Part shown: positions 1-58,912 of the stretch, piece after piece | Layout: each line of letters begins with the position of its first letter | Position numbering within the stretch: position 1 is the first letter of the stretch | From: Oscillospiraceae bacterium | GTDB lineage: Bacteria > Bacillota > Clostridia > Oscillospirales > UBA644 | NCBI GenBank assembly: GCA_015067385.1 | Contig: SVMP01000001.1 | Coordinates: 1 to 58,912, forward strand | Reading direction: 5' to 3' | DNA: 58,912 nucleotides | Made by a program: the position numbers and the translations under genes | Notes under the pieces: model-generated | The model's database searches: none | Seen by the model: the letters and a program-made list of their open reading frames with translations, nothing else | What the model was told of the DNA's origin: nothing

Positions 1-386
1 AGCAACGTTGATGAATAAATGCTTTCAACGGCATTTTTTATCGGCAGGATAAGAAACATCGGAAGAAGCGAGTAAATTATCAGTAAGCCCTTTCTTCTAA
101 TCGGATCTTCGGTCGGCAATCCCTTTTCCCATTTTATCTCGCCCTTAAAAAGCGGTCCGATCGATGTGAAAAGCGTTCTTATCAAAACGCCGAGCGATCT
201 TCTGTAAACGAAGCATACCGCCAGAAGCGTTCCGAGATGAAGAAGAGACGTGAAAAAGATATCAGACACTTCTTCTTCCGTCCCCAACAGCTCCTGGAAA
301 ATTACAAGATGCCCCGAACTTGATACAGGCAGAAATTCCGTTAAGCCCTGTACAAGACCGAGGATGATCGATTTGATTAATGTCAT
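1..386 (-). CDS. uppP: undecaprenyl-diphosphate phosphatase (UppP/BacA), N-terminal part; CDS runs off the left edge
   Basis: Absent from the ORF track because there is no stop in the window. Reverse-strand ATG at 386 is preceded by GGAGGT. Translation [31 protein letters not shown]... carries the UppP signature [13 protein letters not shown]. Confidence 0.85.
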
Positions 387-496
387 TCTTACCTCCGTTT
401 TGGGTAAATGTCGGTCGTGTGTTGTGTTTGTTTTTTTATTATACCATAGAAAAATGAAAAAGTAAATAATTTTACGCTATTTTCAGTAAAAAAATA

Positions 497-525
497 TTGC
501 ATTTTTTTTCTTTTTATGTTATTAT
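497..525 (+). promoter_or_regulatory. putative sigma-A promoter for zapA operon
   Basis: TTGCAT (497-502), 17-nt spacer, TATTAT (520-525) with TG at -15/-14. Lies about 40 nt upstream of zapA. Confidence 0.45.
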
Positions 526-561
526 ATAGGAAAACAAGACAATAAAGGAGTATTACTTCCC

Positions 562-909
562 ATGGAAAACGTTTATACAGTTAAAATAGCAGGCTTTGAG
601 CTCACTCTTTACTCTACCGAAAGCGAAGAATACACTCAGAAGATCGCTCAGGCGGTTGAAGAAAAGATCAAGGAACAGACAGCCGCTAACCCCAGCGCTT
701 CTCTTGCAAAAGCAAGCATCCTCGCTCTTATGGAGCTTTACGATCAGCTTATCAAGCTTCAGGTAGGCGCTGACAATATGCGTCTTCAGCTCAAGGATTA
801 TCTTGATGACACCACAAAGGCTATCGCCGAACGTGACGAAGCACGCAGAACCGCAGAAAAGCTCAGAGATGAACTTCTCGCCCTCAAGATCGACATCTCC
901 AACAAATAA
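562..909 (+). CDS. zapA: cell division protein ZapA-like
   Basis: 115-aa ORF with AAGGAG RBS. Small protein with a coiled-coil C-terminus and a ZapA-like N-terminus (V.I.G..Y.L). Sits directly upstream of a U32 peptidase, as is common in Clostridia. Confidence 0.7.
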   Translation: MENVYTVKIAGFELTLYSTESEEYTQKIAQAVEEKIKEQTAANPSASLAKASILALMELYDQLIKLQVGADNMRLQLKDYLDDTTKAIAERDEARRTAEKLRDELLALKIDISNK

Positions 910-915
910 GCAAAT

Positions 916-2922
916 ATGGAAATACTTTCTCCGGCAGGCTCACGAGAGGCTCTGCGCGCAGCCGTTTTTTCCGGCGCCGATGCCGTTTATCTGGGCGCTT
1001 CCGGTTTTAATGCGAGAATTAACGCCAAAAATTTTACCGATGACGAACTTCGGGAGTCAATAGCTTTTTGTCACGAACGCGGTGTTAAAGTGTATGTAAC
1101 AATGAACACCCTTGTTTATGACAAAGAGATTCCCGAGGCTTTGTCTCTTGCCGAATTTTTAACGGATGCCGGCGTCGATGCTTTCATCGTTCAGGATCTC
1201 GGACTTGCGAGCCTTCTGAAAAAATGTTCGCCATCCGTCCCTCTTCATGCAAGCACCCAGATGTCCGTCTGCTCTCTTGACGGCGTTGAGGCTCTTGCAG
1301 ACCTCGGCTTTTCAAGAGTGGTCCTCTCACGCGAGCTTTCTTATGAGGACATAAGCTTTGTCGCTTCTCATTCTCCCGTGGAGACCGAATTTTTCGTTCA
1401 CGGCGCTTTCTGTATGTCTTACAGCGGTCAGTGCTACATGAGCTCCATAATCGGCGGACGAAGCGGCAACAGGGGACTTTGCGCTCAGCCGTGCCGCCTT
1501 CCTTACAGAAACGGTTATACGCTGAGCCTTAAGGATAACTGTCTTCTCGAATACGTTCCGAAGCTTCTCGATGCAGGCGTTACATCTTTGAAGATCGAGG
1601 GCAGAATGAAGGGTCCCGAATACGTTGCCTCTGTAACGGATGCTTACGTTCGTGCAAAAAACGGCGAACCGTATTCCAATGAAAAAAAAGAATACCTTGC
1701 TCAGGTATTCAGCCGTCAGGGCTTTACGGACGGTTATTTTACATCAAAGCAGGGAAAGGATATGTTCGGTGTCCGAAAGGAAAACGAACAGCCGCTTAAA
1801 ATATCTCTTCCGAATGAGGAGTTTAAACGGTTTCCTCTTGACATTAACGTAAAAAGCGACGGTCAAACGGCTCTCGTATCCGCTTCATGCGACGACGGTT
1901 ACAGCTCGGAGACATCGGTTCCCGTTCAAAAAGCGGAAAAACGTCCCACTTCGGATGAAGAGATCATGACCGCACTTTCCAAATTGGGCGGAACACCGTA
2001 TTATATCAATACGTTCTCCTGCCAAAAAAATGACGACGATTTTATTCCCGTTTCTGTTCTTAACTCCGCACGCCGTGATATTATCAAAAATCTTACGGAT
2101 ATGCGTCTTACAAAAAACCAGGCTTTCTCTTTGAGAAAAGATCCACCTTATGTCTTTACGCCTGCGAAAAAAACGGAATTCGAAGCTCTGTTTTTTAATC
2201 CTGCGTCTATTCCCGAAAATGCCGATAAGCTTTCTCGAATATGGCTTCCGTCCGAGTTCTTTTTACGTAAAAATGCGGAAAAAACGGTTGCCGCTTACGG
2301 CGATAAGATAGGCATCGCTTTGCCGTCTGTTTTTCATGACAGCGAAAAAAGACAGGTCGAAAAACATCTTGCAGCCGCAGCTGAGCTCGGCGTAAAACAC
2401 GCTCTTTGCGGAAACATAGGGCATATACGCTTTGCTTCCGATCTGGGTTTTACAGTTCACGGCGATTACGGACTCAATGCCGTAAATGCGGAATCCGTCA
2501 GAGAATATTTTGCGCTCGGTCTTGACAGTCTCACTCTTTCCTTTGAGCTTACGATGCGTCAGGCGGAAGATCTGTGCGGCGAAAATACGGGTATTATCGC
2601 ATACGGCAGACTTCCTTTCATGATAATGAAAAACTGCGTAAAGGGCGGCAACGGCAAGGGCTGTGACCGTAAAGGCAAATCAGCCTTTCTTACCGACAGA
2701 ATGAAGAAGGATTTCCTTCTCACCTGCGATTTCGGCTGCCGCAACAGGCTTTGGAATGCCGATAAACTCTGGCTTGCCGATAAAAAACTTCCCCGCTTCG
2801 GGTTCATAAGATTTTTGTTTACAGACGAATCGGCTGCCGATGCGGAAAATATCATCAACTCTTATCTTGACCAAAATACCGATCTTCCTCTTAATATCAC
2901 AAGAGGCAGATACTATTCATAA
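916..2922 (+). CDS. U32 family peptidase (PrtC/collagenase-like)
   Basis: 668 aa. The N-terminus MEILSPAGS..ALRAAV.SGADAVYLG and the cysteine-rich core CMSYSGQC...CAQPCR are typical of U32 family proteins. Confidence 0.88.
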   Translation: MEILSPAGSREALRAAVFSGADAVYLGASGFNARINAKNFTDDELRESIAFCHERGVKVYVTMNTLVYDKEIPEALSLAEFLTDAGVDAFIVQDLGLASLLKKCSPSVPLHASTQMSVCSLDGVEALADLGFSRVVLSRELSYEDISFVASHSPVETEFFVHGAFCMSYSGQCYMSSIIGGRSGNRGLCAQPCRLPYRNGYTLSLKDNCLLEYVPKLLDAGVTSLKIEGRMKGPEYVASVTDAYVRAKNGEPYSNEKKEYLAQVFSRQGFTDGYFTSKQGKDMFGVRKENEQPLKISLPNEEFKRFPLDINVKSDGQTALVSASCDDGYSSETSVPVQKAEKRPTSDEEIMTALSKLGGTPYYINTFSCQKNDDDFIPVSVLNSARRDIIKNLTDMRLTKNQAFSLRKDPPYVFTPAKKTEFEALFFNPASIPENADKLSRIWLPSEFFLRKNAEKTVAAYGDKIGIALPSVFHDSEKRQVEKHLAAAAELGVKHALCGNIGHIRFASDLGFTVHGDYGLNAVNAESVREYFALGLDSLTLSFELTMRQAEDLCGENTGIIAYGRLPFMIMKNCVKGGNGKGCDRKGKSAFLTDRMKKDFLLTCDFGCRNRLWNADKLWLADKKLPRFGFIRFLFTDESAADAENIINSYLDQNTDLPLNITRGRYYS

Positions 2923-2948
2923 TATAAACTTTCTTGGAGGAACATACC

Positions 2949-3728
2949 ATGAAAATCGGAATTATTGCAGATATTCATCTGCCTAAAAAAGAACGTCCGG
3001 CACGTCCCGAGCCCGGCAAAAAGCCCGAGCCTGTTCCCGACGATCCGACGACCGTTAAAGTAAAGGCTTTCTATGAAAAGGCAAAGGCTGAAAAATACGA
3101 CTTTGTTTTTAATCTCGGAGATCTCATCAGCGACAGCGGAGACGAGAATGCGAATTATATGACCGCTTCCATGTTCTCCCGTTCAATGATCAGCTCCACC
3201 GTCAATACATATTACGTTCTCGGCAACCGTGACTGCATGTGCCTTCCCAAAGACCTGCTTCTCCATTGCTCCGAAACCCTCGGCGGCGCTTATCAGTTCA
3301 AAAAGGAAGATACTCTCTTCGTCGCTCTTGATGCAAACTATTCCTGCGACGGTAAGGCATATGCTCCGGGCTTTACGGATTGGACAGATTCCTTTATTCC
3401 CGAGGTCCAGCTCGAATTCCTTAAAAAACAGCTTGCCCGTGACGATTTCAAGCAGGCTGTCGTGGTTTGCCATCAGCGTCTTGATCTTTTTATGGACGGT
3501 CTTGAACACGTTAATCCCCATGTCGTTTCCAATGCGGAAGCTGTTCGTGAAATAATCGAGGCTTCGGGTAAGGTTGCTCTTGTTCTTCAGGCTCATTACC
3601 ACAGCGGCGACGATGTCGTTCAGAACGGCATCCGTTACTACACTCAGCCTGCTCTCTTCAAGAAAGGTGTCTTCTCCGTTCTCACTATCGATGAAAACGG
3701 CATTTCTATCGAACAGGAAACCGTATGA
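2949..3728 (+). CDS. metallophosphoesterase
   Basis: Calcineurin-like motifs IIADIH, LGDLISD, GNRD, VCHQ and HYH. ATG at 2949 follows GGAGG (2936-2940), so I prefer it to the TTG at 2934 used by the ORF track. Confidence 0.8.
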   Translation: MKIGIIADIHLPKKERPARPEPGKKPEPVPDDPTTVKVKAFYEKAKAEKYDFVFNLGDLISDSGDENANYMTASMFSRSMISSTVNTYYVLGNRDCMCLPKDLLLHCSETLGGAYQFKKEDTLFVALDANYSCDGKAYAPGFTDWTDSFIPEVQLEFLKKQLARDDFKQAVVVCHQRLDLFMDGLEHVNPHVVSNAEAVREIIEASGKVALVLQAHYHSGDDVVQNGIRYYTQPALFKKGVFSVLTIDENGISIEQETV

Positions 3729-4165
3729 CTTTAAAATATTCCAGAATTGAACGAAACGGAAAAAAGCCCCCCGAGCCTTTTTATGCGACAGACGGCGCGG
3801 CAGGTCTTGACCTTACTGTTTTCGGAGAGAATGTCTCGATCGCTCCCGGAGGTCATGCTGTCGTTAAGACAGGTATCTGCGTTGCTGTCCCCGAAGGTCA
3901 TGTCGGTCTTATATTTATAAGATCGTCACTCGGTGTAAAGCGCGGCATCACGCTCTCCAACAGCGTCGGCGTTATCGACAGCGACTACCGAGGCGAGCTT
4001 CTCGTCTCCCTTTTCAACACTGCTTCCGAAACCGCTGTACTCAACGAAGGCGAACGTGTCGCTCAGCTCGTTGTCGTGCCTTGCCCTCGTCACGAACTTC
4101 TCGAATGTGATGAACTCGATAAAACCGATCGAGGCGACGGCAGATTCGGTTCTACAGGCAAATAA
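3725..4165 (+). CDS. dut: dUTP diphosphatase
   Basis: 146 aa with dUTPase motifs AAGLDL, IRSSLG, GVIDSDYRGE and RGDGRFGSTG. ATGA overlap with the upstream gene. Confidence 0.92.
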   Translation: MTLKYSRIERNGKKPPEPFYATDGAAGLDLTVFGENVSIAPGGHAVVKTGICVAVPEGHVGLIFIRSSLGVKRGITLSNSVGVIDSDYRGELLVSLFNTASETAVLNEGERVAQLVVVPCPRHELLECDELDKTDRGDGRFGSTGK

Positions 4166-4178
4166 ACAAAAAATATCA

Positions 4179-4225
4179 AAGACCTATTCTCTGAGTTTTT
4201 CTCTGAAAATAGGTCTTGTTTTTTT
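4179..4225. terminator. possible bidirectional terminator between convergent genes
   Basis: Inverted repeat AAGACCTATT (4179-4188) / AATAGGTCTT (4208-4217) followed by a T-run. The loop is rather long, so confidence is modest. Confidence 0.35.
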
Positions 4226-4670
4226 ATTCTGTTTCTGCGATATCTTCGTTTTCTTCTGCTTTTTCTACTTCGATAATAAGAAATTTGCTTTTGGAATCGG
4301 CGTTTTCTTCTGTTTTTACAGTGTATCCGTCAATTTCTTTTCCGTCTCTTACCGCTTTGAAAAAGTTAACGTTTTCTTTTTCTTCGATTTTAACATACAT
4401 ACCGTTCGCAAACACGAATTCGCCGTTTTCATATATCGCAATGCCCTTTGAATCAATGCCGCCGAGCGCTTTTTCTATCGCTCTACGCTTTGAATCACGT
4501 GTTACTGCCGAAGCGTAAATGCCGACGATCAACGCAAGAAGAAGCATAACGCCCGAAAAGATCAGCTTTATCTTGAAATCGACCTGCGCCGTCATAACGA
4601 CATAATATGTTGCCGCAGCCGCAATTCCCACTGCCGCAATAAAAACTATTCCCGTTACTGTTTTTTTCAT
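4224..4670 (-). CDS. hypothetical membrane protein (two N-terminal TM helices, acidic C-terminal domain)
   Basis: 148-aa ORF with hydrophobic segments IVFIAAVGIAAAATYYVV and LIFSGVMLLLALIVGIYA. No recognisable family. Confidence 0.55.
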   Translation of the reverse strand: MKKTVTGIVFIAAVGIAAAATYYVVMTAQVDFKIKLIFSGVMLLLALIVGIYASAVTRDSKRRAIEKALGGIDSKGIAIYENGEFVFANGMYVKIEEKENVNFFKAVRDGKEIDGYTVKTEENADSKSKFLIIEVEKAEENEDIAETE

Positions 4671-4688
4671 ATCTCTTTACCCGGGCTC

Positions 4689-5111
4689 TTATTCGAACAT
4701 GTCGATTCTTTTTTTGTGCTTGCCGCCTTCGAACTCGGTCGTGATGAACGTATCCGTGATCTCCATGGCAACGCCCTCGCCGATAATTCTTGCGCCCATG
4801 CAAAGAACGTTTGCATCGTTGTGAAGACGTGTGTATTTCGCCGCAAAGGTTTCCGTGCAGACAGCCGCCCTTATGCCTTTAATTTTGTTTGCCGCCATGC
4901 TCATGCCGATGCCTGTGCCGCAAACGAGGATTGCTCTGTCGCATTTACCCGAAACTACCGCTTCACATGCTTTTTTCGCAAAAACAGGGTAGTCACAGCT
5001 TTCTTCATTTTCCGTACCGAAATCGCAAACCTCGAATTTCAGTTCCTCAAGATGTTTTTTTATCTTTTCTTTAAGCGCAAAACCTGCGTGGTCCGATGCA
5101 ATAGCTATCAT
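4689..5111 (-). CDS. rpiB: ribose-5-phosphate isomerase B
   Basis: MIAIASDHAGF.LKE.I...L......DFG and CGTGIGMSMAANK are RpiB/LacAB signatures. The start at 5111 (M15 of the track ORF) lies 1 nt after the tsaB stop and has an AAGGAAAA RBS. Confidence 0.9.
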   Translation of the reverse strand: MIAIASDHAGFALKEKIKKHLEELKFEVCDFGTENEESCDYPVFAKKACEAVVSGKCDRAILVCGTGIGMSMAANKIKGIRAAVCTETFAAKYTRLHNDANVLCMGARIIGEGVAMEITDTFITTEFEGGKHKKRIDMFE

Positions 5112-5112
5112 A

Positions 5113-5868
5113 TCAGTTGTTTTCCTTTTCTTTTTGTTTTTGTTCTGCGGCAAGCCTTTCGAGTCTCTCTCTTTCAGCCTGCGGCGGTCTTAAATAAACG
5201 GCGGTCAGCTCGCCTGCCGTCTTTTCTTCGTAAAATCCTTCTTTTATCGCTTCGAAAATACCTTCGGCGTGAATGTATGCAACGTTCTGCGCCGCTCTGT
5301 AAACCAGAAGACCGAACTGCTCGCATTTCTTTTCGAGAATATCTGCGCCGTCGCCTAAAATAAGGATCTTTTCTCCGCTTTTAACATATTCCGAAAGCTC
5401 GTTTACAAGCTCGGAGGCTTCTATCTGTCTGTCCTCGCAAAGCCTTGTAAATCCCGATCTCTCACAGCGAAATACCGCATTGTACAGCATTCCTCTTCTC
5501 GCATCGGAAACAGGGCAGATAATACCGTCAAATCCCTTTGCTCCGCACGCAAGCGCCGCCATCGTTGAAACAGCAAGGCATGGGAGCTTTTTCGCAAAAG
5601 CCAAGCCCTTTGCCGTCGAAACACCGATCTTAACGCCCGTAAATGAGCCCGGTCCGACCGTTAAAGCGATCTTGTTTATTTGGCTGACATCTGTCTGAGA
5701 ATCTTTTAATACGCTCTCTATCGATGGCAGCAGTGTTTTTGAATGTGTAAGCCCGCTGTTTGAAAATGCCGAGGCAATAACCTTTCCGTCTGCCGCTACG
5801 GCTGTGGCACAGGATTGCCCCGATGTATCAAAAGCAAGGATCATCTCATTTATGTTTTTTTCAGTCAT
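5113..5868 (-). CDS. tsaB: tRNA t6A37 threonylcarbamoyl-transfer protein TsaB
   Basis: ILAFDTSGQSCATAV N-terminus and GPGSFTGVKIGVSTAKGLA motif. Overlaps tsaE, the usual tsaE-tsaB pairing. Confidence 0.88.
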   Translation of the reverse strand: MTEKNINEMILAFDTSGQSCATAVAADGKVIASAFSNSGLTHSKTLLPSIESVLKDSQTDVSQINKIALTVGPGSFTGVKIGVSTAKGLAFAKKLPCLAVSTMAALACGAKGFDGIICPVSDARRGMLYNAVFRCERSGFTRLCEDRQIEASELVNELSEYVKSGEKILILGDGADILEKKCEQFGLLVYRAAQNVAYIHAEGIFEAIKEGFYEEKTAGELTAVYLRPPQAERERLERLAAEQKQKEKENN

Positions 5869-6268
5869 CGAGCATTATCACTCTTTCATTTTCGTTTTCA
5901 CCGTAGCAAAAACTTATTCTTACCGCATTGTCGAAACCGTCGCAGTTCGTTCCTGCCCATTCGACAAATATCAGATCCGCATCACTGTCGTAAAACCCCG
6001 TCGAGTAAAGATCGTCCTCGTCTGTTATACGGCATAGATCGTAGTGCATTACCTTTTTGTCCTCGGTCATGTATTCGTTGCAAAGGGCAAATGTCGGGCT
6101 TGTTACACGCCCCGTATACCCCAACGCCTGCATACAGCCTTGAACAAAAACCGTCTTTCCGGCACCCATCTCACCGTCGAGACATACCGTGGCGCCTTGC
6201 GGAAATGTTTTCAAAAGCTCTGCGGCGATCTTTCTTGTCTGCTCCGCAGAAGTAGATATATATTTCAT
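5861..6268 (-). CDS. tsaE: tRNA t6A37 ATPase TsaE
   Basis: 135 aa with LDGEMGAGKTVFVQG P-loop and SPTFAL..EY motif characteristic of TsaE/YjeE. Confidence 0.88.
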   Translation of the reverse strand: MKYISTSAEQTRKIAAELLKTFPQGATVCLDGEMGAGKTVFVQGCMQALGYTGRVTSPTFALCNEYMTEDKKVMHYDLCRITDEDDLYSTGFYDSDADLIFVEWAGTNCDGFDNAVRISFCYGENENERVIMLDD

Positions 6269-6271
6269 TTT

Positions 6272-7237
6272 TTACGTTAACTCCAATATTTTCATTATCG
6301 AGTTTACTACCCAGTACATCGCAGGTATCGTCAGAATATTCAACAGTATGCAGACAAACGTTATCGCATTGCCGAATACGTAGTCAAGCCCGTATTCCTT
6401 ATAAAAAACAGTCATCGAGATCATCGGGGATGCCGCAAACACTATCGTTATAACGCCCACCGCCATCGGTGAAAACAACCCCGTCAAAGCTAAGCCGACA
6501 CCTAAAACGAACGGTATAACAAAACATTTGAACGGAATGAAAAGATATGTCATTCTGTCCTTGAAAATATTTTTTATGTTAACACCGACAAGCATCATGC
6601 CGAGGTACACCATCGCAAGATATGACAGCGCCGAACCGAATTTATAAAGAGGCTCCTGAATAAATGACGGTAAATTGAATCCGAGCATTTTAAGGATAAA
6701 CGATATTATAAAAACGACTGTTACAGGATTTATGTGTATTCCTTTTTCCTTCTTTTCGCCCGAAAGCTTTTCGCCTCCGACTGCAAGCAGGGATACAGTA
6801 AGCGTCCATGAGATCATGTCCGACCCCAATGCGAATATCGTGCACGCAAGCGAGCCTTCGTCACCGAATATGCCCTGACATATCGGCATTCCCAAAAATA
6901 TTGCGTTCGGTGCCGAACAAAGCGACAGCAGAATGTATTTTCTTGCCGCCTCTGCCTTTGTTATTTTCGCAAACAGGAATCCTACGCCCAACAACATAAG
7001 AGTTATTACGGCGCCTGCAACGAAAAGGGGAAGCTGGTCGATTATCTGCTGTTTTGTTATGTTCTGCGAAAGCAGTTTCGATGCAAGCCATGCGGGAAAC
7101 ATCAGTCTCGTTACTATTTTCGACACCGCACCTGCCGCATCCTTGGATATGTAACCTGTTTTAACGGAGATAAAGCCTGCCGCCATGAACATACCCAATA
7201 CGGCGACACACTGTATAATAGTTAATATTTCACTCAT
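6272..7237 (-). CDS. AEC (auxin efflux carrier) family transporter
   Basis: 321-aa polytopic membrane protein. The N-terminus, length and two-half hydrophobic organisation look typical of AEC/malate-permease-like proteins. Confidence 0.8.
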   Translation of the reverse strand: MSEILTIIQCVAVLGMFMAAGFISVKTGYISKDAAGAVSKIVTRLMFPAWLASKLLSQNITKQQIIDQLPLFVAGAVITLMLLGVGFLFAKITKAEAARKYILLSLCSAPNAIFLGMPICQGIFGDEGSLACTIFALGSDMISWTLTVSLLAVGGEKLSGEKKEKGIHINPVTVVFIISFILKMLGFNLPSFIQEPLYKFGSALSYLAMVYLGMMLVGVNIKNIFKDRMTYLFIPFKCFVIPFVLGVGLALTGLFSPMAVGVITIVFAASPMISMTVFYKEYGLDYVFGNAITFVCILLNILTIPAMYWVVNSIMKILELT

Positions 7238-7414
7238 AATAAGATATTATATCACAGTTCTTTGCGAAAAACAAGTCCTGTTTTTGATTTTAACACAGAA
7301 AATCTATTGTTTTTTTGGTAAATTTGTGATATAATTAATTGTTCCCGATAGGACAGACTTTGAGCTGTCTTTGTTTGGAAATCCAAAACATAATTAAGTA
7401 AGGACCGCACTTAT

Positions 7415-8515
7415 ATGCCCACAACAGACACCGCACGCCGCAAAAGACTTGCACGCAGACGCAGAAAAAGAATCATCCGAAAAGTGACCACCGCCGTTTT
7501 ATCCGTTGCCGTTATAGTCGCAACATTTTTTATCGTCTGGTCTATTATCGACCGTGATGATGACGTTACTGAAAACAATAATGAAAATTTCATTTCGGAC
7601 GAACACGGACAGTCCGACAGCGGAACCGTTTTTAACCCCGACCCCGATCCTGTTACTGATCCCGAACAGCCTCCCGTCGAAACAGAACAGAAACCCGATC
7701 CCGAACCCGAGCCCGAAATAAAAATGATGACTGTGGAGCTCAAAAAGGAAGATATAAAAAAGGGTATTCTTATCCTTGTCAACCGTCAGTATCTGTACGA
7801 TTTCCCCGAAGATGACAAGCTTATCGATATGTTTACATATAAATCATCCGCATATAAGTTTCGTGATACGGGCATGATGATCGACCCCGTTGCCGGTGAA
7901 GCGCTCAACGAACTGCTCGTTGATTTTTACAACCGTACAAATAACGGCGATGTTAATATTATCAGTACATACCGAACTCTCGACGATCAGAAACGTATCT
8001 ACGCTTCAAAGCTTGATTATTACGGCGGAGACGTTGAAACAACGGAAAAATGGGTAGCCGTACCGGGTGCAAGCGAGCACCATACCGGGCTTGCCATTGA
8101 CCTCGGTATCTACACATCCGACGGCGAAAGCTTCGATTTCAGAGGCGAGGACGAATATGCCTGGATCAATGAAAATTGCTATAAATACGGCTTTATCGTC
8201 CGTTACGATTCCGCTAAGACGGATATTACGGGAATAGCCTATGAACCGTGGCATTTCCGCTATCTCGGTCTGCCTCACTCCGAGATCATTTCAGGTACAA
8301 GTCTTTGCTATGAGGAATATATCGGCTACATCAAGGCGTATCCTTATGATGGCGACCATATGTTCTTTACATCCGAAACGGGAGACAAATATGAAATATT
8401 CTATCTCAGATCGGAAGGCGAGACAACGACCTTTGAGCTTCCCGAGGGCTCGGATTATTTCGTTTCCGGCAACAATGTTGACGGATATATCATAACCGTA
8501 AAGTCAGGAAAATAA
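7415..8515 (+). CDS. M15B (VanY-type) D-alanyl-D-alanine carboxypeptidase, membrane anchored
   Basis: Basic N-terminus plus one TM, then a Pro/Asp/Glu-rich linker. The catalytic domain has SEHHTGLAIDL and EPWHFRY zinc-ligand motifs. Confidence 0.85.
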   Translation: MPTTDTARRKRLARRRRKRIIRKVTTAVLSVAVIVATFFIVWSIIDRDDDVTENNNENFISDEHGQSDSGTVFNPDPDPVTDPEQPPVETEQKPDPEPEPEIKMMTVELKKEDIKKGILILVNRQYLYDFPEDDKLIDMFTYKSSAYKFRDTGMMIDPVAGEALNELLVDFYNRTNNGDVNIISTYRTLDDQKRIYASKLDYYGGDVETTEKWVAVPGASEHHTGLAIDLGIYTSDGESFDFRGEDEYAWINENCYKYGFIVRYDSAKTDITGIAYEPWHFRYLGLPHSEIISGTSLCYEEYIGYIKAYPYDGDHMFFTSETGDKYEIFYLRSEGETTTFELPEGSDYFVSGNNVDGYIITVKSGK

Positions 8516-8519
8516 AAAT

Positions 8520-9026
8520 ATGAAGATCCGTAATTCATTATCAAACGATGTTTCATCAATCATGGAAATAATAAATGCCGCAAAAAAGTTTTTTAAAGAA
8601 AACGGCATAGACCAATGGCAGAACGGAAACCCCAACGCCGAAATTCTGTCAAACGATATAAAAAACGGCGAAAGCTATGTTGTCTGCGATGAAAAAGACA
8701 CCGTTTTCGCAACAGCCATGATCTCAATGAACGGCGAACCGACATACGATAAGATCTATGACGGAAAATGGCTCAACAACGGCAGTTTCGGCGTTATCCA
8801 CCGTGTTGCCGTAAGCCCCTCCGCAAAAAAATCGGGGCTTGCTTCCATGCTCGTTTCTTTTGCCGAACAACAGACCCGTGCCGCAGGCTTTTCAAGTCTT
8901 CGTGCAGATACTCATGCCGATAATATACCCATGCAGAAAATGCTTGAGAAAAACGGCTTTGTTTATTGCGGAAACATCTTTCTTTCGGACGGCTCTCCCC
9001 GTCGCGCATATGAAAAAATGCTTTGA
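8520..9026 (+). CDS. GNAT family N-acetyltransferase
   Basis: 168 aa. The acetyl-CoA binding stretch IHRVAVSP...KSGLASMLV and the C-terminal N.PMQKMLEKNGF are typical GNAT features. Confidence 0.85.
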   Translation: MKIRNSLSNDVSSIMEIINAAKKFFKENGIDQWQNGNPNAEILSNDIKNGESYVVCDEKDTVFATAMISMNGEPTYDKIYDGKWLNNGSFGVIHRVAVSPSAKKSGLASMLVSFAEQQTRAAGFSSLRADTHADNIPMQKMLEKNGFVYCGNIFLSDGSPRRAYEKML

Positions 9027-9040
9027 ATAAAAATAAATTT

Positions 9041-9080
9041 GCCCTTTATGTCAAAAATATGTTGACATAAGGGCATTTTT
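9041..9080 (+). terminator. rho-independent terminator after GNAT gene
   Basis: 14-bp perfect stem GCCCTTTATGTCAA (9041-9054) / TTGACATAAGGGC (9061-9074) followed by ATTTTT. Confidence 0.7.
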
Positions 9081-9090
9081 GGTTTATAAT
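9062..9090 (+). promoter_or_regulatory. putative sigma-A promoter (consensus) embedded in the terminator 3' arm
   Basis: TTGACA (9062-9067), 17 nt, TATAAT (9085-9090). Lies 42 nt upstream of the 9132 start. Confidence 0.55.
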
Positions 9091-9131
9091 GTATATATAA
9101 ATTTTATTAACATAAATAGGAGAATCGTACA

Positions 9132-10169
9132 ATGTATAAATACCTTATCGGCACTAACGAACAGAACATCGAATTTAAGCCCAGAACATATGTTTGCAAC
9201 CGTGCTGTCCTTCCTCCGCAGATCGACGGCCGTCTCGACAAGCCTTTCTGGGACGCTGCTGAATGGAGCGAGGAATTCGAGGATATCGAATGGAACTCCG
9301 TTCGTCCCGCACCGTATCACAAAACTCAGATGAAAATGCTTTGGGATGATGAAGCCCTCTATATCGGCGCTTATCTTTGGGAAGATAAGATCTGGGGTAC
9401 TCTTACCGAACGTGACTGCGTTATTTTCAACGATAACGACTTCGAAGTTTTCATCGATCCCGATGGCGATACCCACAAATATTTTGAATTTGAAATGAAC
9501 GCTCTCAACACCGTTTGGGACCTTCTTCTCGTTAAACCCTACAGAGATGAAAACATGACCGTGTTCAACAGCCTCGATATCCAGGGCCTCGAAACCGCTG
9601 TTCATATCGACGGTGTTATCAACGATCCCTCAAAGATGTCCGAAAACAAAGGCTGGTCCGTTGAGATCAAGATGCCTTGGAAAACTCTTATCGAAGGCGC
9701 AAAATCTCAGAAGCCCGTTCCCGGCGCTTACTGGAGAATCGACTTTTCACGTGTTGAATGGCGTACAGAAGTAAGAGACGGCAAATATGCTAAAGTTATC
9801 AATCCCGAAACAGGCATCCGTTATCCCGAAGATAACTGGATCTGGTCTCCCATTGGCCGTGTTGATATGCATATGCCCGAACTCTGGGGCTTCCTCTATT
9901 TCCAGGATGAAGCTAAAACTCAGCCCGAATTCAAGATCCCCGAAAACGAATATCTCAAATGGGAACTCCGTAAGCTCTACTATATGCAGAGAAACTACTT
10001 CAAACAGCACGGTTGCTACTGCAAAGATATGAAAGAGCTTTGCGGCGACGAAACTCCCGCTATCGATCCCGTTATCGAAACTACCTCCAATACCTACGAG
10101 GCTCATATTCCCGCAGTAGGCGGCGGTAATATTTACATCCGTCACGACGGTCTTGTTTGCATTAAATAA
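9132..10169 (+). CDS. carbohydrate-binding family 9-like (CBM9/DOMON-like) protein
   Basis: 345 aa. DGRLDKPFWD..EW...F.DI, MLWDDEALYIGAYL and DNDFEVFIDPDGDTH.YFEFE.NALNTVWDLL match the CBM9-like fold family. No signal peptide. Confidence 0.65.
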   Translation: MYKYLIGTNEQNIEFKPRTYVCNRAVLPPQIDGRLDKPFWDAAEWSEEFEDIEWNSVRPAPYHKTQMKMLWDDEALYIGAYLWEDKIWGTLTERDCVIFNDNDFEVFIDPDGDTHKYFEFEMNALNTVWDLLLVKPYRDENMTVFNSLDIQGLETAVHIDGVINDPSKMSENKGWSVEIKMPWKTLIEGAKSQKPVPGAYWRIDFSRVEWRTEVRDGKYAKVINPETGIRYPEDNWIWSPIGRVDMHMPELWGFLYFQDEAKTQPEFKIPENEYLKWELRKLYYMQRNYFKQHGCYCKDMKELCGDETPAIDPVIETTSNTYEAHIPAVGGGNIYIRHDGLVCIK

Positions 10170-10212
10170 TTAATAAATAATAAAAAAATTTTTTATGGAT
10201 GGTGATTTAAAG

Positions 10213-12786
10213 ATGATTACCTTTACCGATGAACAAAAGGCTCGCATTGATGCCGATTATAAAATTGCCGAAGAACTTGCGGCAGGCAGAAGATATGATA
10301 TCTGCAACGATCTCGGAAGATGTATAAACGAAACAGAGGAATACTGCTTTAAATTCCTCGTTGCTTATCTTCCCATGACCGACCTTACAAACTGGTCAGG
10401 TGAACTTTTCTATAATCATGTTCACACCTGTCTTGAAAACCTTGCCCTCGTTCCTTGGGCAGACGGTATTGACACCGAAACATTCCTCAACTTCGTACTT
10501 ATGATGCGTGTTAACAACGAAAACCTCGAACATTACAACGCTATCATCTTCAACGAAGTATGGCCCAGAATCAAAGACCTCAGCATGGGCGACGCAGCTC
10601 TTGAAGTAAACCTCTGGTGCTTCGAAAAAGCTACGTATTCCTCTACCGATATGAGAACCGTTTCTCCTCTTACAATGATGAGAAACACCAACGGCAGATG
10701 CGGCGAAGAATCCACATTCCTCACCTCCGCACTCCGTGCTTGCTGCATCCCTGCAAGACAGTGCTATACTCCCCGTTGGGCTGCTTCCGAAAGTAACCAC
10801 GCTTGGGTAGAAGTTCTTGTTGACGGTAAATGGTGCTATATCGGCGCCTGCGAACCCGATGCTTTCCTTAACAGCGGCTGGTTCCGTATGCCTGCGTCCA
10901 GAGCAATGCTTACCAATACAAGAGTTTTCTCCGGATTCCTTCCCAAAAACTCACGTTTTGTTCAGACAACCACCAAGATCAAAGAGCTTAATACTCTTGA
11001 TATCTATGCAAAAACACGTGACATTACCTGCACAGTCGTTGAAAACGGCGCTCCGAAAAAAGATGTTCGCGTAGAAATGGCTCTCATCAACTTCGGTTCT
11101 CTTTACGATTTCTCCGACAGTCTTACCGATGAAGCAGGTAAAGTTTATTTCACTACCGGTTACGGCGATCTCTTTATTACCGCAACTATGGACGATAAAG
11201 TTCTCTACGGTAAGATCGACGTTCGTGAAACCGATAACGTAACTCTCGATTGGGCTAACGCTACTTACTTTGACGGTCTCCCCGCAGAATTCGATTTCGA
11301 TCTTATTCCTCCCGCACCGTCCGAACTTGCAGATCTCGAACGTCCCGCAAATGCCGAAGAGATCGTAAAAGCTTTCCAGGTACGTCAGAAAGCAGCAGAA
11401 CAGATCAGAATCAACTACAAAAATACTTTCTTCAACGAAAACAGCGATCACGAACTTCTTCATAAATATCCCGAATATGCCGCTGACATCAAGCAGTTCC
11501 TTATCGATGCTCAGGGTAACTCCGAAAAGATCATCGCATTTATCGATGATCCGAAGAATATCGCAGATAAATGCGCATTCCTCAAGACTCTCAGCCGTAA
11601 GGACTTCGGTGACTGTGACAACATAATCCTCGAAAAGCATTTTGCTCATCAGATGAAATATGCGGAAGCTTTTGCCGATAACAGACTTACGTTCGAACGT
11701 CATCTTCTCGCTATCCGTATCGCAAACGAATGGCTTTCCGACTACACCGCAGCTATCGAAGCATTCTTCAGCGATGAACAGAAAAAGGCATTTATCGATA
11801 ACCCCGCAACCGTTCATACCTACGTTGAAAATGAGATCAGCGTCAGCGTAACCTGCGACTACGACACTCTCGTTGCTCTCCCCTATAATCTTCTTCTTAC
11901 AAAACGCGGTTCTCAGTTCTCCAAAGCCGTTCTCGAAACCGCTATCTGCCGAAGCCTCGGTATCCCTGCAAGAACATCTTACACCGGCGAAGTAGAATAC
12001 TGGAAAGACGGCGAATGGTTCTCCATGAGAGGCGTTGCTCTCAGCGCTGAACGTTCCGCAACCCTCGTTCCCACTTTTGTCGGCACCGAAGAAGCGTACA
12101 AGAACGCTCATCTCGAACGCTATGAAAACGGCGTATTCACTCCCGTTCCCATGTTCCGCCGCAGAAGAACCGAAACAGAACAGCTTCCCGATGAAGGTAT
12201 CGCTCTCGTTCCCGGTAATTACCGTCTTATGACCAACTTCCGTATCAAGAACGGCGGTATTCAGGCTAAAATGTATCACTTCTCCCTCAAAGCAGGCGAT
12301 AAGTACGTTGCAGAGTTTGAAGTAAGAGGAACAGAACCTGTTTCTAAGGACGAAGCAAAAACCGTTTACGATGCGGCTGTCCTCGATAAAGAGGGTAAAG
12401 AATATAAGCTTTCTTCTCTCGTTAAAGAAGATGTTACAGTATTCGCATGGCTCGGCGTTCGTGAAGAACCCACAGAACATCTCTTCAATGAAATGCTTTC
12501 TGTTACCGACGCTTACAAGCCCTTCGCTTCCAACATCTACTTTATGATCAAAGAAGACGGCGACCTTACTCACGTAACCCTTAAAAAGCTTCTTGACCGT
12601 CTGCCCGAGATCAATATCATGTACTTCAAGAACATTCCCGATGAGGTCTATGCTTCTCTCGGTACCAAAGATAAGCGTCTCCCCCTTGCAATTGCAGTTA
12701 ACAAAGAGCTTAAGGTTTCTGTTATTTCTACCGGTTATAACATCGGCAGCGCAGAACAGCTCCTCAAAGCCCTCGAAAATAAATAA
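10213..12786 (+). CDS. transglutaminase-like domain protein (large, cytoplasmic)
   Basis: Cys-His-Asp core recognisable: GRCGEESTFLTSALRACCIPAR...NHAWVEVLVDGKWCYIGACEPD. The ATG at 10213 has a better RBS (GGTGAT) than the one at 10195. Confidence 0.8.
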   Translation: MITFTDEQKARIDADYKIAEELAAGRRYDICNDLGRCINETEEYCFKFLVAYLPMTDLTNWSGELFYNHVHTCLENLALVPWADGIDTETFLNFVLMMRVNNENLEHYNAIIFNEVWPRIKDLSMGDAALEVNLWCFEKATYSSTDMRTVSPLTMMRNTNGRCGEESTFLTSALRACCIPARQCYTPRWAASESNHAWVEVLVDGKWCYIGACEPDAFLNSGWFRMPASRAMLTNTRVFSGFLPKNSRFVQTTTKIKELNTLDIYAKTRDITCTVVENGAPKKDVRVEMALINFGSLYDFSDSLTDEAGKVYFTTGYGDLFITATMDDKVLYGKIDVRETDNVTLDWANATYFDGLPAEFDFDLIPPAPSELADLERPANAEEIVKAFQVRQKAAEQIRINYKNTFFNENSDHELLHKYPEYAADIKQFLIDAQGNSEKIIAFIDDPKNIADKCAFLKTLSRKDFGDCDNIILEKHFAHQMKYAEAFADNRLTFERHLLAIRIANEWLSDYTAAIEAFFSDEQKKAFIDNPATVHTYVENEISVSVTCDYDTLVALPYNLLLTKRGSQFSKAVLETAICRSLGIPARTSYTGEVEYWKDGEWFSMRGVALSAERSATLVPTFVGTEEAYKNAHLERYENGVFTPVPMFRRRRTETEQLPDEGIALVPGNYRLMTNFRIKNGGIQAKMYHFSLKAGDKYVAEFEVRGTEPVSKDEAKTVYDAAVLDKEGKEYKLSSLVKEDVTVFAWLGVREEPTEHLFNEMLSVTDAYKPFASNIYFMIKEDGDLTHVTLKKLLDRLPEINIMYFKNIPDEVYASLGTKDKRLPLAIAVNKELKVSVISTGYNIGSAEQLLKALENK

Positions 12787-12818
12787 TTATTGTTAAAATA
12801 ACATAGGAGGTATTGATT

Positions 12819-13460
12819 ATGGCGGAAAAATTCTCTATCACGATTGCCCGTCAGTGCGGAAGCCACGGCCGCTCCGTTGCAAAGAAAATAGCGGAAAAAC
12901 TTGGCATTGATTATTATGATAAAGAGCTTATTTCCCTTGCCTCAAAAAAGAGCGGAATAAACGAAAAGGTTTTTGAAAATTTCGATGAGAAACCCACAAA
13001 CAGCCTTCTCTATTCCCTTGCCATGGGCGCATATGCCATGGACGGTCAGTATGTTTACTGGGGTGATTCCGCTGTACCGCTCTCCGATAAGGTCTATAAT
13101 ATCCAGTCCGATCTTATCCGCAGTCTTGCCGCTGAAAAATCATGTGTTTTCCTCGGCCGCTGTGCAGACTATGCGTTGAGAGACGACCCTCGCAGCCTTC
13201 ATGTTCTCGTTACTGATCTTCTTCCCACCCGTGTTGCTAATTACATGGCTGAAAACAATGTTATCGATGCAAAAAAAGCAGAAGATGCTGTTTTGAAGAT
13301 CGATAAAAAGCGTGCAAACTATTACAGTTTCCACACCAACAGATCATGGTCTTCCGCTGACAGCTTCGATCTCTGTGTTCGCACAAGCGTTCTCGGTATC
13401 GACGGAACAGCTGATATGATCATCGCTTATGCTGAGAAGAAATTCGGCAAACTTAACTGA
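12819..13460 (+). CDS. cytidylate kinase-like family protein
   Basis: ITIARQCGSHGRSVAKKIAEKLGIDYYDKELI is the typical N-terminus of the cytidylate-kinase-like (non-Cmk) family. ATG at 12819 lies 8 nt after AGGAGG. Confidence 0.8.
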   Translation: MAEKFSITIARQCGSHGRSVAKKIAEKLGIDYYDKELISLASKKSGINEKVFENFDEKPTNSLLYSLAMGAYAMDGQYVYWGDSAVPLSDKVYNIQSDLIRSLAAEKSCVFLGRCADYALRDDPRSLHVLVTDLLPTRVANYMAENNVIDAKKAEDAVLKIDKKRANYYSFHTNRSWSSADSFDLCVRTSVLGIDGTADMIIAYAEKKFGKLN

Positions 13461-13475
13461 TAAAAGCATAAAATT

Positions 13476-13510
13476 AAGACTGTACGGTTTTTCCGTACAG
13501 TCTTCTTTTT
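13476..13510. terminator. bidirectional rho-independent terminator
   Basis: 12-bp stem AAGACTGTACGG / CCGTACAGTCTT with TTTTT loop, flanked by an A-run and a T-run. Lies between convergent genes. Confidence 0.7.
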
Positions 13511-13512
13511 GT

Positions 13513-14265
13513 TTAACCCAATAAAACATCTGTTATAAGCATTATGCAAAATCCGACGAGAAGCGCATATGTCGCTCCTCTTTCATTTCCGTGAGCATGA
13601 GTTTCGGGGATCATTTCATCGCTTATAACATACAGCATCGTGCCGCCGGCAAATGCGAGCGCAAACGGAAGTATTGCCGAGGATATCGTAACCGCAAAAT
13701 AGCCGATCAATGTTCCAACAACTTCAACAACACCCGTGAGCATTGCAATTATAAAGGTTTTTGACGGCTTAACGCCTGCCGCGATCATCGGGCCTATTAT
13801 GACCATGCCTTCCGGAATGTTCTGCAATGCGATACCGCCTGCTATGATCAACGCCTGAGATGTGTCTCCCGAACCGAAGCCTACGCCTGCCGCAATACCT
13901 TCGGGCAGGTTATGTATTGCGATCGCCATAACAAAAAGCAATACCTTGCTAAGATTCGAGCTTTTGTGATCCTCAATATCCGCACCGACGATCTTATGCA
14001 GATGAGGCACGATCTTGTCGATAACGTTCAAACAAAGCGCACCTGCAAATATTCCCGCTACCGTTATCAGTAAGCCGAACTTTCCGCCGTAGTCAAGAGA
14101 GGGGAGAATAAGCCCCAAAACCGCCGCGGCAAGCATAACTCCTGCCGCAAAAGACAAAACTATATCGGAAAAAGTGTGCGATATTTTCTTGAAAATAAAG
14201 CCGATGACCGCGCCGATGACCGTCGCACCGCCTACGCCGAGGGCTGTCAATAATACCATTTCCAT
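13513..14265 (-). CDS. ZIP family metal (zinc/iron) transporter
   Basis: 250-aa polytopic protein with HNLPEGIA and QNIPEGM motifs typical of ZupT/ZIP transporters. Confidence 0.88.
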   Translation of the reverse strand: MEMVLLTALGVGGATVIGAVIGFIFKKISHTFSDIVLSFAAGVMLAAAVLGLILPSLDYGGKFGLLITVAGIFAGALCLNVIDKIVPHLHKIVGADIEDHKSSNLSKVLLFVMAIAIHNLPEGIAAGVGFGSGDTSQALIIAGGIALQNIPEGMVIIGPMIAAGVKPSKTFIIAMLTGVVEVVGTLIGYFAVTISSAILPFALAFAGGTMLYVISDEMIPETHAHGNERGATYALLVGFCIMLITDVLLG

Positions 14266-14338
14266 ATTTTCGGAAACCTTTCGTTTTTACATCTTTTAAA
14301 TGAGCTGCCCCCTGAAATTTAGGGAACAGCTCCTTTTT

Positions 14339-14539
14339 TTATTTGGACATCATTATCTCGGAAATAATATCGAGAACTTTCTGATGGCATCCGCCGCAGC
14401 CCGTGGAGCAGTGCGTAACCTTCTGAACATCCTCAAATGCTTCGAGAACGTCTGTGAATTTTTTGTTTACATGAAGAGCATCTTCAATATCTGCATAGCT
14501 TACCTTCTTGCAGTTGCATACCATATAATTTTCCTTCAT
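14339..14539 (-). CDS. BFD-like (2Fe-2S)-binding domain protein
   Basis: 66 aa with C.C...........C..GCGGC cysteine pattern (VCNCKKV...CSTGCGGCH) of bacterioferritin-associated-ferredoxin-like domains. Confidence 0.8.
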   Translation of the reverse strand: MKENYMVCNCKKVSYADIEDALHVNKKFTDVLEAFEDVQKVTHCSTGCGGCHQKVLDIISEIMMSK

Positions 14540-14555
14540 CGTGATCAGCCTGCCT

Positions 14556-14717
14556 TTATTCTTTTTCGCTGAAATCGTCTTTACCTACACCGCAAAGGGG
14601 ACATTCAAAATCTTCGGGAAGATCTTCGAATTTAGTGCCGGGAGCAATACCGTTGTCGGGATCGCCCACTGCTTCATCATATTCCCAGCCGCATACATCA
14701 CATACATATTTTTTCAT
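14556..14717 (-). CDS. rubredoxin (53 aa; below the ORF-track length cutoff)
   Basis: Hand translation of the reverse strand: [53 protein letters not shown]. Two CxxCG knuckles, a GGAGGT RBS 8 nt upstream, and a TAA stop at 14558-14556. Confidence 0.9.
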
Positions 14718-14753
14718 TTTAATTTACCTCCGTAATTGTTGTTTATTTTTTTT

Positions 14754-15266
14754 TTAAAGTACGAGTGACGGGGGATTGTATATCCTTGCCGCAAGTTCCT
14801 GGTTTAACATATAAAGGCTCTTCGGATCTGAACCGAAAAGATCCATTTTGGAAATAAGATCGTTTGCGTTTGTTTCTTCTTCGCCCTGTTCCTTAACGAA
14901 CCAGTCAAGGAACTGCATTGTTCGGAAGTCTCTGACATCGTATGCAGCACCGTAAATATCGTTGATAAGAGAGGTTACGTACTGCTCATGTTCGAGGCCT
15001 GCCTTAAGAACATCCATGTGACATGTGAATTCTTTATCGGGCTTTGCAATAGCTTCAAGCGTTACAGGCATATTTTCGTTCTGAAGATATGTGTAAAAAA
15101 GCATCGCATGATCTCTTTCTTCCTGCGCCTGGATCATATACCAGTTTGCGAAACCGTCAAGACCCTGCGCTTTGAAATAATTGGAAAAATCAAGATAAAG
15201 ATAAGCAGAATAAAATTCTTTGTTTATCTGTTGATTTAAAAGCTCGTGTACCTTTGTATTTAACAT
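14754..15266 (-). CDS. ftnA: non-haem bacterial ferritin
   Basis: 170 aa. LNQQINKEFYSAYLYL....F, EERDHA and QYV ferroxidase-centre context are typical of Ftn. Confidence 0.9.
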   Translation of the reverse strand: MLNTKVHELLNQQINKEFYSAYLYLDFSNYFKAQGLDGFANWYMIQAQEERDHAMLFYTYLQNENMPVTLEAIAKPDKEFTCHMDVLKAGLEHEQYVTSLINDIYGAAYDVRDFRTMQFLDWFVKEQGEEETNANDLISKMDLFGSDPKSLYMLNQELAARIYNPPSLVL

Positions 15267-15290
15267 TGTTCTGTTTCCTCCTGAATGATT

Positions 15291-17081
15291 TTATTTTATT
15301 TCTTCAAAATCGGATGCGCCGTGCTTGCACAGCGGACAGATATAATCGGACGGGAGAACGTCTCCTTCGTAAACATATCCGCATATCTTGCAGACATAAC
15401 CCTTCTTGCCGTCTGTTTCGGGCTTGGGTTTAACATTTGCCTGATAATAATTGTAGGTCATTGTCTCTTTATCGGAAATAACTCTCGCTTCCGTAACGGA
15501 ACAGATAAACATTCCGTGGGTGTCAAGGTCGATATACTGCTCAACCTTAAGAGACATAAACGAATTTATATATCTCGGCAGGAAGATAAGACCGTTGTCT
15601 GAACGGAGAGGCGTGCAATCTGCAAATTTATCGACATTTCTTCCGCTTACAAAACCGAATTTTTCAAAAACCGTGAACGGTGCGTCTACCGTTAAACAGT
15701 TGATGTTCATTTTGCCTGTCTGTTTGATTATATGATGAGAATAGTTCTCTTTATTTATCGTAACAGCCAATCTGTTGGGCGTGTTCGTTACCTGTGTTAC
15801 TGTGTTTACGATAAGGCCGTTATCTTTTTTGCCGTCGTTTGATGTTACAACATAAAGTCCGTAGCCGATGTTGAAAAGCGCCGTAAGATCGTTTTTGTTT
15901 GCGGTCGCATCCTGTCTTGCAAGATATTCCTTGCAAAGCTCACCCGAAAGCTCGTCAAGCTGCTTTGAACTTTCATCGTTGAGCGCGGAAAGGATCTTAA
16001 CGGTCGTTTCGGTAAAGGTAATGTTTTTACACGGCTCAAGCATTTCTTTCATAACCTTTGCCGCAAGAGGCGCCCAGCTTCCGTTTTCAATAAGAGCAAC
16101 TGTTCTGTTTCTGAAATTACGGGCTGTGAGATGTTCGATAAATTCTCTCATGAACGGGAAAATATCGGCGTTATATGTCGTTGTCGCAAGCACAAGCTTG
16201 TTAAAACGGAATGCGTCTGCCACAGCTTTCGCCATATCGCATCTTGCAAGGTCGTAGACAGCAACTTTCGGACATCCGTTTGCAGTAAACTTTTCCGCAA
16301 GCTTTGTAACAGCCTTCTTGGTGTTTCCGTAAACAGATGTGTATGCTATAACAATGCCTTCTTCTTCGGGCTGATAGCTTGACCATGTGTTGTAAAGATT
16401 GATATAATAACCGAGGTTCTCTTTAAGAACGGGACCGTGAAGCGGGCATATCGTCTGAATATCAAGGGTTGCGGCTTTTTTGAGCAGAGCCTGGACCTGT
16501 GCACCGTATTTGCCTACAATGCCGATAAAATATCTTCTCGCTTCGTCTGCCCACGGTTCGTCTGTGTCGGGTGTTCCGAATTTGCCGAAGCCGTCTGCGG
16601 AGAAAAGAACTTTTTCGGTGCTGTCGTACGTTACGATAACTTCGGGCCAGTGTACCATCGGCGCCGTAACAAAAACAAGCTCATGCTTGCCGAGGCTCAG
16701 AGTGCTCATTTCGCCGACAACGATCTGTCTGTCTTCAAAATCCGTGCCGAAGAAATTTTTCATCATCGCAAACGCTTTTGCAGAAGAAACGATCTTCGCA
16801 TCCGGATATGCTTTCATGAAATTGAAGATGTTTGCGGAGTGGTCGGGCTCCATGTGCTGAACGATAAGATAATCGGGATCTCTTCCGTCAAGAGTGTTCT
16901 GTATATTATCGAGCCATTCGTGTGTGAAGGCTGCGTCAACGGTATCCATTATTGCGATCTTTTCGTCGATGATCGCGTAAGAGTTGTATGAAATACCGTT
17001 CGGAACAACATACTGTCCTTCAAATAGATCAACTTTTTTATCGTTTACACCTATATATTTGATATCGTTTGTTATTTTCAT
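15291..17081 (-). CDS. multidomain flavodiiron protein (metallo-beta-lactamase-like diiron + flavodoxin + flavin-reductase-like + C-terminal rubredoxin)
   Basis: 596 aa. Has an FprA-type N-terminus (YIGVND..VDLFEGQY.VPNGISYNSY, HMEPDHS), a flavodoxin-like middle part and a flavin-reductase-like segment. Ends with YVCKICGYVYEG....DYICPLCKHG. Confidence 0.88.
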   Translation of the reverse strand: MKITNDIKYIGVNDKKVDLFEGQYVVPNGISYNSYAIIDEKIAIMDTVDAAFTHEWLDNIQNTLDGRDPDYLIVQHMEPDHSANIFNFMKAYPDAKIVSSAKAFAMMKNFFGTDFEDRQIVVGEMSTLSLGKHELVFVTAPMVHWPEVIVTYDSTEKVLFSADGFGKFGTPDTDEPWADEARRYFIGIVGKYGAQVQALLKKAATLDIQTICPLHGPVLKENLGYYINLYNTWSSYQPEEEGIVIAYTSVYGNTKKAVTKLAEKFTANGCPKVAVYDLARCDMAKAVADAFRFNKLVLATTTYNADIFPFMREFIEHLTARNFRNRTVALIENGSWAPLAAKVMKEMLEPCKNITFTETTVKILSALNDESSKQLDELSGELCKEYLARQDATANKNDLTALFNIGYGLYVVTSNDGKKDNGLIVNTVTQVTNTPNRLAVTINKENYSHHIIKQTGKMNINCLTVDAPFTVFEKFGFVSGRNVDKFADCTPLRSDNGLIFLPRYINSFMSLKVEQYIDLDTHGMFICSVTEARVISDKETMTYNYYQANVKPKPETDGKKGYVCKICGYVYEGDVLPSDYICPLCKHGASDFEEIK

Positions 17082-17113
17082 ATGCTTTCTTTCCTTTTAT
17101 TTGCTGTACCCTT

Positions 17114-17142
17114 ATTATACCACATTTTTTTAAAAACTTCAA
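17114..17142 (-). promoter_or_regulatory. putative sigma-A promoter for the flavodiiron-ferritin-rubredoxin operon
   Basis: On the minus strand: TTGAAG (17142-17137), 17 nt, TATAAT (17119-17114) with TGG just upstream (extended -10). Confidence 0.5.
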
Positions 17143-17158
17143 GACTTATTTAATTTTT

Positions 17159-17857
17159 TTATTCAATGATTTTTCCGTCTGTCGAGATCGTTATTACCTG
17201 CCACGGAATAAATTTTCCGCTTGCCATCAATGCTCTCTTTACCGCATTTTCAATACCGCCGCAGCACGGAACCTCCATTCTCACGACTTTTACGCTCTTT
17301 ATATTGTTCTTCGCAATTATCTGCGTGAGCTTTTCGGTATAATCACCTTCGTCAAGCTTGGGACATCCTATGAGCGTTATATGGTTTCTGATGAATTCAT
17401 TGTGAAAGTTTCCGTATGCGTAAGCCGTACAGTCCGCTGCTATCAGAAGATTTGCGTCCTCAAAATACGGTGCATTTACGGGAACAAGCTTTATCTGGCA
17501 CGGCCACTGTGAAAGCTGACTCGTTACGGATGCTGTTTTTGCCGCAGGAACGGCGCAGTCTCTTTTGATCGATTTCGATTGTGTTCCGGGACAGCCGCAG
17601 GGAAGTTTTTCACTCATTTTCTTTACCTTCGCTTTCTTAACAGCCTCTTCGTTGTATTCGGGCGCTTCACGTTCTTCAAAGCTTATTGCATCTGTCGGGC
17701 AGGCGGGTAAACAGTCTCCCAGTCCGTCGCAATAATCTTCTCTTGTTAATTTAGCCTTGCCGTTTACCATCTCTATTGCGCCTTCGTGACATGCCGCAGC
17801 ACATGCGCCGCAGCCGTTGCACTTTTCTTCATCTATCTTTATTATTTTTCTTATCAT
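17159..17857 (-). CDS. 4Fe-4S dicluster domain protein
   Basis: The N-terminus has two ferredoxin-type motifs, CNGCGACAAAC and CDGLGDCLPACP. The C-terminal cysteine-containing domain is of unknown role. Confidence 0.8.
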   Translation of the reverse strand: MIRKIIKIDEEKCNGCGACAAACHEGAIEMVNGKAKLTREDYCDGLGDCLPACPTDAISFEEREAPEYNEEAVKKAKVKKMSEKLPCGCPGTQSKSIKRDCAVPAAKTASVTSQLSQWPCQIKLVPVNAPYFEDANLLIAADCTAYAYGNFHNEFIRNHITLIGCPKLDEGDYTEKLTQIIAKNNIKSVKVVRMEVPCCGGIENAVKRALMASGKFIPWQVITISTDGKIIE

Positions 17858-17927
17858 TTTTCTAACCTCACTTACTTTGGGGCTTGATTTTATGGTTATA
17901 TTATAGTATAATTAAAATAAAAAGTAT

Positions 17928-17941
17928 GTTGAATTTTCAAC
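17928..17941. promoter_or_regulatory. perfect 14-bp palindrome resembling a Crp/Fnr-family site
   Basis: GTTGAATTTTCAAC is a perfect palindrome containing TTGA-N4-TCAA. Lies in the divergent intergenic region between the 4Fe-4S gene and the Crp/Fnr regulator. Confidence 0.4.
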
Positions 17942-17955
17942 AAAAGGAGTATCCG

Positions 17956-18615
17956 TTGAAAAAATATTATGATGTTCTGAAAAAATGTCCGCTCTTCGAT
18001 AATATTGAAGAACATGACCTTTTTACAATGCTCACTTGCCTGAACGCAAAAACGGTGTCTTTTGATAAAAAATATACGATATTCGCAGAAGGCTCGCCTG
18101 CAAAGCTTATCGGTATCGTTCTTTCCGGCTCTGCTCAGATATTTCAGGTCGATTATTACGGAAACCGCAGTATTCTTGCCGAGATCGGTCCCTCCGAGGT
18201 CTTTGCCGAGGATTTTGCGTGTGCCGAGATTTCGGCAATGCCCGTATCAATTATTGCCAATGAGCCTGCCGAAGTTATGCTTATAGACTGCGACCATATT
18301 CTTCATACCTGCAAAAACAGCTGTGGCTTTCATCAACAGCTCATTTTTAATCTCATGAAAGACCTTGCAACGAAAACCATACATTTTCATCAGAAAATAG
18401 AAATAACATCCAAACGTACCACCCGTGATAAGCTTCTGACATATCTCATGTTTCAATCAAAAAAATTCGACAGCAATTCGTTTTCGATTCCTTTCGACAG
18501 ACAGGAGCTTGCGGATTTTCTCGAGGTTGACAGGAGCGGCCTTTCGTCCGAGATAAGTAAATTAAAAAAAGAGGGCATAATCAACAGCCGAAAAAATTTC
18601 TTCGAGCTTCTTTGA
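17956..18615 (+). CDS. Crp/Fnr family transcriptional regulator
   Basis: cNMP-binding-like N-domain (CPLFDNIEEHDL...) and a C-terminal HTH (RQELADFLEVDRSGLSSEISKLKKEGII). The TTG at 17956 lies 6 nt after AAAGGAG and is preferred to the upstream track start. Confidence 0.85.
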   Translation: MKKYYDVLKKCPLFDNIEEHDLFTMLTCLNAKTVSFDKKYTIFAEGSPAKLIGIVLSGSAQIFQVDYYGNRSILAEIGPSEVFAEDFACAEISAMPVSIIANEPAEVMLIDCDHILHTCKNSCGFHQQLIFNLMKDLATKTIHFHQKIEITSKRTTRDKLLTYLMFQSKKFDSNSFSIPFDRQELADFLEVDRSGLSSEISKLKKEGIINSRKNFFELL

Positions 18616-18637
18616 TCATACCCATTTTCTGCTTATT

Positions 18638-19426
18638 TTACCCAAACGCCTCGATCGCCGAGATCAGTTTGAGCTTTTCAATATCGATCTTGTCCCGTCC
18701 GTACGCATCGATAAACCGTGAAGCGTATTTGTCCGTTTTGAGATTGAATTCGAGCGTCCATATCGCCCAGTAAAGGTCGATGTGCCTGTCTGCAATGCCG
18801 CCGTTTCCGAGATCGATAAATGCGCTGAAATTCCAGTTGTTAAGAACGATGTTAGGCAAACAGTAGTCACCGTGAATGAGCGTATCTCTGCAAAGACTGC
18901 CTTTTTCACGTTCCGCTATCTCAAAAACTTCTTTTGCGGACATATTTCTGTATTCTTCACAACAGTACGACGGGTCAAACATCCCTGCTTCGTAATTCGC
19001 TTTTAACGTCTGCAAATACTCCGCAGTTCTGTCTTTTATCGGGCATCCGTCACCGCTTGTTTCGTGTAAACAACGCAATCTCTCCGCCAAAATATCTGTA
19101 AGTCTTTCGGGGTCTTCGAGATATTTTGCAAAAGTGCAGTCCTCACCCTCGACTTTTCTCGTCAACAGCCAGTCTTTTTCGTTTTGAACATAACAGAGAA
19201 CCTTCGCAGCCAAGCCCTTTTTATGAAAATACCGAGTCATCTCGGCTTCTTTTTTCAGAGTTCCGATAGGGGAGGCTTTGAGATAATATCCGTCGTCTTT
19301 ATCAATAAAAAATACTTTTGCTTCGGGCGAGCAGCTGCTGTCGTATATCTTTGCGTCTTTTATTATTTCAACCGTCTCTTTCGGAAAATATGAAAGATCG
19401 GGGTTTTCGATAAGTGTTCGTTTCAT
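18638..19426 (-). CDS. aminoglycoside 3'-phosphotransferase-like kinase (APH family)
   Basis: 262 aa. Catalytic loop IHGDYCLPNIVL and DLGNGGIADRHIDL match the APH(3') HGDxxxxN / DxGxxGxADRxxD motifs. Confidence 0.78.
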   Translation of the reverse strand: MKRTLIENPDLSYFPKETVEIIKDAKIYDSSCSPEAKVFFIDKDDGYYLKASPIGTLKKEAEMTRYFHKKGLAAKVLCYVQNEKDWLLTRKVEGEDCTFAKYLEDPERLTDILAERLRCLHETSGDGCPIKDRTAEYLQTLKANYEAGMFDPSYCCEEYRNMSAKEVFEIAEREKGSLCRDTLIHGDYCLPNIVLNNWNFSAFIDLGNGGIADRHIDLYWAIWTLEFNLKTDKYASRFIDAYGRDKIDIEKLKLISAIEAFG

Positions 19427-19435
19427 TTTCTCCTT

Positions 19436-19470
19436 AAAAATACCTCCAAGCCTTTCGGTTTGGAGGTATT
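19436..19470 (-). terminator. rho-independent terminator after small membrane protein gene
   Basis: Stem TACCTCCAA(GCC) / (GGT)TTGGAGGTA with a TTTC loop. The A-run 19436-19440 gives a U-tract on the minus strand. Confidence 0.6.
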
Positions 19471-19481
19471 TGTGTCATGTC

Positions 19482-19727
19482 TTATTTTTTAAGTACGCCG
19501 AGGAAGTTTACAATGCAGAGAACTATACCTACAAGATTGTAGATGCCCATAAGAGAACCGAGGATAGAGAAAATAATTCCGATAATGGGAAGACCTGCAA
19601 GGATACCGATAAGGAAACCTATAATTGCAGTAATAACAAGGAAGATAACGAGCTGAACGACCAGCGAAACGATATCTTTCTCTTTAACTCTGAAAGTTGT
19701 GGGCCAAAGTTTCTTCAAAAAATCCAT
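19482..19727 (-). CDS. small integral membrane protein (2 TM), unknown function
   Basis: 81-aa ORF with a GGAG-type RBS, two long hydrophobic helices and its own terminator. Confidence 0.6.
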   Translation of the reverse strand: MDFLKKLWPTTFRVKEKDIVSLVVQLVIFLVITAIIGFLIGILAGLPIIGIIFSILGSLMGIYNLVGIVLCIVNFLGVLKK

Positions 19728-19811
19728 GACTATATCTCCTTTTTTTATTTGTTTAATTAATTATATCACAAAAAAGTCGGTTTGTAAAGAGCTTTTTCGT
19801 TTTTTGTCGAT

Positions 19812-21977
19812 TTAAAACGAAACAGTTATTTTTACGGGCTTTGCGTTCGATCTAAAAGCGAAATATGTCGTCTCACTTTCGGGATCGTATTCGAAAACAA
19901 GCTCCTCGGTCTGTTTGCCCTCGGTTGCGGTTATTTTCTTCGGAGCACGCTTCGTCCAAACCCTGCACGACGCAGTCATTTCGGAAGGACCTTCCGCAGT
20001 AAATCTGATCGAACGGCTCGAATGAATTATCTTTTTCGCTCTTGCCGAAAGCGCAATAAGCTCGGAACCCTGCGTTTTATCGATTTTCGAAACATCATAC
20101 CAAAGTCCGATCTCTCCCGCTTTTATTTCGGGGTCTTTTACCGTTCGCAAACGTGAATCAAACATATCGATAAACAGTCCGTCAAGATTGAAACTGCCTT
20201 CGTTTCCCTCGTCAAGCATCGATGTGACGTAATATGCACCTCTTCGAAGTGCGAATTTTGACGAGCTTTCCGCATGAACGAGATCCAAAACCGAATTTCT
20301 GTATTCATCGCAGAGTTCGGGTTCGGTAGCCAAAGCCTTCGGCTGTTTGCCGATAATTAAAACTTTTCCTTTTTCAACGTCATACCTGCCGCCGCTTGCT
20401 TCTTTCCCGATTCCGAGAACTTCAAACAGATGCTCCGCAGGCGAATCGTATTCGTTCTGACCGTCGTTCCACCATTCACGAACCTTGTTGAACGGATCCG
20501 AGCCGTCTCCGACGTAAACAAGCGTTCCGCCGTTTTTTACCCAGCCCGCGATCGCCTGGTTTATATCGGGCGAGGACGGCTTCATGTATTCGTACGATAA
20601 AATCAGAACGCTGTAACCGTCAAGATACGTTGCAAATCTTCTGATGTTGTCTAACTGAACGGGACGCACCGCAATTCCCGATTTCAACAGCGGAAGGGAA
20701 AGACCGTAGAATGATGTGAATTCAATGCTGTCATCTCCGCCGTCTTCGGGGCATATCCGTTGAAACATCGCAGAGTCCGCCATCAATAAGCCGACTTCCG
20801 GTGTTTTTGTTATCCATTCGCTGTCAGGTTGGTCTGCCATGTCCCGAAGCGTGTGCATAACGGTCAGAAGATTCGTTTTGTATTCGGACGGTATTTTTAT
20901 CATGAGTTCGTCGGGGATCGTGAAATCTTTTATGTCGTTGCCGTCTTCGATCCATTTTTTCTTTTGAACATCGATCTTTGCCGCCGTTTCTTCGTTTTCA
21001 ATGTGTTTTCCCTGCATTACACGTCTCGGCCACGGGCAAACCTCGTAGCTTGAAACTTCCGGATGAAACAGCGATGCAACGACCGTTTTGTAATAATTCT
21101 CACGGTAATCCTGCCATGTGTGCCGCTGATCGTCTTCTATCGGGTCCGCAAGAAACCACATTTTTCTTCCGGTGCCTCGAACAAGCTCCTGCATAACCCC
21201 GTATTCAAGAAACGCCGTCTCAAACGTACGCTCTTTTTTTACGCCTCGGTAGTAGTTCGGCGGTCTTGATGTTCCCGTCCATATCTGCGCAATGTAGCCG
21301 TCTATTGTCGGCAGATCGATAAGCGCCGATTCGGGAGAGATTATTTTCCATTGAGAATAGTTTATCAGAGAATGGGTCGGAACGTAAAACCGAAGAAGAC
21401 GTCCGTATTTTACCATTGCGTATTCCTTAAGCTCCGAGCATAAGCGGTCAAGCGTCCTCGTGTAAAGATACTGCTTTAACTTCGAGGCTCTGTACTGCGC
21501 GTCGCATGAGCTTTGCGGATCTTGCCACGGCTCTTTGTAATATATCTGCCAGTCCCGTTTGAACGCTTCCGAATATCCCGCCTCGACCCAGAATTCAGGC
21601 TCTTCAAGATGTATCGCTTCAACTCCCGCATCGACTGCTCCCTTGAGCTTTTCCGCAAGAAAATGCGCAAAGGAGTTTGACGGTACCATATACGGAATAT
21701 TCCCGCCGTGTTTTATTTCGCTGTCTTTTTTTCTCTGACCTTCATCCGTGTGGTCAATTCCGTCGAATTTGCCGAAAAGGTAGTCATTGTAACTTCCCCA
21801 TGAAACACCTGTCATAAGATGAATGACGTACCCTTTTTCTTTCCATTTTTTTACACGTTTTTTAATGTCATTAACTCCGTAGACCATTACGAAATCGCAC
21901 TGTACATCAAATTCAGAGCTGTACGCCGCCGCTTCCTGTATACCGGTCCGCTCTTGGTTTCGGTCATATTCCTTCAT
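19812..21977 (-). CDS. conserved hypothetical protein, possibly glycoside-hydrolase-like TIM barrel
   Basis: 721-aa uninterrupted ORF with a GGGGAG RBS, 21 nt downstream of the SGNH gene. No signal peptide. Functional call is tentative, based only on HLEEPEFW-type barrel-like strands and context. Confidence 0.5.
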   Translation of the reverse strand: MKEYDRNQERTGIQEAAAYSSEFDVQCDFVMVYGVNDIKKRVKKWKEKGYVIHLMTGVSWGSYNDYLFGKFDGIDHTDEGQRKKDSEIKHGGNIPYMVPSNSFAHFLAEKLKGAVDAGVEAIHLEEPEFWVEAGYSEAFKRDWQIYYKEPWQDPQSSCDAQYRASKLKQYLYTRTLDRLCSELKEYAMVKYGRLLRFYVPTHSLINYSQWKIISPESALIDLPTIDGYIAQIWTGTSRPPNYYRGVKKERTFETAFLEYGVMQELVRGTGRKMWFLADPIEDDQRHTWQDYRENYYKTVVASLFHPEVSSYEVCPWPRRVMQGKHIENEETAAKIDVQKKKWIEDGNDIKDFTIPDELMIKIPSEYKTNLLTVMHTLRDMADQPDSEWITKTPEVGLLMADSAMFQRICPEDGGDDSIEFTSFYGLSLPLLKSGIAVRPVQLDNIRRFATYLDGYSVLILSYEYMKPSSPDINQAIAGWVKNGGTLVYVGDGSDPFNKVREWWNDGQNEYDSPAEHLFEVLGIGKEASGGRYDVEKGKVLIIGKQPKALATEPELCDEYRNSVLDLVHAESSSKFALRRGAYYVTSMLDEGNEGSFNLDGLFIDMFDSRLRTVKDPEIKAGEIGLWYDVSKIDKTQGSELIALSARAKKIIHSSRSIRFTAEGPSEMTASCRVWTKRAPKKITATEGKQTEELVFEYDPESETTYFAFRSNAKPVKITVSF

Positions 21978-21998
21978 TCTAAACGTCTCCCCGATCGT

Positions 21999-22724
21999 TT
22001 AAAATTCAACGGTTTCAAGCCATCTGTCTGCCATCAGTCTGTGCCCTGCCATCGTCGGATGAACATTGTCCCATATAAGATATGACGGAGCTACTTTTTT
22101 TGCCCATTCGTCAAATATATCCTGGAACGGAACATACGCAAGTCCGTATTTCTTTGCAATGTTCGGAAGCTCTTTCTGCATCGGAGCAAGGCGTTCATAA
22201 TAGTTTTTTACGGTCTCGTCGGTCGTGTTGATGTTTCCGAAAATAAAGTCGGCTTCGCATTTTGCGCTCGGAATATCTTCATACGGGTCTCCGTCTGTCC
22301 TCGAATCGAGATAAAACGGCTCGCAAAGAATTATTTTAACATCCGGAAGCGCATCTTTTGTCTTCTTTATCAACATTTCGACCGTGTCAAGATATTTTTT
22401 TACAAATTCTTCTACCGGAGCATTGAGATTTCGCATAATATCGTTGATTCCGGTGAGCAGGCTTACAACGTTCGGTCTGTATTTTATAACATCCTCGTCC
22501 CAGCGAGCGGCAATATCCTGCGTCGTCTGTCCCGAAATGCCTTTATTTATGAATTTCGGCATATTTTCAAGATTGTCCGCCGCAAGTCTTGCGCAGACCA
22601 TTTCCGCATACCCATGACCCATTATATGATTGAGGTCCATGCAAAGACCTCTGCCGCCGTGCGTTATCGAGTCGCCGATAAACACAACCGTATCTTTTTT
22701 ATTTAATTTGATCATTTTTATCAC
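21999..22724 (-). CDS. SGNH/GDSL family hydrolase (esterase)
   Basis: Block I VVFIGDSITHGG, block III GINDI and C-terminal D.VHP are diagnostic of SGNH hydrolases. Confidence 0.85.
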   Translation of the reverse strand: MIKMIKLNKKDTVVFIGDSITHGGRGLCMDLNHIMGHGYAEMVCARLAADNLENMPKFINKGISGQTTQDIAARWDEDVIKYRPNVVSLLTGINDIMRNLNAPVEEFVKKYLDTVEMLIKKTKDALPDVKIILCEPFYLDSRTDGDPYEDIPSAKCEADFIFGNINTTDETVKNYYERLAPMQKELPNIAKKYGLAYVPFQDIFDEWAKKVAPSYLIWDNVHPTMAGHRLMADRWLETVEF

Positions 22725-22786
22725 CCATCACTTTCGCAAATTAAATGCTTCTTTAACTAAGTCCGAAAATTTGTTTTTCCGATTTG

Positions 22787-22815
22787 ATTATAGCACTTTT
22801 GTCTGAAAAAGTCAA
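22787..22815 (-). promoter_or_regulatory. putative sigma-A promoter proximal to SGNH hydrolase operon
   Basis: Minus strand: TTGACT (22815-22810), 17 nt, TATAAT (22792-22787) preceded by TGC. Confidence 0.5.
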
Positions 22816-22864
22816 TAAAAAAGCACTTTTGTTCCTCCATGATCAAGCACGAGGTCAAAAGTGC
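22816..22864 (-). terminator. rho-independent terminator with no upstream minus-strand CDS
   Basis: Minus-sense arms GCACTTTTGaCCTC (22864-22851) and GAGGaaCAAAAGTGC (22837-22823), 13-nt loop, then TTTTTT (22822-22817). Confidence 0.6.
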
Positions 22865-22953
22865 AAAAGCACAACAGGATGGGCGGTGTATCCATCATCT
22901 CAGGTACTTCAAAGAAGTGTGTCGGGAACCTTTTTCGACCTCAATTGTGCTTA
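22816..22953 (-). ncRNA. candidate structured RNA (about 135 nt): stand-alone sRNA or riboswitch-like leader
   Basis: Has its own promoter (22959-22987), a closing helix AAGCACAA/TTGTGCTT around three short hairpins, an intrinsic terminator and an alternative antiterminator pairing. No convincing ORF or RBS. Confidence 0.35.
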
Positions 22954-22958
22954 ATGTA

Positions 22959-22987
22959 AGTATATTCCTTATAGGTCTGTTTGTCAA
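22959..22987 (-). promoter_or_regulatory. putative sigma-A promoter for the candidate RNA
   Basis: Minus strand: TTGACA (22987-22982), 17 nt, TATACT (22964-22959). Confidence 0.5.
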
Positions 22988-23096
22988 TAGTATTGATCAT
23001 TTATGCGATGACGTGCTATTAATATCTGCTTGTTCATAATTAAAAGTATTTTTTAAAACCATTGGTTTAACTGATTAGAAATTCATCAAAACACTC

Positions 23097-23125
23097 TTGA
23101 CAAAAAGTGATTAGATGTGTATAAT
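23097..23125 (+). promoter_or_regulatory. consensus sigma-A promoter for the AT-rich four-gene cassette
   Basis: TTGACA (23097-23102), 17 nt, TATAAT (23120-23125) preceded by TGTG (extended -10). It lies inside the track ORF starting at 23115, which argues for the 23166 start. Confidence 0.6.
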
Positions 23126-23165
23126 ATCAGTGTGGACGAAAACAATAGAAAGGTTGATATTCTAT

Positions 23166-23657
23166 ATGAACAAGCAAGAAATATTTAACGGGTTATGGAC
23201 TATTACAAAAGAAAAGCATAATGCTTGTAAAGAGGATGCGTCATTAGTAGATAAACATCATCCTACGGAACGAGGAGCTTTGCAACTAAAGGTCGGTATT
23301 TATAATGTTGCTGTTGCCGCCGGGCTCATCTCAGGAATAGATCGGGCAATCGAACTGATGAGCGAGAGATTTAAGAATTTAATACAGCATTTTCCAGACC
23401 TTGCTGACTATTATTACACGTTGCCTGATGATCAAAAAGAACTCATGGAGATTTCGCTCTACCCCGAAGTTTTTATGAGAGTCAACTTCTATAATACATA
23501 CAATAACGATCTTGAACAAGCCGAGAAGGATGGAGATCCGCAAACGATCTTTAAGGCAAGAATCAAAAAAGAAGTACTCGACGATATTTTGAATATGTGG
23601 CGAGACTTCCGCGTTCAAAACGAATTGTTTGCTTTCGCTTTTGAAAAGGAGTGTTAA
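23166..23657 (+). CDS. hypothetical protein (163 aa, helical, no recognised domain)
   Basis: ATG at 23166 follows GAAAGG and lies downstream of the promoter. AT-rich codon usage differs from the flanking genes. Confidence 0.55.
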   Translation: MNKQEIFNGLWTITKEKHNACKEDASLVDKHHPTERGALQLKVGIYNVAVAAGLISGIDRAIELMSERFKNLIQHFPDLADYYYTLPDDQKELMEISLYPEVFMRVNFYNTYNNDLEQAEKDGDPQTIFKARIKKEVLDDILNMWRDFRVQNELFAFAFEKEC

Positions 23658-23660
23658 TTA

Positions 23661-24194
23661 ATGAACGATTATTCAATTCACGTATTAAACGGAAAAGTGA
23701 TCGGAAATTCTGTTTTCTATCTTTTAGCCGATGATTGTTTTCGCAAAGAGTGCAGAAGACTTCATGATTTTACGAATAATCTTGATAAAATGCCTGCAGA
23801 GAAGAAGAAAAACATTGCAGAATATAAATGTGCCAAATACCGCTATGCAGCTGTATCCTTAATTCACGGTATTATTTATAATAATAACGAATGCCGGACA
23901 AAGTTCAACCTTGAAAAATATCATTATTTGATACAGCCTTTTGATGAAATGTTCAAAGAGCATTCTGAATATTTGGCTTTGTATGAATCTGCCTCTGCGG
24001 ATGAAAAACCTGATTATAGTTTGTATTATATGGCGCTGGTGTTTACGGAAAGAGAGCTTTCGAATCTCAATGTTAAGAAACAGAATGCAAACGATTGGGA
24101 AAAAGTTGAACTTGAAGAACGTATCGGTGGATTACAATTTGCAAAAGAGTGTCTTAACGATGCCTGGCAGAAGAGAAAGGGTGAAGTACAGTGA
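23661..24194 (+). CDS. hypothetical protein (177 aa), possible distant paralogue of the preceding gene
   Basis: Starts 3 nt after the previous stop. Weak local similarity to the upstream product: VAVAAGLISGI vs YAAVSLIHGI, and LIQHFPDL vs LIQPFDEM. Confidence 0.55.
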   Translation: MNDYSIHVLNGKVIGNSVFYLLADDCFRKECRRLHDFTNNLDKMPAEKKKNIAEYKCAKYRYAAVSLIHGIIYNNNECRTKFNLEKYHYLIQPFDEMFKEHSEYLALYESASADEKPDYSLYYMALVFTERELSNLNVKKQNANDWEKVELEERIGGLQFAKECLNDAWQKRKGEVQ

Positions 24195-24724
24195 AAGAAA
24201 AGCTTGAACTTTTAAAGTTGCTTGCTGATGAAACCCGTCTTGATATTCTCAACCTTCTTTTAAAAGAGGATTCATACGTTGAAAAAATTGCATGTGAACT
24301 ATCACTGACACCTGCCACCATTTGTTATCATCTGAAAAAAATGGAAGCAGCGGGGATTGTTAACTGTTCCCGTTCACAATTCTACATTATCTATTCTCTG
24401 AACCGTGAGATTTTTGAAAAACCACTTTTGGAATTGATAAAAAAAGATAAAGTAATTATAGATACAGAAGAAAAATATAAAAAAGAGGTCATTTCAAACT
24501 TTTTCAAATACGGCAGATTGACGCAAATTCCCACTCAAAGAAAAAAGCGTGAGATCGTTCTTTCTGAAATACTTAAACAGTTTGATTTTGACCGTATGTA
24601 TGATGAAAAAGAAGTCAACGAGATCATTTTGCATTATCATGATGATTTTTGTACAATTCGACGTGAAATGATTGCATTCGGTATGATGTCACGTAATTAT
24701 GAAAAATATAAACGAATAAAATGA
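24191..24724 (+). CDS. ArsR-type winged-HTH regulator with DUF2087-like C-terminal domain
   Basis: LADETRLDILNLL......VEKIA..L.LTPATICYHLKKMEAAGIV is an ArsR/SmtB HTH. The C-terminal half resembles DUF2087. 4-nt overlap with the upstream gene. Confidence 0.75.
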   Translation: MKEKLELLKLLADETRLDILNLLLKEDSYVEKIACELSLTPATICYHLKKMEAAGIVNCSRSQFYIIYSLNREIFEKPLLELIKKDKVIIDTEEKYKKEVISNFFKYGRLTQIPTQRKKREIVLSEILKQFDFDRMYDEKEVNEIILHYHDDFCTIRREMIAFGMMSRNYEKYKRIK

Positions 24725-24933
24725 ATAATACAATACGTATAGGCGAATATATATTGAATTATCGCAAAGAACGAGGATTATCTCAAGGAGAGTTCGGTTC
24801 TCTTTTGGGGGTAAGTGCTTATGCTGTGTCAAAATGGGAAAGAAAACTTTGTTATCCCGATATTTTCTTGCTACGCGATATTTCAGATATTATCGGTGTT
24901 TCAATAGATGAAATGTTTCGAAAAAACGAATAA
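24721..24933 (+). CDS. XRE family helix-turn-helix regulator (70 aa)
   Basis: IGEYILNYRKERGLSQGEFGSLLGVSAYAVSKWERKLCYPDI is a canonical HTH_3 domain. ATGA overlap with the upstream gene. Confidence 0.8.
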   Translation: MNNTIRIGEYILNYRKERGLSQGEFGSLLGVSAYAVSKWERKLCYPDIFLLRDISDIIGVSIDEMFRKNE

Positions 24934-24944
24934 AGCAGTTATTT

Positions 24945-24977
24945 AAAAAGGAGTACGATTTTCGTACTCCTTTAGAT
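24945..24977. terminator. bidirectional rho-independent terminator
   Basis: Stem AAGGAGTACG (24948-24957) / CGTACTCCTT (24963-24972) with ATTTT loop, flanked by an A-run and a T-rich tail. Lies between convergent genes. Confidence 0.7.
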
Positions 24978-25562
24978 TTATTTTTTCTTTTTGAATTCGA
25001 TAAGTCTGTAAATAGACGGGCTGAGGATGATGTTTGCGATAAGTTCAAACACGAAATTCAGTCCTACGTAGAAAAGAATTATATATGCGCCTACCGAAAG
25101 ACCTTCAGCTGCAGCGCCGCTGTTGACTGCATCCATAAAGAAAACGAAGCAGCCGCAGACAAACAGACCTGTGTTAACAACGGGACAAACGATCGCACTT
25201 ACGATAACAGCGATATATTTGTTTACGTTTTTGAGAAGATTGTACGTTAAACCTGCCAAAAAACCTGCCGCAATGCCTTTTAACAGTACAGTTATGACTG
25301 TTCCCGGAACGCTCATTCCAAACCAGAACATTGCGTCTGCCGTTGTGAAAAAGACAAGACCCGAAACTGCTCCGAGCCATGCGCCTGCGATAGGTCCGCA
25401 GATCGCCGCACCGAGTACGACCGGTATCAACGTCAACGAAATTGACGCAAAGCCGCCGATCTTGATGAAGCCGCCGAGGTATGAAAGTATCGCCACAAGC
25501 GCCGTGAGTAATGCTAAAAGCGCTATTCTTTCGATCTTTGCCCTCTCTGTTGTTGTATTCAT
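24978..25562 (-). CDS. ECF transporter S component (substrate-capture subunit; pantothenate specificity suggested only by adjacency to coaX)
   Basis: 194-aa six-TM protein with the usual ECF-S organisation. Lies immediately downstream of type III pantothenate kinase. Confidence 0.75.
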   Translation of the reverse strand: MNTTTERAKIERIALLALLTALVAILSYLGGFIKIGGFASISLTLIPVVLGAAICGPIAGAWLGAVSGLVFFTTADAMFWFGMSVPGTVITVLLKGIAAGFLAGLTYNLLKNVNKYIAVIVSAIVCPVVNTGLFVCGCFVFFMDAVNSGAAAEGLSVGAYIILFYVGLNFVFELIANIILSPSIYRLIEFKKKK

Positions 25563-25641
25563 TAAATTTTCCTCCTTGCTGTCGTCCGCTTATGCGGTAC
25601 AACGCAAATAAATTTATATCAACCGCTTTCGCGGCAATATA

Positions 25642-26406
25642 CTAACTGTTTTTTCGGTAAAGGATGTTAAGCCCCTTTAAAACGAGATATTCGTCGAGCA
25701 CAATACTGTGCTTGCAAAGCGGAATTACCGTGCCTGCCATGCCTCCCGTTGCGTAAACGTTCAGCTCCTCGCCGAATTCTTCGTTTATTCGGTCTATCAT
25801 TCCGTCTATCATGCTTGCGTTCCCGAAAAGTACGCCCGACCTCATGCAGTCTGCCGTGTTTTTCGCAATAACACCGTTCGGCATCTCAAGGCTGATCTTC
25901 GGAAGCTGCGCCGTGCCGTCTGAAAGAGCATTAAGCCCCATCATAACGCCGGGAATTATCGATGTTCCGATAAATGCGCCTTTATGATTAACGACCGTCA
26001 TCTTTGTCGCTGTTCCTATATCAATAATAAGAGACGGACTTCCGTAGATGTAATGCGTTGCAACCGCCGCCGCAATTATATCGGCGCCGACTGATGACGG
26101 AATATCGCATTGAATTCCGATGCCGCTTTTTACACCCGGACCGACAAATATCGGTTCTTTACCGAATATAAATTTTATCGCTTTTTTTATTGATGAATTG
26201 AGGGGAGGAACGACCGACGCGACGATTATGCCGGTTATCTTCTTACTGTCTATTCCGTAAAGATTCATCGACTCTAAAAAACGGACGGCAAATTCATCTT
26301 CCGTTCTTTGCATGTTTGCCGAGATTCTCGAAACAAATTTCAGCTCGTCTTTTTCAAAACCGCCGAATGTAATGTTTGTGTTTCCGACATCAACTGTCAG
26401 TATCAT
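25642..26406 (-). CDS. coaX: type III pantothenate kinase
   Basis: MILTVDVGNTNITFG N-terminus, DIGTA and ATGG motifs of CoaX/Bvg accessory factor family. The ATG at 26406 has a GAGAGGAAG RBS. Confidence 0.9.
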   Translation of the reverse strand: MILTVDVGNTNITFGGFEKDELKFVSRISANMQRTEDEFAVRFLESMNLYGIDSKKITGIIVASVVPPLNSSIKKAIKFIFGKEPIFVGPGVKSGIGIQCDIPSSVGADIIAAAVATHYIYGSPSLIIDIGTATKMTVVNHKGAFIGTSIIPGVMMGLNALSDGTAQLPKISLEMPNGVIAKNTADCMRSGVLFGNASMIDGMIDRINEEFGEELNVYATGGMAGTVIPLCKHSIVLDEYLVLKGLNILYRKNS

Positions 26407-26473
26407 CCCGTCACTTCCTCTCTTTCTTGAGTATATCACAGAAAATGTTACATTTCAATACATATTCTCTTTT

Positions 26474-27613
26474 TTATGTGTCAAAATGATATAATATCAT
26501 GTCGAACGTAAATTTCAGCCCCGCAGGAAGACTGTCGATAATAATATATTCTTCCCTTGTGTGCGCGCCTGCACCGTCATAACAACCCACGCAGATCGCA
26601 GGTATTCCCATCGAAAGCGGTATATTGCAGTCCGTAGAACCGTTCGAGAAGTGTATCTCTCGGTCGAAATAACGTCTTGTCGCCTCTGCCGCACGGTCCA
26701 TGAGCTTTTTCATGCCTTCTTCGTCAACATCTCCCTGGCAGGGTCTGTCTCCGACATTAGTCACGGTAACGGTAACACCTTTCGCGCGGTAAAATTCTAT
26801 CGCCGCATTCAGATGCTTTTCCATAATATCCATCGATTCACGGCAGTTTGAACGGAATTCATACAGCATTTCCGCATGTTGCGCTATCGTGTTAACAGAT
26901 GTGCCGCCGCTTATCGTTCCGACATTGTAAGTCGTTTTTCCTTTTTCGGGGACTTTGACCGTGTAAAGCGTATCGATGAGTGATGCAAGGTACGCTATCG
27001 CATTACGGTTGCCGAATGCTCCGTACGAATGACCGCCCTCGGTGTCTATCTCGATTTTGTAACGCTTTGAGCCGACTGCTTCTGTAACCGCATGGCAGTT
27101 GTGGCTGTCGAAAGTCACAAATTCTTTTATACGTTCGCCAAAGTCTTCAAAAAGCTTTTTCGTGCCCTTCAGATTTCCAAGCCCCTCTTCGCAGGAGTTT
27201 ACAACGAAAAGTATGCCGCAATCTCTCGGCTTCAGCTGATTTTGAGCGATATATCTCGCCGCCAGCAAAAGAGCCGTAACGCTTGCCGTGTCGTCACCGA
27301 CGCCGGGGCAGAAAACTTTGCCGTCTCTTATTTCAAGCGGCAGGGGTTCAACATCGGGAAAAACAACGTCACTGTGCGCCGCAAACACCACAAGCGGATT
27401 TCCTTCCGTTACTCCGACAGGATAAATCACGTTTAACGCCTCGTCGATGTAAACGCCCTTCGCACCGTTCTCTTCAAGCCAGTTTTTGCAGAATTCAGCA
27501 CGCTTCTCCTCGTTTCCGGACGGCGCGGGGATCTTCGCCAATGTTAAAAGCAGATTATATTGCTCATCTTTTAAAGTTTCTGTATAATCAAGAATTTTCT
27601 CATCAATTTTCAT
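26474..27613 (-). CDS. M20 family metallopeptidase
   Basis: AHSDVVF, GVGDDTA, NSCEEG and HS..E metal-ligand blocks of M20/M25/M40 peptidases. The ATG at 27613 follows AAAGGAG. Confidence 0.82.
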   Translation of the reverse strand: MKIDEKILDYTETLKDEQYNLLLTLAKIPAPSGNEEKRAEFCKNWLEENGAKGVYIDEALNVIYPVGVTEGNPLVVFAAHSDVVFPDVEPLPLEIRDGKVFCPGVGDDTASVTALLLAARYIAQNQLKPRDCGILFVVNSCEEGLGNLKGTKKLFEDFGERIKEFVTFDSHNCHAVTEAVGSKRYKIEIDTEGGHSYGAFGNRNAIAYLASLIDTLYTVKVPEKGKTTYNVGTISGGTSVNTIAQHAEMLYEFRSNCRESMDIMEKHLNAAIEFYRAKGVTVTVTNVGDRPCQGDVDEEGMKKLMDRAAEATRRYFDREIHFSNGSTDCNIPLSMGIPAICVGCYDGAGAHTREEYIIIDSLPAGLKFTFDMILYHFDT

Positions 27614-27635
27614 TGCTTTTCTCCTTTGGATAGAT

Positions 27636-28361
27636 TTACATCTCATTTACAACCGCTACGATCTTCTTTAAAAGCTCGATATCGAAATCTTCAAATTCGG
27701 TTGCGGAAACGTCGATGCCCGTCAATATTTTCAGCCAAGTCGCTGCGGCGGCAAACCGACCGTAATCCAAAGAAAGATGAAAACCGTCTCGGCAAAGCGA
27801 AAGTCCGCCGTTTTTATAGTCGAACTCCGCAACATTTCTGCGCAGATACTGAATTATCGTGCCGACAGGGATCAATTCTGCATTTACGGACTTTGCCATC
27901 TTTTCCGTAACTCTTATAATGCAGTCGTACATTTGATCCTGATCGTTATTGTACCTTGCAAAATCGCCGTGAGAGGAATCGGTCTCATAAGCCCATGTCT
28001 GATGAAAATACAGTTTTGCGTTCGGAACGGTATTCCTTACAACCTCGACAAGATTTGAAATATACGGCTCGTACGTCTCTTCGAGTCCGCTAAATCCGCT
28101 TACCTGCTGAACGGTGATAACGTCCCAGTCGTCCATTTTAAGTGCTTCCGCGATGCCGATCTTACGCTCCGAGCCGCCGCCGTTTCGTTCAAGATCGTAA
28201 AATTCGTTGTTTTGTTCAACATTCGTCCAGTGAGTCTCAAGACTGCAGCCGCCGATATAAAGGTTCGTTGTTTCCATGCAAACACCGTTGACTTTAGCCA
28301 ACTTATGCAGCCAATTATGCGCATCCTGCGAAAAGCTGTTGCCGATTGAAAGTATTTTCAT
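27636..28361 (-). CDS. DUF4886 (SGNH-like) domain protein
   Basis: MKILSIGNSFSQDA..WL..LA...G.......LYIGGCSLE.HW matches the DUF4886 family N-terminus. Confidence 0.75.
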   Translation of the reverse strand: MKILSIGNSFSQDAHNWLHKLAKVNGVCMETTNLYIGGCSLETHWTNVEQNNEFYDLERNGGGSERKIGIAEALKMDDWDVITVQQVSGFSGLEETYEPYISNLVEVVRNTVPNAKLYFHQTWAYETDSSHGDFARYNNDQDQMYDCIIRVTEKMAKSVNAELIPVGTIIQYLRRNVAEFDYKNGGLSLCRDGFHLSLDYGRFAAAATWLKILTGIDVSATEFEDFDIELLKKIVAVVNEM

Positions 28362-28384
28362 TTTGAAAGCTCCTTGTGAACTGA

Positions 28385-29350
28385 TTATTTTTCTTTGATC
28401 GCTATTAGCAGATCAAGTTGCGAAGTTTCGTCGTTTCTGTCGGGAGAATTATAATAGTAAACATAATTCAGATGCTCTTCCAAAAGTCCGCAACTGCAGC
28501 CGTTTCGGTCTGAAAGATTCATTTCGTATTTGTCACTTTCTGCTACCCATCTGACGAGCCACTCCCACTCTTCGAAATTACCCATAGTTATCGTGTGCGC
28601 CGCATAAAGACCGCCTTCGAAATATTTTTTCGTTAACGGTTCTGCTATCTCCATATCGTCTGGAACAGTTATCCATCGTTCGTAGCCGTGGTTGCCGTTT
28701 TCATCGTCAGCATTCGAGCCGTAATGTCTGGCGGCAGGGTATGCGTTAAATAAATTAACGCTTTCAGCCCAACGGTCGATCACTCCGCCCGTGTATTCTT
28801 CCGGATTGTCGCAAACCGCAGTCACGCTCGCAACCGTCGCAGGCGGCAGATACAGAATTCGAATATCTCTGTCGGTGAGTTTATTGACTTTTTCGCTTGC
28901 GCGGTTCAGCTCTTCAAGATTTTTTTCTTCTTTAAAGTTGATTTTCGTTACGGTAAGCGAATCAACAATATCCATCAGATTCTCGTCATCGGGGAGCATG
29001 AATTTCGTGTCATCGATCTGCAGTTTATTCAGAAAAGATTTTATAATGCTTCTGATCGTCGAAAGCGCCGTTATTTCCCCATCTATTTCAACGAGGTTTT
29101 CTTCAAAAATATCTATCGCAGTCTTCGCGCTGTCGCTTTTTAATATGTCTGCGATCTGTTTGAGGGGAATACGGAGTTTACGTAAAATTATTATCTGCTG
29201 AAGTGTCCGGAGCGTTTCTTCGTCGTAGATCCTGTATGAATTTTCTTCATCGCGTACAGGGCAGATCAGCCCGAGCTGTTCGTAATAACGGAGAGTCCTT
29301 GCCGAAATATTGTATTTCTTTGAAACTTTGCTTATTGACTGCAATTCCAT
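28385..29350 (-). CDS. MerR family transcriptional regulator with C-terminal effector-binding (GyrI-like) domain
   Basis: The N-terminus ISKVSKKYNISARTLRYYEQLGLI is a MerR HTH. This is followed by a coiled-coil linker and an approximately 150-aa ligand-binding-type domain. Confidence 0.82.
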   Translation of the reverse strand: MELQSISKVSKKYNISARTLRYYEQLGLICPVRDEENSYRIYDEETLRTLQQIIILRKLRIPLKQIADILKSDSAKTAIDIFEENLVEIDGEITALSTIRSIIKSFLNKLQIDDTKFMLPDDENLMDIVDSLTVTKINFKEEKNLEELNRASEKVNKLTDRDIRILYLPPATVASVTAVCDNPEEYTGGVIDRWAESVNLFNAYPAARHYGSNADDENGNHGYERWITVPDDMEIAEPLTKKYFEGGLYAAHTITMGNFEEWEWLVRWVAESDKYEMNLSDRNGCSCGLLEEHLNYVYYYNSPDRNDETSQLDLLIAIKEK

Positions 29351-29379
29351 TTTTGAGCTCCTTTTTATTTGATGCTCTT

Positions 29380-29410
29380 ATTATAAAGTATGACGCGATG
29401 TTAATGTCAA
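29380..29410 (-). promoter_or_regulatory. putative MerR-type promoter with 19-bp spacer
   Basis: Minus strand: TTGACA (29410-29405), 19 nt, TATAAT (29385-29380). An over-long spacer is the hallmark of MerR-controlled promoters. Confidence 0.4.
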
Positions 29411-29521
29411 GTACTTTAATAATTAGTTGCTTCTTTTGTTAAAAACAAAGATAAATCAATTTATCTGGTCTTTTATTGAATCCCCAATTAGTAATTGATC
29501 ACATTAAAATTGTTCACTAAC

Positions 29522-30109
29522 TCACATTAAAATGTTCGTTAAAAAGAAGATAACAATTGCCTGCATCACGATCATAAGCGGTATGCCGACCGTGAAATAA
29601 TCCTTTTGAGTCTTGTGTCTGAAAATATACATGCCTAAAAGTCCGCCCACAGCTCCGCCGATAAACGAAAGTCCGAGCAGGGTCACGATCTTTATTCTTG
29701 AACGGTTCTTTATCGCCGCAAGCTTGTCTATGCCGAAAACGATAAATGTTATAAGATTGATTATACCCCAATATATCGGGATAAAGCTGAAATTTTTAAA
29801 GAATGTTAAAAAATCAAACGTGATGTTCTCGCCTAAAAATCCCTTTATCATCAAAAACAGCAGTATCTGTATAACGAAAACGCATATTATCAGAACTCTC
29901 GACATCACATTTCGCTTTTCTATTTTTCTGTTAAACAGCAAAAGCGATAACAAAACACCGACCGAGCCGCCTAATATTGAAAAAACAGTCAACGCTCCGT
30001 CTATCTGCTTGTCCGCCGTATGTGCATAAAGCCAGGCGTTGATCGACGATAAAATAAATCCGAGCACGTTAATTATTATCAGATAATATTCAAAATGGCT
30101 AAGCTCCAT
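29522..30109 (-). CDS. DUF1294 domain membrane protein
   Basis: The C-terminal GIDKLAAIKNRSRI.....LGLSFIGGAVGGLLGMYIFRHKTQK is the DUF1294 signature. The start at 30109 (MELSHFEYY) is preferred over the extended track ORF. Confidence 0.75.
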   Translation of the reverse strand: MELSHFEYYLIIINVLGFILSSINAWLYAHTADKQIDGALTVFSILGGSVGVLLSLLLFNRKIEKRNVMSRVLIICVFVIQILLFLMIKGFLGENITFDFLTFFKNFSFIPIYWGIINLITFIVFGIDKLAAIKNRSRIKIVTLLGLSFIGGAVGGLLGMYIFRHKTQKDYFTVGIPLMIVMQAIVIFFLTNILM

Positions 30110-30248
30110 ATTGTTTTGCCTCATTCGGAAAATTTTTTCTATTATAACATACTGCGAAAAATTTATCAAGTGCCGAAAATATAAAATGCTCCGTTTTTTG
30201 CGGAGCAAGTGAGGAAATTTATTTTATTATGGATAATAAACATTGAAG

Positions 30249-30284
30249 AAAAATAAAAGGACACCGAATTTGGGTGTCCTTTTT
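30249..30284 (-). terminator. rho-independent terminator after the lipoprotein gene
   Basis: Stem GGACACC (30259-30265) / GGGTGTCC (30072+200 region, 30072 not meant; plus coordinates 30273-30279), flanked by an A-run upstream and TTTTT downstream. Confidence 0.55.
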
Positions 30285-30395
30285 CTGCCTTAAATTGGTA
30301 TATAGGTAAATATTGAGGTAAAAACGAACAAAAGATCAACGATTCTTAATAATGTGTTTGTAGGTATATTTGTTTGATTACCGAATTAGACAACA

Positions 30396-30887
30396 TTAAT
30401 TAGCGGGAACAAAAGTTCCTGAAACAGATAAAACATTTATTCTTACATTCTGGTTATTATGATCTCCGAAAACAATATTAGCGATTAGAGAATGTGTTTC
30501 TTCCTTGCTACCATGTGCCGGAATTTTTATTGTTGTAGTTAAATATCCGTCATTTTCAGAATAGGCAGGATCTGAAGAAGATACATCCCACTCTTTTGTT
30601 AAAGCCACTTGCAAAGTAATAGAAGCATTATAAAAACTTCCCGGTACAGCTGGATCTATATTTATGGTGAAATCGGAGTAGCCAAACGTAATACCTATTT
30701 TCTGTTGTCGTTCTATTTTCCCATATTGTCCACTAATAATCAGATATTTCCTTATGTTGTCCTTAGTTAATGTTATTTCAGTCTGTTCGGGAGTCTGTTC
30801 TGGTAATGTTTTTTCAGACTGTTCACAGGCAGCAAGACATACCGATATTAATAAAATAATTGTAAAAATAGATAAGATTTTCTTCAT
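30396..30887 (-). CDS. hypothetical lipoprotein
   Basis: Signal peptide MKKILSIFTIILLISVCLAAC with lipobox L-A-A-C. The ATG at 30887 lies 9 nt after AAGGGGA. No recognisable domain. Confidence 0.6.
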   Translation of the reverse strand: MKKILSIFTIILLISVCLAACEQSEKTLPEQTPEQTEITLTKDNIRKYLIISGQYGKIERQQKIGITFGYSDFTINIDPAVPGSFYNASITLQVALTKEWDVSSSDPAYSENDGYLTTTIKIPAHGSKEETHSLIANIVFGDHNNQNVRINVLSVSGTFVPAN

Positions 30888-30909
30888 AATCAAAATTCCC
30901 CTTCATAAA

Positions 30910-31125
30910 TTAAACTGCTTTTTTTAAACATACTGTTTTTTCTTTGATTTCAATCTGATATCCATATTTTTTTGCTTCTTTCGCAAGTGCGGATTTGTTT
31001 TTTAGATAGTAATAATCTTTAGGTAATGCCTTACCGACACTTTTTTCGTACTGACTTTCAGTTAGTGAAAATTCTTGACTAGCTTCGAATAAGGGTATTA
31101 TTTTTTCAAAGTTCAATTTAGCCAT
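30910..31125 (-). CDS. hypothetical small protein (71 aa)
   Basis: ORF with an AGAGGAGAAG RBS. Divergent from the XRE gene, an arrangement reminiscent of phage/ICE regulatory switches. Confidence 0.5.
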   Translation of the reverse strand: MAKLNFEKIIPLFEASQEFSLTESQYEKSVGKALPKDYYYLKNKSALAKEAKKYGYQIEIKEKTVCLKKAV

Positions 31126-31249
31126 ATCTTCTTCTCCTCTCTATGTGATGTATACATTATATAACGTAAATGTCTATTTGTCAAGGGTTTTTTAATATAT
31201 AATTTTTACATAATATAATGTATGAGTTGTATGATGTATGGAGGATATA

Positions 31250-31453
31250 ATGAAGCTACGTATACTTGATATTTTAGAGAAAAAAGGAAAAACAAAATAT
31301 TGGTTATACATCCAATTAGGTTTAAGTTATCAAAATTTCAATAAAATGGTCAATAATCAAACCAACGGAATTAAATTTGAAAATTTGCAAGCACTTTGTG
31401 ATATTTTGGAATGTACTCCAAACGATTTGTTTGATAAGTATCACGAGAAATAA
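31250..31453 (+). CDS. XRE family helix-turn-helix regulator (67 aa)
   Basis: MKLRILDILEKKGKTKYWLYIQLGLSYQNFNKMVNNQT..IKFENL..LCDILECTPNDLF is an HTH_26/Cro-like domain. ATG follows GGAGGA. Confidence 0.78.
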   Translation: MKLRILDILEKKGKTKYWLYIQLGLSYQNFNKMVNNQTNGIKFENLQALCDILECTPNDLFDKYHEK

Positions 31454-31471
31454 AAAACTCTTCTATAGACT

Positions 31472-31502
31472 AAATCGACAGGTTTTGACCTGTCGATTTT
31501 TG
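31472..31502 (+). terminator. rho-independent terminator after XRE gene
   Basis: Stem ATCGACAGG (31474-31482) / CCTGTCGAT (31489-31497), loop TTTTGA, then TTTTT. Confidence 0.7.
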
Positions 31503-31631
31503 TGTACTGATTATAAAAAGATATTCGACGTTTTTCTGATCGGATTTAAAACGTCACATAGTATTTTTGTCAAACATTAAAGTTCGGCACCATCATAATT
31601 TAAATGGTTATTGGCATTACGATACATCAGT

Positions 31632-31651
31632 ACTGAAAACGACAAGTTTCT
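31632..31651. repeat. 20-bp direct repeat, copy 1 (ACTGAAAACGACAAGTTTCT)
   Basis: Identical to 31902-31921, which forms the 5' half (on the plus strand) of the tRNA-Ser terminator hairpin. Confidence 0.85.
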
Positions 31652-31697
31652 GTCAGCAGAGTACATATTCATAAATTCCGACTTTGAATTAATCTTT

Positions 31698-31904
31698 AGT
31701 GATATTCCGTCTTCGACGGAGTGATATTTTTTTGCCGTGCATAATTTATTGCCGTGCATAATTTTTGCAGTGCAAAAAAGTGATATTAAAGCCTGCGGCT
31801 TTAGTGATATTATATTCGCCTCTTAACTGCCGAAGGCAATATCTCTCGGCGTCAGCCGAATATCACTGCGAAGCAATATCACTCGCCGTAAGGCGAATAT
31901 AACT
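31698..31904. repeat. convergent arrays of the 9-mer AGTGATATT interleaved with short GC hairpins
   Basis: Plus-strand copies at 31698, 31720, 31779 and 31803. Reverse-complement copies (AATATCACT, some with 1 mismatch) at 31838, 31859, 31875 and 31896. Spacers such as CCGTCTTCGACGG, AAAGCCTGCGGCTTT, CGGCGTCAGCCG, GCGAAGC and CGCCGTAAGGCG are each self-complementary. Confidence 0.85.
31732..31778. repeat. tandem repeat TTGCCGTGCATAATTT x2 plus a degenerate third unit
   Basis: Units at 31732-31747 and 31749-31764 are identical. The third unit is TTGCAGTGCAAAAA (31765-31778). Embedded between 9-mer copies 2 and 3. Confidence 0.8.
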
Positions 31905-31921
31905 GAAAACGACAAGTTTCT
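31902..31921. repeat. 20-bp direct repeat, copy 2
   Basis: ACTGAAAACGACAAGTTTCT, identical to 31632-31651. Overlaps the tRNA-Ser terminator stem. Confidence 0.85.
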
Positions 31922-31940
31922 TTTGAAACTTGTCGTTTTC
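31905..31940 (-). terminator. hairpin terminator immediately 3' of tRNA-Ser
   Basis: Perfect 16-bp inverted repeat GAAAACGACAAGTTTC / GAAACTTGTCGTTTTC with TTTT loop, starting 1 nt after the tRNA CCA end. Confidence 0.6.
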
Positions 31941-31941
31941 C

Positions 31942-32029
31942 TGGCGGAGAGTGTGGGATTCGAACCCACGTGGCTTTTGGCCTAACGGTTTTCAAGACCG
32001 CCTCGTTATGACCGCTTCGATAACTCTCC
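31942..32029 (-). tRNA. tRNA-Ser (anticodon UGA), CCA encoded
   Basis: Reverse complement GGAGAGTTATCGAAGCGGTCATAACGAGGCGGTCTTGAAAACCGTTAGGCCAAAAGCCACGTGGGTTCGAATCCCACACTCTCCGCCA. It has a 7-bp acceptor stem, anticodon loop CTTGAAA, a long variable arm and a GGGTTCGAATCCC T-arm. Confidence 0.93.
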
Positions 32030-32138
32030 ATGTATGAAACTGCTTTTACAGAATCACTTGTTATTCAGTTCTTTGGGAAAATACCTTGTGCTTGCCGTTT
32101 GCACGGTTTACTGTCAAGTCTTTCCAACAACATATGAT

Positions 32139-32167
32139 ATTATACAATAAACCGTGCCTTTTGTCAA
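32139..32167 (-). promoter_or_regulatory. putative consensus sigma-A promoter upstream of tRNA-Ser
   Basis: Minus strand: TTGACA (32167-32162), 17 nt, TATAAT (32144-32139). It would give a leader of roughly 100 nt before the tRNA. Confidence 0.5.
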
Positions 32168-32207
32168 GAACGTAATTGCTGTCAAATCCGAAATAATTGT
32201 GAAATGG

Positions 32208-33602
32208 TCATTTTAACACGTTGCCTTCCTCGGTGTCGTACATTATTTTTATATCTTCCTCAACGCCCGTATGCGCATTGATGTAAACATACACCGTGGC
32301 TTCTCCGTATATGTCCTTGCCCGAAAATTCGTAGCAGAGTTTTTCGTGTTCTTCAACACCGTTCGTCGAAATAAGGCAAAGTCGGCTGTTTTCGGGGGTT
32401 ATCGCCGTTACCTTTTTTGCCGCCGCCTCTTCTGTCAGAGAGGGGATGAGGGTTCGTTTGGCAGAGTGCGAAATTAAATATTTGCTTGCGTCAAGCCCGA
32501 TTATCTGTCCGTTATCGAGAGCTATCAATAATGAGATCTTGTCGGGATAGCAGTAAACGTTGTTTTTTACATAAACATAGTCCGCTTTCAGCACGTTCCC
32601 TTCCTCACTGTAAAAAACGCATTCCATGTTTGACATCTTTATTTTTGACAGAAATTCCGAGCCTTTTTTTATTGCTTCGTCAAATGTTAATTCGGCATCC
32701 GATATCTCTCTCATTTTTGAAAAGAAAAGAGGGTAGCCCTGCCTCATCGTCACGGCAATATATTTATCGTCTCCGTCAAAAGTTACGCATTTAATATCCC
32801 CGACCGTCAGATCTTCGCCCTGCGTCAATGCCGACGGCTGACAGTTCAGAATATACGCCGCACGGTTTTTCGCTTCTTCATCGGTTATCGGGTCTTTGTC
32901 CGCAAGAAAAACGCTTTTGGGGTTCGATAAATGGCTCGAATAAAGTCCGTCATAATTAAGTTCGGGAAAATCAAGCCCGTTTTCCATGTTAATTAACGGA
33001 TTTTCGCTGACAAACGTCTCTTCGCCGCCGTCAGTTGATGCTGTAACGTCAGATTGCCCATCCGTGTTCTGTCTGTCATCGAGTGAAATAAAGTCGAGAA
33101 GATCGTCATATTTCAGATTTTCGGAGTTTACTCTGTATTGAAGCTCCGTCATCTGCTGAGAAAGCGAGCGTGCCTGTTCGTAAAGTTTTTTAACAGTCTG
33201 CTTGTCCTCCTCGTCCTGCTCTCCGCCGTTCATCAACTCTTTTGCGAGCGAAAGAACGTATTCGCCCGACTGATTTAAAAATTTCGGTATCTGCTGAAGA
33301 TTTAATTCGTCTGTCGGCAGTTCTTCAAGGCTCGTTTTTGCTGCACCTGCACGTTTCCAGACAGATGCCGCAAGATTCATCGCCTGATACGGTGAAGATG
33401 CGTACATGCTCTTCTGCAGATCGTTGCTTATCCCGTCAAGCTCCTCCGCAAGCTCCGAAAAGCTTTGTTGATACGAATATGCCGCGATCTGCTTTATGCT
33501 CGACGTGCCGTTGTTCGCTTTAATGATCATTCCTGCCGCCACGATCACCGCCGCACCGAGAAAACACAGCATCACCGTCAATACACTTTTTTTTATATAC
33601 AT
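32208..33602 (-). CDS. ypeB: spore germination protein YpeB
   Basis: 464 aa. Has an N-terminal TM, then IAAYSYQQSFSELAEELDGISNDLQKSMYASSPYQ...SVWK.A..AK..L..LP and C-terminal PepSY-like repeats, as in YpeB. Confidence 0.82.
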   Translation of the reverse strand: MYIKKSVLTVMLCFLGAAVIVAAGMIIKANNGTSSIKQIAAYSYQQSFSELAEELDGISNDLQKSMYASSPYQAMNLAASVWKRAGAAKTSLEELPTDELNLQQIPKFLNQSGEYVLSLAKELMNGGEQDEEDKQTVKKLYEQARSLSQQMTELQYRVNSENLKYDDLLDFISLDDRQNTDGQSDVTASTDGGEETFVSENPLINMENGLDFPELNYDGLYSSHLSNPKSVFLADKDPITDEEAKNRAAYILNCQPSALTQGEDLTVGDIKCVTFDGDDKYIAVTMRQGYPLFFSKMREISDAELTFDEAIKKGSEFLSKIKMSNMECVFYSEEGNVLKADYVYVKNNVYCYPDKISLLIALDNGQIIGLDASKYLISHSAKRTLIPSLTEEAAAKKVTAITPENSRLCLISTNGVEEHEKLCYEFSGKDIYGEATVYVYINAHTGVEEDIKIMYDTEEGNVLK

Positions 33603-33607
33603 AAAAA

Positions 33608-33647
33608 CCTCCGATAAAAATCCTTTTTAAGATATTTTTACCGGAGG
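33608..33647 (-). terminator. 14-bp hairpin between rubrerythrin and ypeB whose 3' arm contains the ypeB Shine-Dalgarno
   Basis: Minus-sense CCTCCGGTAAAAAT (33647-33634) pairs with ATTTTTATCGGAGG (33621-33608), with one G-U pair. TTTTT and the ypeB ATG follow immediately. Confidence 0.5.
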
Positions 33648-33672
33648 TCGTTTTATTTATTCATTTGTCAGA

Positions 33673-34209
33673 TCAATAATTTTCTGCTTTTACTTCGAAA
33701 TAAGCCTGGGGATGTTTGCAAACAGGGCAGAGGAGAGGTGCTTCATCGCCGGAATGGATATGACCGCAGTTAGCGCATTTCCAGAGAGTGGGAGCATCTT
33801 TCTTGAATACCTTGCCGTCCTGAATGTTTTTAAGAAGCTTGAGGTATCTTTCTTCATGTTCTTTTTCAACTCTTGCAACACCTTCAAACATGATCGCAAT
33901 ATCGTCAAAGCCTTCTTCTCTTGCTGTCTTTGCAAATTCAGCGTACATTTCGGTCCATTCGTAGTTTTCGCCTTCAGCCGCATTTATAAGATTCTTGTCG
34001 GTGGAAGCGATACCTCCGTGGAGAAGTTTGTACCAGAGCTTTGCGTGTTCTTTTTCATTGCCTGCCGTCTCTGCAAAAATGTTGGAGATCTGAACATATC
34101 CGTCCTTTTTTGCCTGAGATGAAAAGTACATATATTTTATGCTTGCCTGAGATTCGCCCGCGAAAGCGGCTTCAAGATTTTTTTCTGTCTGACTGCCTTT
34201 GAGTTCCAT
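33673..34209 (-). CDS. rbr: rubrerythrin
   Basis: Ferritin-like diiron domain (E..A...Y, EKEHA, E..H) plus C-terminal rubredoxin-like CANCGH....CPVCKH. The ATG at 34209 lies 7 nt after GGAGGA. Confidence 0.9.
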
Positions 34210-34268
34210 AATTTTATCCTCCATGGTGTTAAATTGATTCTTTTCTATTTTTACCCGACAGCGGAAAA

Positions 34269-35795
34269 TTATTCTTCATCGGGAATAAATCTGTGAGTGC
34301 TTACACCGTCTTTTTCTTCTGCTTTTGCATAGTGTACGGTTCCTTCAAATCCGAGTTTTTCCTGAAGATCGGAAAGATGCTTCTTCATGTCGGGAAGATG
34401 AGTAACGGAGATTACTCTCGCCTTGTAAAGCGCCGCAATGGCTATAAATTCACTGAGCGCAATTGCCGCCTCGTCGAAAGATGTTGACTGATAAACTTCG
34501 TTGAAAAGAAGCATATCGTTCGGCTTGAGCGTATCGAGGAATCCCGAAACGGTCTCAACTTCTTCTTCAAAACGTCCCTGACCGATGTCAAGAGCCGTAA
34601 AGTATGCGTAAACGCCTGCAACGGGGGTGATTATTGCTTCTGTACACGGTACGGGCAACGCCGCCTGACCGAGAAGCTGGATTATGCCGACCGCACGTAA
34701 AAATACGGTCTTACCTGCATTGTTCTTACCTGTAATGATGTACGCCGCACAGTCTTTGTCGAATATAGCATCGTTCGGAACGAGAACATCGCCCGGACGT
34801 TCGTTTTTGTTTTTCTGAGCCTGCTTGAGCGAGAACCAGAGGTCGTAAATGTTTTTACATTCGAATCTGTTGCCTTCCGTGCAGAATTCGGGGGTACACA
34901 TCGGAAGACCGAGACGCTCGTATGTTCTTTCGAGAATAGCCGCAAAATCATAGAAATAGAATCCGTCACGGATCTTGTCAAACGGCTTTTTAAGCTGATA
35001 TGTTACAGACTGCATGTATGTTACAAGCTTTATCATGCTTCTTTCCGCAAGAGACTGAAGCTGTTGATCCGATTCAACGTCAAAACCGATGGAAATTACC
35101 ATCTTATCTTTGTCTTTCATCGGGGGAGATTTCTGTTCGTAGCTGTACGGATCAGACGAGAGCTTGAACATTTCGCAGTCGCACATTCTGACGTATTTAT
35201 CAAGCTTTGTTAAAATAACAAATGATGTGTTGAGGTTCAACGATTCTGCAAGCTCGGAAGCCATCGCTTTAAGCTCTTCAAATGCGGGGTTTTCAATCTG
35301 CGCTTTAACAAAGTCACGCATCTGGATCATAAACTGCGAACGTACATCTTTTTTGCTGAACGTTCTGTTGTACTGCTCATAGATCTCAAGGATCTTGAGA
35401 ATACAGTCAGCCAAAGTCTGAACGGTAAAGATGGACGATTCTCTGTCGGATGTCGTCGATCTGCCGCCTGTCGTTGTAATAACGGAAGCTGCGGATGTCT
35501 TAACGATCTTAAGAGCATCCTCAAGCTTGAGATTAAGCTTTTCTATAAGCTCAAATTCGTGAAGCAGAGAATTGTTTCTCTTGAAATCTTCGAGAATTTC
35601 TTTTCTCCAGATAAGATTTTCAATATCCTGTTCGGGATGGCTGAGGAGTGCGAAAACCTTTTTCTGAAGGATTATGTCTACCGTAACGCCGTTTACGACT
35701 TCGTCAAGAAGAAGGCTCTTCATGGACATTTCAAGCTGTTTTGACGATTCTGTTTTTGACGGGTTTTTGTAAAGAAGGTCAAATTCGGGATACAT
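34269..35795 (-). CDS. MutS-related ATPase, domain III/V only (paralogue 2)
   Basis: 508 aa. Walker [18 protein letters not shown], Walker-B-like [12 protein letters not shown] and VTHL motif. No mismatch-binding domain I and no Smr/nuclease domain. The start overlaps the upstream stop (TAATG). Confidence 0.8.
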
Positions 35796-37360
35796 TATTT
35801 GGTTTCCTCCTTCTTCTTTTTGAGACGTTCGAGCATTTGCTCAACAGTCATGTCATATTTGGAAAGTATATCTTTTGCGAACGAAGAGTTCTGAGTGCTG
35901 AGAGGTACGATCTTGTAAAGTCTCTTACCTGTCTTTTCATCGTTAAGCGCTGTAAGAACGCCTGCACTGTGCGGTCTTGTTTTCGTTTCTGTCGCATAGT
36001 CCTTCAAGCTGTGAAGATGTGTTACGAAAAGACCCGAAACATCGTGTTCGAGAACCTTGTCAACAAGCTCGACGGAAAGTTTGTATGCAATGTCTGCTTT
36101 TGTTGATGAATATGTTTCGTTGAAAAGCGCAAGGCTCTGTCCGTCGGTGATGTCTCTGAATATTCTTTCAACACGACCCTGCTCTTCGACAAGTCTACCG
36201 GAGTTGTCGTTATATTCTTCAACGGGGAAGTGTGTAAACATTCTCTTCATTATCTTTATCTTCGCTTTTCTTGCGGGAACATGACCGCATGCCTGGAAGA
36301 AGAGCTGACAGAGACCTACAGCGGAAAGGAATATCGTTTTACCGCCTGCGTTAGGTCCGGTAATGAAGAAGAAAGAGCTGTCGCCGTAAACATAGTCGTT
36401 GTAAATGACCTGATCGGGCGCCAATCCTCTTTTAACAAGGAAAAGGCTGTAGAAATCCGCAATATCGGTCTTTTCCGCAACCTCTGCTTTTATGCTTCGG
36501 AAGCCTTTCTGCGCGATCTCTCTGAAAATACGGGAGAAACCGATAACAGCGTCAAGCTTCTTAACGAGATCGAGCCATGCAGTGTCGAAAACATCCTTGT
36601 AGCTTTCATGGAAAGCATCGATGTTTTTGAATATATCATAGTAAAGATCGTAGAGCGCCTGGAAAACGGGTCTTGAAAATTCTCTCGGCTGATGGATTGC
36701 AGGTGCGTACGCTTCGCTTGTGTCAAGTCCGAGACGGCCTGTTATATCCGCAAGCTGTTTCATAAGAGAAACCTCTTCGGTCTTGGGAATAATGCTGTTT
36801 TCGATGTTCTGACCGCGTGAGAAATATCTGTTGAGTCTGATCTCACCGATGGTTTCAAGGCTTTCACGAAGACCGCCCATATCCTTGGTTATCTTGTTGA
36901 GCTCGGCTTTCTTTTCTGCGGAACATGTGTCTGTTAAGATCTTTACGGTAGCAGCCGAAAGTGTCTTTTTATCGATAGCTTCGGCGCCTTTCATGAATTT
37001 TTCGTATATCTCCGTAAATCTTTCAATAATAAGGAACGTTTTCATCGTAACCATTTCGGGAACGCTCTTGAACATCTTCAGCTCGTACAAAAGAGAAAGC
37101 TCCCAAAGGTCGTTTCTTAATTCGCAGAAAAGATCGAAAAGACAGTCGTTTTTCGTCATGTCTTCGATTATGTCCGCACGGTATGCGATTATTTCGGGAT
37201 CACTGCAAAATTGATTGATTATTTCAAGAGTGGCTTCTTCCTGTTCTTTGGACGAGAGGAAAGCGTTGAGCAACTCTTCAAGCTGCATATCAACCGTAAC
37301 GCAATAGTCAAGCGGCTTTGCATCCGGCTGAGCTTTTATCGGGTCGAAAAATAACTTCAT
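35795..37360 (-). CDS. MutS-related ATPase, domain III/V only (paralogue 1)
   Basis: 521 aa. Walker A ITGPNAGGKTIFLSAVG, LALFNETYSSTK and VTHLHSL. The helical N-terminal half has a MutS-core-like YRADIIEDM segment. The start lies 3 nt after the upstream stop. Confidence 0.8.
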   Translation of the reverse strand: MKLFFDPIKAQPDAKPLDYCVTVDMQLEELLNAFLSSKEQEEATLEIINQFCSDPEIIAYRADIIEDMTKNDCLFDLFCELRNDLWELSLLYELKMFKSVPEMVTMKTFLIIERFTEIYEKFMKGAEAIDKKTLSAATVKILTDTCSAEKKAELNKITKDMGGLRESLETIGEIRLNRYFSRGQNIENSIIPKTEEVSLMKQLADITGRLGLDTSEAYAPAIHQPREFSRPVFQALYDLYYDIFKNIDAFHESYKDVFDTAWLDLVKKLDAVIGFSRIFREIAQKGFRSIKAEVAEKTDIADFYSLFLVKRGLAPDQVIYNDYVYGDSSFFFITGPNAGGKTIFLSAVGLCQLFFQACGHVPARKAKIKIMKRMFTHFPVEEYNDNSGRLVEEQGRVERIFRDITDGQSLALFNETYSSTKADIAYKLSVELVDKVLEHDVSGLFVTHLHSLKDYATETKTRPHSAGVLTALNDEKTGKRLYKIVPLSTQNSSFAKDILSKYDMTVEQMLERLKKKKEETK

Positions 37361-37363
37361 CGG

Positions 37364-38098
37364 TTAAAATCCTTTCTTCATCTCGACATAATGTTTTTTT
37401 CTCATCGCGCGACGTGCCGTTCTGAAAATTCGGCGGGCTTCTTTTCCTGAAACTGCGCATTTTTCAGGCTTCGATGGGAAGAAGTGGTTTGCTATTACTA
37501 TGCCGTAATGTATGGTGTCACCGTCGATAAGATCAATGTTGCTGACAGTTCTGACTTCTTTGAGAGAAGGATTGAACATCACGACGGGTACGCAGTCTAT
37601 CTGACTGTCTTTTAATGCGTAGTTGATCGACGCCGCATATTTAACAAGACCGACAGGTGGCTTTTTCTTTCTTTTATTGACTGTGAGCTTATGGAACGCC
37701 ATTGTTAACTGTCCGATAATACCTTCGTTTTCGGTCGGTGCGAGACCTCTGTGGTCAGAGACGTGCCATGTTGACGGCGAGGTGAACATAACGGTTGCTT
37801 TTACTTTTCTGTAGCTTTTGAGCTTGATTATGTAAAGTTTGTTACCTGAAAGAAGCATGTAGTCGGGTTTATGATTCCAAAAATGCGGAATGAAAAATCC
37901 GGGAAGTCCTACCTTTGCAAACTTGGCATTGCAGAAAACACACCGTACAAAAAGTATTGCTCTTACCACAATATATCTCAATAATGGAAAGATTATGAAG
38001 CATATCGCAGCAGTTATGATCGAAACAACGATTATGAAAACTATTGCCGCTTCAAAAAATGACATCGCCAACGGCATTGTGTGAACTTCGGGGGACAT
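37364..38098 (-). CDS. membrane-anchored protein with possible degenerate NERD/PD-(D/E)xK-like domain
   Basis: 244 aa. Has an N-terminal hydrophobic helix or helices. The segment HKPDYMLLSGNKLYIIKLKSYRKVKATV resembles the NERD core (D..hh....hhhhExK.y.G) but has K where the acidic residue is expected. First gene of the three-gene operon. Confidence 0.5.
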   Translation of the reverse strand: MSPEVHTMPLAMSFFEAAIVFIIVVSIITAAICFIIFPLLRYIVVRAILFVRCVFCNAKFAKVGLPGFFIPHFWNHKPDYMLLSGNKLYIIKLKSYRKVKATVMFTSPSTWHVSDHRGLAPTENEGIIGQLTMAFHKLTVNKRKKKPPVGLVKYAASINYALKDSQIDCVPVVMFNPSLKEVRTVSNIDLIDGDTIHYGIVIANHFFPSKPEKCAVSGKEARRIFRTARRAMRKKHYVEMKKGF

Positions 38099-38265
38099 TT
38101 TATTTTTGATCTCCGTTCTGAGTCTTTTTATTAATTATAGCATATCTTGGTTGATATTTCAAGAATTATTTTATGTTATTTATAACTAAAAAATCGTGTT
38201 TGCAATAACAGAAAAACACTATTCTGCACAAATATTGTAAAGTGAAGATATTTTAATGTTTTGCA

Positions 38266-38294
38266 TTGAAATTTTATTTGATTTATGTTATAAT
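38266..38294 (+). promoter_or_regulatory. putative sigma-A promoter for the ABC exporter pair
   Basis: TTGAAA (38266-38271), 17 nt, TATAAT (38289-38294) preceded by TGT (extended -10). It lies inside the 5' end of the track ORF. Confidence 0.5.
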
Positions 38295-38349
38295 GTCTGC
38301 AACGATATATATTCGTATTTATAATGAACCGAAAGGCAGTCGTTTTGAT

Positions 38350-40062
38350 TTGATTAAACTACTTCGTTATCTGAAAAAACATTGGCTCGAAAGTATTTTC
38401 GGACCGCTGTTTAAGTTTCTTGAGGCATGCTTTGAATTAACAGTTCCTGTAATAATGGCTGATATGATCGATATTGGTATAAAAAATGCAGATAAAGAGT
38501 ATGTCCTTCGCTCCGGGGCAATAGTTGTCGGGCTCGGACTTCTGGGCTTCGTCTGCGCTCTGACCGCACAGTTCTTTGCCGCAAAAGCATCAATGGCTTT
38601 CGGAACCGCCCTGCGAAACGATCTTTATAAGCACATCTCCTCATTTTCCGCAACGGAGCTTGACCGATTCGGCACGTCCACTCTCATTACAAGGCTCGGT
38701 GCGGACGTTATTCAGACACAGTCGGGTGTAAATCTTGTCCTTCGTCTTCTTCTTCGCTCCCCGTTTATCGTTGTGGGTGCGGTTGCGGCTTCATTTATGA
38801 TAGACGTTAAGCTTTCGCTCATTTTCCTTGTCGCTGTTATCATTCTTTCTTTAACAGTCTGGCTTATTATGAGCAGGCTTCTCCCTCTCTATAAAAAAAC
38901 ACGCAAAAACCTCGACAGAATAACGGTTAAAACACGTGAAAACCTCACCGGTGCACGTGTCGTCCGTTCTTTTTCCGCAGGAGAGACCGAACGTTCGGAG
39001 TTTAACACTGCCGCCGAGGATCTTTACTCCTCACAGATAATCTCAGGCAAGATCTCGGCTCTTTTAAATCCGCTTTCTTTCTCCGTTATCAACCTTTCTG
39101 CCGCTGTGTTAATGTGGTTCGGAGCTCTTTCCGTCGATTCCAGTGCGATAACTCAAGGTCAGATCATCGCTCTTTTAAATTACATGACACAGATCCTCAT
39201 CGCTCTTCTCGCTCTCGCAAATCTTGTCGTCATGATAACAAAATCCACTGCGTCCGCTTCAAGAATAAACGAGATATTTGACGAACAGCCGTCTGTCGTT
39301 GAAGGCGAAAAAGAGCTTTGTTCCGTTGAGAACATCTGCTTTGAAAATGTTTCTTACAAATATCCCGGAGCTTCTGCGTACGCTGTTGACGGACTTTCGT
39401 TCAGCATCAAAAAGGGCATGACTGTGGGCATAGTCGGTGGTACAGGCTCAGGCAAATCAACGCTTGTTTCTTTGCTTCTCCGTCAGGTCGATGCGTCCGA
39501 AGGAAAGGTTCTTTTCAACGGTCAGCCTATCTCCGAATATACTTTCGCAAGTCTTCATTCCGCTGTTGCCGCTGTCCCTCAGAAACCCGCACTCTTTTCC
39601 GGAACAGTCAGACAAAATCTTTTATGGCGTAACGAAAACGCTTCCGACGAGGAGCTTTTTGCCGCTCTCGATATTGCTCAGGCGTCCGATTTTATCGCAG
39701 GAGATCTTGACCGACCTGTTGCCAAAGCAGGCTCGAATCTTTCCGGCGGTCAGCGTCAGCGTCTTACGATCGCCCGTGCGCTTGTCGGTCCTTCCGATGT
39801 CCTTGTTCTTGACGACAGCGCATCTGCTCTCGACTATGCGACCGATGCAAAATTACGTAAGGCTATAGCTTCCTTGCCCGATAACAAAACGGTCATCATC
39901 GTTTCTCAGCGTATTTTTGCGGTCAAAAAAGCAGACGTTATTCTCGTGCTCGACGAAGGTAAGATCGTCGGATCGGGAACCCACGATTCGTTGATGAGAA
40001 CCTGCCCTGTTTATGCAGAGATCTGCGCATCTCAGACCCAGGAGGCGCAAAATGAAAAATAA
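38350..40062 (+). CDS. ABC transporter permease/ATP-binding protein (type I exporter half-transporter)
   Basis: Six-TM domain plus an NBD with GGTGSGKST, LSGGQRQRL and LVLDD. The start is probably the TTG at 38350 (..IKLLRYLKKHW, GAAAGG RBS), because the predicted promoter lies downstream of the track start at 38266. Confidence 0.85.
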   Translation: MIKLLRYLKKHWLESIFGPLFKFLEACFELTVPVIMADMIDIGIKNADKEYVLRSGAIVVGLGLLGFVCALTAQFFAAKASMAFGTALRNDLYKHISSFSATELDRFGTSTLITRLGADVIQTQSGVNLVLRLLLRSPFIVVGAVAASFMIDVKLSLIFLVAVIILSLTVWLIMSRLLPLYKKTRKNLDRITVKTRENLTGARVVRSFSAGETERSEFNTAAEDLYSSQIISGKISALLNPLSFSVINLSAAVLMWFGALSVDSSAITQGQIIALLNYMTQILIALLALANLVVMITKSTASASRINEIFDEQPSVVEGEKELCSVENICFENVSYKYPGASAYAVDGLSFSIKKGMTVGIVGGTGSGKSTLVSLLLRQVDASEGKVLFNGQPISEYTFASLHSAVAAVPQKPALFSGTVRQNLLWRNENASDEELFAALDIAQASDFIAGDLDRPVAKAGSNLSGGQRQRLTIARALVGPSDVLVLDDSASALDYATDAKLRKAIASLPDNKTVIIVSQRIFAVKKADVILVLDEGKIVGSGTHDSLMRTCPVYAEICASQTQEAQNEK

Positions 40063-41800
40063 TAAAGTAAAGGATAATACCTTAAAGAGGATCTTCTCCC
40101 TTATTCTGCCTTACAGACTTCATCTCGTCTTCTCTCTTATCTTTGCCGCCGCTTACGTTGCCCTTTCTCTTCTTGCTCCGATCATTTCGGGTAAGGCTGT
40201 CGATGAAATGGTAGGGCAGGGGGCTGTTGACCTTGATGCTGTTTTGAAATTTGCCGTTATGTACGGTCTTGTCGTTGTCTTTGCTTCTCTTTTTCAATGG
40301 ATAATGACTCATCTGACAAATATTATCTCCTACCGTACCGTTCAAAAACTACGTAAGGATCTGTTTTCAAAGATCACCGATCTTTCCGTCGGCTTTATCG
40401 ATTCTCATCCTCACGGCGACATTATTTCACGTGTTATTACCGATGTCGAACAGCTTTCAGACGGTCTTCTCATGGGCTTTTCTCAGCTCTTTACCGGTCT
40501 TTTGACTATAGTTGCAACTATCGGTTTTATGTTTTCCATAAATATCGGCATAACTCTTATAGTTGTTGTTTTTACACCGATCTCGCTTTTCGTCGCTTCT
40601 TTTATTGCTAAAAATACGTATTCGATGTTTAAAAAACAGTCCGAAATAAGAGGCAGAATGACTGCGCTTATCGAGGAGTCCGTCGGTGGCGCAAAAACCG
40701 TAAAAATGTTCGGTAAAGCCGATGATTTCAGCGAAAAGATCGAGACTGTCGGCGAGGAGCTTCGTGCTTGCGGCGTTCGCGCGCTGTTCTTTTCTTCAAT
40801 AACAAACCCCGCCACACGCTTTGTTAACAATGCGGTTTATGCCGCTGTCGGTATCCTCGGCGCATTTTCTGCCATAAACGGAAATATAACCGTCGGTCAG
40901 CTTTCATGTTTTCTTACATATGCAAACCAGTATACAAAGCCGTTCAATGAAATATCCGGCGTTATTGCCGAATTTGTCGGAGCAAAAGCTTCCGCAGCTC
41001 GTATTTTTGAACTTCTTGACGAAACAAATGTCGAATCTTCCGTTTCAGGCGAAAATATGCCCGAAGAAGGCGGAAAAGTTGAATTTTCAAATGTCTCTTT
41101 CTCGTATTCTCCCGATAAACCTCTTATCGAAAACTTCTCTCTTTCCGTGCCTGACGGTAAAATGATCGCTATCGTCGGTCCTACCGGATGCGGAAAAACG
41201 ACTCTGATAAATCTTCTCATGCGGTTTTACGATGTTACGCATGGCTCTCTCGATCTTAACGATATCCCTGTCAAAACCCTTGACCTCGATGCCCACAGAC
41301 GTTGTTTCGGTATGGTCTTACAGGATACATGGCTCAAAAACGGTACTGTTGCTGAAAATATTGCATACGGCAGGACCGACGTTTCAAGGGAAGATATAGT
41401 TGCCGCAGCCGTAAAAGCTCATGCGGACAGCTTTATTTCGGGTCTTGAGAACGGCTACGATACTGTTATAACCGAGGACGGAGGAAATCTTTCTCAGGGA
41501 CAAAAGCAGCTTCTCTGTATAAGCCGTATAATGCTTTCTCTTCCCCCCATGCTTATTCTTGACGAGGCAACCTCTTCTATTGACACTATGACGGAACTTC
41601 GTATCCGCAGAGCCTTTGACTCTATGACGGAGGGCAGAACGAGCTTTGTTGTCGCACACCGTCTTTCAACGATCACAAAAGCCGATCTTATCCTTGTTAT
41701 GCGTGACGGTAAGATCGTTGAAAAAGGAACGCATTCCGAACTTCTTTCAAACGGCGGTTTTTATAAAGACCTCTATGAAAGCCAGTTCGAAACGGAATAA
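40052..41800 (+). CDS. ABC transporter permease/ATP-binding protein (partner half-transporter)
   Basis: GPTGCGKTT, LSQGQKQLL and LILDEATS motifs. The ATG at 40052 overlaps the end of the upstream gene, which suggests a heterodimeric exporter. Confidence 0.87.
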   Translation: MKNNKVKDNTLKRIFSLILPYRLHLVFSLIFAAAYVALSLLAPIISGKAVDEMVGQGAVDLDAVLKFAVMYGLVVVFASLFQWIMTHLTNIISYRTVQKLRKDLFSKITDLSVGFIDSHPHGDIISRVITDVEQLSDGLLMGFSQLFTGLLTIVATIGFMFSINIGITLIVVVFTPISLFVASFIAKNTYSMFKKQSEIRGRMTALIEESVGGAKTVKMFGKADDFSEKIETVGEELRACGVRALFFSSITNPATRFVNNAVYAAVGILGAFSAINGNITVGQLSCFLTYANQYTKPFNEISGVIAEFVGAKASAARIFELLDETNVESSVSGENMPEEGGKVEFSNVSFSYSPDKPLIENFSLSVPDGKMIAIVGPTGCGKTTLINLLMRFYDVTHGSLDLNDIPVKTLDLDAHRRCFGMVLQDTWLKNGTVAENIAYGRTDVSREDIVAAAVKAHADSFISGLENGYDTVITEDGGNLSQGQKQLLCISRIMLSLPPMLILDEATSSIDTMTELRIRRAFDSMTEGRTSFVVAHRLSTITKADLILVMRDGKIVEKGTHSELLSNGGFYKDLYESQFETE

Positions 41801-41830
41801 CAAAATAAAAACGAAAGTAGTTGTTATATT

Positions 41831-44785
41831 ATGGAACAAAACACCCAGCTTTGGCTTTTTCCCAAGGTAAATGAACCTTCTATGACGATTTATCCCGGTC
41901 AGTCTGTTCCTTTCAGCTTTATTGAATGCTTTGACGGTAAGTTTTCTTACGAGATCTGGCTTCGTTGTAAAACAGAAACAAAAACAAAGCTCGGTCTTTA
42001 CGTAAACGGAAAAACAATCTATGAGCATATGGTGATTGCCCCCACCGATGATGTTTGCTGGACACAGCTCGGCTGCTTCCAGGTAGTTAAGGGTGAACAT
42101 GAGCTTGTTATAAAAAATAATGACAGTATTCCTTTTACGTTTGAGGGCGCTCTTGTAACACGTGACAACGGCTATGCCCGAAACGGAACAGCAGACATTC
42201 ACCGTCTTGAGATCATCAAGGGCAGAAATATCGACGATATTTTTGCTGAAAGCGGTATGAGCTTTTCCGAGGAAGAGCCCGATGATGTCAGAAAAGCACG
42301 TATATCTGCTCTTTATAAGCAGGGCTTTGTTGAACGGTATGATCAGGATGCTGCAGAAAACCGTTGCCGAAACGGTGTTCCTATGGGCGGTGTAGGAGCC
42401 GGAAAGATAGAGCTTGATAAAGACGGTGTTTTTACCGCCATAACTGTCAATAACAATTTTGACGTTCCCATTTTTAAAACAGAGGGCTCGTTCTTTGCCG
42501 TAAAATGCGGGAACAATGCCCGTATCCTTCAGAAAGTAAATTATAACGACTTTTCTTTCCCCACCGTTGAAAATATTGATTTTAACGGATCCTTCCCCGT
42601 CGCAGAGCTTTTTTATTCCGATAGCTCGATCCCTGTTGATATTTCTCTAAAAGCTTATTCTTTTTTGCCCGATAATGATGTTGAAAACTGCGTTGTTCCT
42701 GCGGTTGTTTTTGATTTTAACATTGAAAACAATACAAACAGCGAGCAGGATGTTTCTCTCATGTTTTCATGGGAAAACATTCTCGGCACAGGCGGTTCAA
42801 TGGGCTTTAAGAGCAAGGATGACGGCAATTCCTCATTTGTTATGAATACATGGAATCCGGGATATACCTGGAGTGACAGAACGGGTACGTTCCAGAAAAA
42901 GCATTCCGAAAACTGTATTTCATTCGGTATTAACACCAAATCTCAGAATCTTATGTCCGTCGGTGACTATACTCTTCTTTGCCTTTCCGAAAACAGCAGA
43001 TCAAAGCAGTCCTGGAGAGTCAGAAACGGAAAAGAACTTTGGGACGAATTTCTTGCAGGCGAATTTACCGACAGCGATCATGTAGGTAATGAACAGGATT
43101 TTGATTACACCGCTGCCGCTGTCTGTTCAGATAACGTTCTTTCCGTTGGTGAGAAAAAGACTGTCACATTCATTCTTGCATGGAATATGCCGAATTATTT
43201 TGACTATAACGGCAAAAATATCGGCGTTTATTATTCTAATTTCTTTTCATCGTCAAAACAGATCGCGGAATATACCGCAAAAAATAAAGATAAGCTTTTT
43301 TCTGCCACGGTGCGGATAAAAAACACCCTCGCTGCCTCTTCTCTTCCCGATTGGCTCAAGGGTAAGCTGATTAACGATATGTTCCCGATCGTTACATGCT
43401 CCTGGTTTGATAAGGCGGGCCATTTTTCTATCAACGAAGCTCCCGCAGGTATGATGGGATGTCTCGGCACGATGGATCAACGCCTTGCATGCAACGTTAT
43501 CTACACGAATTTCTTTAAAGATCTTGACCGCAGAGAAATGCGTCTTTTCGCTCTTAACCAGGGCGAAAACGGTTCTATTTCTCACGATGTCGGATTCGGA
43601 GGATTTTCTGAAGAGCCCCGAGGAGGCACGTGGAGCGATCTTTGTTCTTCTTTTATCATTCAGGTATATAAGGATTATACATACAATGGAGATACCGAAT
43701 ATCTGTCCGAGATGTATGAACGCTGCAAAAGGGCGGTCGGTTATCAGCTTTCAACAGACCGTGACAATGACGGGATCCCCGACGTAGGCTCTGGGCTCGG
43801 AACGACGTACGACACATATCACTGGTACGGTGCATCGTCATTTGTCGCTTCTTTGTGGCTTACAGAGCTTCGCTGCTGTGAAAAAATGGCGGAGGATATG
43901 AACGATATAGCGTTTGCCGATGAATGCAGAAAGATGTTTGACCGCGCACAGAAATCGGCTATTGAAAAGCTGTGGTGCGAAAAATATCCTTACGGTAATT
44001 ATTTTATCAGCTATAACGATGTTCCAAACTCGAAAATAAGCGAAAACTGCTTTATTGCTCAGCTCGCAGGTGCATGGGCGGCAAAACTTCTCGGTCTTGG
44101 CGATATCTTCCCCAAGGATATGATCCGTCAGTCGATAAAAACAATGTATGAGCGTAATGTTAAACTGAAAAACATGGTCATTATGAATGATGAAACAACC
44201 CCCGAGGGCGATTTTGACGGTTACGGCTATACATTCGTTCAGTATGACGAGGTATATTTCGGCTGTCTTGCGATCTATTACGGATTTGTTGACGAGGGTA
44301 TCGAGGCATTCCGCAGAGTTTACGATGCAACGGCAGGCTCTCCCTGGAATATTGTACTTACACATTTTGCCGATGGCAACAGAACCGGCCTTCCGTATTA
44401 TATGACAAATCCCGCAAGCTTCTTTATCATTGAGGCTCTTTCCGGATTTGTCCCGAATCTTGTTTCGGGCTCCCTCCGTATTTCACCGAATATCAAAGAA
44501 AGCTCCGTTTCTATGCCTTTGTTCTCTCCGAAGCTTTGGCTTGATATGAATTATTGTGTAAACGGTTCGGAGAAGAAATTTGAGCTTACAACACTCCGTG
44601 CATCCGAAACGGTTTCTTTTAAACAGTTTGTTACGGATTGCGATAAAAAAGTAATATCCGTTAAATTGAACGGCAGCGATGTTTCTTTTGTTCAGGACGG
44701 TACGACCGTAACAGCAGAATGCAGCCTCAAATTTAACGTTGAAAATAAACATACAATTATCGTATCTTACGAAAGCGAGAAATAA
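41831..44785 (+). CDS. GH116 family glycoside hydrolase (GBA2-type beta-glucosidase-like) with extra N-terminal beta-sandwich
   Basis: GVPMGGVGAGKIELDKDGVF..ITVNN is the N-terminal signature of GH116. The C-terminal (alpha/alpha)6-like region includes DTYHWYGASSFVASLWL. No signal peptide. Confidence 0.78.
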   Translation: MEQNTQLWLFPKVNEPSMTIYPGQSVPFSFIECFDGKFSYEIWLRCKTETKTKLGLYVNGKTIYEHMVIAPTDDVCWTQLGCFQVVKGEHELVIKNNDSIPFTFEGALVTRDNGYARNGTADIHRLEIIKGRNIDDIFAESGMSFSEEEPDDVRKARISALYKQGFVERYDQDAAENRCRNGVPMGGVGAGKIELDKDGVFTAITVNNNFDVPIFKTEGSFFAVKCGNNARILQKVNYNDFSFPTVENIDFNGSFPVAELFYSDSSIPVDISLKAYSFLPDNDVENCVVPAVVFDFNIENNTNSEQDVSLMFSWENILGTGGSMGFKSKDDGNSSFVMNTWNPGYTWSDRTGTFQKKHSENCISFGINTKSQNLMSVGDYTLLCLSENSRSKQSWRVRNGKELWDEFLAGEFTDSDHVGNEQDFDYTAAAVCSDNVLSVGEKKTVTFILAWNMPNYFDYNGKNIGVYYSNFFSSSKQIAEYTAKNKDKLFSATVRIKNTLAASSLPDWLKGKLINDMFPIVTCSWFDKAGHFSINEAPAGMMGCLGTMDQRLACNVIYTNFFKDLDRREMRLFALNQGENGSISHDVGFGGFSEEPRGGTWSDLCSSFIIQVYKDYTYNGDTEYLSEMYERCKRAVGYQLSTDRDNDGIPDVGSGLGTTYDTYHWYGASSFVASLWLTELRCCEKMAEDMNDIAFADECRKMFDRAQKSAIEKLWCEKYPYGNYFISYNDVPNSKISENCFIAQLAGAWAAKLLGLGDIFPKDMIRQSIKTMYERNVKLKNMVIMNDETTPEGDFDGYGYTFVQYDEVYFGCLAIYYGFVDEGIEAFRRVYDATAGSPWNIVLTHFADGNRTGLPYYMTNPASFFIIEALSGFVPNLVSGSLRISPNIKESSVSMPLFSPKLWLDMNYCVNGSEKKFELTTLRASETVSFKQFVTDCDKKVISVKLNGSDVSFVQDGTTVTAECSLKFNVENKHTIIVSYESEK

Positions 44786-44788
44786 ATT

Positions 44789-46984
44789 ATGAAAAAAAAT
44801 CAGTTATGGTACACCCATCCTTCAGATAGATGGGACAGATTTCTTCCGATAGGCAACGGACGTCTCGGCGCTATGTTTTCGGGTGCCGTAGGCGGCGAGA
44901 CCGTACAGATGAACGAAGATTCTATCTGGTACGGCGCTCCTGTTGACAGAAATAATCCGGATGCTCTTAAACGTATTCCCGATATCCGTCAGTATATCCT
45001 TGAAGGCAAGATACATGAAGCCGAAAAGCTTATGGTTCATGCTCTTTGCGGAACACCCGAGGGTCAGAGCGTTTATCAGCACGGGGCAAATCTGAACGTT
45101 ATCTCTTTCAGCAAACGCGGCGATTTTTCCGGTAATATCGGTAAAATAACGGATTACGTTCATTTCCTTGACCTTGATACCGCAACCGCTGTCCTTTCAT
45201 ATAAAAACAACGGCGTTCCTTTCACACGTACGGCATTCAGTTCTGCGCCCGCGCAGGTTACCGTTATAAAATATGAATCCGCAGATCCCGATCTTTATAT
45301 GACATTCGGGCTTAAACGTGATAAATATCTTGACCGTTCTTACAGGATCGGCAATGATATTTCCGTGATCGAGGGAACGCTCTGCGAAGGCGGCGTCAGA
45401 TTCGTGTGGATGGTAAAGATACTCTCTGACGGTGATATCGAAGGCATCGGGGAACGTGTTTCGGTAACCGACGCAAAAACGATTACCGCCCTTGTTGCAT
45501 GTCATACAACATTCAGATGCGAAGATCCCGTCAAGGCTTGTCTCGAAACTCTCGATGCCGCTGAAAAGACAGGTTATGACAAGCTTTATAAAGAACATGT
45601 CGAAGATTATAAAAAATATTTCGACCGCGTAAAGCTTACTCTTTGCGATTGCGAAGATAACGATATCCCCACCGATGAACGTCTTCACAATGTTCAGAAC
45701 GGCGGCGAAGACAATGTTCTTGTCGAACAGTATTTCAACTTCGGTCGTTACCTCATGATCTCAGGCAGCCGTGAGGGTACGCTTCCTCTTAATCTTCAGG
45801 GCATTTGGTGTAAGGATTATGAATCCGCATGGGACAGTAAATATACAATAAATATCAATACCGAAATGAATTACTGGCCCGCAGAGACCTGCAATCTTTC
45901 CGAGCTTCACACCCCGCTTTTCGAACATATCATGAGAATGGTCCCCAACGGACAGAAGACCGCAAAGGTAATGTACGGCTGTAACGGCTTTGTTTGTCAT
46001 CACAATACCGATATCTGGGCTGACACGGCACCGCAGGATACCACCGCAGGCGCTTCTCAGTGGATAATGGGCGGCGCATGGCTCTCGCTTCATGTCTGGG
46101 AACATTTCCTTTTTACAAGAGACATTGAATTTATCAAAAAATACGGTTATGCGTTATTCGAATCGGCTCGCTTTTTCTGCGAATACCTTATCGATGACGG
46201 AAACGGAAATCTTGTAACGTGTCCCGGTTCTTCTCCCGAAAACGCTTATCAGATGGCTGACGGTACATGGGGCGCTGCCTGCAAGTACTCTGCGATGGAT
46301 ATAGAGATAATTTACGATGTTTTCAACGCATGTCTCGAGATCAACAAGATCACCGGCGCAGAACCCGAACTTACCGAAATTATAAGGGAAAAGCTTCCCA
46401 AAGTCCCCCGTCCGCAGATCGGCTCGAAAGGTCAGCTTCTCGAATGGGACATGGAATACGGAGAGGTAGACCCCGGACACAGACATGTTTCTCATCTCTA
46501 CGGACTTTATCCTTCTGCTCAGATAAACACCGATACCCCCGAACTGTTCAATGCCGTAAGAAAATCGCTCGAACTTCGTCTTTCCCACGGCGGCGGTCAT
46601 ACGGGTTGGTCTGCTGCCTGGATAATCTGCCTTTGGGCTCGTTTGCGTGATAAAGCGCAGGCTCATAACGCTCTTCAGCTCATTTTGAAAAACGCCACAA
46701 GCGAAAATCTTTTCGATATGCATCCTCCGTTCCAGATCGACGGTAACTTCGGCGCAACGGCAGGTATTGCGGAAATGCTTCTTCAGAGCCATAACGGTAA
46801 GATAGAGCTTCTCCCCGTTCTTCCCGAATCATGGAAAAACGGCTCAGTAAAGGGTCTCCGTGCAAGAGGCGGCTATACCGTTGACATCTCATGGAAAGAC
46901 GGCAAGCTTGACACCTATACCGTTACCGCAGACGAAAATGCGATCCCGATGGATGTTTACTGCAACGGAACAAAGCTCGGTTAA
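44789..46984 (+). CDS. GH95 family alpha-L-fucosidase
   Basis: [44 protein letters not shown] is the GH95 N-terminal domain signature. Later blocks [12 protein letters not shown] and FQIDGNFG also match. Confidence 0.88.
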
Positions 46985-46999
46985 GAAAGGAAGAATAAA

Positions 47000-47896
47000 A
47001 TGGTCAAATTCGGTATTTCAATTTACGGAATCTCAAGAAAGATCGTCTCCGGCGAAATGACCGCCATAGAGGCTTTTGACAGGATATGTCAGATGGGTGC
47101 AGAGGTCGTTGAACTTGTTCCTTTCGGTTTTAATCCCGTGGAACAGCCCGAACTTATACCTCAGCTTCTCGCAGCGTCCGAAAAGAACGGTGTTCCCATC
47201 GGAAACTATTCTCTTAACGCTAATTTTACAATGCTTACCGATGACGAATATTCCGCCGAGATGGTTCGTGTTAAAAAACATATCGATGCCGCTCATTCGC
47301 TCGGAATTCCTACAATAAGAGTTGACTCCGTTGCTTTCCGCCGTCCCAAAAGCGAAAACACAATGGAAAATTTCCAGAAAGAGATCCCTCTTATTATTTC
47401 AACATACGAACAGCTTTGCGATTATGCCGCTGAAAAAAATATGACCATTCTTCTCGAAAACCACGGCTTTCATGCAAACGGTTCGGAGCGTGTAAGACAG
47501 ATATTAACATCTGTTAAACGTGATAACTTCGGTCATCAGCTTGACGTCGGCAATTATACCTGCGTTGACGATATCCCCGAAATAGCCGTAAAGAAAATGA
47601 TAGGCTTTGCAAAAACTATCCATATGAAAGATTTCTATCTCCGTCCCGCCCACCGTAATCCCGGCGATTCAGCCGAGTTTGACTGCGAAAATTCCTGGTT
47701 TACGTCCGTAAACGGAACATATCTTCGCGGCTCTATTCTCGCTCAGGGCGATATTGATATGTGGGATGTTATGAGAACGATCAAAAACAGTTCTTTTGAC
47801 GGCAATATATTCCTTGAATACGAGGGCATGGAAGAATGCGATTACGGTACCCGTGTAAGCTTCAGCAACATGAAACGTATCTGGGGCGAGGTCTGA
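47000..47896 (+). CDS. sugar phosphate isomerase/epimerase (xylose-isomerase-like TIM barrel)
   Basis: 298 aa. LENHG, HMKD and EYEG blocks are typical of the AP_endonuc_2/TIM-barrel family. Confidence 0.78.
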   Translation: MVKFGISIYGISRKIVSGEMTAIEAFDRICQMGAEVVELVPFGFNPVEQPELIPQLLAASEKNGVPIGNYSLNANFTMLTDDEYSAEMVRVKKHIDAAHSLGIPTIRVDSVAFRRPKSENTMENFQKEIPLIISTYEQLCDYAAEKNMTILLENHGFHANGSERVRQILTSVKRDNFGHQLDVGNYTCVDDIPEIAVKKMIGFAKTIHMKDFYLRPAHRNPGDSAEFDCENSWFTSVNGTYLRGSILAQGDIDMWDVMRTIKNSSFDGNIFLEYEGMEECDYGTRVSFSNMKRIWGEV

Positions 47897-48055
47897 CGTG
47901 ATCTGCGTATAATAAATGAAAACACTTGCGATACTTTCGCAGGTGTTTTCTGTTGTAAACCAAGAAGTTATTACAAAAAAGCCATTGAATTTTATTTTTA
48001 ATGAAAACAATATAGTGTATAATACCGTGGTACAAATATGGAGGTATTTATTAAA

Positions 48056-49129
48056 ATGTTAAAAACAAAAATTACCGCGGCTGTTCTCTGCATCGTTTTC
48101 GTTCTTTCCGCTTTTGTCGGATGTTCGGGCGAAACAAAAGACAGCTACAACTATGACCTTACCAATTATTCCTACAGCAAGGGTCTTGATGCAAACGGCT
48201 TTTTCGAAGGCATAAAAGCATCCGATCACGTTACACTTCCCGAATATAAGGGTATTGCTCTTCCCGCAGAAGTTCTTGTTGCAGATGAAGCAGAAGTTAA
48301 AGCTCAGCTTGACGAGATAACTGCTCAGTACGACACATATGCTCAGATAACCGATAAGGCTATTGCCAACGGCGACACCGTAAATATCGACTATGTAGGC
48401 TCTGTTGACGGCGTGGAATTCGAAGGCGGTTCAACAGGCGGCATGGGTACAGATGTTACTATCGGTGTTACAAACTATATCGACGATTTCCTTGAACAGC
48501 TCATCGGTCATATGCCCGGCGAAAATTTCGATATCGAAGTTACATTCCCCGCAGATTACGGTAAGGAGCATCTTAACGGTAAAGATGCTATTTTCAACAT
48601 CACCGTAAACTATATTCAGGGCGAACTCATTAAAGCCGAACTTAATGATGAAATTGCATCCGAATACGGCTTTGCAACTGTTGCGGAGCTCTCTGCGGAT
48701 ATTGAAAAATGGATTATCGAACAGCAGAAGTCCGATTTCTTTACAGAACTTATGTATCAGAGCGAGCTTAAGGGCAAGATGCCTCAGGCTGTCCTCGACT
48801 ATGTGATCTGTGCGGATCTTATCAATTACAAAGGCTATGCGGATATGTTCGGTATGACACTCGAAGAATTCATCATCGGCTATGTCGGCAGCGAATCACT
48901 CGACGCTTATATCTCATCGAATATGGATTATTATGAGCTGAGCGCAATATACTGCCTTGCAACTCAGGCGCTTGCCGAAACTGAAGGCATTTCTGTCAGC
49001 GATATGGCTGTTTCCGATGCAGGTCTTTCCGATTACGTTGAAAGCTACGGTATGCCGTATCTTAAACAGTACGTTCTTCAGACTGTTACAGGTCCTGCGT
49101 TTGTTATAGATAATTCCGTCTCTGAATAA
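48056..49129 (+). CDS. lipoprotein with trigger-factor-like FKBP-type peptidyl-prolyl isomerase domain
   Basis: Lipobox LSAFVGCSG. The FKBP block is GDTVNIDYVGSVDGVEFEGGS......TIG....I.DF..QLIGH.PGE.....VTFP.DY. Confidence 0.75.
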   Translation: MLKTKITAAVLCIVFVLSAFVGCSGETKDSYNYDLTNYSYSKGLDANGFFEGIKASDHVTLPEYKGIALPAEVLVADEAEVKAQLDEITAQYDTYAQITDKAIANGDTVNIDYVGSVDGVEFEGGSTGGMGTDVTIGVTNYIDDFLEQLIGHMPGENFDIEVTFPADYGKEHLNGKDAIFNITVNYIQGELIKAELNDEIASEYGFATVAELSADIEKWIIEQQKSDFFTELMYQSELKGKMPQAVLDYVICADLINYKGYADMFGMTLEEFIIGYVGSESLDAYISSNMDYYELSAIYCLATQALAETEGISVSDMAVSDAGLSDYVESYGMPYLKQYVLQTVTGPAFVIDNSVSE

Positions 49130-49144
49130 AAACATATATAATTA

Positions 49145-49177
49145 AAGTGGATAGGCATTACGCTTATCCACTTTTTT
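49145..49177. terminator. bidirectional rho-independent terminator
   Basis: Stem GTGGATAGGC / GCTTATCCAC (one G-T pair) followed by TTTTTT. Lies between convergent genes. Confidence 0.65.
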
Positions 49178-50791
49178 CTATTTGATTTTAACATTTGCGC
49201 AGTGTACCGTCTCAAATTTCGGTTCTGAATCGCTTACGATCTCGTTTTCTTCAAAAGCAAGTCCGTCGGTCGATCTTGCGAAAAGGACACGGTTGTCGGA
49301 AAGAATAAATTTATTGTTTTTTATGCGGATATTTTCGTGAACATATCTTCCGTCTTCAAACTCATTTGTTTCCGGTGCGATATTGATAACGGGGCCGCAA
49401 CACTCTTCGAAAATGTTTCCTTCAATAAGAACATCGTTGACTTTTCCCGATTCGTACCAGGATCTCGTATCAAAAGCTATCAGAATTGCAGACATGCTCG
49501 TGCGTATAAATCTGTTGTTTTTAACAACGGTCTTGCCGCCGCTTGAAATCAGTATGCCTCTCGTCGGATCTCTTGTTATAGTGTTGTTTTCGAAAAGAAC
49601 TTCGGGCTGCCATGTTAAATTATCGATCGCCGTCTTTTCCTTTACGCCGCAGGGGAGGGGCTCTTCGGTCGTCAACATCATTTCTCTTTCCGAGATCATC
49701 AGCGCTTCTGCGATTCTGCCGTATCCGATCGGCAAAAGTGTTCTCTCATCTATGAATACGATCTCGTCACCCTCGTAAAATGCGTTGAAACCGTATGTCT
49801 GAGGATGGCTGAATCTGACCTTTACCTTGTTCTTGTCTATAATTTCCGTTATGGGAAGATCTGTACCGTGAACATTCATTATATCGTCGTGTGTGCCGTC
49901 AAAACAACTGTTTTTGACGGTTATTTTACCCTTGCACCCGGAAATATGTATGCTGTCGGCAAAGCATGAACACGTTCTGTTCTTCTCTTTGTTTGGAACG
50001 GTGTTGAATCGGTCAAGCGTGATATTTTCAGTATATTGTCCTACAAATCCGAGACCGTGCATGTAGTGAGCTGTAACGTTCTCGAAAACAATATTTTTGG
50101 AGTTGACCGCAAAAAAGCCTACTTCATCGCGGATGCCGTCACGTACCTGAAAAATATCTCCGACCGATGCGTCTTTGTGGTTGCAGTCGTAAAATCTGAT
50201 AACATTCCCACCGAGATCTTCAGCCTTTGAATATCTTATCTCGTCAACTCTTCTTGTTGTAGCTCTGTCTTTAGGCACGATCTGTGTGGGACCGGACGTG
50301 TACTCGAACTGTCTGCCTGTCCAGATCACCCTGCCGTTTTTTATTTCGTAGGAACAGTCCTCGTTGATCTTAAAATCGGAAAATCCTTCGGTTTTGTTTT
50401 TTAGTTCAAGCTCCGTCATCGTCGGCCTTGACCAGTCTGTTACAAGGTTTTTAACGGTTATGTTTTCTGCATTGTCGAAAACGATCTGCGTAAATTTTCC
50501 ATGAAAAATAAACGTCGAACCGCCGCAGTCGAGCGTAATATTCTTCGCATTGTCAAACAGCAAGCCGATATGCTTTGTCTTGTCCGGACACTCGGTTTCG
50601 CTCGATGTGTTTGAAATATAATAGGTCTTTGTTGTGGCATTTTCAGTGTAAAAATTGTAAATGCCCTTTTCAAGAGTCAACAGTATATCTTCGTTTTTAT
50701 TTTTACATTCATCAATTGCCTTCTGAAATGCATATCCGGCTTCTTTGTCTGAGTTCGGATGTATGCCGAAGCTGTTTATGTTTATTTCCAT
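49178..50791 (-). CDS. right-handed parallel beta-helix repeat protein, possibly GH110-like glycosidase
   Basis: 537 aa. The N-terminus ...FG.HPNSD.EAGYAFQKAIDECK.......L..EKG.Y.F resembles pectate-lyase-fold glycosidases. Repeated N..I.N/V motifs occur throughout. No signal peptide. Confidence 0.55.
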   Translation of the reverse strand: MEININSFGIHPNSDKEAGYAFQKAIDECKNKNEDILLTLEKGIYNFYTENATTKTYYISNTSSETECPDKTKHIGLLFDNAKNITLDCGGSTFIFHGKFTQIVFDNAENITVKNLVTDWSRPTMTELELKNKTEGFSDFKINEDCSYEIKNGRVIWTGRQFEYTSGPTQIVPKDRATTRRVDEIRYSKAEDLGGNVIRFYDCNHKDASVGDIFQVRDGIRDEVGFFAVNSKNIVFENVTAHYMHGLGFVGQYTENITLDRFNTVPNKEKNRTCSCFADSIHISGCKGKITVKNSCFDGTHDDIMNVHGTDLPITEIIDKNKVKVRFSHPQTYGFNAFYEGDEIVFIDERTLLPIGYGRIAEALMISEREMMLTTEEPLPCGVKEKTAIDNLTWQPEVLFENNTITRDPTRGILISSGGKTVVKNNRFIRTSMSAILIAFDTRSWYESGKVNDVLIEGNIFEECCGPVINIAPETNEFEDGRYVHENIRIKNNKFILSDNRVLFARSTDGLAFEENEIVSDSEPKFETVHCANVKIK

Positions 50792-50837
50792 GTTACCTTA
50801 TTCCTTGCATTTTTTTCTATTATACCATATTTTTTCC

Positions 50838-50872
50838 AAAAAAACAAGAGCCCGGATAATCCGAGCTCTTAT
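50838..50872 (-). terminator. rho-independent terminator after the Big_2 surface protein gene
   Basis: Stem AAGAGCCCGG / CCGAGCTCTT (one mismatch). The A-run 50838-50844 gives a U-tract on the minus strand. Confidence 0.55.
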
Positions 50873-50887
50873 AGATGTTAAAATAAA

Positions 50888-52576
50888 TTATTCAACAACG
50901 TTGATAAGGATTGCTTTTGTTGCGGTCTGACCGTCAGAGTTAACACCGGTAAAGAGGGCAACGGATGTGCCTGCTTTTTTAGCGGTAAGAACGATGAGGG
51001 AAGAACCTGTTCCGGTGAACATTTCAGAGTCGAAGGACCAGAAACCGTTAACGTTGGGAACGAGGTATGCTTTCTGACCGACTTTAAGTCTGATAGAGTT
51101 GTTGGTAACACCGTTGATTGTGATATCGTCAGAAGTGAAAGCTTCTTTGTCTTCAACCTCTTCTTCTTCTACGGGAGTGGAGAAGTCAGGAAGTTTGTCA
51201 GCAGCGGTTACTGTGTATACTTCAGATTCAACGGTATTGTAGTAGTAATCACTTGAGAGGATTACTTTGTACTGGTCGCCTACATTGGGTTCAACTTCAA
51301 GAGTCTTGGAGTCGGAACCGACTGTCTTCCATGTACCGTTAACATTCATCTTCCAGGTGTAGGAAACGCGGAAGAAATCATTTGTTTCGGGAGCAGTAAG
51401 AGTGAGAACTCTTTCTTTGGTGTTGGAAGTGATTTCGAGGTCTTTTGCAATTGTACCGAAGAAGTACTTGTATGCGAGATAGTTTTCGTTAACATTGAAA
51501 GAAGGAATAGAACCGTTGTTTATGTTGAAAAGATAGTAAAGAAGGTTCTTGTCGATATCGAATTCTTTATTGTTGAAAAGATACCAGTAGAGATTGCTTT
51601 CGGATACATCAACTTTGCCGGAGAGAAGAGCAAGGAGCATCTGAACATCAGCGGCTGTCATATCTTCGTTTTTGAGAAGATAGTTGTAAATGAAGTACCA
51701 GTTATTGTCGATAGACGGAGCAGTTGTTGTGGAACCTGTGCCGGGAAGGGTTGTATTGCCGTTGTTAAGGAAATACCAGAGAACCCAGTTGTCTTTAAGG
51801 TCATCAAAGTTGCCGTTTGTCTGAAGCATCTTGATGTAGTAGTAAAGCTGAGGATTGTCTTTATAGATGTCAAAAAGACCACCGAGGTATCCGCCGTTCC
51901 AGATGCTTCCGCCTACAGGGTTGGAAACGTTTTCAGAGGTAGCGGAACCGTCTTCGTTGAATTTAACGGTGTTGACAGCTACGTTGCCTGCGGTGTCGGT
52001 TACAGTGATGATGTAAGAGCCTGCAGCAGGTACTTCGTAGTTTGTAACGTAGGATTTTTTGTTTGAGAAATCGTCTCTGTCAGCAATTGTTTTGCCGTTA
52101 ACAGCGATCTTATCAAGACCGATGTTGTCGGTTGCGATGATGCTGATGATGCCGATTTTGAAAGCGGAGCCGGTGGTGATGCCGGATGCTTTAACTGCGG
52201 GGGTGGTGGGGTCTACTTTGAGCTTGATTGTTTCTTCAAAAGTAGCAGAGGTTGCCTGATCCATGTCGTAAACATAGAACTTGAGGTTAGTGTCGGTAAG
52301 ACCGAGGGTGTAGGTTCCTTTGTAAGTGAAAGAACCGTCTTCATTCTCTTTGAAATCAGAGATCTTGAGGGTTTTTGTTCCGACTTTGATAGTAGAAGCA
52401 TCGCCGTCAGCAAGGGTAAGTTCATACTTGATGGTAGCGCCTGCAACATAATATCCGTCAGCTGTTTCATTTGTTATTACAATTTCGGGAACTTTGTGGC
52501 CTGCTGCAAAAGCGGGAACTGCCAAAGCTACAACCATTACAATCGTAAGAACAAAAGAAAGGATTTTCTTTGTCAT
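50888..52576 (-). CDS. secreted protein with Ig-like domains, aromatic repeat region and C-terminal Big_2 domain
   Basis: Signal peptide MTKKILSFVLTIVMVVALAVPAFA. The C-terminus ITINGV...I.L.VGQKA.L.......W.S.........G...VLTAKKAGT is Big_2-like. Codon usage looks strongly biased. Confidence 0.7.
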   Translation of the reverse strand: MTKKILSFVLTIVMVVALAVPAFAAGHKVPEIVITNETADGYYVAGATIKYELTLADGDASTIKVGTKTLKISDFKENEDGSFTYKGTYTLGLTDTNLKFYVYDMDQATSATFEETIKLKVDPTTPAVKASGITTGSAFKIGIISIIATDNIGLDKIAVNGKTIADRDDFSNKKSYVTNYEVPAAGSYIITVTDTAGNVAVNTVKFNEDGSATSENVSNPVGGSIWNGGYLGGLFDIYKDNPQLYYYIKMLQTNGNFDDLKDNWVLWYFLNNGNTTLPGTGSTTTAPSIDNNWYFIYNYLLKNEDMTAADVQMLLALLSGKVDVSESNLYWYLFNNKEFDIDKNLLYYLFNINNGSIPSFNVNENYLAYKYFFGTIAKDLEITSNTKERVLTLTAPETNDFFRVSYTWKMNVNGTWKTVGSDSKTLEVEPNVGDQYKVILSSDYYYNTVESEVYTVTAADKLPDFSTPVEEEEVEDKEAFTSDDITINGVTNNSIRLKVGQKAYLVPNVNGFWSFDSEMFTGTGSSLIVLTAKKAGTSVALFTGVNSDGQTATKAILINVVE

Positions 52577-52723
52577 GTTTTACACTCCTTGTTTGTATTT
52601 TTTGGGTTTGGTAATGCCTGTATAACATACCATTTTAAGTATATCGTATAATTTCAACAAAACTGTGACTTTTTTACTGTTTTTGCAAATAATGTTGTTT
52701 GGTCACGTTGTTTGTCGAAAAAA

Positions 52724-54103
52724 TCAATAACAAAAATCGAGAATAACCTGTGCGTACACTTCCGAAAGGGAGATAAGTGCTTCTTCGGAAATATATTCGT
52801 CAGGTCCGTGCATATTGCCGCAAACGGCTTTGTTTCCTTCGTCCGCAGGTCCGAACGCTACGCATTTACCGCAGAACGCTTTCGCATATGTTGAACCTCT
52901 TTCGCAAACAAATCCGCAGGGTTTGCCTGTTGCCTTTTCGTAGCTTGCGGCAACAGAACGCATAAACGGGCTGTCTTCGGGGATTCTGATGCCGTTACCG
53001 TTTCTGTCGGGGATGTATTCGCCGCCGTTTTCTTCTGCAACAGCTTTGAGTTTGTCGCTTATTGCAAACGCATCCGCGCTGATCGGCGTACGGCTGTCAA
53101 CGGAGACCTCGCCTTTGCCGTTTTCAAAAGAGCACATTCCGAAGTTTACGGAGAGCTTTCCGGAAAATTCATCGCTGCAGTTTATGCCGAGCGCTTCGCC
53201 TTCTGTTCCTTTGACATATTTCTTCGTGAATGAAAGAAAACTGTTTTCTGCGCCGAACTTTTCAAATGTTCTTTCAAGAACGGAAAGCATATCCAATACC
53301 GCACTTCTGCCTTTTTCGGGTACGGATCCGTGAGCCGAAAGTCCTCTGCAAAGAAGAGAGATCACGCCGTTTTCAAATGCTGTTTCGGGTTCGAGAAGCT
53401 CCGAGGAGATATTTTTGACGTATTCAAAAACTTCTTCCGAGCCTTCTATTTTACATTCGCATTTTTCCGCAACGCAGTTTACGGCTCTGCCGCCCTTCAG
53501 GGAAATAAGTTTAACATTTCCGTTTTCTTTTACGTTGTCAAAAGAAAATTTACCGAAAACAAAGCCAAGCTCCGCATTTGTTACGGGGAAGCTTGCATCG
53601 GGGGTAAGCGCATAATCGGGAAGACCGAATTCATCAACGTATCTGTGCATATCGCTCATGCCGCACTCTTCATCGCCGCCTACAACGAGAGAAACTCTCA
53701 TCTTGGGTTCTTTGCCGCTGTTTTTAACGGCCGCAAGAGAATACATTGCCGCAACAGCCGCCCCCTTGTCATCGAGAACACCTCTGCCGTAAAGCATACC
53801 GTTTTCTCTTGTTAAAGCGTATGCCGGTTTGGTCCAGCCTTCGCCTGCGGGAACTACGTCGCCGTGTGCAACAACGAGAAATGTTTCGTCGCCTTTGCCG
53901 ATCGAGATTCTGAGCGCATAGCCGAGGTTTTCAACTTCAAGACCGAGTGCTTTTGCTTCGTCGGAAAGAACATTGAATGCGTCGGCTACGGGTTTGCCGT
54001 AAGGTCCGTATTCGTCTTCCTTTCCGCTTACGCTCGGAACATCAATGAATCTTGAAAGATCTTTGATGAGATTTTCGCTGTTTTTACGTATAAAATCGTT
54101 CAC
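52724..54103 (-). CDS. pepV: M20 family dipeptidase (PepV/Sapep-like)
   Basis: VVAHGDVVPAGEGWT..P, GRGVLDDKG and GGDEE blocks. GTG start immediately after the upstream TAA (TAAGTG), with an AGGTGA RBS. Confidence 0.8.
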   Translation of the reverse strand: MNDFIRKNSENLIKDLSRFIDVPSVSGKEDEYGPYGKPVADAFNVLSDEAKALGLEVENLGYALRISIGKGDETFLVVAHGDVVPAGEGWTKPAYALTRENGMLYGRGVLDDKGAAVAAMYSLAAVKNSGKEPKMRVSLVVGGDEECGMSDMHRYVDEFGLPDYALTPDASFPVTNAELGFVFGKFSFDNVKENGNVKLISLKGGRAVNCVAEKCECKIEGSEEVFEYVKNISSELLEPETAFENGVISLLCRGLSAHGSVPEKGRSAVLDMLSVLERTFEKFGAENSFLSFTKKYVKGTEGEALGINCSDEFSGKLSVNFGMCSFENGKGEVSVDSRTPISADAFAISDKLKAVAEENGGEYIPDRNGNGIRIPEDSPFMRSVAASYEKATGKPCGFVCERGSTYAKAFCGKCVAFGPADEGNKAVCGNMHGPDEYISEEALISLSEVYAQVILDFCY

Positions 54104-55564
54104 TTATCTCACCTTCATGTAATCAGCGTATTTCTTGTTCCATTTATCGGAATCTTCAGGCATATAGATCTTGAGGTCGCCGAGATATTTTCTTGCTTCG
54201 TCAAGGTCTTTGATCTCGCCTTTTGCAATGAGCTGAACCGCAATGTTTCCGAGTGCAGTAGCTTCAATGGGACCTGCGGTTACTTTCTTGCCTGTAGCAC
54301 AAGCGGTAAAGCGGCAAAGATTTTCGTCTTTTGTACCGCCGCCGATAAGATGAACGGTATCGATAGTGTAACCGAGGATCTTTTCGAGATTTTCAATATA
54401 GAAACGGTAGGTGAGAGCAAGGCTTTCAAGAATACAGAGAGCCTGCTGACCTTTTGTTTTGGGAACATCCTGACCCTTTGAAACGAGGAATTCTTCCATT
54501 CTCTTAGGCATATTGCCGGGAGCGACGAAAGAATCATCGTCGGGATTGATATAGACATTTGCGGAAACCTCTGTTTCGAGCATTCTGTCAATGTCTTTGA
54601 ACGAAATATCGCTGCCTTCTCTTATCCACTGACGGCGTGTTTCCTGAAGAAGCCAAAGACCGGAAATATTCTTGAGGAATCTGATCGTGCCTTCGTAACC
54701 GCCTTCGTTGGTGAAGTTTTCTTCAAAGCTCTTTTCGTTTATAAGGGGTTCGTCAAGCTCTGCACCGAGAAGCGACCATGTGCCGCAGGAAATATAACAG
54801 CTCTTTTCGCCTTTTTCAATGGGTGCCGCAACAACTGCCGATGCCGTATCGTGAGATGCGCATGCGATAACGTCGATGGGCTTGTCGAAGCCGAGTTCTT
54901 CTGCGATCTCGGGAAGAAGCTTGCCTGTTACACTGCCGGGCATACGGATAGCGGGGAAGATGTCTTTGTTAATACCGAGCTTTTCAAGAAGCGCATAGTC
55001 CCAGTCGCGTTTGTTTGCATCAAGAAGCTGAGAGGTGGACGCTATAGTATATTCGATGCTCTTTTCGCCTGTGAGGAAGTATGCTAAAAGGTCAGGCGTA
55101 AAAAGAAGGGTGTCTGCTCTGTCTAAAAGTTCTTTTCTGTTTTCAACAAGAGAGTAAAGCTGGAAGATAGTGTTGAGCTTTACGAACTGAATACCTGTCG
55201 ATGAATAGATCTCATCACGGGGAACAACAGAGAACACCTTATCCATCATATCGTCAACACGGCTGTCACGGTAATGGATGGGGTTTTCGAGAAGTCTGCC
55301 GTCTTTGTCGAGAAGACCGAAGTCAACGCCCCATGTGTCGATAGCGATGCTTTCAATGTCTTTATGTCCTGCGGTAACACATTTGGAAAGACCTGTCTTG
55401 ATCTCAAAGAACAGACGGAGAATGTCCCAGTAAAGTGTTCCGTTTACCATTACGGGATCGTTTGAAAAACGGTGGATCTCTTCCATTTCGAGTTTGCCGT
55501 TTTCGTATATGCCGAGGATCGCGCGGCCTGAGGATGCGCCGAGGTCAAATGCTAAAACTTTCAT
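54104..55564 (-). CDS. rhaB: rhamnulokinase-like FGGY family sugar kinase
   Basis: MKVLAFDLGASSGRAILG.......EEIHRFSN.PV..NGTLYWD and later GGG..N..L..F.A.ATG are typical RhaB features. Confidence 0.75.
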   Translation of the reverse strand: MKVLAFDLGASSGRAILGIYENGKLEMEEIHRFSNDPVMVNGTLYWDILRLFFEIKTGLSKCVTAGHKDIESIAIDTWGVDFGLLDKDGRLLENPIHYRDSRVDDMMDKVFSVVPRDEIYSSTGIQFVKLNTIFQLYSLVENRKELLDRADTLLFTPDLLAYFLTGEKSIEYTIASTSQLLDANKRDWDYALLEKLGINKDIFPAIRMPGSVTGKLLPEIAEELGFDKPIDVIACASHDTASAVVAAPIEKGEKSCYISCGTWSLLGAELDEPLINEKSFEENFTNEGGYEGTIRFLKNISGLWLLQETRRQWIREGSDISFKDIDRMLETEVSANVYINPDDDSFVAPGNMPKRMEEFLVSKGQDVPKTKGQQALCILESLALTYRFYIENLEKILGYTIDTVHLIGGGTKDENLCRFTACATGKKVTAGPIEATALGNIAVQLIAKGEIKDLDEARKYLGDLKIYMPEDSDKWNKKYADYMKVR

Positions 55565-55705
55565 AATCAACAACTCCAGTAATTGTTATTTTTATGGTCA
55601 AAAAATAATTTTCCATGATATGACTAATTATAACATTTTCAAAAGTATTTGTCAATTCATAAGACGATAAAAAAAGGAAAATGTTCCAATAAAAAATCAT
55701 TTCTC

Positions 55706-55734
55706 TTGACAAACCGTGCCTCTTATGGTAAAAT
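55706..55734 (+). promoter_or_regulatory. putative sigma-A promoter for pyrC-pyrF
   Basis: TTGACA (55706-55711), 17 nt, TAAAAT (55729-55734) preceded by TGG. Confidence 0.5.
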
Positions 55735-55754
55735 GTTCAAAAGGAATGATTGAA

Positions 55755-56960
55755 ATGCTGTTTAAAAATATAATTCTTAATGAAAAAAATACAGATATCC
55801 TCGTAAATAACGGTGTGATCGAAAAAATAGGGGAGGGTCTCGTCGATAAAGATATTATCGACTGCAGCGGTCTTACCGCCCTGCCTTCTTTTATCGATCT
55901 TCATGTACATCTTCGTGAACCCGGTTTTGAACATAAGGAAACTGTCTTTACAGGAACTCTCGCCGCGCGTAACGGCGGTTTTTCGGATGTGTTCTGTATG
56001 CCCAACACAAAACCTGTCTGCGACAGTGTCGATGTTGTTAAAATGATCCTCGAAAAAGAGGCGAATGTCAGAGTTCATCCCGTTTGCGCCATAACAAAAG
56101 GTCAGCAGGGTAAAGAGCTCTGCGATTTCGGGGCTTACAAAGAAGCAGGCGTTATCGCCGTTTCCGATGACGGTATGCCCGTTCCCGACGATGATATCCT
56201 CGAAAAGGCAATGCTCGCCGCAAAAGAAAACGGTCTTTTGCTTATCAGCCATTGCGAAAATAAATCCGTTATCACCGATAAGCTCAATATCCCCTCCGAA
56301 GCGGAATATTCCGACGTTATCCGTGTTATCAACCTTGCCGCAAAAACAGGCGCAAAGGTCCATCTTGCTCATATAAGCACCAAAGAAAGCGTTGCCGCTA
56401 TCAGAGAAGCTAAAAAGGCAGGCATTGATGTTACAGCCGAAACATGCGCTCATTATTTTACGATCACCGCAGATGCGTTCAAAATCCACGGCCCGAATGC
56501 TATGATGAATCCGCCGCTTCGCTTCAAAGAGGATAAAGAAGCTATTCTGAATGCCCTTTGCGACGGTACTTTCGACATGATCTCGACCGACCATGCTCCT
56601 CATTCGATAGAAGAAAAATCTGTTGATCCGTATAAGGCACCGTTCGGTATTATCGGGCTTGAAACATCTTTCCCGCTTTCTTATACCGCACTTGTAAGAT
56701 CGGGGCTTATGTCTCTTTCGGATCTTACCCGTCTTATGTCCGAAGCTCCCGCAAAAAGAGCAGGTCTCTGTGTTCCGTCTTTAACAGAGGGCGCACGCGC
56801 CGACTTCGTTGCGGCTGACCTTTCGCAGACTTTTGTCTTCGATAAAGAAAAATGTCTTTCAAAATCAAGAAATACACCGTTCTCCGGCACGGAAATGACC
56901 GGACGAGCTGTTTACAGTATAGTAAAAGGAGATGTCTTTAAATGTCAACCAATATTTTGA
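55755..56960 (+). CDS. pyrC: dihydroorotase
   Basis: IDLHVHLREPG, metal-ligand context and DHAPH motif. The ATG at 55755 follows AAAGGAA and lies downstream of the predicted promoter. Confidence 0.9.
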   Translation: MLFKNIILNEKNTDILVNNGVIEKIGEGLVDKDIIDCSGLTALPSFIDLHVHLREPGFEHKETVFTGTLAARNGGFSDVFCMPNTKPVCDSVDVVKMILEKEANVRVHPVCAITKGQQGKELCDFGAYKEAGVIAVSDDGMPVPDDDILEKAMLAAKENGLLLISHCENKSVITDKLNIPSEAEYSDVIRVINLAAKTGAKVHLAHISTKESVAAIREAKKAGIDVTAETCAHYFTITADAFKIHGPNAMMNPPLRFKEDKEAILNALCDGTFDMISTDHAPHSIEEKSVDPYKAPFGIIGLETSFPLSYTALVRSGLMSLSDLTRLMSEAPAKRAGLCVPSLTEGARADFVAADLSQTFVFDKEKCLSKSRNTPFSGTEMTGRAVYSIVKGDVFKCQPIF

Positions 56961-57796
56961 TCGATAAGATCCTCGAAAAGAAAAACCCCACCGTCGCAGG
57001 TCTTGACCCCCTTTGCGACTATCTTCCCCAGTCTATGATCGCAGGCGATTCTCCCGCAGAAAAAGCAGATGCTATCTTCAGATTCAACAAAGATCTCATC
57101 GATGCTCTTTACGATATCGTACCCGCTGTTAAACCTCAGCTTGCTTACTACGAGATCCTCGGTCATGAAGGCTATAAGGCTTTCTGCAAGACTGTTGATT
57201 ACGCTAAAAGTAAGGGCCTCTATGTTATCGCAGACGGTAAACGTAACGATATCGGCTCCACCGCTTCCGCTTATTCCAAGGGCTTTTTCGGTATTATCGA
57301 TTCCGATGCTCTTACCGTAAACGCTTACCTCGGCTTCGACGGCGTTGAACCTTTCCTCGTTGACGGCAAGGCTATCTATATCCTTGTTAAGACCTCCAAC
57401 AAAGGCAGCGGCGAACTTCAGGACCTCGTTCTCGAAAACGGCAAGAAAGTTTATGAACATATGGGTGACCTCGTTTCCGCTTGGGGCGAAAAGTCCATCG
57501 GCTCTCACGGTTATTCCGATGTCGGCGCAGTTGTAGGCGCAACTTATCCCGCAATGCTTACTGAGCTTCGTGAACGTCTTCCCCATACCTTCTTCCTCGT
57601 TCCCGGTTACGGTGCACAGGGCGGCGGTGCAAAAGACGTTGTCGGCGCTTTCAAAAACGGCATAGGCGCAGTTATCAACTCTTCAAGAGGCATCATGTGC
57701 GCTTATAAAGCTCAGGGTCTTCCTGCTGAAAAATTTGCGGAAGCCGCTCGCATCGAAGCTATCAGAATGCGTGACGAGATCATGAGCGAGATCTGA
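56942..57796 (+). CDS. pyrF: orotidine 5'-phosphate decarboxylase (long, type 2)
   Basis: VAGLDP, ADGKRNDIGST and VPGYGAQGG motifs. Overlaps the end of pyrC. Confidence 0.9.
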   Translation: MSTNILIDKILEKKNPTVAGLDPLCDYLPQSMIAGDSPAEKADAIFRFNKDLIDALYDIVPAVKPQLAYYEILGHEGYKAFCKTVDYAKSKGLYVIADGKRNDIGSTASAYSKGFFGIIDSDALTVNAYLGFDGVEPFLVDGKAIYILVKTSNKGSGELQDLVLENGKKVYEHMGDLVSAWGEKSIGSHGYSDVGAVVGATYPAMLTELRERLPHTFFLVPGYGAQGGGAKDVVGAFKNGIGAVINSSRGIMCAYKAQGLPAEKFAEAARIEAIRMRDEIMSEI

Positions 57797-57826
57797 TCAT
57801 TATTGTAATATTTATTCTTTTACATA

Positions 57827-57858
57827 CAGCCTTTATCTGACCGATAAGGGCTGTTTAT
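57827..57858 (+). terminator. rho-independent terminator after pyrF
   Basis: Stem CAGCCTTTATC / GATAAGGGCTG (one G-T pair), loop TGACC, then TTTAT. Confidence 0.55.
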
Positions 57859-57913
57859 GCTTACGATTTTAACGCTACATCGATTTTCGTATATACTATA
57901 GATCATGTTAATA

Positions 57914-57950
57914 TGAAAAAATGCCGAAAGTAACATTTAGTTACTTTCGG
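57914..57950 (-). terminator. rho-independent terminator overlapping the 3' end of the XRE-fusion gene
   Basis: Perfect 11-bp stem CCGAAAGTAAC / GTTACTTTCGG with the TAA stop in the loop. The A-run 57916-57921 gives a U-tract on the minus strand. Confidence 0.6.
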
Positions 57951-58569
57951 TAGTTTTATAAGTTATCTGATTACATGTCAAATTAGCGGAGGCTACGGTT
58001 CCTGCACACTCTATTGTATGTGCCTGAAGTTGGTAGCACTCGGTTATATTGTTACAAATAATTTTCTGTGCATTTATTTCTTTTACATTGATATTTCCTT
58101 CGCTCTTTACGTCTCCGTTGATCATGGCGGTTTCTATATTTTGATGGCAAACAACATCTCCGTTAATTGAGCTGTCGGATATAACGTGTCCGTAAACTTC
58201 TACCTTGAAATACTGCGTTTTGTCGTTGCAATTGCGAGGAAAGGCTATCTCTATCGGAGGTTCATCTCTCGTAATGATTGATGAGACCTTTAAAACCTTT
58301 GTTCCTCTCATTTGAACGATTCTTATAACATCATCATCTTTCATATAGTGGTTTAGATCAGAATAATCTGTTATATTCTCCGAAAAAAGTGCATCGATGG
58401 AAACGTCAAACAAATTCGCGATTTGCGGCAGTAAAGAAATATCGGGTGTGTTTGCATTGTTTTCCCACTTCGAAACTGCCTGATAGGAAATGCCTAATTT
58501 TTCCGCAACCTGATCTTGGGTCAGATTCTTCTTTTGCCTTAATTGTTTAATGTTATTACCGATATTCAT
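57937..58569 (-). CDS. XRE family HTH regulator fused to a repetitive, probably beta-helical (bactofilin-like) C-terminal domain
   Basis: The N-terminus IKQLRQKKNLTQDQVAEKLGISYQAVSKWENNANTPDISLL is HTH_3. The C-terminal part has short periodic G-D-V/I-N repeats (SSINGDVV, MINGDVKSEGNINV, ...). Confidence 0.75.
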   Translation of the reverse strand: MNIGNNIKQLRQKKNLTQDQVAEKLGISYQAVSKWENNANTPDISLLPQIANLFDVSIDALFSENITDYSDLNHYMKDDDVIRIVQMRGTKVLKVSSIITRDEPPIEIAFPRNCNDKTQYFKVEVYGHVISDSSINGDVVCHQNIETAMINGDVKSEGNINVKEINAQKIICNNITECYQLQAHTIECAGTVASANLTCNQITYKTTESN

Positions 58570-58678
58570 AGCATCATCTCCTTTATTGTAAAATAATTAT
58601 ACCATATTTATAGAATTTTTTCAATAGAGTGTATCTCTTGTTTCTCAACCGTTGCTTGAGTTCCGTAGGTTTTCCTTC

Positions 58679-58707
58679 TTGACACGTCAATCTCTTTGTG
58701 CTATAAT
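58679..58707 (+). promoter_or_regulatory. consensus sigma-A promoter for the GH130 gene
   Basis: TTGACA (58679-58684), 17 nt, TATAAT (58702-58707). The -35 is part of the inverted repeat TTGAC-AC-GTCAA (58679-58690). Confidence 0.55.
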
Positions 58708-58747
58708 TCGGATATTATTACAGATAAATACTTAAGGAGATCTAACT

Positions 58748-58912
58748 ATGGCAAGAGAAGTAAAAAAACTCGATGAATCCATGTTTAAGACTGCTGATTG
58801 CATCACCCGTCACCCCGAACCTGTTTTAACATATAAAGACGTTCCCTATAAAGCCGCTCTCACTTTCAACGCAGGTGTTCTGAAAAGAGAAAACGGCAAA
58901 TATATCATGATC
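58748..58912 (+). CDS. GH130 family glycoside phosphorylase/hydrolase, N-terminal fragment (runs off the right edge)
   Basis: ATG at 58748 follows AAGGAG. R.PEPVLTYKDVPY.A.L.FNAGV.K..GKY.M resembles the GH130 (mannoside phosphorylase) N-terminus. Confidence 0.6.
   Translation, partial: MAREVKKLDESMFKTADCITRHPEPVLTYKDVPYKAALTFNAGVLKRENGKYIMI

Follow-up and report, generated by a model that had tools for sequence, protein, structure and literature searches.

What might a small, strongly charged membrane protein do beside two MutS-like ATPases? The question is raised by three minus-strand genes, called as open reading frames of 244, 521 and 508 amino acids, in a 58,912-nucleotide stretch of Oscillospiraceae DNA, referred to here as the window. 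All coordinates are those of the window, and every feature named below lies on its minus strand.

Layout, expression and descent of the trio

Gene 1 (37364..38098) is followed by gene 2 (35795..37360) after a gap of 3 nt (...TTT TAA CCG ATG...), and genes 2 and 3 (34269..35795) overlap by 1 nt (...AAA TAATG TAT...), so that the tight packing originally predicted is borne out by both the gene calls and the sequence. A sigma-A-type promoter (38134..38162) precedes gene 1 and consists of TTGAAA, a 17-nt spacer and an extended −10 element, TGcTATAAT, which together match 11 of 12 consensus positions in addition to the TG extension. The ribosome-binding site of gene 1, read from the sequence as GGAG (38111..38114), lies 12 nt 5′ of the ATG, and the 5′ untranslated region spans only ~30 nt. 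In eight species the −35 and extended −10 elements (TTGAAw-17-TGnTATAAT) are invariant within otherwise diverged DNA, as is the ACGGAGA block that contains the ribosome-binding site.

Comparison with four orthologous loci indicates strong purifying selection on all three genes (dN/dS 0.04-0.10; 0.04-0.07 for gene 1). Gene 3 is the most conserved of the trio. Gene order and close spacing are retained in 25/25 related loci, even where gene 1 identity has fallen to 19-30%. Co-conservation of the three genes, set beforehand as a test that could have overturned the original prediction, holds at every locus for which the contig is long enough. The 25 loci fetched all derive from uncultured Clostridia, and the hosts form a small clade from gut and rumen. 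A remote relative of gene 1 (E 3e-8) also sits 5′ of MutS_V genes; two further remote gene 1-like proteins, P0137 and P0140, have no MutS_V gene directly downstream.

On the 3′ side, a rubrerythrin gene (33673..34209; Pfam Rubrerythrin plus a rubredoxin-like domain) begins 59 nt beyond gene 3 here and 23-62 nt beyond it in seven relatives, and no terminator-like site is found between the two genes. From this arrangement, the transcript of the trio probably extends into rubrerythrin as a fourth gene, though only in the eight nearest species; the gene is missing at that position in more distant lineages. Flank synteny likewise extends through the eight nearest species and fades outside them, as vertical descent predicts, and its persistence among species with saturated synonymous sites (dS 0.9 to >2) points to vertical inheritance of the locus. 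Flanks elsewhere contain Rnf, TrmO, GlnA-III, NrdDG, purine biosynthesis and NifSU genes, and no trio flank carries DNA-metabolism genes. The trio is one unit, inherited on the chromosome under a sigma-A-type promoter.

The ATPase pair and its membrane partner

MutS_V is the only significant Pfam domain in either ATPase, and both matches exceed the gathering score (E 2e-14 for gene 2 and 2e-15 for gene 3). Gene 2 encodes the first, or A-position, subunit, comprising a lever/core region, an ABC ATPase domain and a C-terminal helix-turn-helix-like tail; gene 3 encodes a MutS-like paralogue at the second, or B-position, which does not have the tail. The proposed paralogy extends along the whole length of the two proteins in a profile alignment (hhalign probability 99.9%, 459 aligned columns). 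An AlphaFold2 model of the gene 2 product (pLDDT 81) is aligned by Foldseek to MutS, MSH2/3 and MutS2 with E ~1e-16 over 500-600 columns. Together, the Pfam matches, the model and the Foldseek alignments uphold the predicted architecture of a MutS domain V and a helical core with neither domain I nor an Smr module. The accompanying claim that the clamp insert is lacking was imprecise, because the gene 2 model contains a ~60-residue insert between the lever helices (residues 169-229; 36674..36856; pLDDT 40-60). This insert carries the invariant motif NRxFSRGQNIENS, with N177, R178, F180, N185, E187, N188 and S189 as invariant residues, and from the helix topology of the model it would occupy the clamp position.

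The nucleotide-binding motifs named in the original prediction, Walker A GPNAGGKT / GKNNAGKT and VTHL, are present and conserved. Walker A of gene 2 (GPNAGGKT, residues 335-342; 36335..36358) is invariant in all orthologues, as is its Walker B, read from the sequence as ending in F-N-E (N414; 36116..36124). In gene 3, Walker A lies at residues 356-363 (GKNNAGKT; 34707..34730) and Walker B at N432-E433 (34497..34502), both residues of the latter being invariant. Both proteins thus depart invariantly from canonical MutS, with NE rather than DE in Walker B and GR[L/F] rather than STF as the signature. Since Walker A, the NE Walker B, GR[LF] and the TH motif are invariant in both subunits, both ATP sites are under selection.

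Two neighbouring MutS-V-only genes, the stop codon of one overlapping the start codon of the next, are the signature of the little-studied MutS4A/MutS4B pairs (PMC2190696, PMC5742357), which were described by Lin, Nei and Ma in 2007 (PMC2190696) and include a mycobacterial MutS4 (PMC5742357). The pairs are represented here by plasmid loci of Klebsiella, M. branderi (Mycobacterium), Rhodococcus and Burkholderia. On sequence grounds, genes 2 and 3 belong to the same assemblage, whose hallmarks are Asn at the position of the Walker B Asp and G-[KR]-[LF] where the S-T-F signature would stand. The original prediction had overlooked this published precedent, together with the NE substitution and the riboswitch link discussed below. 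In the tree, genes 2 and 3 each form their own clade (99% and 84% bootstrap), and the link of these clades to the A and B clades has ≤35% bootstrap; the closest plasmid matches of gene 3 are second subunits. In E. coli MutS, the D693N substitution preserves ATPase activity, weakens binding of ATP and magnesium and abolishes ligand stimulation (PMC2857095). By analogy, the Walker B Asn common to the trio and the plasmid pairs is predicted to alter magnesium handling.

The gene 1 product crosses the membrane once, has a very basic alpha/beta domain on the cytoplasmic side and represents a new, unannotated and very small family. Pfam, NCBIfam, PADLOC and PHROGs contain no match to it, and a search of 1.84 billion representative proteins yields just 15 matching clusters at 50% identity. 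The predicted N-terminal membrane anchor is evident from the hydropathy of residues 19-37 (37988..38044; mean Kyte-Doolittle 3.24), the one such segment in the protein. Flanking charges are −2 before the segment and +5 over the 25 residues that follow it, and this pattern accompanies a single transmembrane helix in 27/27 family members examined; the predicted topology is N-out/C-in. Net charge is +21 (pI 10.0) in the protein studied, and across the family gene 1 products carry +14 to +25 versus −8 to −21 for the products of genes 2 and 3.

The resemblance of gene 1 to NERD nucleases that the original prediction proposed did not withstand closer comparison. The segment in question, K77-P78-D79 ... 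K92 (37817..37870), emerges from conservation and from the AlphaFold2 model (pLDDT 77.5) as a beta-hairpin of strands 80-84 and 87-94; K77, P78 and K92 are invariant, and D79 and D194 nearly so. With the threshold relaxed to E≤10, 19 family members still match neither NERD nor any other Pfam family, and no solved structure is matched by sequence. Fold searches return non-significant matches to Hjc, VRR-NUC and PD-(D/E)XK nucleases (E 0.01-1), the best being E 0.27 in PDB (TM-score 0.30) and 0.011 in BFVD (0.29), and all nuclease-fold matches have TM-scores ≤0.38. The same three nuclease types recur among these weak matches in two separate libraries. At the canonical PD-(D/E)XK acidic positions gene 1 has I90/K92, the preceding helix carries R41 and R46 in place of Glu, and D79 is the only acidic residue at a catalytic position.

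A possible tethered ATP switch and competing readings

Our preferred reading, for which the mechanism is inferred throughout and which we advance as possible rather than probable, is that the trio forms a membrane-tethered heterodimeric ATP switch or clamp. Genes 2 and 3 would encode the subunits of an asymmetric, obligate heterodimer in which two composite ATP sites are formed and only the gene 2 subunit bears the helix-turn-helix-like tail. This heterodimer would act as a slow, magnesium-sensitive switch or clamp rather than as a fast motor. Gene 1 would keep the acidic heterodimer (pI ~5) at the inner face of the membrane and would restore, in trans, what the ATPases have lost with domains I and IV, a surface that binds polyanions, probably nucleic acid. 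Its domain may have a restriction-endonuclease-like fold that has degenerated to binding without cleavage. Alternatively, the basic domain could have acidic lipids as its ligands, or no more than the acidic ATPases themselves.

The best-understood relatives of the pair, those under fluoride-riboswitch control, lie among ion transporters and not among DNA genes, a setting that speaks against the assemblage as a whole acting on nucleic acid. In a second reading, the NE-type pair would answer ionic or chemical stress with no action on nucleic acid; it might, for instance, detect or free trapped Mg-nucleotide or Mg-fluoride complexes, or restore activity to an inhibited enzyme. The part of gene 1 would be confined to placing the pair at the membrane, close to transporters. 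A mutS gene has already been listed among those behind the crcB motif (PMC2864571), and in the plasmid loci from Burkholderia, Mycobacterium and Klebsiella a fluoride riboswitch either immediately precedes the MutS4A-type gene or stands at the head of its operon. Neighbours of the plasmid pairs include antiporters, universal stress proteins, P-type ATPases, a chloride channel, CrcB and enolase. The magnesium handling predicted for the Walker B Asn and the probable co-transcription of rubrerythrin, a peroxide-stress protein, in eight species are in keeping with such a role, as is the NCBI annotation of KamC, a MutS2-derived ATPase, as an enzyme reactivase, an example of a non-DNA role assigned to a MutS-type ATPase. 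However, searches for fluoride riboswitches near the trio found none (window at E≤10; five other trio loci at E≤1), no crcB or ClC-F gene occurs in the window or the trio loci, and the 5′ untranslated region is short. The trio ATPase clades are, moreover, separate from the fluoride-linked A and B clades, and the resemblance to KamC is generic, scoring 43-55 bits where the cutoff is 300. On balance, we regard a stress-response role of this kind as rather unlikely.

MutS-family ATPases are repeatedly paired with nucleases, as in MutS-MutL-MutH, MutS2-Smr, MutS7-HNH and MSH1-GIY-YIG, and the trio might accordingly be read as a DNA repair or recombination system. Gene 1 would then be an active PD-(D/E)XK variant built on D79, K92 and a relocated acid such as D194, directed or licensed by the MutS-like heterodimer. 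The conservation of these three residues and the recurrence of resolvase and VRR-NUC type nucleases among the weak fold matches are consistent with this idea, and, according to one paper, homologous recombination is more frequent in M. smegmatis that carries a mycobacterial MutS4 operon (PMC5742357). Against it stand the Ile, Lys and Arg residues at positions that should be acidic, the non-significant fold matches without a sequence family match, and flanks devoid of DNA-metabolism genes; a chromosome-acting nuclease with a membrane anchor would also be unusual. A repair or recombination system with an active nuclease seems quite unlikely.

An ABC-type ATPase pair with a small membrane protein of possible nuclease fold recalls many defence systems, and the original prediction had raised an anti-phage role. 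In an anti-phage or anti-plasmid system of this kind, foreign nucleic acid would be sensed by the ATPase pair, with the membrane protein as effector. A distant single MutS_V relative, P0046, adjoins a relaxase and a serine recombinase. The trio itself gives only P-loop-level noise in PADLOC (E 0.002-0.01), with no defence-family match; gene 1 finds nothing in PHROGs and phage records, and none of 2.9 million viral contigs or 72,556 plasmids carries a relative of it. The synteny across eight species indicates vertical inheritance, all other flanks are housekeeping genes and the promoter is of a conserved housekeeping type. The trio behaves like a chromosomal housekeeping or stress module and not like a phage-defence island, and the defence reading, which did not survive these comparisons, is very improbable. 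Least credible of all is ribosome rescue, in which an RNA-binding membrane anchor would recruit a MutS2-like clamp minus KOW and Smr to split translocon-stalled ribosomes: the closest solved structures for the ATPase domain by sequence are those of MutS2, including B. subtilis MutS2 on collided ribosomes (7qv3), length and layout equal those of the MutS2 core and gene 1 is very basic, but the trio has no KOW or Smr domain, its ATPases fall outside the MutS1/MutS2 clade (98% bootstrap) and no translation-related partner is conserved, which leaves the reading speculative.

Relation to known MutS-type and nuclease systems

The trio can be compared with several known systems. PD-(D/E)XK nucleases, NERD included, share with gene 1 a hairpin with P-D ... 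K at the right spacing (D79, 12 residues, K92), but gene 1 has Ile, Lys and Arg at the acidic metal-binding positions and adds an N-terminal membrane anchor. KamC (NCBIfam NF052383), the lysine 5,6-aminomutase reactivase ATPase, is a MutS-type protein of ~508 aa with a weak colinear match to gene 3 residues 119-471. The trio scores fall far below the KamC cutoff, the likeness is judged generic because a MutS2 protein gives a much stronger match to the KamC model (190 bits), and no lysine-fermentation genes are found near the trio.

MutS and MSH proteins have in common with the trio the ABC-type ATPase domain V with its Walker A and TH motifs, the lever helices and dimeric composite ATP sites, and MSH heterodimers provide a precedent for asymmetric pairs. 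In contrast, the trio ATPases are without domains I and II, have no Pfam MutS_III or MutS_IV match, and have replaced the Walker B Asp and the STF signature. MutS2/RqcU (7vuf, 7qv3) shares the domain order of the trio ATPases, with a lever/core followed by the ATPase, no mismatch-binding domain I, a core of equal length and layout (7vuf, 488 aa) and a Foldseek alignment over the whole length. Differences lie in the absence of KOW and Smr domains from the trio, in the homodimer of MutS2 versus the diverged paralogue pair and its inferred heterodimer, and in DE and STF versus NE and GR[LF]; NCBIfam mutS2 scores for the trio ATPases are 44-59 bits against a cutoff of 400.

The plasmid MutS4 pairs, too, comprise two adjacent ~510-aa proteins with a MutS core and ATPase only, the stop codon of the first gene overlapping the start codon of the second, and they share the NE Walker B, the extended signature G[KR][LF]x[DE]E, FTHF, an N-terminal YRQxIxxD and a C-terminal helix-turn-helix-like tail on the first subunit, as on gene 2. 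Unlike the trio, which has a membrane partner and no riboswitch, these pairs are without a gene 1 partner and stand under fluoride-riboswitch control or adjoin it, and their ATPase-domain identity to the trio is only 18-34%.

A conserved operon in uncultured Clostridia

The minus strand of the window between 34269 and 38098 carries three closely packed genes, as the original prediction had laid them out. ORF calls place gene 1, encoding a 244-aa membrane protein, at 37364-38098, followed by the genes for two MutS-like ATPases, gene 2 (521 aa, 35795-37360) and gene 3 (508 aa, 34269-35795). The window sequence reads TAA-CCG-ATG at the gene 1/2 junction, a 3-nt gap, and TAATG at the gene 2/3 junction, a 1-nt overlap. 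Comparison with four orthologous loci gives dN/dS values of 0.04-0.10 for all three genes, indicative of strong purifying selection. The genes are real, and their packing is not a product of chance. A near-consensus sigma-70-type (sigma-A type) promoter precedes them at 38162-38134 on the minus strand, with TTGAAA, a 17-nt spacer, and TATAAT preceded by TG, leaving a 5' leader of only ~30 nt. In an alignment of upstream regions, the -35 element, extended -10 element, and ACGGAGA ribosome-binding site are invariant in 8 species, while the sequence around them diverges. Judging by promoter type, the operon would be expressed constitutively. The first ORF of the divergent ABC exporter gene pair upstream (38266-40062, plus strand) is called from a TTG falling on a promoter-like site (38266-38294); its true start codon probably lies further downstream.

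The gene 1 family is very small. A word-indexed search of 5.8 billion proteins yields 17-20 clusters, exhaustive profile searching with HMMER across 1.84 billion representatives yields 15 clusters at 50% identity, and the gene is present in 13 of 185,579 species genomes scanned. All 13 genomes are metagenome-assembled and assigned to uncultured Clostridia, Oscillospiraceae, Ruminococcaceae, or Eubacteriales, with ruminant guts as the source of several. The grouping seen in the window holds across this range: orthologues of genes 1, 2, and 3 follow one another in that order on the same strand in all 25 fetched loci, as far as each contig extends, even where gene 1 identity drops to 19-30%; gene 1 is the least conserved of the three genes and gene 3 the most. 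In most related loci genes 2 and 3 overlap, or are separated, by 1-4 nt; in one (L001) the overlap is 17 nt. A remote relative of gene 1, P0136 (E 3e-8), is also located upstream of MutS_V genes; the still more remote P0137 and P0140 have no MutS_V gene directly downstream.

Several loci, some of them remote variants and some among the plasmid loci discussed below, show departures from the basic arrangement. One of the two MutS-like genes occupies two ORFs, roughly one for the helical N-terminal half and one for the C-terminal ATPase half, in L011 (6660-8141) and in the plasmid loci L032 (3964-5599) and L031 (6687-8190). The identical split occurs in L011 and L012, which derive from two independent metagenomes, and could reflect either a genuine split gene or a recurrent frameshift. 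Remote variants additionally encode a 529-549-aa ECF-sigma-like protein (Sigma70_r2 and r4 with a long C-terminal extension; L011 4394-5983, L012 4060-5649, L028 4077-5726), which immediately precedes a small membrane protein and MutS_V genes. In L028, genes for a MobA relaxase and a serine recombinase adjoin the group, whose MutS_V protein retains the canonical DE Walker B.

The eight nearest species share the flanks of the window, with the ABC exporter pair upstream and rubrerythrin followed by ypeB downstream, identities that were confirmed with Pfam. In these species (window and L013-L020), the rubrerythrin gene (33673-34209, minus strand, in the window) begins 23-62 nt after gene 3. Because of this spacing, and because no terminator-like site was found between the two genes, rubrerythrin is probably transcribed together with the trio as a fourth cistron, in the nearest-species clade only. 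Once gene 1 identity falls below about 65%, the flanks differ, and more distant loci place the trio beside Rnf and TrmO, NTP-transferase and ParA, GlnA-III, Glu dehydrogenase, NrdDG, purine biosynthesis, NifSU, or SpoIIP genes. Such a pattern points to vertical inheritance of a chromosomal module, and not to a mobile island. Relatives of gene 1 are absent from 72,556 plasmids and from 2.9 million viral contigs, and gene 3 finds only weak ATPase-domain matches in phage records; a phage or plasmid origin of the trio was rejected on these grounds.

Elsewhere in the window, a low-GC stretch at 29000-32000 (GC 0.32-0.37) contains small ORFs, one of them helix-turn-helix-looking, and a DUF1294 protein, and may be what is left of an integrated element. 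At its edge is a Gut-1 RNA (RF01706, 58 bits) directly adjoining tRNA-Ser(tga), at 31834-32029 on the minus strand. A skipping-rope RNA (RF02924) matches over its full length at 22870-22949 on the minus strand, scoring 65 bits (gathering score 36.7). Three tandem ORFs of 177-180 aa, at 23115-24724 on the plus strand, lie in another low-GC stretch (GC 0.33-0.35).

Architecture of the ATPases and of the gene 1 product

MutS_V is the only Pfam domain in genes 2 and 3, scoring 54.5 and 57.6 bits against a gathering cutoff of 30.2. The Walker A sequences (GxxxxGK[ST]) GPNAGGKT and GKNNAGKT and the VTHL motif are invariant among the orthologues, and an N-terminal [YW]RxxIxxD motif is common to both proteins, which are paralogous over their entire length (hhalign probability 99.9%, 459 columns). 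An AlphaFold2 model of gene 2 (pLDDT 81) is all-helical to ~residue 285 and continues into an ABC ATPase. In Foldseek it aligns with MutS, MSH2, MSH3, and MutS2 over 500-600 columns (E ~1e-16, TM-score 0.50-0.56), so that the ATPase is preceded by a predicted MutS lever/core fold, which gene 3, as a full-length paralogue, should share. Among solved structures, MutS2 proteins are the nearest in sequence, and this over the ATPase domain only. Neither mismatch-binding domain I (MutS_I) nor connector domain II (MutS_II) has a Pfam match in either protein at E<=1, and both proteins start straight with core helices. No Smr or KOW domain is present, the chains ending 30-60 residues past the ATPase domain. 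NCBIfam scores are likewise far below cutoff for mutS1 (37-56 bits against 480-642) and mutS2 (44-59 bits against 400). The earlier description of MutS-V ATPases devoid of domain I and Smr is thus borne out by Pfam and by the gene 2 model. A match to KamC, the lysine 5,6-aminomutase reactivase ATPase (NF052383; 43 and 54.8 bits against a cutoff of 300), was rejected as generic, since the KamC model matches a MutS2 protein far better than it does genes 2 and 3; no kam genes were detected among the flanking genes scanned, and literature searches on KamC or lysine fermentation turned up no account of the reactivase.

Between the long lever helices of gene 2, residues 169-229 form a ~60-residue insert of low model confidence. 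Helix topology would place it at the clamp position, and because it holds the invariant motif NRxFSRGQNIENS, that position is, in the model, filled by an element specific to the trio clade. Gene 2 also ends in a helix-turn-helix-like C-terminal tail (SSFAKDILSKYDMTVEQMLERL); gene 3 stops right past its last strand. This asymmetry of the tails would fit an obligate heterodimer.

Both subunits depart from canonical MutS proteins at two motifs. Their Walker B is hhhhNE where hhhhDE is canonical, and G-R-[L/F] takes the place of the S-T-F signature; neither change varies in any orthologue, and MutS1 and MutS2 sequences aligned alongside as controls carry DE and LST[FY]. The equivalent change in E. 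coli MutS, D693N, leaves the ATPase intact, lowers the affinity for ATP and magnesium, renders turnover strongly magnesium-dependent, and abolishes ligand stimulation (PMC2857095). Because of this behavior we infer that genes 2 and 3 may encode a slow, magnesium-sensitive switch and not a dead enzyme. The Walker B Asn together with G[KR][LF] provides a clear sequence definition of an NE-type assemblage, sets it off from MutS1 and MutS2, and predicts altered handling of magnesium and ATP.

All 27 members of the gene 1 family that were examined contain exactly one strongly hydrophobic segment, near the N terminus. The short stretch before it is neutral or acidic and the 25 residues after it carry a net charge of +3 to +6, which predicts an N-out/C-in protein with its bulk in the cytoplasm. 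The proteins have a net charge of +14 to +25 and a pI of about 10, with the exception of the L001 protein (+9, pI 9.1), which bears an extra acidic C-terminal tail; the products of genes 2 and 3 are acidic (pI 4.9-5.7).

Gene 1 had been likened to the nuclease-related NERD domain, a resemblance that profile searches do not support. The NERD HMM (PF08378) fails to match gene 1 at E<=1 or 19 family members at E<=10, and nothing is found in Pfam, NCBIfam, PADLOC, PHROGs, or a family-profile search of PDB sequences; membership in NERD or another known family was rejected for lack of a match in any of these. In an AlphaFold2 model (pLDDT 77.5), a long helix (residues 14-54) leads into an alpha/beta domain, in which the PD...K segment singled out in the original prediction forms a beta-hairpin (strands 80-84 and 87-94). 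K77, P78, and K92 are invariant in the family and D79 nearly so. Comparison of the whole-protein model with the PDB places Hjc resolvases at the top of the list with non-significant scores (E 0.27-1, probability <=0.47). BFVD, likewise without a significant match, returns one unnamed entry at E 0.011, along with recurring resolvase, VRR-NUC, and PD-(D/E)XK entries at E 0.1-1. A degenerate restriction-endonuclease-like fold (alpha-beta-beta-beta-alpha-beta) is a possible reading of the modeled domain. The PD-(D/E)XK catalytic pattern is absent, with I90 or K92 at the (D/E) position, and the helix before the segment has no conserved acidic residue, R41 and R46 being found there instead. Because the usual acidic metal ligands are Ile, Lys, and Arg in this protein, binding appears a more likely role than cutting.

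Fluoride-linked relatives and candidate roles

A tblastn search of plasmids recovers MutS-V-only gene pairs whose products are each ~510 aa long and whose reading frames overlap by 4 nt; they come from Klebsiella, Mycobacterium branderi, Rhodococcus, Burkholderia, and Rubrobacter. An Rfam scan finds fluoride riboswitches (RF01734) in all five of these loci (L029-L033), at 42-57 bits against a gathering score of 34. In Burkholderia (L031 4957-5018, gene start 5155) and M. branderi (L030 3776-3836, gene start 3869) the riboswitch immediately precedes the first MutS-like gene, and in Klebsiella (L029 1753-1815) it heads an antiporter-USP-MutSA-MutSB operon. In Rubrobacter it is found on a neighboring antiporter operon and in Rhodococcus on neighboring crcB genes; the riboswitches of L032 and L033 are at 3599-3665 and 10809-10900, and L031 has another at 1425-1491. 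Antiporter, USP, P-type ATPase, ClC, CrcB, and enolase genes are neighbors of the pairs. The mutS gene was already listed behind the crcB motif in 2010 (Weinberg et al. 2010, PMC2864571), and the 2017 paper on mycobacterial MutS4 makes no mention of fluoride (PMC5742357). For the trio itself, a fluoride link was rejected: the RF01734 crcB-motif aptamer is absent from window positions 33500-38500 at E<=10 and from five other trio loci at E<=1, and no crcB or ClC-F gene is present in the window or the trio loci. The ATPase pair is thus wired differently by lineage, with a riboswitch and transporter neighbors in some and a constitutive-type promoter and membrane anchor in the trio.

The three products suggest a working scheme, in which genes 2 and 3 would pair as an asymmetric heterodimer that acts as an ATP switch or clamp. 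In this scheme gene 1 would tether the heterodimer to the inner membrane face and would also provide the polyanion-binding surface that the acidic ATPases lack. Of the rivals to this scheme, a stress-response remodeller acting on a non-nucleic-acid target carries the most weight, a reading suggested by the fluoride-linked relatives of the ATPase pair and by the probable co-transcription of rubrerythrin with the trio. Second is a repair or recombination system in which gene 1 would be a variant but active nuclease.

Phage defence, raised by the original prediction, ranks third. In PADLOC-DB 2.0, gene 1 has no match and genes 2 and 3 reach only P-loop-level similarity to AbiLi, AriA, and PDC-M38A (E 0.0016-0.011), which amounts to noise; PHROGs has no match to gene 1, and with gene 1 also missing from plasmids and viral contigs, the defence reading is not supported. 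Membrane-proximal ribosome rescue is fourth and carries the least weight. A sporulation role, which had been left equally open, was rejected in view of the conserved sigma-A-type promoter and of ypeB, which is beside the trio only in the nearest species.

A broader proposal is one we consider rather improbable: all NE-type pairs, comprising MutS4A/B, the fluoride-riboswitch plasmid pairs, and the Clostridial trio, would be ATP-gated clamps on non-DNA targets in ionic or chemical stress and would have no part in DNA repair. Gene 1 would then be the first dedicated partner to be identified, an adaptor with a membrane anchor and a catalytically dead nuclease fold, marking the inner membrane face as the place where the clamp works.

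Relation to MutS4-type pairs

The trio as such appears to be undescribed. Its ATPase pair is MutS4-like, of a kind already in the literature; MutS-domain-V-only pairs have figured in genome surveys since 2007 without an established function, the functional leads being limited to one recombination assay and an old note that places mutS-like genes behind the crcB (fluoride) riboswitch. The strictly co-inherited gene 1 offers a first handle on their site of action, the membrane, and on what may present the substrate. The function of the trio, if worked out, would also explain the fluoride-riboswitch control of MutS-like genes.

A neighbor-joining tree of the ATPase domain (190 columns, 300 bootstrap replicates), built without the reference sequences of Lin et al. 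(e.g. T. tengcongensis), recovers a MutS1/MutS2 clade (98%), clades of the first (A, 100%) and second (B, 99%) plasmid subunits, and clades of gene 2 (99%) and gene 3 (84%). Gene 3 groups with B at only 35%, and a grouping of gene 2 with A is not recovered. Shared hallmark motifs nonetheless argue for placing genes 2 and 3, as candidate members of MutS4A/B, in the same assemblage as the plasmid pairs, which have in common with them the NE Walker B, FTHF, and an N-terminal YRQ motif, the plasmid signature being G-K-L. An adjacent MutS-V-only pair with a stop/start overlap is the published signature of MutS4A/MutS4B (PMC2190696; mycobacterial MutS4, PMC5742357). As described by Lin et al. (2007), MutS4A and MutS4B contain core and ATPase ('MutSac') regions only, as do genes 2 and 3, and are adjacent paralogues joined by a stop/start overlap, as is the window pair through its TAATG.
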